Part shown: piece after piece, positions 1 through 30,984 of the stretch
How the letters are laid out: each line of letters starts with the position of its first letter
How positions within the stretch are numbered: position 1 is the first letter of the stretch
Origin: a virus
Taxonomy: Duplodnaviria > Caudoviricetes
Strand: one strand, 5' to 3'
DNA length: 30,984 nucleotides
IMG/VR virus record: IMGVR_UViG_3300031673_000322
Coordinates: 1 to 30,984 of that record
Notes under the pieces: generated by a model
The model's input: only the letters and a program-made list of their open reading frames with translations
Told to the model about the DNA's origin: nothing
Databases searched by the model: none
Made by a program: the position numbers and the translations under genes

Positions 1-6
1 TTTGAT

Positions 7-876
7 ATGAATTTTATTAAGAACATATTGGCGACCGCCGTTATTTTAATGACAGCAGGGATTTGTGCGTCTGACCCCGTGATTGATCTTTCTTCTTTTA
101 GCCGTGTCCTTGTCCCCCCATCATCCTGCTCAAACTGCCCTGTCACCAGACAAGAACTGAACGAAGGGTTAGAAAGCGTAGCAATTAAAACTTTATACGG
201 AAACAACTCGCCCCACCCAGTTATGACAGGCAAAGGTTCGCTGGTTAATAACTCTCCGACTGTCAGCGTAATTACAAATGTTCTTTCTGACGGCACCAAT
301 TATATCGGTACATTCTGGTACACAAATTCCACCACTATGATCCGTGCAGGAAAGTATACTGGCAGATTTTTCGCTAAGAAAACTATCGGAACGAAAACAT
401 CAAGCGGTTTTATGAGGTTTATATATACTGGCAACAACGGGTTGACAACGAATGTAATTGATACATCCGCTCAAGTTGGTAGCATTATGACAACTTTAGG
501 AAGTTACAGGTTACTTTGCGATAACGACAATATGGTCGAAGGCACGAATTTATATTTAGGAGTTGATTTTTATTATGTTCAATCGGAGATCGGACAGAAT
601 TGCACCATCGAAACATATCTTGGGGAACCTTACGACACCCATCTGGAAACTCCCGGCGTCGGAAATATTAATGGATATGTCACTCCCGCTGATTTGGCTA
701 CGAAGGTTTCAAAGTCAGGCGACACGATGACAGGCCCGTTGACGAATTCCGTGGCATACTGGTTACCAGCCAACGGCAGGGTTTACTTCGGCACAAGCAC
801 GAATTACATCGAGGATCAGGGTGGTACGAACTTCCTTTTCAAAGCAGGAGAGAAGTGGGCTAACTTTGATTGGTAA
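7..876 (+). CDS. Signal-peptide-bearing protein with tail-fibre-like C-terminal motif
   Basis: N-terminus MNFIKNILATAVILMTAGICA resembles a Sec signal; KVSKSGDTMTGPL is a typical phage fibre repeat; T/N/G-rich beta composition. Confidence 0.6.
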   Translation: MNFIKNILATAVILMTAGICASDPVIDLSSFSRVLVPPSSCSNCPVTRQELNEGLESVAIKTLYGNNSPHPVMTGKGSLVNNSPTVSVITNVLSDGTNYIGTFWYTNSTTMIRAGKYTGRFFAKKTIGTKTSSGFMRFIYTGNNGLTTNVIDTSAQVGSIMTTLGSYRLLCDNDNMVEGTNLYLGVDFYYVQSEIGQNCTIETYLGEPYDTHLETPGVGNINGYVTPADLATKVSKSGDTMTGPLTNSVAYWLPANGRVYFGTSTNYIEDQGGTNFLFKAGEKWANFDW

Positions 877-1296
877 ATGAAAAAGGCATATTCCATATTG
901 GCAATTTTATGTTTTGCGTCCGTAGTGGTAGCAGGATTTAATATTCCTGTTTCCGGGAACAAACTATCCGTCACGGATCACAGGATCGTAATGTCTGGTG
1001 GTGGCGGAGAGGGTACTGTTGTTACCAATATTATTGTTACTCAAATTAACGCAGTTCCTAATCCAGCAGGAACATACATCGAGGGCGATTTATATAATGG
1101 TCACAGGTCGTGGTATTGTTCTGCAACTGCCTATAGTATATGGTGGGATACTCCCTCTGGAGGATATTATATGTTGGGGCCTTTTACTTGGGATTGGATA
1201 ACTATGGCAGGCCCGACGGGAACTTATGAATGGGACGGGTGTCCAGAAAATTCTGGTACCGCATCCGCCGCATTTCAAGTGGTTACGAATTTTTAA
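877..1296 (+). CDS. Hypothetical secreted-type protein
   Basis: Starts immediately after the upstream TAA; MKKAYSILAILCFASVVVA signal-like; aromatic-rich beta domain. Confidence 0.65.
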   Translation: MKKAYSILAILCFASVVVAGFNIPVSGNKLSVTDHRIVMSGGGGEGTVVTNIIVTQINAVPNPAGTYIEGDLYNGHRSWYCSATAYSIWWDTPSGGYYMLGPFTWDWITMAGPTGTYEWDGCPENSGTASAAFQVVTNF

Positions 1297-1325
1297 CAGT
1301 AGAAATATAAATAAGGAGAACGAAA

Positions 1326-2735
1326 ATGACTGTATGGTATATCAGAAAAACAGGTAACGACACGACAGGTGACGGTTCAACAGGCAATCCGTGGCTGACC
1401 GTTCTGGCGGCGATAGCCAAGGCGGAGGTTGTCAACGGCGACACCCTCACCATCGGTGATGGCACATACACGCAGAATCTGGTGATAACCAAACAGCTTA
1501 AACTGATCGGCGAGAACGACAGGAGTTTAACCATCAATAGCGGTTTGGTTAGTATTGCTGAAAGCAATGTCACCCTCGAAAAACTCACGATGACCAATAT
1601 CATCAATATCGGCACAGGTGATTTGAGCGGACTTAGTCTCGAAAATTTGACATTTGAAAACATAGTCACCGCAGGTACAGCTTTTTCAATCAGGCATTAT
1701 GCCAGCAACTCTGTTACTAATTTACAGATTCTCAATTCAGCATTCGCTTCAGACGCTCACTCCTATATCATTTACCAACGGGATAACGGTGCGTATGTAG
1801 ACGGATTTATGATTAGCAACAGCACATTCACTACTGGTTCTGGTACTGGTACTTTGTGTTTTGATATTGAAAATGGGCCGTTGAATGTCGGTGGTATTAA
1901 GCGAGGCTTTAAGAATGGCACTATCAGTAATTGCAGTTTTAGCGATTGGAAGTGGAAGGCTTTATATTTTGAGGGTCTCGATAATGTCGTTATAACGGGA
2001 TGCGACTTTACGAATGTTGGCTGGGATCCTACAAGAAATTCTGGGTGTGCGATTGACATAAATGTAAAGTACCACAATTATTCCAATGTCCAGATATTGA
2101 ACAACACGATTACTGGTTGCGGTACTGGGCATATCTGGGATTGTGGCATTATGATCAAAGCCCGTTGTGCTGGTGGTTACGCCCCGCCGAATGACGCAAC
2201 ATTAACTGGTGTGCTTATAGCGAACAACACGATTACCGCCTGTGGCATAGTTGACGGAATTGGGGGAGCGGTTAGAATAGGCGAACCGACCGACGGGGTA
2301 ATGGGGCCAGAGGCACAGCCAGCTGGGATCTCCATCCATAATAACTGTATTCACGACAACATATTTGATTACGACATAATCGATGTCAGGGATACCGCAT
2401 TATCCCCCGACAGAATCGATGCCTTATTCAATTCGTGGGGAACAGTCGATCCTGCGGTCATTGTTCCGAGGATGTTCGGAAAGGTGGACTATGCTCCGTA
2501 TTGCACCAATTGTACATACACGCATATATACATTCCCAGCCAGTTACGGATCACGCAGTACCTGACGATGTATCGGCTGGAAGACAATAGCAATCCGTCG
2601 TATCCCGGCTGGCGGGAGCTGTCACGAAACACCGACCTCAATATCCTGCGAGATATGCGTGATAACATTATCTCAATTCGCACTCAGCAACGGGCCAACT
2701 TAGATGCGGGGGCAGTTTGGGTTCCTGTAGAATAA
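1326..2735 (+). CDS. Right-handed parallel beta-helix (pectin-lyase-like) protein, probable tailspike/depolymerase
   Basis: AAGGAG RBS; N-terminal GNDTTGDGSTGNPWLTV..GDTLTIGDGTY motif; repeated IxNNTIxxC beta-helix rungs. Confidence 0.8.
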   Translation: MTVWYIRKTGNDTTGDGSTGNPWLTVLAAIAKAEVVNGDTLTIGDGTYTQNLVITKQLKLIGENDRSLTINSGLVSIAESNVTLEKLTMTNIINIGTGDLSGLSLENLTFENIVTAGTAFSIRHYASNSVTNLQILNSAFASDAHSYIIYQRDNGAYVDGFMISNSTFTTGSGTGTLCFDIENGPLNVGGIKRGFKNGTISNCSFSDWKWKALYFEGLDNVVITGCDFTNVGWDPTRNSGCAIDINVKYHNYSNVQILNNTITGCGTGHIWDCGIMIKARCAGGYAPPNDATLTGVLIANNTITACGIVDGIGGAVRIGEPTDGVMGPEAQPAGISIHNNCIHDNIFDYDIIDVRDTALSPDRIDALFNSWGTVDPAVIVPRMFGKVDYAPYCTNCTYTHIYIPSQLRITQYLTMYRLEDNSNPSYPGWRELSRNTDLNILRDMRDNIISIRTQQRANLDAGAVWVPVE

Positions 2736-2869
2736 TAGAGAGTTGCAAATCCGTCTGGTCATTTTGCTGGAGAACAGCGATCGGAATGTTTGTTTGTTCT
2801 GTCGTGCTTTTAATTATGGGAATTGTATCAGAAATCTCAAAAATAAAAGGTTTAAGGAGAACGCTATAA
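2717..2869 (+). CDS. Possible 50-aa single-TM protein (not in ORF track)
   Basis: TTG start after GGGGG; MGSCRIIESCKSVWSFCWRTAIGMFVCSVVLLIMGIVSEISKIKGLRRTL; its TAA overlaps the next ATG (TAATG). Confidence 0.35.
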   Translation: MGSCRIIESCKSVWSFCWRTAIGMFVCSVVLLIMGIVSEISKIKGLRRTL

Positions 2870-3228
2870 TGCCACCTGAATATGTAACAAGAGATGAATG
2901 TAAAGATACTAGCGGGAGAATTTTATCTCTTCTTCAGGAAATTAATGCCCGTCTTTATAAAGACAATGGAACAAAATCTCATCAAACTTTAATCAATGAA
3001 CAGGGAGTTGCTATAACTGAACTTGCCAAAGCGATGACAAGTTACAAGGAAACGGTAATTGATCACGACCGACTCTTAGTGGGATACAAGACAGTATCTC
3101 TTCTCGGTTTGTGGGTATTGAGAATTGCTGGTGGAGCGTGTGTGTTAGGATTAATAACGCTTATTGCCCTCGCAATTAAACACGCCCTTATCAGCGAAGC
3201 GGTTAAGCAAATGTTCGGGGCTAGTTAA
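2869..3228 (+). CDS. Coiled-coil protein with C-terminal TM segment (holin/haemolysin-like)
   Basis: Start re-called to ATG 2869 because of AAGGAG RBS; hydrophobic LLGLWVLRIAGGACVLGLITLIALAI. Confidence 0.6.
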   Translation: MPPEYVTRDECKDTSGRILSLLQEINARLYKDNGTKSHQTLINEQGVAITELAKAMTSYKETVIDHDRLLVGYKTVSLLGLWVLRIAGGACVLGLITLIALAIKHALISEAVKQMFGAS

Positions 3229-3229
3229 A

Positions 3230-3427
3230 ATGAAATTTGAAATCATTGAACGATTACCGTCGCTGGGAGCAAGGATATGGGAGATCAAATGCCTGTCCTG
3301 TGGAGTCAAATTTAACTACGACAGCAACGAACCGCATAACTACGGTTTGGTTGTATGCACAGGGAAATGTCACAGTACTGAACGATGGAAAGCTGCAAAA
3401 GCAAGATACGATAAGGAGAAAGAATGA
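3230..3427 (+). CDS. Small zinc-ribbon protein
   Basis: ATG 3230 next to the upstream stop; CLSC...CTGKC; ATGA overlap with the next gene. Confidence 0.6.
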   Translation: MKFEIIERLPSLGARIWEIKCLSCGVKFNYDSNEPHNYGLVVCTGKCHSTERWKAAKARYDKEKE

Positions 3428-4269
3428 AAATGTCAAAAGGATTTCAACCGTCTGAATTTCCGCTTGGACAAAGCCTGTTCTGGATGGACGGCGATCACCC
3501 CGAATCAACTTGGGATTGGCTTGCAAGGGATGTTGACGACGCTCAGCGAAACAGGATGTACGCAAAGTTGCAACAGTACAAAGACCAGACAGGAACGCCA
3601 AGCTGGACGACATCCTTTCTGGTATATAATATGGTTGACCCAAACTGCCATCCTGTTAATCCATTTCTCGGCAGTCCTACCGCAAGTCAGGTTGTTAAAA
3701 GCGGAGGCGGTCAAGCAGATGATATTGAACTTGCTAAATGGAGATCGAGATTGTCGTTAGGGCAACTTCCGGGAGTCAATCTTGTTCCTTGTTTGTACTG
3801 TGGCGACGATAAAGCCACGATACAAAACTACACCTTCGTAAATTATTTCACACCGTTGGCTGTGCAATTTATGGCACCGTATTCCAAAGCCATATGCATC
3901 TGTTCCGAACCACCGAAGAACGCCAATGTGCAATGGCAGGAATCGGTAATAACGCTGGTAAAGAATACGCTTTCGTTTATGGGGCGTTCTGACATACCCG
4001 TGGTTACCCATCTTCAGGGCGACCAGATACTGACGCAGCGTCCACAAAACGCAGACGGCATCCTTTACCAGTTCCGTACCCATCCCGGCGAAGCCCACAA
4101 ACGGAACATTGACGAGGTTGTGAATGAGGGTAAATGGGCGTTGGCTAACTCCCCTGTCCCGTTAGGATTTTTTGAACTTGCGGTTTTGTGCGAAGACCCG
4201 AGAGTGAAAGAGATGACCAGAAAGTTAAGAGCATTACCAGAATGCGGGATGCTACCCGGGCCGACATGA
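3424..4269 (+). CDS. Hypothetical protein, possible glycoside-hydrolase clan A TIM barrel
   Basis: AAGGAG RBS; alternating beta/alpha pattern with ICICSEP (acid/base-like) and LGFFEL (nucleophile-like). Confidence 0.5.
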   Translation: MKMSKGFQPSEFPLGQSLFWMDGDHPESTWDWLARDVDDAQRNRMYAKLQQYKDQTGTPSWTTSFLVYNMVDPNCHPVNPFLGSPTASQVVKSGGGQADDIELAKWRSRLSLGQLPGVNLVPCLYCGDDKATIQNYTFVNYFTPLAVQFMAPYSKAICICSEPPKNANVQWQESVITLVKNTLSFMGRSDIPVVTHLQGDQILTQRPQNADGILYQFRTHPGEAHKRNIDEVVNEGKWALANSPVPLGFFELAVLCEDPRVKEMTRKLRALPECGMLPGPT

Positions 4270-4270
4270 A

Positions 4271-4360
4271 ATGGAAGACAATACTAGAATTTGGATAATA
4301 TTGATAGTATCAGTAACGCTTTTAATTATTCTTTTTGGTATGTTAAGATTCGGTGTATAA
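4271..4360 (+). CDS. 29-aa single-TM peptide (not in ORF track)
   Basis: MEDNTRIWIILIVSVTLLIILFGMLRFGV fills the gap between two genes. Confidence 0.5.
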   Translation: MEDNTRIWIILIVSVTLLIILFGMLRFGV

Positions 4361-4371
4361 AGGAAAGTAAA

Positions 4372-4785
4372 ATGGCATTTGTAGATTGGCTGACACCTGT
4401 ATCTGATTTATTTAAACCGCTATTTAATTTGATATCGGAATTCGTCACCGACAAGGACTTGAAAGTCAGGTTGGAAAGCGAACTCAAGGTTAAATGTGCG
4501 GAACTGGATGCTGCGTTCAGAATGAAGATAATTGATTTACAGAACAAAGTAATTGACGCCGAGATCGCACTTGGTACTCGCTGGAGGGCAGTATGCGTCT
4601 ATGTCTCTGGCGGAATACTGGCGGTGATGTTGATCAATAATTATATCTTGTTCCCGTATTTTTCTGACACCATGCAACCAATGGAGATACCAGAGGAATT
4701 ATGGTGGACTTTTTGGGGCTTGACAGGACTGACTGTCCTCGATATGCTCCAGCGTAAGAAGAACAGCAATGACGATAACAAATAG
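4372..4785 (+). CDS. Holin (GTA 3TM-holin-like)
   Basis: Start re-called to ATG 4372 (AAGGA RBS); LISEFVTDKD..AEI..WR..TM..IPEELW..LG pattern characteristic of the family. Confidence 0.75.
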   Translation: MAFVDWLTPVSDLFKPLFNLISEFVTDKDLKVRLESELKVKCAELDAAFRMKIIDLQNKVIDAEIALGTRWRAVCVYVSGGILAVMLINNYILFPYFSDTMQPMEIPEELWWTFWGLTGLTVLDMLQRKKNSNDDNK

Positions 4786-4793
4786 GAGGTATT

Positions 4794-4994
4794 ATGCCTG
4801 ATCAGGAAAAAAAACCGATATGGTTGAGCAAGACGATATACTTTAATGTTCTGGCGTTCATCGTGGCTATTGCCGTGGTGTTCGGGTATCAGGGCGAACT
4901 TCCCCCGGAATGGGAAAAATGGGTCACAGTTGTAATCGCAATTGTCAATCTTGCCCTACGGTTCTGGACTAAGCAACCCGTAAAAATTAAATGA
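4794..4994 (+). CDS. Small 2-TM holin-like membrane protein
   Basis: AGGAGG RBS; KPIWLSKTIYFN, two TMs, NLALRFWTKQPV. Confidence 0.7.
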   Translation: MPDQEKKPIWLSKTIYFNVLAFIVAIAVVFGYQGELPPEWEKWVTVVIAIVNLALRFWTKQPVKIK

Positions 4995-5329
4995 AGGTCA
5001 AGGTCGTACTGGCGGTGCTTTTGTGTTCTGCCAGCCTGACCATAGCTGGAGAGGTCGGAACGACATCGAGTTGGGGGATAGTAATATCCCCCTGTGCGTG
5101 GTGCGAGACGGTAGATAATATTGAAGTCCACCATATCTGGCCTCAGCATATTGCACCTGAAAGACGATATGACACGAACAATATGGTTTGTCTGTGCAGG
5201 AAGAAGGGGACGGGATGCCACTTTTATATTGGGCATCACGGCATAGCTTGGAATTTTGTGTTCACGAATGTAATGACGGTAATTAACATAGGAAAATCCA
5301 ATGGCTGGAACAATACAAGCAAACATTAG
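4991..5329 (+). CDS. HNH endonuclease-domain protein with N-terminal signal-like segment
   Basis: CAWC..EVHHIWP..NMVCLCR..CH HNH zinc-finger signature; MKVKVVLAVLLCSASLTIAG. Confidence 0.75.
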   Translation: MKVKVVLAVLLCSASLTIAGEVGTTSSWGIVISPCAWCETVDNIEVHHIWPQHIAPERRYDTNNMVCLCRKKGTGCHFYIGHHGIAWNFVFTNVMTVINIGKSNGWNNTSKH

Positions 5330-6302
5330 CGTCCCGACCGTAGCGATCCACCAACCGCTGGATAGCACGGCAAAGCTTAATTACACCTATCGTAACAAGC
5401 TGATCAACGGCGACCTTTCGGTCTGGCAGAGGGGTACTCCTTTTTCGATAAATCCTTCTGGATATACCGCTGACAGATGGCTTGCCACGATGATTGGTAG
5501 CGTCACAAGGATGGAATTTGCTTCTGGCGAATCGGAGCTGATGGACAACGACCAGTACTACCTGCTTGCCCATCCGACTGGCGGCGACCTGAGTATAATC
5601 ATCGAGCAGAGGATTGAAAATGTGCGGACTATGGCTGGAAAACAGGTAACCCTGACATTCTGGGCGAAAGCCGAGGGAAGCATAAGCCTCTCCGCCAGCT
5701 TGACCCAGCACTTCGGTACAGCCCCGTTGCCGATTGTCCCGTCCGCCGATGAAGTTGTTACCCCGCCGTCTGTGACAATCCTGACATCGTGGTCGAAGCA
5801 CACCATAACAATTACATTGCCGTCCGTAGCCAGCAAGGTAATCGGGACGAACGGCGATCATTATCTTGCCCTGAAGCTGACAATGGGTTCCTCGAACTTC
5901 TATCTTTCTCACCTCCAACTCGAGCAGGGGCCGTTGGCAACCGACTTTGAAAAACGGCATCCCGGCGAAGAGCTGCGGATGGCAAGGCGATACTATGAGC
6001 AGATGGACTTTGACAACGCCCGTCTAATACCTGCCGTTGGACACGCAACCGCTATCAATTACGCAACGCTCGTCCTGCCGTACCAGACCAAGAGGATTGC
6101 ACCGACCATCGTCGTGCCGTCATCTATTCAGGTACTCAATGTTGGTGGGTCTGCCCAATCGACAGCGTGGACTACCGTTCTGGCGAATGTGGATTCATCC
6201 GAAATCAAGGCTTATGCTTCCGCCTCGGGTCTTTTAACTGGAAATGTAGTCGTCGCTAAATCAGCGGGGTCAAGCAGTATCACGATTGATGCGGAGTTAT
6301 AA
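5301..6302 (+). CDS. Tail fibre-associated carbohydrate-binding-like protein
   Basis: RNKLINGDLSVWQRG, YTADRW, VTLTFWAKA, QLEQGPLATDFE..EL..ARRYY motifs typical of phage fibre domains. Confidence 0.75.
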   Translation: MAGTIQANISVPTVAIHQPLDSTAKLNYTYRNKLINGDLSVWQRGTPFSINPSGYTADRWLATMIGSVTRMEFASGESELMDNDQYYLLAHPTGGDLSIIIEQRIENVRTMAGKQVTLTFWAKAEGSISLSASLTQHFGTAPLPIVPSADEVVTPPSVTILTSWSKHTITITLPSVASKVIGTNGDHYLALKLTMGSSNFYLSHLQLEQGPLATDFEKRHPGEELRMARRYYEQMDFDNARLIPAVGHATAINYATLVLPYQTKRIAPTIVVPSSIQVLNVGGSAQSTAWTTVLANVDSSEIKAYASASGLLTGNVVVAKSAGSSSITIDAEL

Positions 6303-6303
6303 A

Positions 6304-8073
6304 ATGGGATATGTATTCGACGGATTTGAAAATATACAGGCTGGCATGAACGGTGCGGTCTCTCCGTCCCTGATTGGCGTTAACGAGATGTCCAAGGGGG
6401 TCAATCTTGATATGAGGAGCGGTCGCCCATGCACCCGCCCAGCCTATGTCGGATACGACATCACAGGAAGCTCGAGGGATATGCTGAACACGCTCAAAAA
6501 CGGTCGATATCAGGGCGGAGCAGTCTATAAGCATGGTGGGGTGGAATACCTCGTATTTGGCGTATTTGGCAGGCTCTACGCCCTGCATCCTGAGACCTTG
6601 CTGGTCACAGACATCACCTGCGGAGAGGGTTTAAGCCCGAATGTCCAGAGGCTCTACTTCTGTCAGGCAAACGAGTATATGATCATTCAGGACGGCGTAA
6701 ACCGCCCTATTATCCTCTCTGGTCTCTCGGCAAGGTATTCCGCTGGCGGAGACGATCCTGAGAAGCCTGAGGTGCCTGTCGGCACGGCTATGGCGTTCGG
6801 GCAGGGTCGCCTGTTCGTCGTGATAGATCGCAAATACATTATGGCTGGGGACATCTACCTGCCGTGGGACAGGATCAGAGTCCTACAGTTCACCGAGACG
6901 CAGTACCTTGCTGGTGGAGGTGCGTTCGGGTTGCCTGCGTGGCTGGGCAACATCAAGGCGATGACTTTCCAGCAGAATGTCGTCAGCGGGACAGGGCTGG
7001 GAGCGTTGCTCGTGTTTGCCGACCAAGGAGTCTGTTCGTTTGGCGTCCAGAACCCCAGATCAACTTGGAACACGGTTGACATCTCCAGAGTTCTCTACAA
7101 GGACGGTGGAGGAACAAGTCCTTTGTCCGTGGTCTCAGTCGGAAACGACATTGTCTATATGGCTGAGGACGGCCTGCGTAGCATCAAAGTCACCTCTGGT
7201 GAGTCTCAGGGTGGCGGGGCAACCTTCCAGAGCATCCCTCTCTCACGCAAGGTTCAGTCGCTGGTCGATGATGATACGCCTTGGGCATACCAGTATGGGT
7301 CAGGAACCCTGCACGACAACCGCCTGTATTTTACCTCGATCGCTAGAAAGCACAATGTGGTCAATCCAGTTGGTAACGAGGTGGAGGATTTTTATTTCAA
7401 TGGGTTGACAACCATCGATCTCCTCGGTTCGACTGGCCTACCGATGGTGTTCGAGGGGGTGTCGACCGGGATTAAGTATCTACAGGTTTTCAGCGTTGAC
7501 AGGTTCGGCAGGAAGGCACTCTGCGTATTGGGTCTGGGAGCCGAGGACGAGATCGGGTTCTATGTTCAGGAGCCAGCTACCAGCCTAGACAACAGGGTGT
7601 CAGCAACGCCGTGCAAGGTCTACACCTCAGCAATGAACTTTAACAGCCCGTCCGTGTTATTGAAAAAGTTCTCCTATGCCGACCTTTGGTTTTCAAAATT
7701 GCGTGGGGCGGTTGGCGTGTCGCTGTACTACAGGGCGGAGGGGTATGAGCTGTGGACGCTGGCTGGGGAGATTAATTTTATGGCGAAGGACGGATCGGAC
7801 GGCACCGAGAATGTGTACCCGCAGATCCGCCAGAAAATGAGATTGACGGAATCAAGTCACGGGCTATCGGAGGAGGAAAGTGAACTGAAGAACAAGCTGA
7901 TCGGCTCCAAGATACAGTTCTGTATATCATGGACAGGGTACGGTCAGCTTGACAGGTTTGTGGTCGTGGCGGACACGCAACCTGACGCCCCGATCATTGA
8001 GGAAAACGCTAGCGACCGAACTTATGAGTTGACAGGAACACAGTTAATGGACTACGATTACATCGCAGCTTAG
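6304..8073 (+). CDS. Tail tubular protein B / P22 gp10-like stabilisation (nozzle) protein
   Basis: Start re-called to ATG 6304 (GGAG RBS); about 590 aa beta-propeller-like; PLSRKVQ and KKFSYADLW motifs; synteny. Confidence 0.7.
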   Translation: MGYVFDGFENIQAGMNGAVSPSLIGVNEMSKGVNLDMRSGRPCTRPAYVGYDITGSSRDMLNTLKNGRYQGGAVYKHGGVEYLVFGVFGRLYALHPETLLVTDITCGEGLSPNVQRLYFCQANEYMIIQDGVNRPIILSGLSARYSAGGDDPEKPEVPVGTAMAFGQGRLFVVIDRKYIMAGDIYLPWDRIRVLQFTETQYLAGGGAFGLPAWLGNIKAMTFQQNVVSGTGLGALLVFADQGVCSFGVQNPRSTWNTVDISRVLYKDGGGTSPLSVVSVGNDIVYMAEDGLRSIKVTSGESQGGGATFQSIPLSRKVQSLVDDDTPWAYQYGSGTLHDNRLYFTSIARKHNVVNPVGNEVEDFYFNGLTTIDLLGSTGLPMVFEGVSTGIKYLQVFSVDRFGRKALCVLGLGAEDEIGFYVQEPATSLDNRVSATPCKVYTSAMNFNSPSVLLKKFSYADLWFSKLRGAVGVSLYYRAEGYELWTLAGEINFMAKDGSDGTENVYPQIRQKMRLTESSHGLSEEESELKNKLIGSKIQFCISWTGYGQLDRFVVVADTQPDAPIIEENASDRTYELTGTQLMDYDYIAA

Positions 8074-8081
8074 GAGGTATT

Positions 8082-9242
8082 ATGAGTTTGGACAGTTTAG
8101 GATTAACAATATCAACAGTAACCCCGCCTGACGGATTATCCCACACGACCCGCAAGCAGGAGATCTTGGATCTTCCAAACTACCTGCGTGTAAATGCCAA
8201 CTCGGACGGGGACGACCTGATGGTTCTGGTGGTAAGCTCCTCCGTTCCCGCAGTCGGCGATCATGATAAAATATGGGTCAAGACGGATGCGATAGATGTC
8301 GTGGAGGGGACGACGCATTATACGCAACGAGGCTGTTATAAATTTGATTCTGCGACGGGAATATGGGATCTGATGGCTGGGATAGGGATTTATGTCGGCG
8401 ATACCGCTCCCACGGACACGGAAGTGTTATGGCTGAACACGACCGAAAGCGTATCTTACGCTAAAGGACTTTATTACTATACTGGCGGAGCGTGGACTTT
8501 AATGGACGATATGTCTATTCATGTAGGAGCAGCCGCCCCGACCAACACGACCCGTCCGTGGTTGAAGACGGACAGCGTCACGACCGTGCAGGGTCTTTAT
8601 GTTTACGAGGGTGCCGTATGGGTTCTGAAATCATCTCCGATAGTAATTCAAGATACTGCTCCAGCTTCTGGGGCGATTGGAATGTTATGGCTAAAGTCAA
8701 CCGACGAAGGTGGGTTATGGCGTTGGAACGGTTCGGCATGGGTAAACGCCACGATGCCAATAATGGCAAGTGGTGATCCATCACAGATTGTGGTGCCATC
8801 AACGACTCCCCCAAACGCAACGGAACGAGTTGGAAGTCTATGGGCTAAAATAGGAAGCCCACCCAATGGTTTATTCTGGGCTGATACTGTAAATGGGTAT
8901 TGGGAATCCATCCATCCAATCATGATCAGTTATAGATATCCAGCAGTAGGAACAGCAGGAATAACACCGACATCATCCGTTGCGTACACAGGCTTACCAT
9001 ACTCGATTATATGCCCGACACTCGGCACAGCATATTTTGTCGGAGGGCTTGAACTACCAATGATGACCGTGATGATAGAATATGATGATAAATTCGCAAT
9101 TACAGGTTCGTATTTAAATATCGGAGTGTCACCGTCTTCAGCAACTTTTGATATCGCTGCGTATAACCCTGATGCGGGGCCATCAAACAGAGAGCTTGTA
9201 TTTCGAGTTAGTGCAAATGGCAGAATGAGGATACCGTTCTAA
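8082..9242 (+). CDS. Virion/tail protein with five AP..LW repeats
   Basis: AGGAGG RBS; five roughly 42-aa units of the form (G/Q)xxAPxxxxxxWL..GLY/W..W. Confidence 0.7.
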   Translation: MSLDSLGLTISTVTPPDGLSHTTRKQEILDLPNYLRVNANSDGDDLMVLVVSSSVPAVGDHDKIWVKTDAIDVVEGTTHYTQRGCYKFDSATGIWDLMAGIGIYVGDTAPTDTEVLWLNTTESVSYAKGLYYYTGGAWTLMDDMSIHVGAAAPTNTTRPWLKTDSVTTVQGLYVYEGAVWVLKSSPIVIQDTAPASGAIGMLWLKSTDEGGLWRWNGSAWVNATMPIMASGDPSQIVVPSTTPPNATERVGSLWAKIGSPPNGLFWADTVNGYWESIHPIMISYRYPAVGTAGITPTSSVAYTGLPYSIICPTLGTAYFVGGLELPMMTVMIEYDDKFAITGSYLNIGVSPSSATFDIAAYNPDAGPSNRELVFRVSANGRMRIPF

Positions 9243-10279
9243 TGAGAATAACACTCGGAGAAGCAAAAACATTTCTTTGCCCTTATGTGGGATCGGGGTT
9301 GACATCCACGAACCCGAAGGTCGTGGACGCCATTAACGAGACGGTCATGCGTCTGCTCCCGAAGCTTCCCGCCGAGGGAACGATGGCGAGGTTCAGGTTC
9401 TGGATCAACAACGGCACAATAACGATGCCCCGAGAGATCCAGACCCTGAAGAAAGTTAATATCGACGAGTCCCCCGTCAATATATTCTCGAAATGGTATG
9501 AGTTCCTCACCTTTGGTGCTGGCACCTTGGAGTCCAACTCCGCCTGCCAGTCCGACTTCGTTGATCTCGGGGATGGATACTGCACACACTCCGATCCGTA
9601 CACCGCCTATAATGTGCTTGTGACACCAACCGAGAACGAAACCGACAAGAAGATTCGTATTATGGGACTGGACGAGAACGGGCTTGAAGTGCGGAGCGAC
9701 GACGGCCCGGGAGAAGAAGTTGACATTAGTTTCGTAATGAATAAATATTCAACGCACAAATTTTCCTGCATCACAGGCGTCGTCAAGCCACAGACGAGGG
9801 GGTATGTCTACCTGTCGCTTTATAATGTCGATCCGCTTCTGAGGTACAACCTTGCTACCTACCATCCCGACGATACCAATCCGTCTTTCCGTCGATATCG
9901 AGTGACCGCCGTCTGCCAATGTCGGGAGGCGAGGACGAATTGCTACCTGTGTGCCTACAAGGACACCTGTAATGCGTACACAAACTGCCTGAACACCGCC
10001 GATACTTATACCCCGCCCTACACCTGCGTGGCGTTGGTGAAGTTGCGTTACATCCCGCTGACCTACAACACAGACCCTCTCCTGATCCAGAATCTACCCG
10101 CCCTGAAGTCGATGTTACAGGGAATAAAGTTCTACGACGCTGGCGACTACGCAAGAGGCAAGGTGTACGAGAACATTGCGGTCTCCCTTTTAAGAGAGCA
10201 GCTCAACGACATCGAACCGCAGAATAATCAGATTGACATCGAATCGCAAATGCCGATGTCAAGAGTAGGAGTAATGTAA
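9242..10279 (+). CDS. Tail tubular protein A / head-tail adaptor-like protein
   Basis: TAATG coupling; N-terminal AINETVMRL helix and C-terminal helical pair typical of adaptors; synteny. Confidence 0.55.
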   Translation: MRITLGEAKTFLCPYVGSGLTSTNPKVVDAINETVMRLLPKLPAEGTMARFRFWINNGTITMPREIQTLKKVNIDESPVNIFSKWYEFLTFGAGTLESNSACQSDFVDLGDGYCTHSDPYTAYNVLVTPTENETDKKIRIMGLDENGLEVRSDDGPGEEVDISFVMNKYSTHKFSCITGVVKPQTRGYVYLSLYNVDPLLRYNLATYHPDDTNPSFRRYRVTAVCQCREARTNCYLCAYKDTCNAYTNCLNTADTYTPPYTCVALVKLRYIPLTYNTDPLLIQNLPALKSMLQGIKFYDAGDYARGKVYENIAVSLLREQLNDIEPQNNQIDIESQMPMSRVGVM

Positions 10280-10280
10280 C

Positions 10281-11414
10281 ATGGCAAATGAATATTTAAG
10301 CCGAGAAGATTACGAAGCACAAAATCCCGGTAAAAGCTACGAGGATTATCAGACCTCCAAAAATCAGAAGCAGCAGTATGATGCTTACGAAATGATGATG
10401 GGCGTTCCGCCGACCGAAGCTGTTGACTACGACGCTATGTACGGCTCGATGGCGGATATGTACGAGAAGATATCCCAGATGAATCTGGAGAAGTTTGAAT
10501 CGTATTGGCCTAAGTCAATCGAGGAAGGCATATCGGCGGGAGAGCAATTTGACACCGCTGGACGGGCCGCTGCGGGTCGTGCGTCAGCTTATAATATGCA
10601 ACTTGCCGACCAGATGAACAACTGGCTGGCAAACCTATCCAAATACGGCAATGCGTTCATGCGGGACGAGGCTACCAAATCCAATAAATGGATCATGGAT
10701 CAGGTCGGCGATGTCAACAAGTTCAACTCCGAAGAATTTTACACCGCCCTAGAGACCGCTATGCCCGGAGTAAGAGACACCGTCTCCGATTACAAGAAGA
10801 CCGTCGACCAGATGTTGTCTGGAGAGCTTCCAGACTCCGTCAAAAGCGAGATTGCCCAGACCGCTGCTGAGCGTGGTTTATCTACTGGAATGTATGGCCC
10901 AGCGTACGATAACGCCCAGTTGCGAGATCTTGGGCTTAGTCGCCTGCAGTATGTACAGGCTGGACAGGCTCAGATGGGGCAACTCTCGGGGATAGCAGGG
11001 CAGATGATGGCCCCTGTCGCCACGCCGAACATATACCAGAATGTCATGATGACGCCGACGCCTTACACCCCGCAACCGACATACGCACAGCCAAGTAATG
11101 TACCCGGAATTGCAGGCAACTATCTGTCGTCCATTATGGGCGGGACGATGATGCAGCCACAGGCAGGTATAGGAGCAGCGGTTCAGATGGGCGGAGTGCA
11201 GGCACAGATCAATCAGGCGAATACGCAGTTGCAATACTCGAAGGCAATGAGCGGTCTGAATTACGGGATGGATCAACAGGCACAGGCACAGAATTACGAG
11301 ATGTTTAAACAACAGATGAACGCACAGCAAGAGCAACAATGGTGGAATCTTGGAGGGAGCATACTTGGGGCAGCAGGCAAAGTAGGAGCGGCATTTGCAA
11401 TGCCGGGACTTTGA
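10281..11414 (+). CDS. Internal virion (DNA ejection) protein
   Basis: Q/M/A/G-rich helical protein ending in GGSILGAAGKVGAA; position between tail genes and the giant gene. Confidence 0.65.
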   Translation: MANEYLSREDYEAQNPGKSYEDYQTSKNQKQQYDAYEMMMGVPPTEAVDYDAMYGSMADMYEKISQMNLEKFESYWPKSIEEGISAGEQFDTAGRAAAGRASAYNMQLADQMNNWLANLSKYGNAFMRDEATKSNKWIMDQVGDVNKFNSEEFYTALETAMPGVRDTVSDYKKTVDQMLSGELPDSVKSEIAQTAAERGLSTGMYGPAYDNAQLRDLGLSRLQYVQAGQAQMGQLSGIAGQMMAPVATPNIYQNVMMTPTPYTPQPTYAQPSNVPGIAGNYLSSIMGGTMMQPQAGIGAAVQMGGVQAQINQANTQLQYSKAMSGLNYGMDQQAQAQNYEMFKQQMNAQQEQQWWNLGGSILGAAGKVGAAFAMPGL

Positions 11415-11524
11415 CAAAACAAGTAACAACTCAGCATATGCTGGCGGTTACAGCGGAAGATACGGGTCAGATAATTTAAATCCGTACAGCGAGACGAATC
11501 TAGGTTATTAAAAGGAGAATTTAA

Positions 11525-13060
11525 ATGGCATATCCAGTATATCAGAGGAGAGAGCAAGTACAATATCCTGACCCGAAGAACATGGTTGTCAACTGGTCGA
11601 GAGCTGCGGACAAGATTACTGAGGGGATCACCGAGGGGATCAGTCTGGGAATGAAGATAAAAGAAAGCAAGGAAAAATCTGCCATGAACCTTGCGAACCT
11701 CAAGTCCCTCGATGTAGCCACAAGGACAAAGCAGTTCGAGCTTCAAACAGCGGAGATGAGAAGGGCGGCCTTGTTGAGAATGGACGCTTTGACTGAAAAA
11801 AATTTAGATGCTCAAAATCAGATAAACTATAGTGCCTCCGCTATTTCAGCAGCACAGGCAAAAAGTGCCATGCAAGCAAAAATGAACGCTCAGGATCTTC
11901 AAGCACTTGAGATCAACACTCAATACCTAGACCCAATAGAAGATATTATTAATAACGCATCGGTAATGGAGGCACGGATAGCACAGGTTGGCGACCCGTC
12001 GGTGGCATATCAATATCTCAACGATGCAAAAAAGGAAGTAGACGAGTTACGGGGCAAGATAGGGATTAATATTTCTACTTTTGCCCAGCGACTTAAAAGA
12101 GGAAAGAACGACGCTCGGGCGGATCAAATATCAAAACTTGATCCAATTGTTCTGGAAGAGAGGTTTTTGGGGAAGGTAATGGTTCCTATATATACGAACG
12201 AGCTTAAAAAATACGACTATGGTTTATATGCCGGGGGAGACATTGGCGACATCGAAAAGCCGACTGCAATTACCACAACATCGGTAACTATGGTTCCGTG
12301 GACTGTTGCGAAGAATTACTGGCGTGGCAAAATGAGTACAGAAACTTTTGAGTCCGTAAGAGAGAGTGCGTCTAATCCTGAAAAGTTTGATAAACTAGCA
12401 AGGGAGCAGGGACTTGGTCATTTACTTCCCAAGGTTGTAACCCCAGCAGTAGGCGTGGACGGAGTTCCGCTCGATCTTAAATTTATGAAGCCAGCAGGCG
12501 AGAACGAAACAATATCGGAGCAGGCTAGAAGGGAACTGGTTCTGGCTGGCGAGAAAAGTCCCCTTAATGTAGCAACAGGATCAATAACTCAAAAGTTAAG
12601 CGAAAAATTAACTACTCACGAGTTCTCCGTTGTAAGTGGGCTTATAAATCCGGGTACGGGATTACTCTCCTATTCTCCTGCTATAGCAAGAGAGACGGGA
12701 AGTATTGTTAAATGGCTGGCAGAAAAAACTGGAATTGGGATAGAAGCGTCGTATAAATTGCATGATAAAATAAAAAACATACTTCCAAGGGCTGGAGAAG
12801 CGACAAAAGCGTTTAGGGGCAACCCCGCCAATGTAGAAGCGGAAAATAAATTCTGGGAAGGAAGGCGTAACGATTTGTATGCGGAATTACCCACCGCCTC
12901 CCCCGCCCGTAAGGCTGTTATTAATGAGGCGATCGGGCTTATCAATCAACAACATCTAAAGCCACAGACAGAATTTCCCGACGAAGCATCTGCAAGAGCT
13001 TATGGATGGAAGACTGGGGATACTATAACTATTAATGGTCGCCCGGGAACCTTAGACTAA
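11525..13060 (+). CDS. Internal virion (DNA ejection) protein
   Basis: AAGGAG RBS; GITEGISLG followed by coiled coil; C-terminal KTGDTITINGRPG motif. Confidence 0.6.
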   Translation: MAYPVYQRREQVQYPDPKNMVVNWSRAADKITEGITEGISLGMKIKESKEKSAMNLANLKSLDVATRTKQFELQTAEMRRAALLRMDALTEKNLDAQNQINYSASAISAAQAKSAMQAKMNAQDLQALEINTQYLDPIEDIINNASVMEARIAQVGDPSVAYQYLNDAKKEVDELRGKIGINISTFAQRLKRGKNDARADQISKLDPIVLEERFLGKVMVPIYTNELKKYDYGLYAGGDIGDIEKPTAITTTSVTMVPWTVAKNYWRGKMSTETFESVRESASNPEKFDKLAREQGLGHLLPKVVTPAVGVDGVPLDLKFMKPAGENETISEQARRELVLAGEKSPLNVATGSITQKLSEKLTTHEFSVVSGLINPGTGLLSYSPAIARETGSIVKWLAEKTGIGIEASYKLHDKIKNILPRAGEATKAFRGNPANVEAENKFWEGRRNDLYAELPTASPARKAVINEAIGLINQQHLKPQTEFPDEASARAYGWKTGDTITINGRPGTLD

Positions 13061-13061
13061 A

Positions 13062-16000
13062 ATGAGCATCACATTTCTTGATGAAGCACCATCTCAAAAT
13101 AAAGGCATTACTTTTCTGGACGAGAGTTCAGGGGTAAATCCTAACCCCAGCGTTCCCCTCACTCAAAAAACTCGTGACGCCGCTGGCGGTGGCAAGCCAG
13201 AAGATGGTGGATTCTTAAGCGACCTTTCCTTGGCAGGCAAGGTGATCGGGACTGGAGTCTACTCCGCCTTTGCCGATATGTTTCCGAAGATCCTCGCCGA
13301 GGCAATCCGTGCTGGTGACATCGACACAGACACCGCCAACACCGCCCTCGACCGCTGGATTCAGGAACAGAAGAAAGACCTCGAGCGTTGGGATCTCACG
13401 GAAGCCGAGAAGAACGACAAGTTGTTCGGGATTATCAAGGCACAGGATGTATTGTCTGGATTACAGAATCTCGGCTATTCCGCTGCGATTGGGGTAGCTG
13501 GTATGGTAGGCGGTGCTGCGATTGGATCTTTGGCGGGGCCAGCAGGAACGGTCGCAGGAACAATAGGCGGAATAGCAGGGGGGGTAGCTGGTGCGGGAGC
13601 CATTACCTTCCCTGTGATGTATAGAGCCACCAAGGATCAGTTTTTGGCTGATATGCTCGACAAGGCACAAAGAGAAAAGCCAGATCTCACCGACGCCGAA
13701 TGGAACGAGATGAAGGTTGCTCTGGAGTCCGACGCCCAGATGTACGCCTTTTGGGAGGCAGCCCCTGAGACGGTCGGCAATATGATCACCGCTGGTATCA
13801 TCAAGACCCCAATCGGCTCGATCCTGAAGCGTATCCCTGATATTAAGAACATCATCTCACGCACCCTCGCAACGGCTGGCACTAAGATCGCACTCGATAT
13901 TCCTGAGGAGTTGGCGACAGAAACTCTTACCCAGTATCAGCAGGCTAAGATCGAGGCAAAGCCTGAGGTCGGCTTGCGTGACAAGGCACCCACGATTAAG
14001 GAAGCGTTCACGGAGATTGCTCCTCAGGTTCTTGTGACCACGATTGCGGGGCTGGGAATGGGATCAGTTGCATCCAGAGCGTCCGAGGTCAGGCAGGAGA
14101 TCAACTTCCACCAACGGCTTAGTAAACTGGGATATGAACCCAAAGTAATCAGGGATCTCTCCTCGAAGATCGGCTTTGACGAAAGTGCGTTACGACTTGC
14201 TGAGCAAAACGCTCCTGTAGTAGCTGAGGCAATCAACAACAATATGTTACCCTCGACCATAGGAGAAATGAAAGGATCCCTGCTCCCGAGTCTTGTGCTG
14301 ACGACCTACAACAATGCCAGCGATAACGGGGCAAATCCTACCGCTGGCAGGGCTGCGGTCGAGGAACTCGTTCGGTCGGATAATTACAAACGCTTCCAGA
14401 AGCTTTTGAGACAGGCACGGGTAGATCAATCAGCAAAGAAAAAAGGAGGCAAAGATGCCGAAGGTACTAGAGGACAAGCTGAAGAGAGAGGCAAAGAAAC
14501 GAGGGTACGGGAAGAAGAAGGCAGGAGCGTATATTTACGGTACAATGCGGAAAACAGGCTGGAAGCCACCGAAGGAACAACATCAGACTTGGAGAGAGAA
14601 ACACGAGAAGCGAAGGAAGCGGAAGAATTAGCGGTGTCCTCGTCCATTCCAACCACTAAAGTTAAAAAAGGGCAACAGCCCATTACGACTAAGGGAATTA
14701 GGGCGGGGACACTTCCGCAAGTTGAGCCAGCGATAATGCAGGCGATACAAAAGGACGAGGCGGTTAACAGGATTGGTCTTGCGAAACCACCGCCCGTGCG
14801 ACCAATTGGTGAAGCCAAGTTTGCAACCACGGCTGAAGAGGCGACTCCCGCCGTCACTTCGTTTATTGAGAATATAGCAGGTCAGGGGCGTACCTTGCCT
14901 GTAAGTGAGAAAAGACCTGATGCCGACGCCGTCATCCTTACCGGGGTCAGGGTAGACCTTGCTCCAGACGGCAACAGGGTGCGGATTATTGACATGAAGG
15001 CGTTTGAACCCGGGCAAGGGGATCTCGTCAACCTGATGAGGATGCTGAGAGAAACCGCACGGGATACCAATGTTGATCTGGTGGTTACTCCTGCTGGAGA
15101 TAGTGCCGCACAGAAGAGTGCGGTGACTACATGGTATGGAGAGAACGGTTTTATACCCGAACCGAACGGCGATATGATTTTCACGCCAACAACAACCGAA
15201 CCACAGGAAGCCCAGAAGCAGGCGTTTATGGCTAGGGCAAAAAAGAGGATCAGGCTAGTCGCCGAGGCACGACCCGCCGCAAGGTCGTATGCATTCAGTC
15301 GATTTACGAATTCGCCTATGTCCGAAAAGGAGATTGAGGATGAGTCGGATAAGGCACTCGCCAAGGCAGTCGCAACCTTTGATATCGACAAGCCCAACTT
15401 TACGAGCTGGATGAAGACAGTTGTATCCCAGAGTCTCCAGAACTACATAGACAAAGTAAACAATGCAGCCAAGAGAGAGCCTTCGACAGTAAGTTTCCAG
15501 ACGCCAGTTCGGGTCGGTGCAACAGCGGAGGGCGAGGCGGTCGAGGTAAGTAAGGATGTATCCGAGATAGTAATGGAGAAGGGCAACCCGAGGGACATCG
15601 TAATGTCAAACGAGTTCTGGGAGGACTGGAAGAGGTTGCTGGGGGTTTGGGGACTTGAGGGCTTGTCAGAGACCAGAAGAAAGGTTATGGTTCGTCATTT
15701 AGAGGGGATGAATCACGCCACCATCGCAAGGGAACTTGGCTTCGATCAGACCAAGGTCGAGAGGGAATACGCTGGTGCCACGAAGCAGTTCAAAGAATTT
15801 CTTGATAATCATGGCTTCGTGGAAGCCGAGGCTCAGCAGGTATTGGCGGAGGTAAGAACGAGAGATGTATTTTATGGAGGATTAAAAGATGACACAGCAA
15901 GACCAACAGAACAACCAACCAAGCAGCCGAGTAAACGACCTAGTGAACAACCTAGCGGACGAACAGTCCCCCGGGGAGGACAGCCCGTCCAACGAGTCGG

Positions 16001-19000
16001 AGAGCCATCCGTCGCTGGTGAAACTGAAGAGCAAAGACGGCAAAACCGTAGTGACATTCTCCGTACGGGTTGGAACGCCTTACGAAGACTCAGACGCAGA
16101 GCAAGTGCAAAAGGCAATACAGGCTGGGATGCTCCCGTTGTAGACCTTATCCGTGGGGCAGAGCCAGTCTTCAAAGACCTGAGCAACAGGGCGGTAGAGA
16201 TTACCGACATATTTGCCCAAGAAGGATATACCGCCGTCTTCATCCATAACCCGCTGGTTAGGATATCCGCCGTGACGATGGCGGACGAGAAGGTTGTCGT
16301 CTTTAACCAACGGACAATCGACAGCTCCCATGAATTATTCCATGTTAAGATCAATAAGGGTGACGCAGGGGCGATGGCGATCCTCAAGTTTGTCAGGGAC
16401 GAGTGGGGTGTAAGCAATGATATGTTCACAAAATATCGCCTCGGGATGGCAAAGTCCCTGAGGACTGATATCGCCAATATTTCCCGAGAGAGGGTCGAGG
16501 AGGATATCGCAGCTGATTACTACCAAGCCACGATAGATAATAGGCTGTTCTCCCGCAACAATGTCGAGTTCTTTGGGATGGTGACCATCGACAGGCTGGC
16601 TGGATACCCAGAGACAACCCTCCCTCCGTACATTACGGAAGGGGAGACAGGTGAAATAAAAAGTAGTCCTCCTGCACCCAACGCCTTCCAAGATGGTAAG
16701 GACGCACAGGAGATAACTCGCAAATACGGAGATGCCACAGGATCCATTGAAGACATTAAATATGCCGTCAATAATAAATATACCATGAAATCATTCCCAA
16801 TACCCGTCGGACAACTCGCCACGCTCGATGAGCTGGGCAAGCCACTTTCAAATGTATTTAGTGCTGAGGCACAGATATTGAATCAACTCTTCCCTAATTT
16901 ATTCAAGGGAGACCCATCTAAACTTAGCATTATAGATTCCATTAATGTTATCCGAAAGGCTAAAGCAAACGGAGACCTTGCTGATTTTATGACAGGGAAA
17001 CGCATTTCTGATAATAGCATTATATCTTGGAGTGGTACTCAGGCGTCCAACACTATAAGAAAAGTAGAAGCCTCTTCGTTCAGAAGGATGAAACCAAACG
17101 AGCTTACTGGCACGGGCGGATTTTGGACAAAGAACATTAAGACTGGACTCTCCCTTGACTTTGCCTTGTCGTCCTGTGTTCCTACCGCCGCCTGTCCACG
17201 ATGCTACGCGGCGTCTGTCATTCAGTCCCACACATTTCAACAAGTCAATTATTTCAGAAACCTTCTCTGGGCGATCCACGATCCCAACGCTTTTGCTGAT
17301 GCTTCTTTGAAGGAATTAAAGGGTATACATTCGTCGATGACAAAAGAATCGTTAGCTTCCCTCGGAGGAATGCATATTAGGTTCAATGCATTCGGGGATA
17401 TAGGATTCAAAGAACAAGTGCAAGCCATGAACCGCATCATAGAAGGTATGCCACAGGATACAATCGCAGTTATCTTTAGTAGAAATCATACGGCACGATG
17501 GAAAGGGCAGGGTGCTTTGGATCAAATCGTTGTTCCAAAAGGAAAGAATGTAATCATAAATGCCTCGGTAGATCGCCAGCTCGTGCGTGAGTATGGCATT
17601 TCAGCACTCAAGAAACTTCCAAAGAATTGGAATATATCCTACCTTTATGTTGGCGAGGAAGATATTAATGTTTTGAGAAAACTTCTTAATGCCGATCTAT
17701 TCCCGATCATACACATCGACAAAGATGACTACAACAATGATAGCATACGGACATCTCTCAAAAAGGCTTATGTTGATACTGGGTATGAAGCAAATACTGA
17801 CACAGCCACCGTCTGCCCCTGCTCAGTAAGATTCCAGCCTCAGGCATCCTCGTGTGTGCAATGTCAAAAAGGTACGCACGGTTGCTTCCGTATGACAAGA
17901 GTGGCGGTCAATAATAAACTTGTGAGGGGTGCGGCGTTGGCGAGAGTAATGGTCTCGTTAAAGAAGACAAGAGACGAGTTGAAGGTCGATAAAAAAGGAA
18001 AACAAAAGACCAGCCCCATCAGGTTGTGGGATGGAGCCTTGGTAAAACCATTATCTATTATCGAAAGAAATCCCAAGAATATTGGTAGGGCAGAAAAATA
18101 TATAGAACACCTCGGAAGAACCGTCGAGCAACTACAGACCGAAAAACCACAGGCAGTTGCAAAAGCGACTGAGATCGTGAGCGGAAAGATTCAGCCGACG
18201 GTTAAGTTCGCCGTCGAGGAAAGTCAATTAGCCGACGGATCAATCATAATGGAACAGCCTAAGTTCGCTGTTACTTCTATGCCTATTGAGGAAGCGAAAA
18301 ACGACGAGTCTGTTTTCTGGCACGGTTCACCAAGCGGAGACCTTCGTGGATCAGCCAATGGTCTTCATATTGGAACATACACCGCAGCAAAGCAGGCTCT
18401 TGAAGCACGGATCGGGGTACCCGCAGTCGGCGAATGGGACGGAACAAGAGAATACGGAAAGACTCTCATCGCAGGGAATAAGACATTGAAAAAAATTGAT
18501 CCAAGAGGATACAACCAAACTGGATTTAATATTGAAGCACCAGAGGAAGATTATTATCCTACTGGAAAGGCAGAGTACAGCGACAGGACGCCCGTAGCGA
18601 TGACGGCAACGCCAAGCCTTAGGGCGTTTAGGATCACGGGCAAAATGAGCAATACTCCTCAGAACGCCTTGGAAGATTTTAAGGCAAACGCTGTGATGCG
18701 TGGGCAAATAACACGGGGAATGGCAAGGCGGGGATATTTTTACGAAAATGTTGGAGAGGATGAGGGATCTATTTCCGCAGTAATTCCCGCCTCTTCTCAT
18801 ATCGAAGAGATATCACTTACCGAAGAACCCAAGACCGCCGTCACCTCCACCGAGGATCAGGTGTATTACCACGGAACGCAAAGTGAGTTTGCCGAATTCA
18901 GCGATAAGATAACGAATATCAATGCCTATGGCAAGGGGTTCTACTTTACCACGGACAGACAGAGTGCCGAACGATATGCAAAGGCAGAAGAGGGTGGTCG

Positions 19001-22000
19001 CATACGGACAATCAGAGGAGAGCGTCCCAGAGTAATTTCTGCCCGTTTAGAAATCAAAAAGCCGTTCGTTATGGGGCAGGGACTCGTATCGAACGAAGAT
19101 CTCGCCACGATCAATTCCATTGCTGGCTGGGAACTCGGCCCATTTGACGAATCATATAAACCCACAGCAAATGCCGTCTGGTCGGAACTGGTTATAAACT
19201 CCACGGGAGACAAGGCGACTACAGCAAATCAGATTCTCCAGAAAGCAGGATTTGATGCCATTGTCGCCCCAAAAGAAACCATCGTATTCAAACGAGAGCG
19301 GATATTGGGTCAGCAAAGCGAAGATGTAAAATTCGCTACCCGTGCCGTCACCCCCGCCGAGGATCAGGCGTATATGGATGCGGTCGAGAAGGGTGACACA
19401 GCGACTGCCCAGAGGATGGTGGACGAGGCTGCGAAGAAGGCATGGTATGACTCCGAACCAGTTTATCACGGTAGTCCTCATGCTGGTTTCACTAAATTTG
19501 ATATCCCATCTAAAGGGTACAATAGTAATGTGCTTGGATCTTGGGATGTTGAGCGTAATGTAGCCTTTTTTACTCCAGATAAAAACGCAGCGGCTGGATA
19601 TCAAACCCAAGGAGGAAGAACTTCTGGAGAAACTAGAAAGTTTTATTTGGATGGTGAGTTCGCCGATCTTCGCAAAGGTATTAGCGAAGCAAGGTTGAAC
19701 ACGCTTGTTGATAACGGAGTTAACGAAAGGTTTTTATCTCAAAAAGGAGCAAGCTGGGAACTATTTGATAAAGAACAAGACCCAGATGGAACTATAGTTA
19801 AAGCATTTAAAAAGATGGGGTACGACGGGGTAATTATTCACGATACAGACGGAATAAATGATTTTGATTCTTATGCCGTCTTCTCCCCCTCCCGCATCAA
19901 GTCTGCCGACCCCGTCACCCGTGACGACGCTGGCAATGTAATCCCGCTGTCCAAAAGATTTGATCCGAAGAAAGAGGACATCAGGTACGCCGTTGAGGAC
20001 GATGCCATGGTGGACGAGATGGTTCCGCCTGAGGACATAGAATATACCACGGAAGAAGCCGAAGCTGAAGCCGAAGAGGAAGCCGCCCCCGTTTCCGAGC
20101 AAAAACCATCCCGCACGGCGTTGAACATCTCCCGGGACACGCAGGGGATACGGTCTGAAGATTTGAGGGCTGAATTTGTTGACATCTTCTACGAGGTCAA
20201 GCCTAATGTGGTGCTGATTGACGAGGTTATGTCGATACTTAGCACCGAGGGTATAAACAACGCCCGTGAATTGTACTTTAACAGAGGTTCGAGGATCACC
20301 GCCGACCAGAGGGTTCTCCTCGGCTTTATCCTGATGAAGACTCACGACGACGAGGCACAGGCGGTTAGGTCTACCAATCCAGAACTCTCCGACAAGCACT
20401 ACGACATGGCGGTGGATATAGGGCTGGAATTAGACGAGATTAACCGTGAGTACGGTCGTGCGGTTCAGGCGAATGCAATTATGTGGCGGAGCGTCCTTGC
20501 GACGCCAGCAGGGGCCGAGAGGTTCATGAGGAAGATTGTCAACCGCTACGCCGACTCGGTAATGCAACGGCAAGATGTCAAGGACTTGGTGTTGGGATAC
20601 CGTCGAATTACCGAAGGGGCCGCTGGCGAGGTGGTTAACGAGCCGTATATCCAACAGAGAATTGCCAATGTCCTCGAGATGATCTCCTCGGAGCGTGAAA
20701 AAGAGCTGACAGGATATCTCGCAAACGATGAAAAAATGAAGGTGGCACAGGAGACCCTCTCCTCGGAGGAGACTGAGATCCCTGCTGGAATATCACTTGC
20801 CACAGAGCAGTCAGAGGAGCTTACCCTTGACGAGAAGCTCGGGATGTTTGCCAGATACGGTATGGGCTTGATCATCAAGGGAAGGATCAGGACGCTCAAT
20901 GAGTTCTCAAAGGCAATGACCGAGAATATCCCAGATCCCAATTTGCCACAATATATGGGAAGAATCTACAACGACGCAAAGATCAGGGCGATGGATCGCA
21001 TAGCCCGTGGTGCAAGAAAGGCGACGAAGGCGGAAACTAAGAGAGAGAAAGCGGGCGGAAGGGATGTCGCCAGGCAGGTTAACGCCGTCCTGAGGGAATG
21101 GGCTACTGGCAGCCTGACCGCCGAGCCTCGAACAATCATCGACAGGCTTGCCCAGCTTGGCGTCTCCGAAGCCAGAGCGACAAAGCTAATGGACGCTACC
21201 CGTACACGCTTTGCTGAGAGGACTGTGAAACGCAGGGCGGATTTCCTCAAGAAGTTTACGACAGGCAGGAAGATCGATCCTGAGACACAGAAAGCATACA
21301 AGAATATTACAGAGCTGGCTAGCCGTGATGATCTAACGGACGAAAATGTCCGTGACGCCATCGTCACAGCATTTGATTTGCCCGACCCAAAGAGCGAGAG
21401 GATCAGAACCCGGGTAGCCAAACTAGCAAAGGCCATCAAAGACGCTCCCGAGGGATTTAAAAAAGACGATGAAGTCCGCAAGATGCTTGACTTTATCAGG
21501 ACGGAGATGCCCATAGCAAAAATGGATGTGGTGTGGTCGCTCTGGTATGCCAACATCCTCTCTGGATACCAGACCGCCGAGCGTAATATGGCTGGTAATT
21601 TATTCAACTTAATAAGCACACTCACGGCATCGATAATTGTCGAGCCACGGAACGCCCCTGTCGCCCTCTGGGGGTTCGTGAAGGGTGTAGGCTCCGGGAT
21701 GAGAGCTGCGTACAATGTAATGAAGACAGGGAGCTTCCCTATCCGTGACGAAAAGTACGAGCAGTCGCAGGTTCTTGAGTTCTTTCCGTTCCGTGGGATG
21801 ATGAAGGTGCTATCCAACTGGAAGTATGTGCTTCGCTCCCTGCAAGCAGTCGATATGCTGTTCTACAAGGCTGGGCAGGAAGCTCGTGCAATGATGCTAG
21901 CGGCGGACATCGCCCGAACGGAGAGCGAGACACCAGCGGATAAAGTATGGGAAAGGGCGGCTGAATTAACTGGGCTATCAAAAGATGTTCAGGCAAAGTA

Positions 22001-23303
22001 CAGGGCAATTGCGATAGCAGAAAAGTTTAGAGGCAACGAAATCGAACTGAGGGTTCAGGAACTTGCAGAGAGGAATCGCCCCGAGGAGATTACTACCGAG
22101 GCAACCGACTACGCCAGACGGGTGACATACAACTATCAGCCCGAGGGGCAACTTGGGATCCTCGCCAAAGGGATATCAGAAGTTTCCAAGTCTGTGCCGA
22201 TGCTGAGACTGGCGGTACCTTTCACGAGGATCGTTGCAAATGTCGGCAACACGACGATTGACTATACTCCTTGGGGCTTCGTACGGGCGATCCGTGGGAT
22301 GCGTGATCTAAAAGGCAAGCTGACTCCAATGACAGGTCATCGCCGTGCGACTACGATGGCAAAGGCTATGATGGGAACCATAGGAATGGTGTCCGCTTAT
22401 ATGGCAGACAAGATGCAGGGAGATGATGACGATGAGGACAAAAAGACCTTTGCGATATATGGCTCTGGGCCAAGTGAACTGAACAAGGCGTATCAACTGC
22501 GACAAACTGGATGGCGTCCTTACAGCTTCAAGTTTGGGAAACGGTATTTCGACTACCGCCTGACCCCGCTGGCGATCCCGTTTGCCATCATCGGGTCGAT
22601 CCGTGACGCCGAACGCTGGCACAAGCTGGATGAGAAGAGCAAATGGCAAAGAGCTTCGTATGCCACCCTGAAGTCTGGATCGGTCATATTTGATATGTCC
22701 TTCCTGTCTGGAATCAATCAGGTTATGACTATGTTGCAGTCAGGCACCTCGGAATCGAGCGGAAGGAAGTTGCAGAATTATCTGATCCGCAATGCGAGTT
22801 CGGCGGTACCAGCGTTGTTCAAGCAGATCGACAGGACATTCGATTCCCAGATCCACGACAACGCAACGATACAGGAAGCGTTGCTTCGGGAGTTGCCTGT
22901 TGCGTCCCGCCTTGTCAGACCGAAACTGAACCTGCTCGGCGAACCAGTCCCGCAACTGACTGGGCCACTCTCCATCTTTATCAGCGATAAGCAATCCGAT
23001 CCTGTATGGAGATTCATCGCCAACAAGGAAGTCTTTATCAGCAAGCCTCCGAAATCCACGACGGTCGGCAGGGGCAGAAGGAAGCGTATGATGACCGAAG
23101 AGGAGTACTACACTTACATACAGACATCAGGAAAGATGATCCGTAATATGCTGGAGAGAACCCACACCAAATTAGAGAAGATCAAGGATCGTGACAGGAT
23201 CGAGAAGATCGTGGACAAAGCCGTAATAAAAATACGATCCAAGGTGAAGCGAAAGATCTACATCGACAGCGTAAGAGCGAGGAGGAGATCAAGTGCCATC
23301 TGA
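13062..23303 (+). CDS. Giant polyvalent virion/ejection protein (3413 aa): Gly-rich TM, GNAT, sigma-70 r2+r4, HExxH peptidase, GP88/radical-SAM-like, 3 ADP-ribosyltransferase-like modules, LPD38-like C-terminus
   Basis: Motifs EPGQG..WYGENGF; FTSWMKTVV..IARELG; HELFH..EEDIAAD; CVPTAACPRCYA..IRFNAFGD; WHGSP, YHGT..GFYFT, YHGS..GYDGVI; PFTRIVAN. Confidence 0.85.
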   Translation: MSITFLDEAPSQNKGITFLDESSGVNPNPSVPLTQKTRDAAGGGKPEDGGFLSDLSLAGKVIGTGVYSAFADMFPKILAEAIRAGDIDTDTANTALDRWIQEQKKDLERWDLTEAEKNDKLFGIIKAQDVLSGLQNLGYSAAIGVAGMVGGAAIGSLAGPAGTVAGTIGGIAGGVAGAGAITFPVMYRATKDQFLADMLDKAQREKPDLTDAEWNEMKVALESDAQMYAFWEAAPETVGNMITAGIIKTPIGSILKRIPDIKNIISRTLATAGTKIALDIPEELATETLTQYQQAKIEAKPEVGLRDKAPTIKEAFTEIAPQVLVTTIAGLGMGSVASRASEVRQEINFHQRLSKLGYEPKVIRDLSSKIGFDESALRLAEQNAPVVAEAINNNMLPSTIGEMKGSLLPSLVLTTYNNASDNGANPTAGRAAVEELVRSDNYKRFQKLLRQARVDQSAKKKGGKDAEGTRGQAEERGKETRVREEEGRSVYLRYNAENRLEATEGTTSDLERETREAKEAEELAVSSSIPTTKVKKGQQPITTKGIRAGTLPQVEPAIMQAIQKDEAVNRIGLAKPPPVRPIGEAKFATTAEEATPAVTSFIENIAGQGRTLPVSEKRPDADAVILTGVRVDLAPDGNRVRIIDMKAFEPGQGDLVNLMRMLRETARDTNVDLVVTPAGDSAAQKSAVTTWYGENGFIPEPNGDMIFTPTTTEPQEAQKQAFMARAKKRIRLVAEARPAARSYAFSRFTNSPMSEKEIEDESDKALAKAVATFDIDKPNFTSWMKTVVSQSLQNYIDKVNNAAKREPSTVSFQTPVRVGATAEGEAVEVSKDVSEIVMEKGNPRDIVMSNEFWEDWKRLLGVWGLEGLSETRRKVMVRHLEGMNHATIARELGFDQTKVEREYAGATKQFKEFLDNHGFVEAEAQQVLAEVRTRDVFYGGLKDDTARPTEQPTKQPSKRPSEQPSGRTVPRGGQPVQRVGEPSVAGETEEQRRQNRSDILRTGWNALRRLRRRASAKGNTGWDAPVVDLIRGAEPVFKDLSNRAVEITDIFAQEGYTAVFIHNPLVRISAVTMADEKVVVFNQRTIDSSHELFHVKINKGDAGAMAILKFVRDEWGVSNDMFTKYRLGMAKSLRTDIANISRERVEEDIAADYYQATIDNRLFSRNNVEFFGMVTIDRLAGYPETTLPPYITEGETGEIKSSPPAPNAFQDGKDAQEITRKYGDATGSIEDIKYAVNNKYTMKSFPIPVGQLATLDELGKPLSNVFSAEAQILNQLFPNLFKGDPSKLSIIDSINVIRKAKANGDLADFMTGKRISDNSIISWSGTQASNTIRKVEASSFRRMKPNELTGTGGFWTKNIKTGLSLDFALSSCVPTAACPRCYAASVIQSHTFQQVNYFRNLLWAIHDPNAFADASLKELKGIHSSMTKESLASLGGMHIRFNAFGDIGFKEQVQAMNRIIEGMPQDTIAVIFSRNHTARWKGQGALDQIVVPKGKNVIINASVDRQLVREYGISALKKLPKNWNISYLYVGEEDINVLRKLLNADLFPIIHIDKDDYNNDSIRTSLKKAYVDTGYEANTDTATVCPCSVRFQPQASSCVQCQKGTHGCFRMTRVAVNNKLVRGAALARVMVSLKKTRDELKVDKKGKQKTSPIRLWDGALVKPLSIIERNPKNIGRAEKYIEHLGRTVEQLQTEKPQAVAKATEIVSGKIQPTVKFAVEESQLADGSIIMEQPKFAVTSMPIEEAKNDESVFWHGSPSGDLRGSANGLHIGTYTAAKQALEARIGVPAVGEWDGTREYGKTLIAGNKTLKKIDPRGYNQTGFNIEAPEEDYYPTGKAEYSDRTPVAMTATPSLRAFRITGKMSNTPQNALEDFKANAVMRGQITRGMARRGYFYENVGEDEGSISAVIPASSHIEEISLTEEPKTAVTSTEDQVYYHGTQSEFAEFSDKITNINAYGKGFYFTTDRQSAERYAKAEEGGRIRTIRGERPRVISARLEIKKPFVMGQGLVSNEDLATINSIAGWELGPFDESYKPTANAVWSELVINSTGDKATTANQILQKAGFDAIVAPKETIVFKRERILGQQSEDVKFATRAVTPAEDQAYMDAVEKGDTATAQRMVDEAAKKAWYDSEPVYHGSPHAGFTKFDIPSKGYNSNVLGSWDVERNVAFFTPDKNAAAGYQTQGGRTSGETRKFYLDGEFADLRKGISEARLNTLVDNGVNERFLSQKGASWELFDKEQDPDGTIVKAFKKMGYDGVIIHDTDGINDFDSYAVFSPSRIKSADPVTRDDAGNVIPLSKRFDPKKEDIRYAVEDDAMVDEMVPPEDIEYTTEEAEAEAEEEAAPVSEQKPSRTALNISRDTQGIRSEDLRAEFVDIFYEVKPNVVLIDEVMSILSTEGINNARELYFNRGSRITADQRVLLGFILMKTHDDEAQAVRSTNPELSDKHYDMAVDIGLELDEINREYGRAVQANAIMWRSVLATPAGAERFMRKIVNRYADSVMQRQDVKDLVLGYRRITEGAAGEVVNEPYIQQRIANVLEMISSEREKELTGYLANDEKMKVAQETLSSEETEIPAGISLATEQSEELTLDEKLGMFARYGMGLIIKGRIRTLNEFSKAMTENIPDPNLPQYMGRIYNDAKIRAMDRIARGARKATKAETKREKAGGRDVARQVNAVLREWATGSLTAEPRTIIDRLAQLGVSEARATKLMDATRTRFAERTVKRRADFLKKFTTGRKIDPETQKAYKNITELASRDDLTDENVRDAIVTAFDLPDPKSERIRTRVAKLAKAIKDAPEGFKKDDEVRKMLDFIRTEMPIAKMDVVWSLWYANILSGYQTAERNMAGNLFNLISTLTASIIVEPRNAPVALWGFVKGVGSGMRAAYNVMKTGSFPIRDEKYEQSQVLEFFPFRGMMKVLSNWKYVLRSLQAVDMLFYKAGQEARAMMLAADIARTESETPADKVWERAAELTGLSKDVQAKYRAIAIAEKFRGNEIELRVQELAERNRPEEITTEATDYARRVTYNYQPEGQLGILAKGISEVSKSVPMLRLAVPFTRIVANVGNTTIDYTPWGFVRAIRGMRDLKGKLTPMTGHRRATTMAKAMMGTIGMVSAYMADKMQGDDDDEDKKTFAIYGSGPSELNKAYQLRQTGWRPYSFKFGKRYFDYRLTPLAIPFAIIGSIRDAERWHKLDEKSKWQRASYATLKSGSVIFDMSFLSGINQVMTMLQSGTSESSGRKLQNYLIRNASSAVPALFKQIDRTFDSQIHDNATIQEALLRELPVASRLVRPKLNLLGEPVPQLTGPLSIFISDKQSDPVWRFIANKEVFISKPPKSTTVGRGRRKRMMTEEEYYTYIQTSGKMIRNMLERTHTKLEKIKDRDRIEKIVDKAVIKIRSKVKRKIYIDSVRARRRSSAI
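14455..14631 (+). CDS. Nested +1-frame 58-aa basic protein inside the giant gene
   Basis: AGGAGG RBS 5 nt before ATG; MPKVLEDKLKREAKKRGYGKKKAGAYIYGTMRKTGWKPPKEQHQTWREKHEKRRKRKN. Confidence 0.65.
   Translation: MPKVLEDKLKREAKKRGYGKKKAGAYIYGTMRKTGWKPPKEQHQTWREKHEKRRKRKN
15889..16143 (+). CDS. Nested +1-frame 84-aa acidic protein inside the giant gene
   Basis: GGAGG at 15876-15880, 8 nt before ATG; overlaps a low-complexity linker of the giant protein. Confidence 0.5.
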   Translation: MTQQDQQNNQPSSRVNDLVNNLADEQSPGEDSPSNESESHPSLVKLKSKDGKTVVTFSVRVGTPYEDSDAEQVQKAIQAGMLPL

Positions 23304-23451
23304 TAAGAAAGAGATAAGGCAAGCCCTCGAGCGAGTGGCGAAGGCGAACGGCACCGATGTGTACACGATGGTGCGGAAGATGATGCTCAAGTCGCTGAAG
23401 GATTTGGAGCCGACGGCAACCCCGCCCAAAACGCCCCCGCCAGCTAAATAG
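23293..23451 (+). CDS. 52-aa ribbon-helix-helix-like protein (not in ORF track)
   Basis: GGAGGAG RBS, GTG start; KEIRQALERVAKANGTDVYTMVRKMML resembles the RHH helix pair. Confidence 0.55.
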   Translation: MPSDKKEIRQALERVAKANGTDVYTMVRKMMLKSLKDLEPTATPPKTPPPAK

Positions 23452-23518
23452 ATCTGCTTTCGTATCTAATTCTACCCCAATCCCTAGCGTTTTGTGCGTA
23501 AATAATTGTGTTTTTATA

Positions 23519-23546
23519 TTGACTTCGCATCTTTTTGTGATACATT
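23519..23546 (+). promoter_or_regulatory. Sigma70-type promoter
   Basis: TTGACT-N16-TACATT with extended -10 TG; AT-rich upstream; lies in the intergenic gap before the operon. Confidence 0.6.
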
Positions 23547-23567
23547 TTGCAACAAAGGAGAAAACCT

Positions 23568-23726
23568 ATGGTAAAAAAAGTAACCAACAGGACGGAGAGA
23601 ATAGTAAGGGATAAACTTATTTACGCAAGCAATCTGACGGGGCTATCAACAAGAGCGTTGCGTCGCCTGCTCGTGTTACGGTTTCTTACCCAGCTCGTCG
23701 GCGAATTAAACGGGAGGGCGAGGTGA
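23568..23726 (+). CDS. 52-aa basic, possibly DNA-binding protein (not in ORF track)
   Basis: AAGGAG RBS; MVKKVTNRTERIVRDKLIYASNLTGLSTRALRRLLVLRF...; GTGA overlap with the next gene. Confidence 0.65.
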   Translation: MVKKVTNRTERIVRDKLIYASNLTGLSTRALRRLLVLRFLTQLVGELNGRAR

Positions 23727-24133
23727 TTACAGATGTTCTAGCCGTGGCGTTGACGATCATGGCGGAGGCAGGCGGAGAGCCGTATGCAGGAAAGGTCATG
23801 GTCGGGGAGACGATTGCCTACAATCACATCATCAGCGGGAAGTCACTCGCAGAGGTCTGCCTCGCTAAGAAAAAATTCTCCTGCTGGAACTGGGGCTACA
23901 AAATCCTGCTTAAAAAACTTCATAAACAAAAAGCCTTTGATCAACCAGAGTGGAAGGACTGCATGAAGGTCGCCCGGGCAATACACGCACCTGCCTACAA
24001 GCCCATTAGCTCCGTCACTCACTTCTTGAACCCAAAGCTTGCACCTGATACCTTCAAACGATGGAAAAAGAAGATGCAGTTAGTTGCCGTGGTCGGTAAT
24101 CATGTCTTCTTTCGGGAGAAAGTTAATGAGTAA
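23723..24133 (+). CDS. Cell wall hydrolase, SleB/Hydrolase_2 family
   Basis: ALTIMAEAGGE, VCLAKKKFSCWN, THFLNP, VGNHVFF. Confidence 0.85.
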   Translation: MITDVLAVALTIMAEAGGEPYAGKVMVGETIAYNHIISGKSLAEVCLAKKKFSCWNWGYKILLKKLHKQKAFDQPEWKDCMKVARAIHAPAYKPISSVTHFLNPKLAPDTFKRWKKKMQLVAVVGNHVFFREKVNE

Positions 24134-24299
24134 AAAGGTTGTAGACCTAGAATTGCCAGAGCTATTTAAAAGAAATTATAATAGCAGAGTCGGCGGGCTG
24201 ATGCACGAGAAGTGTCCAGAAAATATTGACGAATGCAGCTCCGCCTTCGACGACGAACTTGACGAGATAACACAAAACATTTTCGAGCATCAGCCATGA
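24126..24299 (+). CDS. Small acidic hypothetical protein
   Basis: GGAG RBS before ATG 24126; ATGA overlap downstream. Confidence 0.5.
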   Translation: MSKKVVDLELPELFKRNYNSRVGGLMHEKCPENIDECSSAFDDELDEITQNIFEHQP

Positions 24300-24487
24300 A
24301 ATGGAAAAACAAAACAACCAAGGTCGCATTGTGTACGCAATGTGGGAAGGAGGTAGACGGGTCAGAACTGAAGAAAGGTAAGTGCGAGGTATGTACGAGA
24401 GAATCAATCAACGAAAGGAAAATTAATTATGACGCAAGAAATGCAAAAAAAGGGGACGGAATCCCTGACGATCAGGCAACTTATTGA
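24296..24487 (+). CDS. Small zinc-finger protein
   Basis: CTQC...CEVC. Confidence 0.5.
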   Translation: MKWKNKTTKVALCTQCGKEVDGSELKKGKCEVCTRESINERKINYDARNAKKGDGIPDDQATY

Positions 24488-25499
24488 GGGCGACGCCTTC
24501 AAGAACCAGATCATCAAGGCACTCCCCAGACACCTGTCGCCCGACAGGTTCATCCGTATCGCCCTTACGGCGATGACCAAGACGCCGAAGCTGGCGGACT
24601 GCACGAAGGCAAGCCTGTTCAACAGCCTGCTTAACCTGTCTCAGCTCGGGCTTGAACCCGACGGACGGAGATGTCACCTGATACCGTTTAATAACCAGAG
24701 ACAAGGTTGCATGGAATGCCAGCTCATCATCGACTACAAGGGTCTGGTGGAATTGGCGATGCGGACGGGCAAGGTATCCTTCATTCACGCCGATATCGTC
24801 TGTCAGGAGGATGAGTTTGCCTACGACAAGGGCGAGATCAAGACGCACAAAATCAACTTCCAGAAGCCCCGTGGCGAAATGTATGCGGTGTACGCAATCT
24901 GCCGCTTCAAAGATGGCACGGAGAAGGCGGAGGTGATGAGCAGGGAAGAGGTCGAGAAGATCCGCAAGCGGAGCAAGGCTGGCAATTCAGGGCCGTGGGT
25001 TACGGACTGGAACGAGATGGCGAAGAAGACTGCCTTTCGTCGCCTGTCCAAGTGGCTCGAGTTGTCGCCCGAGCAGAGGGATATTGTCGAAGTCGATGAT
25101 GACCGCCTTCCAGACGGGCAATGGGTTCCGCCGACAGCCAAGCAGCCGATCTTCAGGAAAGAGGTCGTAGTTGATCCGCCACCTGCCCCTGCCGAGGAGG
25201 AGGATAACCTTCCTATGGATGACAAGAAGGCACCTGTCAAGACACCCGCCAAGAAGAAGCCGCTCGAGGCCGATACCAATGGAGGCGATCCGTCCGACGA
25301 AACGCCTCAGGACACCTTGCTTCGGATGTTCATTCAGGACTTCGGTGGAACAGAGGGTCAGTTGTTGAGCGTCCTTCGTGCTGACAACATCCTGAAGTCA
25401 CACGAGACTCTGGAGCATCTCAGCAACGCCAAGGCATCAGCATTGATCAAGAATGTTAGTGCGATTCACGATAGAGCGGAGGAGATGGGTAGCAAATGA
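24429..25499 (+). CDS. recT: RecT-family single-strand annealing protein
   Basis: ALPRHLSPDRFIRIAL, LGLEPD, QLIIDYKGLVELA, PWVTDWNEMAKKT. Confidence 0.93.
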   Translation: MTQEMQKKGTESLTIRQLIEGDAFKNQIIKALPRHLSPDRFIRIALTAMTKTPKLADCTKASLFNSLLNLSQLGLEPDGRRCHLIPFNNQRQGCMECQLIIDYKGLVELAMRTGKVSFIHADIVCQEDEFAYDKGEIKTHKINFQKPRGEMYAVYAICRFKDGTEKAEVMSREEVEKIRKRSKAGNSGPWVTDWNEMAKKTAFRRLSKWLELSPEQRDIVEVDDDRLPDGQWVPPTAKQPIFRKEVVVDPPPAPAEEEDNLPMDDKKAPVKTPAKKKPLEADTNGGDPSDETPQDTLLRMFIQDFGGTEGQLLSVLRADNILKSHETLEHLSNAKASALIKNVSAIHDRAEEMGSK

Positions 25500-26599
25500 A
25501 GCCAGTCACGCTCCGAGCATCAACATTTGAAAGACGGTTATGTCCCGGCTCCGTGCAAGCGGAGTCGGGACTTCCCGACCTGCCCGACGAGGGTGGTGTC
25601 GCAGAAAGCGGGAAGAAAATCCACAACGCCCTGCGTATGTACTTCTCAAGAACAGTTGAGGATGTCAACGATATTGCAGTTGTTTGCGAACTGAACGAAC
25701 GGGAAACCATCGTGACCAAGTGGTTTGTAAGCAGGGCGGAGGTAATCCTAATTAAACACGGCGGTATGCTGAAATATTACCCAGAGCTTAAGTTGGATGA
25801 AACTGACGACGGAATATCAGGCACGGCAGACTTTGTCGCCCTGTGCAACGACGGTACATGGCAACTCTTTGACTGGAAGTCAGGCTGGGGACGACAGATC
25901 ACGGCGGAGCTAAACCTGCAACTGAGGGTGTACGCCTTAAAGGTAGCGGAGAAGTTTGGGTGCCTTGAGATCGACGCCCATCTATTTGCTGCTGGAAATG
26001 ATCCTGCGGATTCAGCTTTTTCGTCGTGCCACTACGGCCCAGACGAGATAACTGAGTCACGGAAGGAGATCTACGCAATCCGTGATGCGTGTTTCATGCC
26101 GAAGGCACCACGGTTGCCACTCCCTGATCGTTGTAAATACTGCAAGGCGAACGGAAACCCTGAGCGATGCAAGGAATCGTTTAAGACCCCGAAGGCATTT
26201 ACGGCTATCCAAAAGCGTATCACGCCTGCTATGTCGTTGAGGCTGAAAAAAATGTATGTTGCCTTCAAGCTGGCGGAGAAGGCACAGCAGGGATTCAAGC
26301 AATGGCTGAAAGAAGCGATGCGTAACCAGCCAGAGGCAATCCCGTGGGCTACATTCAGCAAGCCGAAGGAGCGGAGGGTAATCACCGACGCCGACAGGGC
26401 GTTCTCCATAGGTATCGCTGAGCAATGGTTTACTCAGGAGGAGTTTGTCAGGGAGTGCGTTAACATTAAGATTCCTTCAATCGAGAAGCTGGCGAAGCGT
26501 ATTAAAAAGCAGGACGAGGTAGAGGAGAAGCTGACAGAGGCTGGCGTACTGAAGTCCGAAGCAATGCAACCATCAATCGAACTCGTGAAAGAGGATTAA
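25496..26599 (+). CDS. PD-(D/E)XK exonuclease (Cas4/RecB-like), RecT partner
   Basis: CPGS, GTADF, DWKSG, QLRVYAL, CKYC..C cysteine staple. Confidence 0.85.
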   Translation: MKPVTLRASTFERRLCPGSVQAESGLPDLPDEGGVAESGKKIHNALRMYFSRTVEDVNDIAVVCELNERETIVTKWFVSRAEVILIKHGGMLKYYPELKLDETDDGISGTADFVALCNDGTWQLFDWKSGWGRQITAELNLQLRVYALKVAEKFGCLEIDAHLFAAGNDPADSAFSSCHYGPDEITESRKEIYAIRDACFMPKAPRLPLPDRCKYCKANGNPERCKESFKTPKAFTAIQKRITPAMSLRLKKMYVAFKLAEKAQQGFKQWLKEAMRNQPEAIPWATFSKPKERRVITDADRAFSIGIAEQWFTQEEFVRECVNIKIPSIEKLAKRIKKQDEVEEKLTEAGVLKSEAMQPSIELVKED

Positions 26600-26601
26600 A
26601 T

Positions 26602-26925
26602 ATGCAGTACAAAAGAAGCAAGAAGTTAAACTCTATCGAACCGGGAGAATGGCTCCGTCGGTTGAGTAAAATCGGAAACGAGAAAATCAGGATAAAAATA
26701 GCCTGCATAGTATGGTGGGACTTTGTGAGCAAAAAAAAGAGGGAGGAATGGCTACCGATCCACAGCCTTGTGGAGAAGTTTAAACCAATTTGTTACTTAC
26801 TACCTGCTTATGCCGTCGAGAATGCACTCATCAAGATAGGATACTCTGGACGGGTAGCAAAAATACGAAGTCATTACAAACCATCGTCACCCGTTACCAT
26901 AAAGGACAATGAGAATAAAAATTAA
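26602..26925 (+). CDS. Hypothetical basic protein
   Basis: GAGGA RBS; tight operon packing. Confidence 0.6.
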   Translation: MQYKRSKKLNSIEPGEWLRRLSKIGNEKIRIKIACIVWWDFVSKKKREEWLPIHSLVEKFKPICYLLPAYAVENALIKIGYSGRVAKIRSHYKPSSPVTIKDNENKN

Positions 26926-27289
26926 TGACCTCCCGAAGCGTTACCAAGATCAAGTCAGAAAAACGATGGTCAAAGAGCAACGCCGTGCCTCTGCTCGTCT
27001 TGGCGTTTCCAGCAAAACTTCCCACTTGGAATCGCATCCTCGCAATGAACCCGTGGTCGAGAAAAAAACTGCGAGACTTAATGGACAGGTTGGTATTGAT
27101 ATTGTCGAGTATCGCCACAGGAGAACTGACTACGGCGGATCAAGCGAGAAGTACCTTGTTGATGCAATCGTTACTGCAGGAATACTCCCAGATGATAAAC
27201 CCGAAATCGTCAAGTGGATCAAAAAAGAGCAATTCAAAATTTCAAAAGATCAACAAGAAAGGACGGTCGTATTAATATGGAGCCAGTAG
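26909..27289 (+). CDS. rusA: RusA-like Holliday junction resolvase (catalytic half)
   Basis: RRTD...KYLVDAIVTAGILPDD..V motif; AAGGA RBS. Confidence 0.7.
   Translation: MRIKINDLPKRYQDQVRKTMVKEQRRASARLGVSSKTSHLESHPRNEPVVEKKTARLNGQVGIDIVEYRHRRTDYGGSSEKYLVDAIVTAGILPDDKPEIVKWIKKEQFKISKDQQERTVVLIWSQ
26925..27275 (+). CDS. Overlapping +1-frame ORF resembling the RusA N-terminal part
   Basis: TAATG-coupled start; LAFPAKLPTWNRILAMNPWSRKKLRD; stops 1 nt before the next ATG. Confidence 0.5.
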   Translation: MTSRSVTKIKSEKRWSKSNAVPLLVLAFPAKLPTWNRILAMNPWSRKKLRDLMDRLVLILSSIATGELTTADQARSTLLMQSLLQEYSQMINPKSSSGSKKSNSKFQKINKKGRSY

Positions 27290-27465
27290 ATAAAGCCTAC
27301 CTTGGTGACAGCGTGTATGCGGAGTACGATGGGTATCAAATAACACTCACGACGCAAAACGGGTTGCCAACCGATCCGAGCAACAGAATCGTGTTAGAGC
27401 CAGAGGTAGTGAGCAACCTTGAAAAATTCGTAAAAACAATAATATTTTTTAGGGAAGGGAACTAA
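27277..27465 (+). CDS. Small conserved-type phage protein
   Basis: Start re-called; YLGDSVYAEYDG..LEPEV; TAATG coupling to the next gene. Confidence 0.65.
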   Translation: MEPVDKAYLGDSVYAEYDGYQITLTTQNGLPTDPSNRIVLEPEVVSNLEKFVKTIIFFREGN

Positions 27466-27878
27466 TGAAAAAAATATTCTACCTGTTAACAGCCCTCTGC
27501 TTTGTAACCGCCGTCGTTGCGGGAGAACCCAGTTCAGGTATAACGGCTATGAGGAAGTCCGCCGAGGCGTTCAGGAAGTCCGTCGAGGCGGTCAAGACGC
27601 TCACGGTTGACAAGCCTGTTAAAATCACCGTAACGCCTACCATCGCTGGCACCTCGATAATAAGTTTCGAGAGATCTGGATTTAAGATAGTGGAGGAAGG
27701 GGTGAACAAGGTAATTGTCTGGCCCACTCTCCCGGGGACGACAGTCAAGGACTTCAGCAACCCTTCCTACAAGGTAAGCAAGAATTCCAAAGGGGAGACC
27801 GTGATAGATTCATGCATCGCTGGAACGAAGATCAAGGACTTCCAGCAACCGAGTATGATAATCAAGGTGGCGGAATGA
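27465..27878 (+). CDS. Secreted-type protein with three internal repeats
   Basis: MKKIFYLLTALCFVTAVVA signal; TIAGTSIISF / TLPGTTVKDF / CIAGTKIKDF. Confidence 0.7.
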   Translation: MKKIFYLLTALCFVTAVVAGEPSSGITAMRKSAEAFRKSVEAVKTLTVDKPVKITVTPTIAGTSIISFERSGFKIVEEGVNKVIVWPTLPGTTVKDFSNPSYKVSKNSKGETVIDSCIAGTKIKDFQQPSMIIKVAE

Positions 27879-28048
27879 AGGCAAGCAAGGATTACATCAA
27901 GGGACTGAAGGACGGCGTCAGGATGTTTGCGTGGTGGAAAGACGGCAAGCAGGAGGTGGGCAGTTGCGGAACCACCCTCAATGGAGCTTTAGCAGAGATC
28001 GATAAAGAATACGAACCAATGGATAAACAAGATGATAAACCTGATTAA
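27875..28048 (+). CDS. Small hypothetical phage protein
   Basis: ATGA overlap start; FAWWKDGKQEVGSCGTTL. Confidence 0.6.
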   Translation: MKASKDYIKGLKDGVRMFAWWKDGKQEVGSCGTTLNGALAEIDKEYEPMDKQDDKPD

Positions 28049-28898
28049 ATTATTGTGTGCAAAAATCTTTGGTGGTCATAACGAACGGCTGGATGGGGCG
28101 ACTCTGTTCTCTGCTGAGTACGGCACAGAGGCACAGTACCTCGATGTATTGAAGCTATATCGAGGCAAGCCAGTCATCAGGATGCCGTTCATCGGCTCTG
28201 AGTACAACGCCTTCAAGAGGTCTGCATGGCTGGCGGATCAAGGTGGCATTACGGTTGTGGCCCAGTTGGATTTTGGAACCAACGACTCGATGATGGACAG
28301 GCTATCGATCATCAAGAAGGATTTTACCTTCATAAAGCATATAGAGCTTTTCAACGAACTTCCTCATATGGTGTACCCGGGAGAGCCGATTAAGTCGCTT
28401 GAGGAACTTATCGTGAAGACCAATCGATACTCGGACTGGATACACCAGAACATAAACGGCGTGAAGGTCATAACGATGGCACCGTACAACAGTATCGACG
28501 AACGGGCGTTCCCGCCTTGGGGTGGCGTAACCAACACCCGCATCCTGAAAGACCTCATCCTGTACACCACGGCTGACATATCTGCGGTTCATATCTACGG
28601 CGACAGCCTTGGCAAACAGATGGAGATGGTCAAGCTTGCCAACAGTATTAAAGAGTGGAACAGGGAAGCCAGTCATAAGAAAAAGATTTGGATCACAGAA
28701 ATTGGGGAGGCTGGATGGAAGTACCATGTCGAATACTACCACAGGATGGTCAGGCTTGCCGTGAATGTTTTAAAGCCTGATAAAGTTATCTGGTACAGGC
28801 AGACGATCTCGAATATTCTGGCACCCGACGCTCTGTTCGCTCTCGAGAGCAGGAAAGAATCGGTACGATCTCCATTGTGGAACGAACTGAAAGGATGA
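28032..28898 (+). CDS. Glycoside hydrolase, clan GH-A TIM barrel
   Basis: IELFNEL (acid/base), AVHIY, IWITEIG (nucleophile). Confidence 0.75.
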   Translation: MINLIKLLCAKIFGGHNERLDGATLFSAEYGTEAQYLDVLKLYRGKPVIRMPFIGSEYNAFKRSAWLADQGGITVVAQLDFGTNDSMMDRLSIIKKDFTFIKHIELFNELPHMVYPGEPIKSLEELIVKTNRYSDWIHQNINGVKVITMAPYNSIDERAFPPWGGVTNTRILKDLILYTTADISAVHIYGDSLGKQMEMVKLANSIKEWNREASHKKKIWITEIGEAGWKYHVEYYHRMVRLAVNVLKPDKVIWYRQTISNILAPDALFALESRKESVRSPLWNELKG

Positions 28899-28902
28899 AC
28901 CG

Positions 28903-29145
28903 ATGATAGAAAAAATCAAAGACCCATGTGACGGTGACCCTGACTTTGAACTCGCAGAACCAACGACGCCACTCCAGCAATCTCAACGCAATGTGCGGGA
29001 CTACTTTGCTGGGCAGATTATGTCTGGCGTAGTATCAAACCCTGATAAAAAATTCACAGACGAGTCAAAACAAGATGTGATTGAAGAGGTGTTCGATACC
29101 GCTGATATGATGCTGAAAGAAAGCGTACGGCGGGGTGGCTGGTAG
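28903..29145 (+). CDS. Small phage protein (RDYFAGQ...ADxML type)
   Basis: VRDYFAGQIMSG..ADMML; AAGGA RBS. Confidence 0.7.
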   Translation: MIEKIKDPCDGDPDFELAEPTTPLQQSQRNVRDYFAGQIMSGVVSNPDKKFTDESKQDVIEEVFDTADMMLKESVRRGGW

Positions 29146-29184
29146 ATTTTGCCTTCATTTTGCCTTCACTACATTTTGCCTTCA
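29146..29184. repeat. Three copies of ATTTTGCCTTCA
   Basis: Exact copies at 29146, 29157 and 29173. Confidence 0.85.
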
Positions 29185-29208
29185 TGACGGCCCCGGGTAG
29201 ATCGGGGC

Positions 29209-29249
29209 AAAAAAAAAGGCGGACAGGCACCCTGTGGCACCTGTCCACC
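29209..29249 (-). terminator. Intrinsic terminator of the minus-strand operon
   Basis: GGTGGACAGG...CCTGTCCGCC stem followed by T9 on the minus strand, 15 nt after the stop at 29265. Confidence 0.85.
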
Positions 29250-29264
29250 AGTCCTCGTGCAGAA

Positions 29265-29726
29265 CTACACATCGTCGAGCAACTCAGGATACTTCTCAGC
29301 AAGTCCTTTGACGCTTGCCGTGAGCTGAATATACTTCTCAGCCTCACCAGACCTGATCGCTTCGATTACCTTATTTTCCATAAGCGACAGCAGGACAAAG
29401 GACACCTTGTCGATATCAATGCTAGTTGCCCTCGCCACTCCCATGGCAAACTGAACGGAAGGCACATTAACGCCTTGCACCTTAGCCTTGGTCAGGACTC
29501 GCAGGATACCTCGAATGAGCTTGTTGACAGTCTTCACAAAGTCTACTACCTCCTGCTCGTTCGGGAAAGATTTCCCGCCCATCGGAATAACACTTGTGAC
29601 GCCCATCTCCTCGCTATCTATCTTTACCTGCCAGATCGCATCCAGCGTCCCGTCTTTTTGCTTTTCGACCTGAGCTACGCCGATGTTATCGCCTTCCTCG
29701 TTATCTATCTTGATCGTCTTCTTCAT
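29265..29726 (-). CDS. Hypothetical protein
   Basis: GAGGGGGTGA RBS; 153 aa; followed by the terminator. Confidence 0.75.
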   Translation of the reverse strand: MKKTIKIDNEEGDNIGVAQVEKQKDGTLDAIWQVKIDSEEMGVTSVIPMGGKSFPNEQEVVDFVKTVNKLIRGILRVLTKAKVQGVNVPSVQFAMGVARATSIDIDKVSFVLLSLMENKVIEAIRSGEAEKYIQLTASVKGLAEKYPELLDDV

Positions 29727-29809
29727 TACTTCACCCCCTCTCTGTTTTTGTTTCGTACCTTTCTAAAAATGGGATCGGAATTCTTGGCTTCCGATCGAGC
29801 CAGTCGTAC

Positions 29810-30064
29810 TCACTTAGGGAGGAGACGGAAATCCCGTCTGACAGTCGTGTAGTTGTACTCCTCAACGACATGGGAGGGAACCTCCACGACCTTGCGTTTC
29901 AGTACGCTCCCGTCGCTCAGGGGAACAGAACGCTTGCGTCCCATCTCCTTCAACACGCTTGCCTTGAGTTCCTCAGCCCGTCTACTCAGGCGGTTGGCGT
30001 GTCCCAGCATCCTCTTGTAGCTGTGGTATAATCTTTCGACCCTCTTCTCTTTCACTTTTATCAC
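29810..30064 (-). CDS. Hypothetical basic protein
   Basis: AAGGGG RBS, GTG start; 84 aa. Confidence 0.7.
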   Translation of the reverse strand: MIKVKEKRVERLYHSYKRMLGHANRLSRRAEELKASVLKEMGRKRSVPLSDGSVLKRKVVEVPSHVVEEYNYTTVRRDFRLLPK

Positions 30065-30082
30065 CCCCTTCTATTCTTGACT

Positions 30083-30298
30083 TCAGTATCCGCTAATATT
30101 GTTATTGTCCCTGCACTCTATGATGACATAAGGATACTCTGAGAGCTGGTAGTGATCTAAGAATTTAATCGCCTCCTTGTGAGAATTAAATCTGGAAGCA
30201 TAATTAATCTTCTTTGTTAATCCTCCGTCACCAAAGATACAGTACTGATCGTAACGGGGATCCGCTGAGACCTTGACGATATAATGTTTCATGCCCAT
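30083..30298 (-). CDS. Hypothetical protein
   Basis: GGAGGTGA RBS; A..F.S..EA motif. Confidence 0.65.
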   Translation of the reverse strand: MGMKHYIVKVSADPRYDQYCIFGDGGLTKKINYASRFNSHKEAIKFLDHYQLSEYPYVIIECRDNNNISGY

Positions 30299-30327
30299 CA
30301 GTCACCTCCATTTTATTTTGAATGATC

Positions 30328-30705
30328 TTACCGCATTGCTTTTCGGTTGCACTTCTCGCAGTACTCGTCGTAGACATCGTCCGTCAGCTCCTTACTGCCA
30401 AAGTCGATGACCTCCTGCTTGAAGTACTCACCGCATTCGGAACACTTCCGCCTGATCGTCTTCATCTTTATTTTTCTGTTTACTCTCTCGTATTCCTCGA
30501 TGATCGTCTTGACCAACGCCTCTACGACCTCGCAGTTGTCGGCGAGCTTCAGCTCGCTCATTGCCTGCACCGCAACTTTATGGTCATCGTACACTATCGC
30601 CATATCAATATTGGCGTCGAACATTCCTACGCCCTTTTTGGGATGGCTGTACAGGTATTCTTCGCTACTGATCAACCTTATAATGTATCCAAGTTGATTC
30701 ATCAC
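30328..30705 (-). CDS. Hypothetical protein with C-terminal zinc finger
   Basis: GGAGGTGA RBS; CSEC...CEKC. Confidence 0.7.
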   Translation of the reverse strand: MMNQLGYIIRLISSEEYLYSHPKKGVGMFDANIDMAIVYDDHKVAVQAMSELKLADNCEVVEALVKTIIEEYERVNRKIKMKTIRRKCSECGEYFKQEVIDFGSKELTDDVYDEYCEKCNRKAMR

Positions 30706-30789
30706 TCACCTCCAGTTAATGTTTCTGACTCTATCGTTTCGAGATTGAAATTGTGCCAGCTTTTATTCAGAGCTGGCGAACTGGTCTCG

Positions 30790-30978
30790 TCAGGAGCAAG
30801 CCGAATTTATTTCGACCCTGACTTTCTTCGCTACCTTCTTGTCGTACTCTTCGATCTTGTTGCGGATGACTTCCTGAAAGTCAATCTCATCGATGGCATC
30901 CACAATGTTTTCGCAGTTCGTTTCAGTCACCTGCTTGGCATCGACTTCAATCGATATCATTATTCTCTGTAAGATCAT
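30790..30978 (-). CDS. Small acidic hypothetical protein (start may lie outside the window)
   Basis: Frame is open to the window edge; co-oriented with neighbours. Confidence 0.5.
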   Translation of the reverse strand: MILQRIMISIEVDAKQVTETNCENIVDAIDEIDFQEVIRNKIEEYDKKVAKKVRVEINSACS

Positions 30979-30984
30979 CGTTCG

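Follow-up and report, generated by a model that had tools for sequence, protein, structure and literature searches.

A conserved CTT-stop-C gene end as a probable +1 shifty stop yielding two forms of a probable phage ejection protein

Background

Why should a phage structural gene end in CTT TGA C—the same combination of codon, stop, and following base as the frameshift site of prfB, which encodes RF2—and be followed by a long gap that is open throughout in the +1 frame? The question is raised by a 30,984-base virus record (the whole stretch of DNA analysed here, hereafter "the window") in which tail, lysis, and recombination genes are also present. The features at issue are the following:

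10281..11414, + strand: gene in the 0 frame, 377 aa, 41.4 kDa, likely the first ejection (internal virion) protein
11349..11411, + strand: Gly/Ala-rich, mildly hydrophobic C-terminal segment (residues 357-377; best 19-residue hydropathy 1.14)
11406..11415, + strand: candidate shift site GGA CTT TGA C (GGA 11406-08, CTT 11409-11, TGA 11412-14, C 11415)
11413..11511, + strand: +1-frame extension of 32 codons, last residue Tyr, then TAA at 11509-11
11512..11517, + strand: AAGGAG, ribosome-binding site of the next gene, abutting the TAA of the extension
11525..13060, + strand: next gene, 511 aa, syntenic in 11/11 loci, likely the second ejection protein

The original prediction, made from this sequence, held that the gene closes with GGA CTT TGA C and that a 32-codon +1 frame fills the 110-nt gap up to a TAA at the AAGGAG; the coordinates bear out both points exactly. 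Read from 11413, the +1 frame encodes DKTSNNSAYAGGYSGRYGSDNLNPYSETNLGY, and the two remaining frames run into stops after 3 and 22 codons. If CTTT is taken as a single step, translation would give a 409-aa, 44.8-kDa long form with the junction peptide VGAAFAMPGLDK, in which the segment comprising residues 357-377—the end of the short form—adjoins the tail. The 377-aa protein itself is rich in Gln, Gly, and Met and mostly helical by low-confidence prediction.

A CTT-stop-C gene end shared by diverged orthologs

The terminal site is the sole in-frame CTT-T of the gene. Taken in the window alone, the pattern is weak and unremarkable: two copies of GGNCTTTRRC are present where 0.83 would be expected, and 11.6% of shuffled spacers retain an open +1 frame. 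It is through conservation in relatives that the pattern rises above chance. Locus searches gave 33 loci, from which ten relatives were kept, making with the window 11 distinct loci with a complete gene end. Excluded were 11 copies or near-copies (L001, L007, and L023, represented by the window; L014 and L024; L013 and L025; L005, L015, L026, and L027), the near-copy L011, seven loci in which the gene runs off the contig, two without a re-hit, and the distant weak matches L022 and L029, both lacking a CTT-stop. Searches with neighbouring genes and with a profile returned no additional locus or close homologue, and no relatives were found in an annotated phage collection or in 400 further genomes of the phylum of G001. 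A gene end of the form GGN-CTT-stop-C is present in three of the 11 loci:

Window: GGA CTT TGA C; gap from the 377-aa gene to the ATG at 11525, 110 nt; +1 frame of 32 codons, stop 13 nt before the ATG
L002: GGA CTT TAA C; gap 114 nt; +1 frame of 34 codons, stop 11 nt before the ATG
L003: GGT CTT TAG C; gap 100 nt; +1 frame of 30 codons, stop 9 nt before the ATG

Gaps of 100-114 nt are confined to these three loci, the other eight having gaps of 12-18 nt, a coincidence expected once in 165 permutations. All three +1 tails end in Tyr, the other frames closing early, and their stops lie 9-13 nt before the next ATG, which is the spacing at which the genes of the other orthologs end. Among the latter, an in-frame tail ending in Tyr is found in L004, L010, L018, and L032 (L010 and L018 being close kin), and a long in-frame tail with a different terminal residue in L009; the tail is absent from L008, L012, and L016 (3/11 loci) and is thus dispensable in some lineages. 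At the protein level, 18 aligned sequences include five that end in Gly-Leu (GL), five with Tyr-ending tails, and one with a Peptidase_S74 domain, and the P0011 cluster has nine members, each 362 aa long with GL at its end. The GL-ending P0003 and P0006 are known here as proteins only; a search for the DNA of two Leu-ending distant representatives did not find it. The slip-prone codon directly before the terminal stop is therefore a conserved feature. Conservation of CTTTGAC in related phages, proposed earlier as a check, holds for CTT-stop-C in L002 and L003, though not for the identity of the stop, which is TAA in one and TAG in the other.

Two lines of evidence argue that this conservation reflects neither recent common descent nor chance. 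The proteins of the window, L002, and L003 are 60-64% identical, and their fourfold-degenerate sites agree at a rate of only 0.23-0.31, such that synonymous sites are saturated; across 11 columns in which all three have Leu, the codon is identical at the terminal column alone. Furthermore, four of 149 crudely called genes on five contigs end in CTT, three of these being the orthologs themselves, against a background in which CTT makes up 22% of Leu codons; C follows the stop in 31 of the 149 gene ends versus 3/3 at the long-gap loci. For the two relatives, the +1 frame survived spacer shuffling in 17% and 14% of trials. A chance product from the two relatives only comes to ~5e-5, as a rough multiplication that assumes independence.

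The tails themselves carry a coding signature. Gly, Ser, Asn, Tyr, and Thr together account for a fraction of 0.68 of the +1 tails and 0.65 of six in-frame tails, versus 0.18-0.21 when the remaining frames are read. Between the +1 tail of L002 and the tail that P0009 carries in frame, 20/24 residues match, and the last 17 codons of L002 differ from those of L010 at four positions and from those of L018 at three, all synonymous in the +1 frame. The tail DNA of L002 and L010 is more similar than the gene core, so this tail was probably exchanged recently; with about two synonymous changes assignable to the L002 side, the evidence for selection is modest. Homology of the extension to in-frame tails was established for L002, and the window tail is alike in composition, giving no significant match (E 1.1) to P0022, the one in-frame tail with which it was compared.

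In a 23-row core tree, which includes two long-branch outgroups and in which two of the five GL-ending rows are without DNA, grouping of those five rows as one clade was rejected (p-AU 5.6e-8). The site is therefore old or has spread sideways, its history involving either an ancestral site with repeated fusion and loss or spread by recombination. On this comparative evidence, a programmed +1 shifty stop giving a short 377-aa and a long 409-aa form appears likely, and we assign a probability of roughly 0.78 to the explanation as a whole—that a +1 shifty stop yields two forms of a probable phage ejection protein.

Proposed mechanism and candidate stimulators

By extension from work on prfB, we propose that the ribosome would pause when CUU occupies the P site, the Gly codon GGA the E site, and a weak stop with C as its next base the A site. 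A fraction of peptidyl-tRNA-Leu would then re-pair on UUU (11410-12), read GAC, and end at the TAA at 11509, while ribosomes that do not slip would terminate at ...GL. C after a stop weakens termination, CUU-stop is the prfB slip site, and CUU_U attained the top efficiency of 32 shift sites assayed with UAG, according to the available part of one study (PMC5009743). In L003, a +1-frame stop lies three codons upstream of the site, so that a shift could take place only within the final three or four codons (GGA GGT CTT).

At prfB, the stimulator is a Shine-Dalgarno sequence 3 nt upstream of CUU, as given in the accessible sections of two papers (PMC12421855, PMC5009743). A Shine-Dalgarno sequence at this 3-nt spacing is absent at all three phage sites, and a duplex scan agrees with the earlier remark that a prfB-type element is not clearly present in the window; anti-Shine-Dalgarno pairing at 0 nt reaches -3.4 kcal/mol in the window and -2.6 kcal/mol in L002. 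As this canonical stimulator is missing, the long form is predicted to be a minority product, and shift efficiency may be low. One local structure was considered as a substitute:

11389..11405, + strand: candidate 5' stimulator, a 7-bp hairpin ending 3 nt before CTT, -7.3 kcal/mol

This hairpin is non-significant, being matched in stability by 113/300 synonymous shuffles and at 7/119 positions of the gene. In L002, a 6-bp hairpin ends 1 nt before CTT (-10.8 kcal/mol); 11/300 shuffles were as stable, and its stability was matched at 0/116 sampled positions of its gene. In L003, AGGAGGT directly abuts CTT (0 nt; -10.8 kcal/mol), with 12/300 synonymous shuffles as strong. These candidates were noticed post hoc and one of them is non-significant, so we treat them as leads. 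An engineered 12-bp hairpin upstream of CUUUGA gave ~60% of the Shine-Dalgarno effect in a 70S system, only when RF2 was omitted, as reported in the consulted portion of PMC6321510. A broader reading can be built on these leads: that phages have anciently used the RF2 slip site free of RF2 feedback and with any stop, setting the ratio of tailed to tail-less subunits in the injection channel, and that a Shine-Dalgarno sequence at zero spacing and an upstream hairpin can replace each other as the 5' stimulator. We regard this extended version as rather unlikely in its entirety. Were it true, a natural upstream hairpin would replace the Shine-Dalgarno sequence, an arrangement we otherwise found described for engineered reporters alone.

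Alternative explanations

The alternatives to a shift that fixes a two-subunit mixture differ in whether they accept a shift at all. The best-surviving one does, and takes its purpose to be the sensing of RF2 or of termination capacity, such that the isoform ratio would follow the state of the host. In its favour, the window has the prfB motif, CUU-UGA-C, without any change; the weak C context is kept at all three sites; and in the genome bin of one non-shifting ortholog, prfB has the canonical shift site together with its Shine-Dalgarno sequence. Host labels, for which binning of phage contigs is unreliable, assign one ortholog to Candidatus Sumerlaeota and one to a Verrucomicrobiota bin with a canonical prfB site. 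Against this, the relatives use TAA (L002) and TAG (L003), the gene is structural, and a feedback loop is absent. Among prfB motifs from 8,164 genomes, 98.6% have TGA, 1.4% TAA, and none TAG, by the figures in the part of PMC12421855 at hand. Given the RF1-only TAG of L003, RF2 sensing is unsupported as a selected function, and we consider it improbable; because the window stop is UGA, the isoform ratio here would still depend mechanically on RF2. The original prediction of two isoforms in a ratio that could depend on RF2 is thus well supported by comparative evidence for its isoforms but not for RF2 sensing as their selected role. The more plausible purpose would be to set a mixture of tail-less and tailed virion subunits rather than to sense one release factor.

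Slightly less probable still is that the tail is a defunct relic: insertion of a single base would have shortened the gene and left the old tail untranslated in the gap. The absence of a canonical stimulator would suit such decay, and orthologs with in-frame tails (5/11 loci) and without tails (3/11) both exist, implying that truncation is tolerated. Yet this scenario needs an identical break at CTT-stop-C in three lineages whose synonymous sites are saturated; the +1 frames are each open to a terminal Tyr although the tails have diverged; and the two-relative chance product given above weighs against it.

A separate small gene in the gap, beginning at TTG 11395 in the +1 frame (38 aa) and translated by ordinary initiation, is very improbable. 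An AGGAG lies 6 nt before this TTG in the window (duplex -6.9 kcal/mol), but the corresponding TTG of L002 has a purine run at 0 nt and its internal ATGs have weak sites, and in L003 the frame lacks a start upstream of the shift site and has only weak sites downstream of it. Moreover, the tail is fused in frame in other orthologs, and a small gene leaves CTT-stop-C unexplained.

An assembly or sequencing error that broke a continuous frame was allowed for originally, and the window is a metagenome contig. This alternative can be rejected as having a negligible chance: Logan contigs from 3/3 runs cover the site with no differing letter and no gap (rare variants are invisible in such contigs, as opposed to raw reads; the window may itself derive from two of these runs, and the third spans 11192-12200 at depth 7), and two relatives as well as a nine-member cluster stop at the same place.

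Several other readings of the gap were discarded. Stop readthrough is contradicted by the 0 frame, in which the next stop comes after 3, 23, and 8 codons (window, L002, and L003), and a -1 shift by a frame closing after 22, 17, and 6 codons, in no case at the next start. The gap contains one promoter-like site versus 0.8 expected, no terminator, and no Rfam match; the TTGACA at 11411-16 is not conserved in relatives. The z-score of a downstream RNA fold is -2.16 for the window, against 0.62 and 0.70 for the relatives, and transcriptional slippage was rejected by reasoning, the run comprising three T only.

A second candidate site emerged at a 101/102-aa gene ending in CTT TGA or CCC TAA with a +1 frame open into a 570-aa gene (G004:C1:50568-52590 and G002:C1:47601-49644; L053 and L056). 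Two of its four distinct close orthologs (L054 and L055) end in CCG TAA with the +1 frame closed, and the gene that follows begins at a start of its own; this site is probably due to chance.

Identity of the protein and role of its tail

The 377-aa protein is probably an ejection protein, an assignment that draws on gene order and on a language-model lead. In the Atlas, its lead is a cluster of which 46% is PF25688 (P22_gp7), with a score of 0.94 at rank 10 of 30. Pfam and PHROG gave no match, a direct hhalign comparison with P22 gp7 gave none, a PDB sequence search returned no relevant match, and the AlphaFold model is poor (pLDDT 47). Two further genes provide context:

6286..8073, + strand: 595-aa gene further upstream, probably encoding a tail hub or tubular protein B (Atlas lead PF11134, 37% of one cluster)
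13062..23303, + strand: 3413-aa protein with ART-PolyVal and GP88-like matches, likely a large ejection or polyvalent protein

The 595-aa protein showed no match to P22 gp10 in direct comparison, and its gene is taken as context for a short-tailed phage. The gene order (595, 386, 345, 377, 511, and 3413 aa) fits the first position among three ejection genes, the neighbours being named by leads, and the available text of a review describes a similar arrangement in P22, where tail genes are followed by genes 7, 20, and 16 (PMC8954989). Like P22 gp7 and T7 gp14, the 377-aa protein appears to come from the first of three genes that rise in size after the tail genes, and it is predicted to be helical and to contain a Gly-rich, hydrophobic stretch (Atlas feature match 0.94); unlike them, it is 377 rather than ~200-240 aa long and has no detectable sequence match to gp7. 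With the gp7 and gp10 comparisons negative and the model poor, the ejection label proposed originally stays a lead—plausible from the Atlas and gene order, but lacking a match to gp7.

P22 packages ~12 molecules of gp7, with residues 21-154 mediating this step, according to the portion of PMC8402733 available. If entry into the procapsid likewise depends on the N-terminus, which the short and long forms share, both the 377- and 409-aa forms would be packaged, by analogy. Most speculative of all is the idea, which we hold only tentatively, that the Tyr-ending tail serves the injection channel for docking or for contact with a membrane. Among 148 distant representatives, the corresponding position has variable low-complexity tails, and a few have an S74-type domain; a Leu end occurs in four of those listed.

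Relation to known frameshift sites

The phage sites resemble prfB in having CUU in the P site, a stop in the A site, C after the stop, and a shift in the +1 direction. They differ in lying at the end of the gene rather than near its start, such that the 0-frame product is a near-full protein; in using TGA, TAA, and TAG without a Shine-Dalgarno sequence at 3 nt; and in belonging to a phage structural gene with no autoregulation and no match to RF2. The phage site thus would slip like that of prfB yet is not a prfB-type site, given its Shine-Dalgarno context, its TAG version, and a product other than RF2.

Closer parallels come from +1 shifty stops of phages: CCC_UGA in tsh of Listeria PSA, A118, and A500, and CCC.UAG in mtp-tpeX of the lactococcal 936 group, as presented in the accessible parts of PMC5009743 and PMC4759559. 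To the extent covered there, these cases resemble the one proposed here: ribosomes shift by +1 at the stop that closes a virion gene, a short form and one lengthened at the C-terminus result, and relatives include in-frame as well as shifted versions (PMC5009743, PMC4759559). They differ in the P-site codon (Pro CCC there, Leu CUU here), in the extension (a folded Ig-like or carbohydrate-binding domain there, 30-34 aa of low-complexity, Tyr-ending sequence here), and in the protein affected, a surface tail or capsid subunit there and a likely internal, injected protein here. With CTT and a low-complexity tail in place of CCC and a folded domain, the present site would be a variant of phage shifty-stop extension, and a fixed two-subunit mixture, as at the CCC-stop sites of tail-tube genes, would be a better fit than RF2 sensing.

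Every CUU-stop +1 entry in RECODE is prfB, as stated in PMC10885494, and the accessible text of the ejection-protein review contains no mention of "frameshift" or "isoform" (PMC8954989). In the literature covered, mainly open full texts, we found neither a phage CUU-stop frameshift nor a frameshift in an ejection gene, and the phage shifty stops that we did find there have CCC and lie in tail-tube genes; the available portions of PMC10386132 and PMC3711429 present no comparable case, although the cluster tables of the latter could contain one. If correct, the reading of a +1 shifty stop would provide a natural CUU-stop-C site outside prfB and would bring programmed recoding into the machinery of phage injection, about whose subunit make-up little is understood. 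Its three versions, each with a different stop and none with the standard stimulator, form a ready set for asking what makes stops shifty. The long form is missed by gene callers; a long gap after a CTT-stop-C gene end offers a signature that can be searched for in phage genomes.

Additional observations

The protein belongs to a large unnamed family (P0020-P0167) with 731 matches at E 0.001 and a common core at about residues 145-250. Among its 148 listed members, 16 end in Tyr and 16 in Phe. A Peptidase_S74 domain is detected by Pfam at the C-terminus of P0014 and P0035, and P0166, P0187, and P0188 look similar by eye; the C-terminal end may therefore be released or varied by cleavage besides frameshifting. 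A basic, Trp-rich terminal domain of an unnamed family is present in P0065, P0077, P0093, P0107, P0125, and P0165.

The last 12 residues are nearly identical in the window (11373-11411) and P0003, reading K[VI]GAAFAMPGL; the two proteins are 66% identical overall and stand apart in the tree. Recombination could account for this shared end, as could conservation of an RNA element, namely the hairpin.

In the 3413-aa protein, ART-PolyVal is matched in two stretches (E 6e-23), alongside a sigma-70 region 4-like match. Its orthologs measure 2489 aa in G002, 2331 aa in G004, and 2827 aa in G001, sizes that suggest a variable injected polyvalent protein as the product of 13062-23303.

Elsewhere in the window, a 139-aa gene at 877-1296 ends in the slip-prone TTT TAA C, with a +1 frame open for 20 codons that does not join the next gene. 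By eye, small genes of the structural region at window positions 1-4269 (877-1296 among them) and at L043:12884-14587 have hydrophobic starts resembling signal peptides, which is unusual for virion genes.

Follow-up and report, generated by a model that had tools for sequence, protein, structure and literature searches.

Polyvalent proteins as the closest described class

The class of phage protein considered here is already known. Polyvalent proteins, in the account of Iyer, Burroughs, Anand, de Souza and Aravind (2017; PMC5512222), are giant late proteins in which a zincin metallopeptidase (MPTase) is joined by a GNAT and by at least one ART-PolyVal domain; they are predicted to be packaged, injected and cut into units by the MPTase, and the text names no site for the cutting. 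The same text describes T4 Alt and the N4 virion RNA polymerase (vRNAP) as proteins carried in the phage head that, on entry, seize transcription or provide for it, the latter packaged unprocessed despite its MPTase. Proteins of similar standing have been found in virions by mass spectrometry, as described for phi24B gp47 (bioRxiv 10.64898/2026.04.10.717836) and JC1 gp69 (PMC9144972), and the polyvalent gene for PTXU04 gp25 is described as needed for infection (PMC11879866). The words ‘sigma’, ‘radical’ and ‘linker’ do not occur in the main text of Iyer 2017 (PMC5512222), where no recurrent seam is named either; its supplements may list such domains; the accessible text of PMC9503650 likewise has no ‘sigma’.

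The protein described here, designated P0001, is, judged from its sequence, a phage polyvalent protein built on an ejection-type scaffold with swappable cargo. It has the hallmarks of the class: several unrelated domains, two ART-PolyVal domains above the Pfam cut-off and a zincin recognized by its own profile. The best clue to how it works is a short peptide that recurs at the borders of its modules, here called the seam, which the sequence-only reading of this DNA had overlooked.

The locus and the ejection-type scaffold

The window, a contig of 30,984 bases, carries genes for tail and lysis functions (tailspike, holin, HNH, tail fiber), then the gene for P0001, then a cell-wall hydrolase, RecT and an exonuclease; it has no head genes, terminase and portal lying outside its 31 kb. 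The long ORF first read at 13062-23303 (plus strand) is borne out, at 3413 aa and open in table 11, and each motif picked out by eye is where it was placed: HELFH at 16329, and HGS, HGT and HGS at 18321, 18870 and 19467.

13062..23303, plus strand: P0001, giant polyvalent/ejection-type protein of 3413 aa (ORF reading)
10281..13060, plus strand: two genes placed where the smaller ejection proteins are usually encoded (by order, as in MW202801 and CRP-227)
13062..14096, plus strand: N-terminal part of the scaffold, including a weakly hydrophobic pair rich in Gly and Ala at aa 140-186 (about 50% identity to 5 of 64 relatives; hydropathy)
20199..23300, plus strand: C-terminal ejection-type scaffold (phrog_6651; 64 relatives; homologues in the gp16-like slot)

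The tail and ejection genes proposed upstream stand in part. The tail fiber is phrog_4492 (E 4.8e-52), and tailspike and holin are also identified by profile; the genes at 6286, 9242, 10281 and 11525, labeled nozzle, adaptor and two small ejection proteins, have no significant naming match, and their labels therefore rest on gene order. No alignment was obtained between the putative nozzle and the stabilization protein of MW202801, and a PDB sequence search with the nozzle found nothing.

The scaffold itself is better anchored. The C-terminal part of P0001 matches phrog_6651, an internal virion protein (E 2.8e-12), and a search among 6832 candidates with aa 2700-3400 yielded 64 proteins of 1877-5380 aa; the C-terminal part is common to all of these, over aa ~2380-3400 in the closer ones, and the N-terminal ~300 aa are also common to five of them, at ~50% identity. 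Cargo-free homologues of 1121 and 1303 aa occupy the last ejection slot of two complete genomes: in the podovirus MW202801, which has a terminase and portal, the homologue is 31% identical (E 8e-68), and in the autographivirus Roseobacter phage CRP-227 it is 21% identical (E 3e-6), both in the gp16-like slot. The polyvalent, ejection-type reading of the gene is thus supported by both the profile and the slot. Three genome contigs from unrelated assemblies also carry the scaffold, at 30-31% identity. The match to LPD38 (E 0.057) is below cut-off, a PDB sequence search with the scaffold gave no match, and single-sequence scans of viral contigs for the scaffold and for the GP88 module described below gave no relative. 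The N-terminus, first read as Gly-rich and transmembrane, is indeed Gly/Ala-rich, but the transmembrane part comes down to a marginal hydrophobic pair at aa 140-186 (Kyte-Doolittle 19-residue peaks of 1.62 and 1.53).

Placed last in its tail/ejection block, and its largest gene, P0001 resembles the T7 gp16 and P22-type ejection proteins, phi24B gp47, JC1 gp69 and PTXU04 gp25; the likeness is one of slot, and the cargo is entirely different. Scaffold, slot homology and the presence of analogues in virions make packaging a good inference, not a result; P0001 would very likely be made late, packaged and ejected through a channel that the scaffold would help to form.

What lies between the two scaffold ends varies. 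In the 34 of 64 scaffold relatives scanned, the cargo includes DdrB-ParB, zeta toxin, kinase, 2H, PRTase and LPD3. Modules like ART2 and ART3 occur in some of the 64; GNAT, sigma, a zincin of the P0001 type, GP88 and ART1 are detectable in none of them. The combination, which had been called unusual from the letters alone, was not found in any of the 64.

The cargo modules

14844..15206, plus strand: minimal GNAT-fold module with a degenerate acetyl-CoA loop, aa ~595-715 (single-sequence model, Foldseek, five homologues)
15246..15800, plus strand: ECF-type sigma-70, regions 2 and 4, aa ~729-913 (TIGR02937, Pfam, phrog_1740, ESM Atlas)
16179..16586, plus strand: zincin metallopeptidase, HELFH at 16329, aa 1090 (profile built from relatives, shuffles)
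16770..18203, plus strand: GP88-family module with Cys clusters at 17175-17204 and 17814-17885 (Pfam, ESM Atlas, BFVD; common to the giants P0066 and P0067)
18294..18821, plus strand: ‘ART1’, unnamed conserved phage domain, probably of ART fold, with invariant His1754, His1769, Glu1899 and Asp1900 (homologues, model, BFVD)
18849..19316, plus strand: ART2, ART-PolyVal, with His, Tyr and Glu at the triad positions by eye (Pfam E 3.8e-12, 47.6 bits, cut-off 31.2)
19344..19982, plus strand: ART3, ART-PolyVal, with a helical N-cap and a conserved C-cap (Pfam E 4.5e-12)
23519..23546, plus strand: host-type sigma-70 promoter-like site, TTGACT-16-TACATT with TG (consensus match)

The GNAT named in the sequence-only reading holds as a fold, weakly, but its acetyl-CoA loop is degenerate. 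The single-sequence model has pLDDT ~60-70 over this module, and is poor elsewhere in aa 590-1640 (mean pLDDT 38); its best Foldseek match is AcrVA5 (6iuf), at a weak E of 4e-3 and 16% identity, followed by a list dominated by GNATs. The loop motif of GNATs is G-x-G-x-G; the third Gly is Leu in P0001 and is kept in five of five homologues, all of which lie in large proteins. On this sequence the enzyme may be impaired. AcrVA5 acetylates Cas12a, and nothing points to a Cas target here.

The sigma module fares better. It aligns with positions 3-164 of the 165 in TIGR02937 (E 3.4e-9; 36.5 bits, below the curated cut-off of 42.9), with Pfam region 2 (E 1.1e-3) and region 4_2 (E 1.8e-4), and with phrog_1740 (E 1.6e-9), and the language-model search of the ESM Atlas gives it 0.97, with the best hits in agreement (10 of 10). 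The regions 2 and 4 first read by eye are matched as a two-domain, ECF-type factor with its regions in order at ECF length. No close homologue was found among 1.84 billion representatives, and none in the PDB. P0159, a giant built on a different scaffold, likewise carries a sigma immediately ahead of its zincin; alignment between the two sigmas is confined to region 4. The promoter-like site lies downstream of the giant gene, ahead of the RecT/exonuclease early block. The non-coding DNA of the 31-kb window yielded no repeated motif that might be a promoter for the sigma. With a host-type promoter there and no repeated alternative, the sigma may serve promoters outside the contig, or act as a decoy.

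The HExxH peptidase seen by eye is a zincin by its score: a profile made from relatives gives it 14.5 bits, the best of 300 shuffles reaching 5.3. Its HExxH is placed after a three-stranded sheet. The nearest solved relatives of the family profile are IrrE/PprI (IrrE, E 1.2e-4) and ArdC (E 0.08); IrrE is a site-specific protease. At the third-ligand position, where the profile has Glu, P0001 has Asp, with a Glu one residue before.

The Cys-rich region had been called GP88/radical-SAM-like, and the two halves of that name part company. Family GP88 (PF17338) is matched at 26.5 bits on the segment and 21.2 in the whole protein, the cut-off being 24.4; the ESM Atlas and a BFVD GP88 match (E 4.7e-4) agree, and the top BFVD match is to 1122 residues taken from a further large protein that contains GP88. 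The module was found in just two of 1582 giant candidates, P0066 and P0067, both on other scaffolds. All eight cysteines of P0001 lie at aa 1372-1381 and 1585-1608. The radical SAM cluster motif is CxxxCxxC; the spacing at aa 1372-1381 is Cx5Cx2C instead, variants of which kind exist in some radical SAM enzymes. The model shows beta/alpha repeats, with the Cys loops below pLDDT 50; a BFVD search gave one weak radical SAM row (E 0.11), and PDB Foldseek and VIA searches with a model of GP88 plus ART1 gave no clear match, the VIA list being filled by a helical hairpin, an outcome that excludes neither fold.

Three ARTs were proposed from HG motifs (HGS, HGT and HGS, starting at aa 1754, 1937 and 2136). 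Two are ART-PolyVal domains by Pfam; the identity of ART1 is less plain. It has no match in Pfam or PHROG or in a PDB sequence search, hhalign covers 11 columns only, and its BFVD match to PolyVal ART is weak (prob 0.99, E 0.04). Its model, at pLDDT ~90, has an ART-like strand order, and in four homologues the domain is enclosed by the caps that also flank ART3; the fold is probably that of an ART. The family is widespread among phages: its 64 viral homologues occur solo and fused, 31 in ORFs of <400 aa and 23 in ORFs of >1000 aa (stop-to-stop length). ART3 has 1937 giant homologues, at up to 70% identity, and its triad positions, assigned by eye, read H, Phe and Ser/Asp as against H-Y-D; the strand-5 residue varies across 42 homologous segments.

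A peptide at the module borders

Most module borders of P0001 carry copies of a four-residue pattern, [KR][FY]A[VT].

14817..14828, plus strand: seam copy 1, KFAT, aa 586, before GNAT
16758..16769, plus strand: seam copy 2, KYAV, aa 1233, at the start of the GP88 module
18204..18272, plus strand: seam copies 3 and 4, KFAV at 18204 and 18261, aa 1715 and 1734
18831..18842, plus strand: degenerate seam KTAV, aa 1924, between ART1 and ART2 (near-match to the pattern)
19329..19340, plus strand: seam copy 5, KFAT, aa 2090
19983..19994, plus strand: seam copy 6, RYAV, aa 2308, followed by an acidic linker

There are six exact copies where 0.39 are expected, a number reached in 0 of 20,000 shuffles; each lies at the edge of a module, and the scaffold is free of them. 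Most borders have one, with no exact seam between GNAT, sigma and zincin. The pattern is absent from the 5,669 aa of the 20 other ORFs in the window, and never exceeds two copies in any of 191 other giants. As it was chosen after inspection, it was tested on other proteins; within P0001, once the copies from which it was defined are set aside, the remaining four have P(>=4)=0.00055.

A generic count of [KR][FY][SA] does not make the seam evident in most scaffold relatives; anchoring on the ART caps revealed it. About 100 other giants have a seam variant of their own. Among the 191 proteins, 94 have both ART3-like caps and 83 of these an N-side junction that is no duplicated C-cap; over all 83, the N-side junction matches the protein's own C-side motif with a score of 15.4, against 8.1 for the motifs of other proteins. 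After thinning at 45% module identity, which leaves 62 proteins and some shared scaffold ancestry among them, the own match is 14.8 against 7.8±0.45 when permuted, with a permuted maximum of about 9.8-9.9 in 20,000. A motif could be parsed in 113 of 192 non-redundant giants (from 250); outside the ART caps, these contain 220 copies of their own motif, against 101 with the motifs of other proteins, with a peak in the middle deciles, the cargo zone. Over 73 of the 99 non-redundant loci, extra copies come to 72 in 174,884 aa of giant protein, compared with 16 in the 141,824 aa encoded by other ORFs on the same strand.

The same retuning can be followed module by module. GP88 begins with KYAV in P0001, LFSS in P0066 and NFSL in P0067; among seven close relatives of ART3, with cores 60-70% identical to that of P0001, four have flanking seams of RYSP type; and the closest scaffold relatives of P0001 have IRVS, IRMS or VRLS seams and a different zincin. 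As far as sequence comparison goes, it is shown that modules common to different scaffolds take the seam variant of the protein that houses them, not that of their source.

The codons speak both for selection on the peptide and for copying of DNA. In the giant L001, the seam copies agree at 60 of 60 residues and at 17 of 60 codons, 16.0 being expected; in P0001, 22 of 54 codons are identical, as against 19.5 expected. In L004 (29 of 52 against 13.9) and L007 (25 of 41 against 12.7) synonymous codon identity is above chance, with a milder excess in L003 and L006, and P0001 has a 30-nt, 90% repeat at the starts of ART2 and ART3 (18837 and 19344). Chance-level codons in P0001 and L001, together with the excess in L004 and L007 and the repeat, indicate that peptide selection and DNA copying both occur. 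It is very probable that the seam functions in recognition, as a site.

What reads the seam

One way to put these observations together is to regard P0001 as a packaged, ejected polyprotein whose protein-specific seams would likely be cleaved by a zincin of phage origin, in the simplest case that of P0001 itself, freeing the modules; to this reading as a whole we give a probability of roughly 0.45. Its parts differ in strength. That the seams are cleavage sites is favored, with some reserve; that they are read by a zincin of the polyvalent type, the HELFH domain for instance, is a proposal at somewhat under even odds. GNAT, sigma and zincin, having no seam between them, would leave together, as one piece (aa ~587-1233). 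It is slightly better than an even bet that the sigma would then bind the core RNA polymerase of the host ahead of all phage protein synthesis, redirecting or sequestering that enzyme, and that ART2 and ART3 would ADP-ribosylate host targets or consume NAD+, like T4 Alt. A stronger form, in which each giant's seam is read by its own zincin in a private, co-evolving cleavage code that incoming modules must adopt, and in which P0001 would release a sigma and a new ART family at infection, ahead of phage gene expression, is rather doubtful.

Several observations count against the reading as a whole: the Asp at the third ligand, the host-type promoter, the want of a repeated candidate promoter for the sigma, the sub-cut-off sigma score, the degenerate GNAT loop, the ART3 triad, the unprocessed state of N4 vRNAP, the codon sharing in L004 and L007, the 30-nt repeat, and a pattern chosen after inspection. 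A complex prediction of the zincin (alignment A2, with Zn) and a 40-residue stretch containing two seams scored 0.00, and carries no weight either way. A fixed distance between seam and zincin is ruled out (31 of 74 within 80-260 aa).

The distribution of the zincin motif bears on every account of the reader. HExxH or HExxxH is found in 96 of the 113 giants, 75 within the profile match and 21 elsewhere. The 75 with an intact zincin have 152 seams against 60.3 expected; the 16 giants without either motif have 33 against 13.4, the same enrichment, which tells against cleavage in cis as a general model. Several giants without HExxH are complete, with a degenerate zincin helix and no zincin gene within ~10 kb. 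A catalytic zincin in cis behind every seam is thus ruled out; seams kept without HExxH mean that it is not required everywhere. Such giants suit the idea that the seam is an uncut docking or loading tag: bound in a groove on the scaffold, on a domain of zincin fold or on a partner in the portal or core, it would order the chain for packaging or threading while the modules act tethered. Concerted retuning then needs no more than a cognate reader, and N4 vRNAP offers a precedent, its MPTase region being needed for encapsidation and uncleaved (Iyer 2017, PMC5512222, main text). Yet most seam-bearing giants do have HExxH or HExxxH, the seams stand at borders, where cuts would free intact domains, and a tethered sigma and tethered ARTs would need to reach separate targets; we regard the tag as improbable, while taking it seriously. 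Retention of seams where no zincin is found in cis would equally be accounted for by cutting in trans, by a host protease or by a phage head-maturation protease such as T4 and phiKZ possess. A head protease usually has several substrates, however, and here the motif is depleted in neighboring genes (the 72 against 16 copies given above) and missing from the other ORFs of the window, the head genes being outside the contig; cutting in trans seems unlikely.

The least probable account, and a poor one, denies the seam any role in the protein: it would be a recombination scar or gene-conversion tract of a cassette-swapping gene, with much of the cargo a decaying passenger. The synonymous identity in L004 and L007, the repeat at 18837 and 19344, the GNAT loop and the non-canonical ART3 triad all lean that way; against it, L001 keeps 60 of 60 residues with chance-level codons, P0001 is likewise at chance level, the reading frame is uninterrupted over 10 kb, and identity to distant copies is 46-70% for GP88, ART1 and ART3. 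A separate question, compatible with any of these accounts, is whether the sigma transcribes from phage promoters at all, or is a decoy, engaging an anti-sigma factor or the host's core RNA polymerase. The host-type promoter ahead of the early block, with no repeated alternative in the window, and the want of a close homologue (1.84 billion representatives; PDB) would fit a decoy; but the match runs over the whole profile and retains both region 2 and region 4, in that order and with the spacing of an ECF factor, and the 31 kb seen are a part of the genome. We hold the decoy to be the less likely use.

Comparison with known systems

Cutting by the MPTase has been proposed since 2017 without a testable site; the seam gives exact predicted positions in ~100 proteins, and one cultured candidate, gp39 of Caulobacter phage Jess A. 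A zincin family with naturally varied sequence specificity, if this is what the seams reflect, would be a useful reagent set. Neither a virion-fused sigma nor a retuned seam code was found in print in the open-licence literature. Beside the Iyer-type polyvalent proteins, as their describers' main text presents them, P0001 adds the retuned seam code, a full ECF sigma, GP88 and a domain family that is ART-like and unnamed.

T4 gp21 and phiKZ gp175 are head proteases that cut virion cargo at a short repeated motif; in P0001, by contrast, the motif is confined to one protein, varies between proteins and has a candidate reader in cis. A virion-delivered sigma, if true, would be a third route by which a phage seizes transcription on entry, beside virion polymerases and T4 Alt. 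T4 Alt is an R-S-E ART and N4 vRNAP a whole polymerase; in P0001, a promoter-recognition subunit for the host enzyme, together with His-type ARTs, would do the job.

The ART1 family and linkers of the giant protein

The first of the three ART-like domains of the 3413-aa giant protein (ART1, window 18294-18821) is 43-62% identical to homologs at 64 loci (L132-L195), which occur in two ways, as solo ORFs of about 190 aa and fused within large proteins; ART1 is thus far an unnamed phage family, and a highly conserved one. Two linkers lie within the same giant:

15894-15959, Pro/Thr/Gln repeat linker, C-terminal to the sigma module
19995-20096, strongly acidic linker, C-terminal to the third ART-like domain

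Other features of the window

Two small unannotated ORFs sit on either side of the promoter-like site (23519..23546, + strand), and two other ORFs, each of about 280 aa, lie elsewhere:

23293-23451, 52-aa ORF, overlapping the stop codon of the giant gene
23547-23726, 59-aa ORF
28032-28898, ~280-aa ORF, weak Pfam Glyco_hydro_cc match (E 5.4e-4)
3424-4269, ~280-aa ORF, no match

The small pair found no match in Pfam; by eye, both resemble small DNA-binding regulators. The longer pair look like glycoside-hydrolase barrels. Within 29000-30984, the sign of the GC skew flips near 29-30 kb, suggesting a switch to minus-strand genes close to where the contig ends.

Cargo, seams and possible hosts of other giants

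Radical SAM domains are carried by two polyvalent giants: Pfam PF04055 is listed for both P0082 and P0170, and P0082 has NCBIfam radical SAM matches too. P0031, a relative sharing the ejection-type C-terminal scaffold, has a 2H phosphoesterase with a weak match to anti-CBASS Acb1 (E 5.5e-4). A 3973-aa giant (L196:203-12124) has the same scaffold, at 31%; its contig is phage-like and comes from a Verrucomicrobia assembly, which gives only a faint hint as to host range.

In one clade of complete giants (L048, L066, L044 and L074) the helix of the zincin, the candidate reader of the short seam peptides at module borders, is degenerate; 3-7 copies of a GYSI/NYSI seam are present. This clade is a natural test case for a seam reader outside the same protein. 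In Caulobacter phage Jess A, gp39 (L199:7150-13269) is a polyvalent protein that contains both an ART and a zincin, although it carries the annotation ‘lysis protein’; by eye, L-[TA]-Q-G-E stands on either side of its ART.

Follow-up and report, generated by a model that had tools for sequence, protein, structure and literature searches.

Polyvalent proteins have been described before, and so has their likely autoproteolysis: Iyer et al. 2017 (PMC5512222) reported giant virion-type proteins joining ART-PolyVal, GNAT and MPTase domains and proposed autoproteolysis by the MPTase; the accessible text of that paper mentions neither a cleavage site nor a border motif that recurs. In coliphage N4, gp50 (vRNAP) is a ~3500 aa ejection protein with an RNA polymerase and an HExxH domain, with two smaller ejection proteins, gp51 and gp52, ahead of it; recombinant gp50 was reported intact, with no degradation seen (PMC13434306). 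For the crAss-like gp65-67 polyprotein, which fuses virion proteins with a zincin and carries RNA polymerase cargo, cleavage into components has been proposed, the accessible part of the report giving no sites (bioRxiv 2020.03.07.982082). Short border motifs guiding the cutting of packaged proteins are also found in prohead-protease systems, e.g. P1 gp23, cut at E120/S121 (PMC9024508), and reportedly SPN3US gp245.

The protein described here is encoded in IMG/VR record IMGVR_UViG_3300031673_000322, analysed over its full 30,984 nucleotides (hereafter the window). It combines ART-PolyVal, GNAT and MPTase domains like the polyvalent proteins, from which it differs in a scaffold lacking any LPD Pfam match and in a zincin with only two true relatives. 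It shares with N4 gp50 its size class, an HExxH domain and, likely, two smaller ejection proteins ahead, and with the crAss-like polyprotein the presence of a zincin, whereas both of those carry an RNA polymerase. Prohead proteases also cut the capsid protein; searches of the window turned up no protease of this kind, and the motif occurs in the giant protein alone.

The giant gene and its modules

The giant protein is encoded among phage virion genes, with tail spike, tail fibre and holin genes upstream of it in the window, and with portal and SU10-type capsid genes present in relatives of the phage. Its position after the tail genes and the N4/SU10 gene order make it likely the third and largest ejection protein of a short-tailed phage. 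The two ORFs preceding it (377 and 511 aa) are, by position, likely the other ejection proteins; family searches gave no match for either, and neither contains the border motif. The record is 56% complete, the remaining 44% of the genome, head genes included, being missing. Contigs of three soil metagenome runs, two of them perhaps its source, cover the window DNA; the three runs showed no joints, and the contigs of the phage itself contained no indel.

Several unrelated activities are joined in one large chain, as in polyvalent proteins, and seven modules were delineated: GNAT, sigma, zincin, GP88 and three ART-like (Table 1). The GNAT-like module gave weak Foldseek matches to acetyltransferases, including AcrVA5, and was matched neither by Pfam nor by a purpose-built GNAT profile HMM. 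The sigma-70-like module was identified by PHROG 1740 (E 1.5e-7), Pfam Sigma70_r4_2 (E 0.002) and Foldseek (E 3.4e-4), and the GP88-like module by an Atlas score of 0.95 and 47% identity to a module of P0101. The ART label of module 1, which has no Pfam match of its own, is putative. Neither ART1 nor ART3 had a match among GenBank phages, and ART3 had none in prokaryote genomes. No motif occurs within the N-terminal region.

Table 1. Features of the giant gene and its surroundings in the window.
Feature	Position	Strand	Details
Two ORFs, 377 and 511 aa	10281..13060	+	Upstream of giant gene; position only
Giant polyvalent protein gene	13062..23303	+	ORF, 3413 aa, about 379 kDa; Pfam ART-PolyVal
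N-terminal region	13062..14321	+	Also in closest relatives; hydrophobic around aa 140 and aa 168
Motif 1, EAKFATT, K586	14811..14831	+	Disordered stretch preceding GNAT-like module
GNAT-like module, aa 596-708	14847..15185	+	AF2 single-sequence model and weak Foldseek
Sigma-70-like module, aa 745-933	15294..15860	+	PHROG 1740, Pfam, Foldseek
Zincin-like metallopeptidase domain, aa 1036-1173	16167..16580	+	HExxH conservation, AF2 topology, weak folds
Motif 2, DIKYAVN, K1233	16752..16772	+	End of disordered linker following zincin
GP88-like Cys-cluster module (CVPTAACPRC)	16779..18161	+	Pfam GP88 E 2.8e-4, below cut-off
Motif 3, TVKFAVE, K1715	18198..18218	+	Upstream partner in doublet
Motif 4, QPKFAVT, K1734	18255..18275	+	Doublet with motif 3; alignment ends
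ART-like module 1 (putative)	18294..18815	+	61 homologues in other giant proteins
Motif 5, EPKTAVT, K1924	18825..18845	+	Without aromatic residue; alignment ends
ART-like module 2	18849..19316	+	Pfam DUF3990 E 4e-4; PHROG 4700
Motif 6, DVKFATR, K2090	19323..19343	+	Alignment ends
ART-PolyVal module 3	19350..19976	+	Helical head and conserved tail; Pfam PF18760 E 6e-23
Motif 7, DIRYAVE, R2308	19977..19997	+	Precedes C-terminal scaffold; alignment ends
C-terminal scaffold	20169..23300	+	Common to 86 relatives
Degenerate eighth site, GISLAT, aa 2576-2581	20787..20804	+	Missed by first-pass annotation

The border motif in the window protein and its relatives

The first-pass annotation had listed seven motif peptides as module borders, and all seven lie in frame in the giant ORF with the K/R codon at the claimed base. 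Six of the eight borders are marked, while the GNAT/sigma and sigma/zincin borders carry no motif. In all 11 closest relatives that were aligned, [RK]-F-[AS] stands opposite the degenerate site GISLAT. By count, [KR][FY]A[TV] occurs six times in the giant protein vs 0.41 in shuffles (0/2000 reaching six), and plain [KR][FY]A nine times vs 2.95 (12/2000). Three of the plain matches, omitted from the first-pass annotation, are off the borders, at aa 1971 (inside ART2) and at 2495 and 2716 (scaffold). Of all four-residue patterns in the protein, K-[FY]-A-[TV] ranks first (log10 p -5.76), yet the count by itself loses significance once the look-elsewhere effect is corrected for: in at least 5 of 60 shuffles the best pattern scored better still. 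It is the placement of the motifs, not their number, that exceeds chance. Homologue alignment ends cluster at 1734 (58), 1924 (58), 2090 (86) and 2308 (107), and K586 and K1233 fall, in the models, in low-confidence linkers directly ahead of folded modules. The window motif is found seven times in the giant protein and not once in 6174 other residues.

Related giants were compared by taking as a protein's version the four-residue peptide found after a shared ART module, and counting it elsewhere within the same protein. Across 53 cluster representatives, 63 such further copies of the own version were counted, where swapped versions gave 9.9+-3.6 (0/5000); without the window protein the figure is 60 in 52 non-redundant giants vs 9.9, and with ART-like tails masked 57 vs 9.3. 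At homology-defined module borders lie 51 of the 63 sites vs a null of 16.4+-3.5, a figure from the unmasked run, as the masked run (48/63) could create its own alignment ends. This excess in homologues had been proposed earlier as a check and came out positive; of the earlier idea that the border peptides are cleavage sites, the protein-level border signal is thereby strongly supported, and the cutting itself is weighed below. Near-identical modules end with the version of their host protein: ART-PolyVal module 3, which shares 67-70% identity with modules in P0089, P0091 and P0092, ends in RYAV in the window, in RYSP in P0089 and in RFQK in P0091, and the GP88 module in P0101 is bracketed by FS[ES]-type sites. 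Taken together, sequence comparison shows a border motif with a protein-specific version, carried in the host's version by shared modules and under selection as a peptide.

The comparison likewise shows the motif to be confined to the cargo zone of the giant protein: three of 53 sites fall within 400 residues of the N-terminus or 800 of the C-terminus, where 16.8 would be expected, and 98 of 109 sites are C-terminal of the first zincin. One site of the window protein, K586, precedes its zincin. No second copy of the exact own version was found in 22 of 52 proteins, and a profile of the ART set showed no enrichment on 19 zincin-bearing scaffold clusters (32 vs 31.0). Four close kin (L004-L007) have the scaffold with no HExxH and no repeated motif, degenerate zincins being possible in them, and an in-frame stop in L040 lies within a module, away from the motif.

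The embedded zincin and rival readings of the motif

The zincin has HELFH at 16329-16343 and its third ligand, E1147, at 16500-16502. Its AF2 model (mean pLDDT 55) runs helix, three strands, HExxH helix, E helix, i.e. the modelled topology is that of a zincin-like MPTase, with an HExxH helix after a three-stranded sheet and a Glu on a later helix. Fold matches were weak, mostly to zincin folds (best Foldseek E 0.03-0.06, Z 4-5), and include PprI/IrrE, PPEP, ArdC and phage LPD proteins; the Atlas score of 0.83 is a lead only, and a sequence search of PDB gave no matches. Among 1.84 billion representatives two true relatives were found, P0209 (the closest, 32%) and P0210, which has two copies; HExxH and the downstream E are kept in all of them (E1147: 4/4 copies). 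No further zincins of this type turned up in viral contigs, and P0209 as query added none. P0208 was rejected as a tandem-repeat false match.

The window's K-F/Y-A version recurs in this closest zincin relative and not in closer scaffold relatives. P0209 has KFAI after its zincin (EDVKFAI, same place as motif 2), followed by KMAR, LFAR and KMAV, while the 14 closer scaffold relatives (two clusters) pair an R-[ML]-S version (44 matches vs 10.9, for a pattern picked after viewing them) with another zincin, of HExxxH type. For the window this link between zincin and version rests on one relative, and P0210 showed no clear motif copy. More broadly, version similarity tracks zincin similarity weakly in a Mantel test and no better than it tracks ART3 similarity (partial r 0.19; ART3 0.19; scaffold 0.11), and ART1 flanks were not associated with zincin presence (p 0.23, with a crude zincin caller of 42% chance rate). 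A predicted complex of zincin, Zn and motif linker (score 0.02) was set aside as evidence. Sequence comparison makes the embedded zincin the best candidate reader of the motif, and we hold it probable, if by no means certain, that the motif is a site which this zincin recognises and cuts, freeing cargo modules from a packaged precursor.

A docking signal read without cutting, with the zincin fold as a binding groove or with packaging or ejection machinery ordering or unfolding modules for a narrow channel, is unlikely but gains weight from motif copies next to zincin-like domains that have lost their histidines: seven copies stand in P0142 and five in P0144, with EDxxE and EExxE at these domains, and two in P0148/P0149, with RDxxQ there. 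No locus was found for P0149. The own version was repeated at least twice in 8 of the 10 clusters that lack HExxH, as against 23 of the 47 that have it. Both this persistence and the intact state of recombinant N4 vRNAP weigh against cutting by the embedded zincin. N4 vRNAP, which stays whole and has been likened to beads on a string (PMC13434306), would suit docking, as would motif doublets 9-25 residues apart in the window, P0101 and phage Y7. Against this, HExxH or HExxxH is retained in 47 of 57 clusters and a zincin-like domain with Glu for His is present in five of the other ten; His is mostly replaced by Glu (EExxH, HExxE, EExxE), still able to bind metal, and the second-position acid is retained. 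Cutting by another protease, either a host peptidase after entry or a separate phage protease in head assembly, strikes us as slightly less likely still. It would account for the motif beside dead-looking zincins, a papain-like ORF lies near the capsid gene in G005 (PHROG 16701, E 2e-5), and the missing part of the window's genome includes the head genes. However, neither the window nor any of 10 related records, seven of them at least 90% complete, contains PF04586, and no head-protease family was found among 80 ORFs of three complete relatives. RYSP, present five times per giant gene in G003, G004 and G005, occurs 0, 1 and 0 times in their 16-20 thousand other residues, and the G001 capsid and scaffold have no motif; the many unlike versions would also be easier to reconcile with a phage reader that evolves fast than with conserved enzymes of the host. 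The prohead protease suggested earlier as reader finds no support in these searches, which would miss remote families and the absent 44% of the window's genome.

The remaining readings are far less probable. Were the motif a scar or crossover point of cassette insertion at the DNA level, one might expect what is seen in P0015, a case that also suits cutting by the zincin, where an inserted module lies between GVRMSV and GVRYAL vs the single GLRYAL of P0008, and in G005, whose copies share codons (35 vs 17.9 of 62). Codon sharing is nevertheless near expectation in the window (33 of 79 pairs vs 30.0 from codon usage), G001, G002 and G003 and modest in G004 (14 vs 9.8), i.e. raised in one of six genomes, and the metagenome runs gave no joints; the earlier observation that conservation is at the protein level with differing codons holds, and the scars it had allowed for are disfavoured. 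Just as improbable is a conserved last strand of the ART-PolyVal module, even though most of the 129 ART3 tails run on into D-I-R-[YF]-S (I in 111, R in 105, Y/F in 115): copies of the motif border the GNAT, zincin, GP88 and scaffold modules as well, the excess survives masking of ART-like tails, and in phiGT1, a single case, a stand-alone ART-like protein lacks the motif at its end. A chance pattern chosen after the fact, to which the failed look-elsewhere test of the window protein would point, is largely refuted by the independent homologue tests of own-version recurrence and border placement, and we give it next to no weight.

Proposed processing and its wider meaning

Under cleavage by the embedded zincin, the full-length chain would be packaged and then ejected with the two smaller ejection proteins, after which the zincin (H1090, E1091, H1094, E1147) would cut K/R-F/Y-A-V/T in flexible linkers. 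The predicted pieces are about 63, 72 (GNAT, sigma and zincin), 53 (GP88), 2, 21, 18, 24 (the last three ART1-3) and 125 kDa. An acquired module would be retained only where its borders suit the resident zincin.

The same bracketing of an ART-like module, on different scaffolds and with different versions, was read by eye (two to three sites each) in zincin-bearing giants of cultured phages: KFS/RYS/KFS in vB_PalP_Y7 (WPJ30526.1), AFSR/LFSR in F116 gp60 (AAT47251.1) and LTQGE/LAQGE in Jess A gp39 (QCW21969.1). The Y7 sites lie near aa 3193, 3686 and 3695, and those of the Caulobacter phage Jess A near aa 585 and 789. These phages, with harmless hosts, make the pattern testable. More tentatively, and with rather less confidence than for the window itself, giant ejection proteins of many lineages may be self-processing polyproteins with a protein-specific code, each zincin reading its own site of 4-5 residues, incoming effectors being rewritten to it, and Glu-for-His variants acting as active non-zinc or binding-only readers.

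Delivery of separate activities by polyvalent proteins has been an open proposal since 2017, without named sites, and a protein-specific border motif was not found in the literature searched. Such a motif provides named residues and fragment sizes that make autoproteolysis directly testable, explains module swapping, and gives a rule for splitting giants into domains. If the wider proposal is true, the code would allow mature effectors, and with them the true limits of unknown domains, to be predicted from sequence alone, besides providing a family of orthogonal site-specific proteases.

Protein-specific peptides at module borders

All seven peptides (at K586, K1233, K1715, K1734, K1924, K2090 and R2308) claimed by the first-pass annotation for the giant protein were found in frame at the bases assigned to them. 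The pattern [KR][FY]A[TV], picked after the fact, matched six times against 0.41 in shuffles, none of 2000 reaching six. When all degenerate four-residue patterns were searched it ranked first, but at least 5 of 60 shuffles had a better best pattern, and three plain [KR][FY]A matches sit within modules, away from borders. The motif count by itself is thus little proof, and placement and relatives had to decide.

In 207 gathered giant proteins (the ART-region part being the best 120 of 750 matches), the ART3 tail was found in 76, with 129 copies, most of them followed by D-I-R-[YF]-S. The 76 proteins formed 57 clusters, four of which were dropped as having no anchored aromatic residue. The four-residue version following the tail recurred elsewhere in its own protein 63 times, compared to 9.9±3.6 with versions swapped (0/5000), with similar outcomes when ART-like tails were masked (57 vs. 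9.3) or the window protein left out (60 vs. 9.9). In the latter case, 30 of 52 proteins had at least one further copy and 22 had none. Versions seen include RYSPG, FMARE, YMP, FKL/YKI, SFS, FQP and FLK. That the motif marks borders in homologues was borne out, with 51 of 63 sites at homology-defined borders compared to 16.4±3.5 for other F/Y positions; termini were poor in sites (3/53 vs. 16.8 expected). Modules that are 67-70% identical have host-specific ends (RYAV in the window, RYSP in P0089, RFQK in P0091), and the GP88 module common to the window and P0101 has, in P0101, that protein's own FS[ES]-type sites on both sides. The border motif is a real feature, and chance, as the count alone might allow, is hardly credible.

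Organization of the giant protein

The window takes up an entire virus record of 30,984 bases, which is 56% complete and carries genes of tail, lysis and recombination together with the giant gene, which is covered without joints by contigs of three soil runs (two of which may be the source of the DNA). The motif is present at six of the eight module borders of the window protein, and an eighth, degenerate site within the scaffold aligned to [RK]F[AS] in 11/11 closest relatives aligned, out of 14. Structure matches of the zincin-like domain were weak, in the main to zincins. The sigma-70-like module is a possible virion-delivered start of early transcription. The ART3 head and tail may be a mobile wrapper with exchangeable cores inside. 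P0088 (3776 aa), which lacks HExxH, has several ART3 copies with another repeat between them (ITTAS/VKTAS).

Features of the window and of related loci
Feature	Location	Remarks
Giant ORF	13062-23303	3413 aa
N-terminal region	upstream of motif 1	common to close relatives
GNAT-like fold	after motif 1	followed by sigma-70-like module
Sigma-70-like module	15294-15860	adjoins GNAT fold, within likely injected protein
Zincin-like domain	after sigma-70-like module	HELFH and E1147
Disordered linker	after zincin	motif 2 at its end
GP88-like Cys module	16779-18161	after motif 2, before motifs 3 and 4; CxxxxxCxxC cluster, cargo; related modules in P0101 and P0209
Three ART-like modules		motifs 5 and 6 between them, motif 7 after the last
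ART3	19350-19976	also in relatives; helical head D..YL.AV..GD...AQ.MVD, tail ADPVT.DD.G.VIPLS.RF; both surround different ART cores in other proteins, ART1 type included
C-terminal scaffold	C-terminal 1000 aa	common to 86 relatives
Downstream genes	23723-26599	cell wall hydrolase (PF07486), RecT, PD-(D/E)XK exonuclease
Papain-like peptidase ORF (G005)	L035:2603-3457	near capsid gene
Giant gene of G005	L037:928-15048	motif copies share codons 35 vs. 17.9 expected, of 62
Zincin-like domains with Glu for His	L039:7118-14029; L040:8975-14023	also P0039, P0066, P0081, P0100, P0142, P0144, P0206
In-frame TAG	L040:14024-14026	in giant gene, within a module; may reflect mutation, readthrough or an error in the sequence
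Giant cargo of phage F116	L043:1026-12387	split by the annotation between neighbouring genes gp59 (2129 aa) and gp60 (1649 aa); gp60 has two HExxH domains

The embedded zincin as candidate reader

We lean towards the motifs being cut sites of the embedded zincin in a chain packaged whole. The giant chain would be packaged intact as the largest ejection protein, and cutting at the motifs would separate the structural ends from GP88, the three ARTs and one piece that joins GNAT, sigma and zincin. HExxH or HExxxH was found in 47 of the 57 clusters, and the zincin precedes 98 of 109 sites in the chain. P0209, the closest zincin relative, has a scaffold only 25% identical to that of the window and the versions KFAI and KMA; 14 relatives (two clusters), whose scaffolds are 35-45% identical to the window's, instead carry another zincin together with the version R-[ML]-S. 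A protein's version is near-confined to the giant protein in the window and in five near-complete relatives; this is clear in the window and in the genomes with RYSP, while the looser patterns used for G001 and G002 also match 5 and 14 places outside it.

Counting against the zincin as reader, version similarity correlated alike with zincin, ART3 and scaffold similarity (partial r 0.19, 0.19 and 0.11), and two further tests were null. In addition, eight of the ten clusters without HExxH still repeat their own version, and P0148/P0149 keep two motif sites with RDxxQ at the zincin-like site. The ten comprise three with EExxH, two with EDxxE or EExxE, three apparently N-terminally truncated, one showing no zincin over the stretch covered and one of a different protein type. 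Glu replaces one or both His (EExxH, HExxE, EExxE, EDxxE) in several lineages, and these repeated changes suggest that metal binding is retained, which softens the objection without removing it. Docking without cutting would accommodate such proteins, and is unlikely though worth considering; cutting by another protease is a shade less probable still. The prohead protease, named earlier as a possible cutter, gained no support, no HK97-type protease having been found in 10/10 related records, seven of them at least 90% complete. The head module of relatives is SU10-like, and no head protease was found among 80 ORFs chosen from three related records.

That the motifs are DNA scars is very improbable. 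The earlier argument from differing codons stands for the window, G001, G002 and G003, where codon sharing is near expectation, but the copies in G004 have modestly more codons in common than expected and those in G005 twice as many, a hint of recent conversion or duplication in the G005 genome. As sharing is mostly near expectation, selection is mostly on the peptide. A structural tail of the ART modules, consistent with the peptide following ART3 tails, is just as improbable given the recurrence seen with such tails masked.

Relation to known work and cultured phages

Polyvalent proteins were defined, and MPTase autoproteolysis proposed, by Iyer et al. 2017 (PMC5512222), according to which N4 vRNAP, ArdC and TraC1 travel uncut; no site motif was seen in the portions consulted. 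Other sources, likewise consulted in part, report recombinant N4 vRNAP as intact (PMC13434306), propose zincin cleavage of a crAss-like fused polyprotein (preprint, bioRxiv 2020.03.07.982082) and assign a metallopeptidase to peptidoglycan (phi24B preprint); extracts of PMC9503650, PMC9024508, PMC9509320 and PMC7824862 gave context only. While polyvalent proteins and their proposed autoproteolysis are known, the protein-specific border motif is apparently new, no description having been found in the literature searched, which covered subscription papers thinly.

Out of four cultured phages fetched and read by eye, three (Y7, F116 gp60 and Jess A gp39) combine a zincin with an ART-like module, a repeated peptide lying on either side; in the fourth, phiGT1, the module stands alone, lacking both zincin and repeated peptide. 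Phages Y7, F116 and Jess A, being cultured, make the motif testable.

Follow-up and report, generated by a model that had tools for sequence, protein, structure and literature searches.

A conserved small phage gene nested in the +1 frame of a giant polyvalent-protein gene

Is a 58-codon reading frame that lies wholly inside a giant phage gene a gene in its own right, and if so, which of the two overlapping frames is the older? The question is raised by a locus in the window, the whole 30,984-nucleotide stretch of phage DNA analysed here. The outer, host gene (13062..23303, + strand, as are all features described below) is an open reading frame of 3,413 residues. It has a Pfam match to ART-PolyVal (PF18760; E 6e-23, 82.5 bits against a cut-off of 31.2) over residues 2133-2283 (19458..19910), and the genes upstream of it match tail fibre, tail spike and holin. 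From this family and context, the giant is likely to be packaged in the virion and injected. It resembles phage polyvalent proteins, as portrayed in portions of PMC5512222 and PMC7824862, in being very large, carrying ART-PolyVal and lying amid late virion genes; the words "overlap" and "linker" are absent from the main text of PMC5512222. The giant itself starts without a Shine-Dalgarno (SD) sequence, 1 nt past the stop of the preceding gene.

The nested gene (14455..14631) encodes a small basic protein of 58 codons, assigned by profile match to a phage family designated here by its motif, YGT[ML]RKxGWxP. It lies in the +1 frame, from start to stop inside the giant ORF, and has a start and a ribosome-binding site of its own. 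The SD sequence AAGGAGG (14443..14449) stands 5 nt ahead of the nested ATG: AGGAGG at 14444-14449 is followed by the spacer CAAAG, the ATG at 14455, 58 sense codons and a TAG at 14629-14631. Coordinates and translation agree with the first-pass annotation, which had reported AGGAGG-caaag-ATG opening a 58-codon ORF. The predicted duplex with the anti-SD (-11.6 kcal/mol) ranks second among 25 window starts tested, and the SD has a predicted unpaired fraction of 0.65, matched by three of the 82 other +1-frame ATGs of the giant. Between 12800 and 16400, a scan predicted 4 promoters (2.5 expected) and 3 terminators (3.4 expected), none of them near the nested start.

The ORF and its SD are not significant by themselves. 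Among 500 synonymous-codon shuffles of the giant gene, 12.4% contain at least one +1-frame ATG ORF of at least 40 codons with an SD match of at least 7 bases, and the nested site is open for 58 codons in 37.8%; the claim that ORF and SD suffice was thus rejected, as the combination is within chance. An assembly artefact was also rejected, since contigs from three runs, two of which are possibly the window's own source, span the overlap with zero differences.

In the host frame, the overlap (residues 465-523, 14454..14630) reads as an acidic, linker-like string. Asp and Glu together make up 30.5% of it, against 13.6% giant-wide, and FILMVWY residues 13.6% against 29.2%; Gly, at 8.5% against 7.0%, is not enriched. 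The first-pass description of a low-complexity E/G/R linker therefore holds in part, but not for glycine. Neither Pfam nor PHROG domains fall in residues 465-523, and from its composition this linker is probably floppy or disordered.

A family of small basic phage proteins

The homology of the nested peptide, unlike the bare ORF, exceeds chance by the measure of sequence searches. The first-pass annotation had proposed a search for homologues as a check, and relatives were readily found: with the single peptide as query, 12 of 12 candidates were related (E 1.7e-13 to 8e-5), and a family profile built from an alignment of 62 members accepted 2,146 of 2,344 candidate protein clusters. The family comprises 720 representatives at 50% identity. 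In DNA scans for the family, membership held for 113 of 161 and 174 of 179 candidate stretches in viral collections, 510 of 557 in metagenomes and 18 of 20 in genomes, and a pattern scan found at least 119 further family loci; up to 80 loci per DNA scan were taken forward to the locus set.

Conservation is concentrated in a few positions. Among 150 listed representatives of the 720, derived from a seedless search at 50% identity, L9 (100%), G29 (99%), W36 (98%) and P38 (98%) are near-invariant, followed by P2, E6 and G35 (96% each), Y28 (95%), R32 (94%) and T30 (92%). The window peptide has the M-P start and all of L9, Y28, G29, T30, R32, G35, W36 and P38. Its profile score is 70.6 bits (E 1.7e-23), within the interquartile range of non-nested members (67.6-76.1, median 72.7). 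Lys and Arg account for 22 of its 58 residues (15 Lys, 7 Arg), for a net charge of +16; the median net charge among 106 short family members is +11.

An AlphaFold2 model predicts a two-helix hairpin (mean pLDDT 85, pTM 0.52). In it, the conserved core (residues 1-38, 14455..14568) consists of a helix at 3-16, a turn, a second helix at 20-34 and the G-W-x-P motif. The basic C-terminal tail (residues 39-58, 14569..14628) is variable, being unconserved in the 62-member alignment.

The peptide had zero matches to Pfam and PHROGs, and an NCBIfam search with six proteins, four of them relatives, likewise returned none. A sequence search of the PDB gave a single chain at chance level (E 0.083), and 50,697 deposited phage records held no peptide match at E 0.1. 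In the ESM Atlas, the neighbours of the peptide are unnamed clusters (score 0.93), and two of the top three are recorded as viral. At the level of structure, Foldseek against PDB and BFVD found nothing at E 0.001 or better, and VIA-align against 48,161 chains gave a best Z of 4.0, with none at or above 5; a new fold is not thereby demonstrated. In the literature searched, mostly outside the subscription journals, nothing appeared on the YGT[ML]RKxGWxP family or on nests in polyvalent genes, and the motif string was absent. The peptide thus belongs to a highly conserved family of more than 2,000 small phage proteins hitherto without a name in Pfam, PHROGs or NCBIfam.

Nested copies and their maintenance

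How often family members lie inside other genes was assessed in a census of 369 sequences (368 loci plus the window), with a profile hit in 364, grouped into 205 clusters at 85% DNA identity. A copy was called nested where another frame stays open through the core and for a further 150 codons (or as far as the locus end) on each side, with 300 codons open altogether. By this definition, under which short loci are possibly misclassed, 12 of 205 clusters are nested, the peptide always lying in the host's +1 frame and never in the other phase, and 193 are non-nested. Both phases are closed in 147 clusters, and merely short open frames occur in 26 clusters in the host phase and 21 in the other, one cluster having both. 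The likeness to small stand-alone phage proteins that the first-pass annotation had drawn from the pattern AY[IV]YGT.RKTGWKP thus reflects a real family, the greater part of it (193/205 clusters) non-nested.

The nested hosts are long ORFs in all 12 cases, of 1,527 to 3,413 codons when complete, the others ending at the locus edge. Polyvalent domains score above cut-off in four of them (ART-PolyVal in the window and L171, LPD38 in L190 and ddrB-ParB in L242), and a DarB-like PHROG is matched by L242 and L266. When the 150-residue flanks of the nest were compared among the 12 hosts, no BLASTP match was found at E 0.01, and masking the nest leaves only two host pairs with any alignment, in both cases far from the nest. 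Across 36 pairs drawn from nine ungapped cores, the mean number of differences per 36 residues is 15.3 for the nested peptides and 24.3 for the host frame. Viral scans for relatives of giant residues ~51-330, 301-623 and 2901-3334 returned its own record or nothing.

Start signals are well kept in the nested copies. An SD of at least 5 bases precedes 9 of 12 nested starts. The corresponding figure is 94 of 192 for non-nested starts and 29 of 487 for the remaining +1-frame ATGs of the hosts. These counts bear on whether the +1 frame might be reached by a frameshift from the giant, giving a 465-residue product with a basic tail. There is an A6 run slightly upstream of the nested ATG, and the +1 frame is open for 23 codons ahead of it. 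But the A-run is not common to the other nests, and an ATG or GTG occupies family position 1 in 12/12 nested copies, nine of them with an SD, and frameshifting is a highly improbable explanation.

The first-pass annotation had named stop codons in this frame of related phages as evidence against a gene. One nested copy of the 12, L247, has an ATG and a 9-base SD, yet carries an in-frame TAG at codon 10, and is either a defective nested copy or an error in the sequence. The remaining 11 are intact, a proportion that is an overestimate, as all DNA searches were seeded on the peptide motif and decayed nests are largely invisible to them.

In the window copy, no signs of decay are present: start, SD, spacing, stop and profile score are all intact. 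Codon position 2 of the small frame is the wobble position of the host, so selection on the host alone would elevate differences there. The window copy differs from non-nested members at 11.7, 9.6 and 24.0 sites at codon positions 1, 2 and 3, and non-nested members differ among themselves at 12.7, 9.9 and 23.7. No close relative of the giant was found and no variant occurs in the overlap across the three runs; thus, a recent capture that had yet to decay would look identical.

A direct comparison is available in another nested lineage. Between L171 and P0134, eight host residues differ in the overlap, and seven of these changes are possibly silent in the peptide frame, against a baseline of 67 of 245 reachable host replacements (p 7e-4; a single pair, with P0134 codons deduced from protein and transition bias ignored). 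The eighth is a Lys to Glu change in the peptide, at a family-variable position. Three other relatives of L171, all taken from the host-frame search, show 0 or 1 change in the compared part (32 codons in two of them, with an indel beyond). As far as substitution patterns tell, the small frame of the L171 lineage has been under purifying selection while nested, and from this lineage together with the codon-position pattern the same may be extended to the nested frame of the window. The first-pass view that the +1 frame is the constrained one is borne out to this extent: directly by the seven silent changes of eight in the L171 lineage, and indirectly, in the window, by a codon-position pattern that is undecayed.

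The main alternative to a maintained gene is a relic, that is, a recently swallowed and untranslated gene that persists as linker DNA of the giant. The stop codon in L247 fits such a fate, the search seeds favour intact copies, and capture would be easy, since 26 of 193 non-nested clusters happen to have an open host-phase frame over the core. A relic is rather improbable for the window, whose nested gene has undamaged signals, correct spacing and a typical profile score, and shows no surplus of change at the host wobble position; selection on the small frame is visible in the L171 lineage, and the window record, estimated to be 56% complete, holds no second family copy. The nested 58-codon frame is thus very probably a real, maintained gene.

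Direction and route of the overlap

In classical overprinting, as set out in parts of PMC8227390, a +1 frame arises de novo within an existing gene and usually has no homologues. The present case shares the internal +1 overlap with that process, but the nested frame here has thousands of homologues. A profile of the host-frame reading from nine nests found six long proteins among 8,000 scored candidates, in what was a weak search, and these six are apparently the nested hosts themselves or their near kin; the host-frame alignment is too variable for DNA scanning. With relatives of the small frame numbering in the thousands and the host stretch similar only to other nests (again by that weak search), the linker appears to be the newer reading and the small gene the older frame. 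Classical overprinting of the giant by the small gene, with 2,146 relatives of the nested frame against a host stretch that resembles nests alone in that weak search, was rejected. The label "overprinted gene" given in the first-pass annotation accordingly has the direction reversed, the nested frame being widespread and the host linker apparently newer, whereas its companion term, "captured gene", suits a stand-alone family (193 of 205 clusters) of which a member now lies inside a giant. An old small gene with a new long-gene linker is the reverse of the usual direction of overlap.

Non-nested loci suggest how this may come about. Twenty non-nested clusters have a long upstream frame that, in the host phase, enters the small gene by 2-23 codons, 7 of them by 18-23. 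In the other phase, upstream frames halt at the small-gene start in 17 of 20, and none reaches beyond 9 codons. The other-phase frame usually stops near codon 8-9, where the invariant Leu followed by Lys would tend toward TGA or TAA when read one base on. Short open frames are similarly frequent in the two phases (26 vs 21), while nests number 12 vs 0; this 12-to-0 bias follows from the stops near codon 8-9, and special selection is not needed to explain it.

The small gene would thus have started as a free-standing late gene, whose host-phase reading is a hydrophilic string in which stops are scarce. On loss of these stops, an upstream virion gene would read through the small gene and join the gene downstream, and the enlarged host would treat the overlap stretch as a passive linker. 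Engulfment by read-through of an upstream gene is the likely route, and it probably occurred several times, as the unalignable flanks of the 12 hosts suggest. A tree built from 45 of the 205 peptides (44 columns) weakly rejects a single nested clade (AU p 0.039), with no starred branch. The tree shows 11 changes and label shuffling yields 10.6 on average, a comparison that is biased because non-nested rows were partly chosen as neighbours of nested ones. The nearest sequence to every nested copy is non-nested, which the base rate would predict.

Extension of an ORF over its neighbour through stop loss is a described route, seen in out-of-frame remodelled genes of E. coli (sections of PMC8788219). 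A closer parallel in direction is the HBV polymerase spacer, for which the author of PMC8227390 (section 8) proposes de novo origin over a short S gene, linking two genes. As in that hypothesis, the small gene is older and the linker of the long protein is newly read and joins flanking modules. Unlike the HBV case, which would have happened once, in an animal virus whose genome measures 3.2 kb, the present phage family shows stand-alone, partial and full nesting.

In lambda, Rz1 is embedded in the +1 frame of Rz over a mutationally silent, linker-like stretch, and phages with separated Rz/Rz1 architectures are also mentioned, in passages of PMC5295617. The arrangement is alike in that a same-strand small gene lies wholly within its host in the +1 frame, over a linker-like host stretch. 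It differs in that the spanin partners act in one complex, whereas here the host is ~60 times the length of the guest, and in that the guest is mostly free-standing elsewhere and occurs in many long hosts with unalignable flanks. In spanins the embedded product is a lipoprotein of the outer membrane with a lipoylated Cys, and the host a small type II membrane protein. Identity with a spanin was rejected, as the peptide has no Cys and no lipoprotein or hydrophobic signal and the host is a 3,413-residue protein with ART-PolyVal.

Embedded genes as such are already known, and they are suppressed by annotation tools, as noted in parts of PMC8227390 and PMC8788219. The occurrence of one gene in stand-alone, partly overlapped and fully nested states makes the origins of gene overlap testable. 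It also suggests that some low-complexity linkers in giant phage proteins may be shadows of real genes that annotation omits.

In the L171 lineage, the nest may also mark a boundary of exchange. L171 and four relatives have hosts that are alike up to the nested stop codon, then continue into three different cassettes and reconverge at a second basic +1 ORF, 33 codons long and SD-led; the pattern comes from five sequences of one lineage. The guest is proposed as a homology anchor because it is the sole DNA held constant in a hypervariable host. More broadly, giant polyvalent genes might grow by read-through of small late genes that are still active, with the guest serving both as an anchor for swaps of cargo cassettes and as a loading or co-ejection partner of the giant; this extension is tentative and, taken whole, more doubtful than probable.

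Possible roles of the small protein

The nested gene is likely to be translated from its own strong ribosome-binding site, as its start region would predict. A single late mRNA would carry both frames. The giant, of which few copies would be required, may be initiated rarely and by coupling, and a strong internal SD within so weakly initiated a gene would yield the small protein many times over for each giant chain.

As to what the product does, the neighbourhood of stand-alone copies was tallied from 150 of the 160 nearest long neighbours of 80 loci, compared with PHROGs. By this count, 32 of the 80 loci adjoin head or packaging genes and 5 tail or other virion genes, 9 adjoin DNA metabolism or integration genes, 8 another or unknown family, and 26 have no hit. 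The commonest named neighbours are portal, terminase and scaffold, with head-tail adaptor and head protein also present. With head and packaging neighbours at 32 of 80, the family is mainly, though not exclusively, a late head-module gene.

On the basis of charge, fold model and neighbourhood, which point the same way as the first-pass suggestion of a DNA-condensing or nucleic-acid-binding peptide, the product, given a real and maintained gene, is somewhat more probably a DNA-binding head protein than not. Its basic hairpin and tail would serve to neutralise or compact the DNA as the head fills, the protein would then travel in the virion, and the invariant aromatic and glycine residues would shape the fold and a specific binding site. 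Fold and family searches gave no match backing DNA binding. Baculovirus P6.9 and other protamine-like core proteins are small, basic, DNA-binding virion proteins, Arg-rich and unstructured. The nested peptide is like them in being short, strongly basic and likely late, and unlike them in its composition (15 Lys and 7 Arg) and its conserved core with a predicted fold; sequence and fold searches showed no link between them.

The same neighbourhood could be read in terms of protein binding. A translated adaptor or loading tag, whose hairpin docks on portal, scaffold or procapsid and loads or chaperones injected cargo such as the giant, is unlikely, though several features speak for it. The near-invariant L9, Y28, G29, T30, R32, G35, W36 and P38 would fit an interface better than bulk charge neutralisation, and portal, terminase and scaffold head the list of named neighbours. 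Nests occur in long ORFs in 12 of 12 cases and in portal or terminase genes in none. Among the 150 listed representatives, 17 are longer than 150 residues, and in 15 of these the family forms a domain N-terminal to a Gly/Ala-rich protein with a repeated helical motif. These fusions, however, resemble one clade, and several retain an internal Met past the domain, as a lost stop would predict; in Pfam and PHROGs the fusion partners match nothing above cut-off, save for one protein with an EFG_C fragment. Neighbourhood is by itself no demonstration of binding.

A role outside the virion is improbable. Such a product would be a translated nucleic-acid-binding regulator or host-takeover factor, for instance a late translational or transcriptional one, and would be consistent with the basic two-helix predicted fold, with weak Foldseek rows that are chiefly helix pairs of ribbon-helix-helix regulators (Arc, CopG), a class in which an N-terminal strand that pairs in the dimer precedes two helices, and with the 9 of 80 stand-alone loci that adjoin DNA-metabolism or integration genes. 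Against it, all of these Foldseek rows have E of 1.9 or higher, the VIA search stays below Z 5, a strand is absent from the monomer model, and head-module neighbours outnumber those of DNA metabolism and integration by 32 to 9.

The reading preferred here, taken as a whole, is that the window carries an engulfed member of the family, likely translated, whose two-helix product likely binds DNA at the head; with all its parts joined, the balance for and against it is about even.

The giant also contains a second SD-led +1-frame ORF (15889..16143; GGAGG with an 8-nt spacer), which would encode a non-basic protein of 84 residues and is unproven as a gene. Viral contigs hold no relative of it beyond its own record. 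In the Atlas it has a recognition of 1995 and a best score of 0.80, which is a lead only.

Starts and other matches of the host proteins

Several of the long proteins that host a nested member of the YGT[ML]RKxGWxP family begin with two or three repeats of a short acidic-aromatic motif; these are the window giant (13062-23303), where the repeats lie at 13062-13130, and the hosts at L171, L080, L157, L242 and L263. Repeated acidic-aromatic N-terminal motifs are known from phage ejection proteins. Further along the giant, a sigma-factor-like match (PHROG 1740, E 1.5e-7) is found at residues 767-925, and a GP88-like match, with a score under the Pfam cut-off, at residues 1369-1536. The family domain is also found as the N-terminus of Gly/Ala-rich proteins of 200-480 aa (P0188, P0215, P0229 and 12 similar proteins), which carry a repeated helical motif and have an internal block in common. 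Searches of these proteins against Pfam and PHROGs gave no family match that passed the cut-off.

Nested copies at L171 and L247

The L171 giant carries a second nested basic ORF of 33 aa (L171 6421, equivalent to 5421-5522 of locus L010), which is Lys/Ala-rich and led by the Shine-Dalgarno (SD) sequence AGGAG. The host stretch across this ORF is conserved in four relatives, and the sequence preceding it is swapped. P0132, P0134, P0135 and P0137 share their first 640 residues with L171, and the two nests as well, but they end at 833-977 aa, whereas L171 continues beyond 2,668 residues: the C-terminal cargo of this giant is swapped or added shortly past the second nest. The nested copy at L247 (100-237) has a strong SD and an ATG, yet its codon 10 is TAG. 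This copy is possibly a pseudogene in the making, or the stop may be an error.

Further ORFs in the +1 frame and a relative in the sequenced samples

A second SD-led ORF lies in the +1 frame of the window giant (15889-16143, + strand), with GGAGG, an 8 nt spacer and ATG, and encodes 84 aa of acidic/polar character. No relatives of it were found in viral contigs beyond the window's own record. Two chance +1-frame ORFs with an SD of at least five bases and at least 40 codons arise in 39% of 500 synonymous-codon shuffles of the giant, and the 84-aa ORF is an unproven candidate gene only. A 52-codon ORF with a GTG start (23293-23451, + strand), also in the +1 frame, overlaps the giant at its final codons; the SD of this ORF is the strongest among the 25 starts tested in the window.

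Among the three sequencing runs with contigs over the overlap of giant and nested gene (14455-14631), none of the contig pieces found from a ~90% identical relative reaches that overlap. Its short contigs cover window 22810-23120, where the differences are mostly spaced by multiples of three, and they show that a relative is present in the samples.
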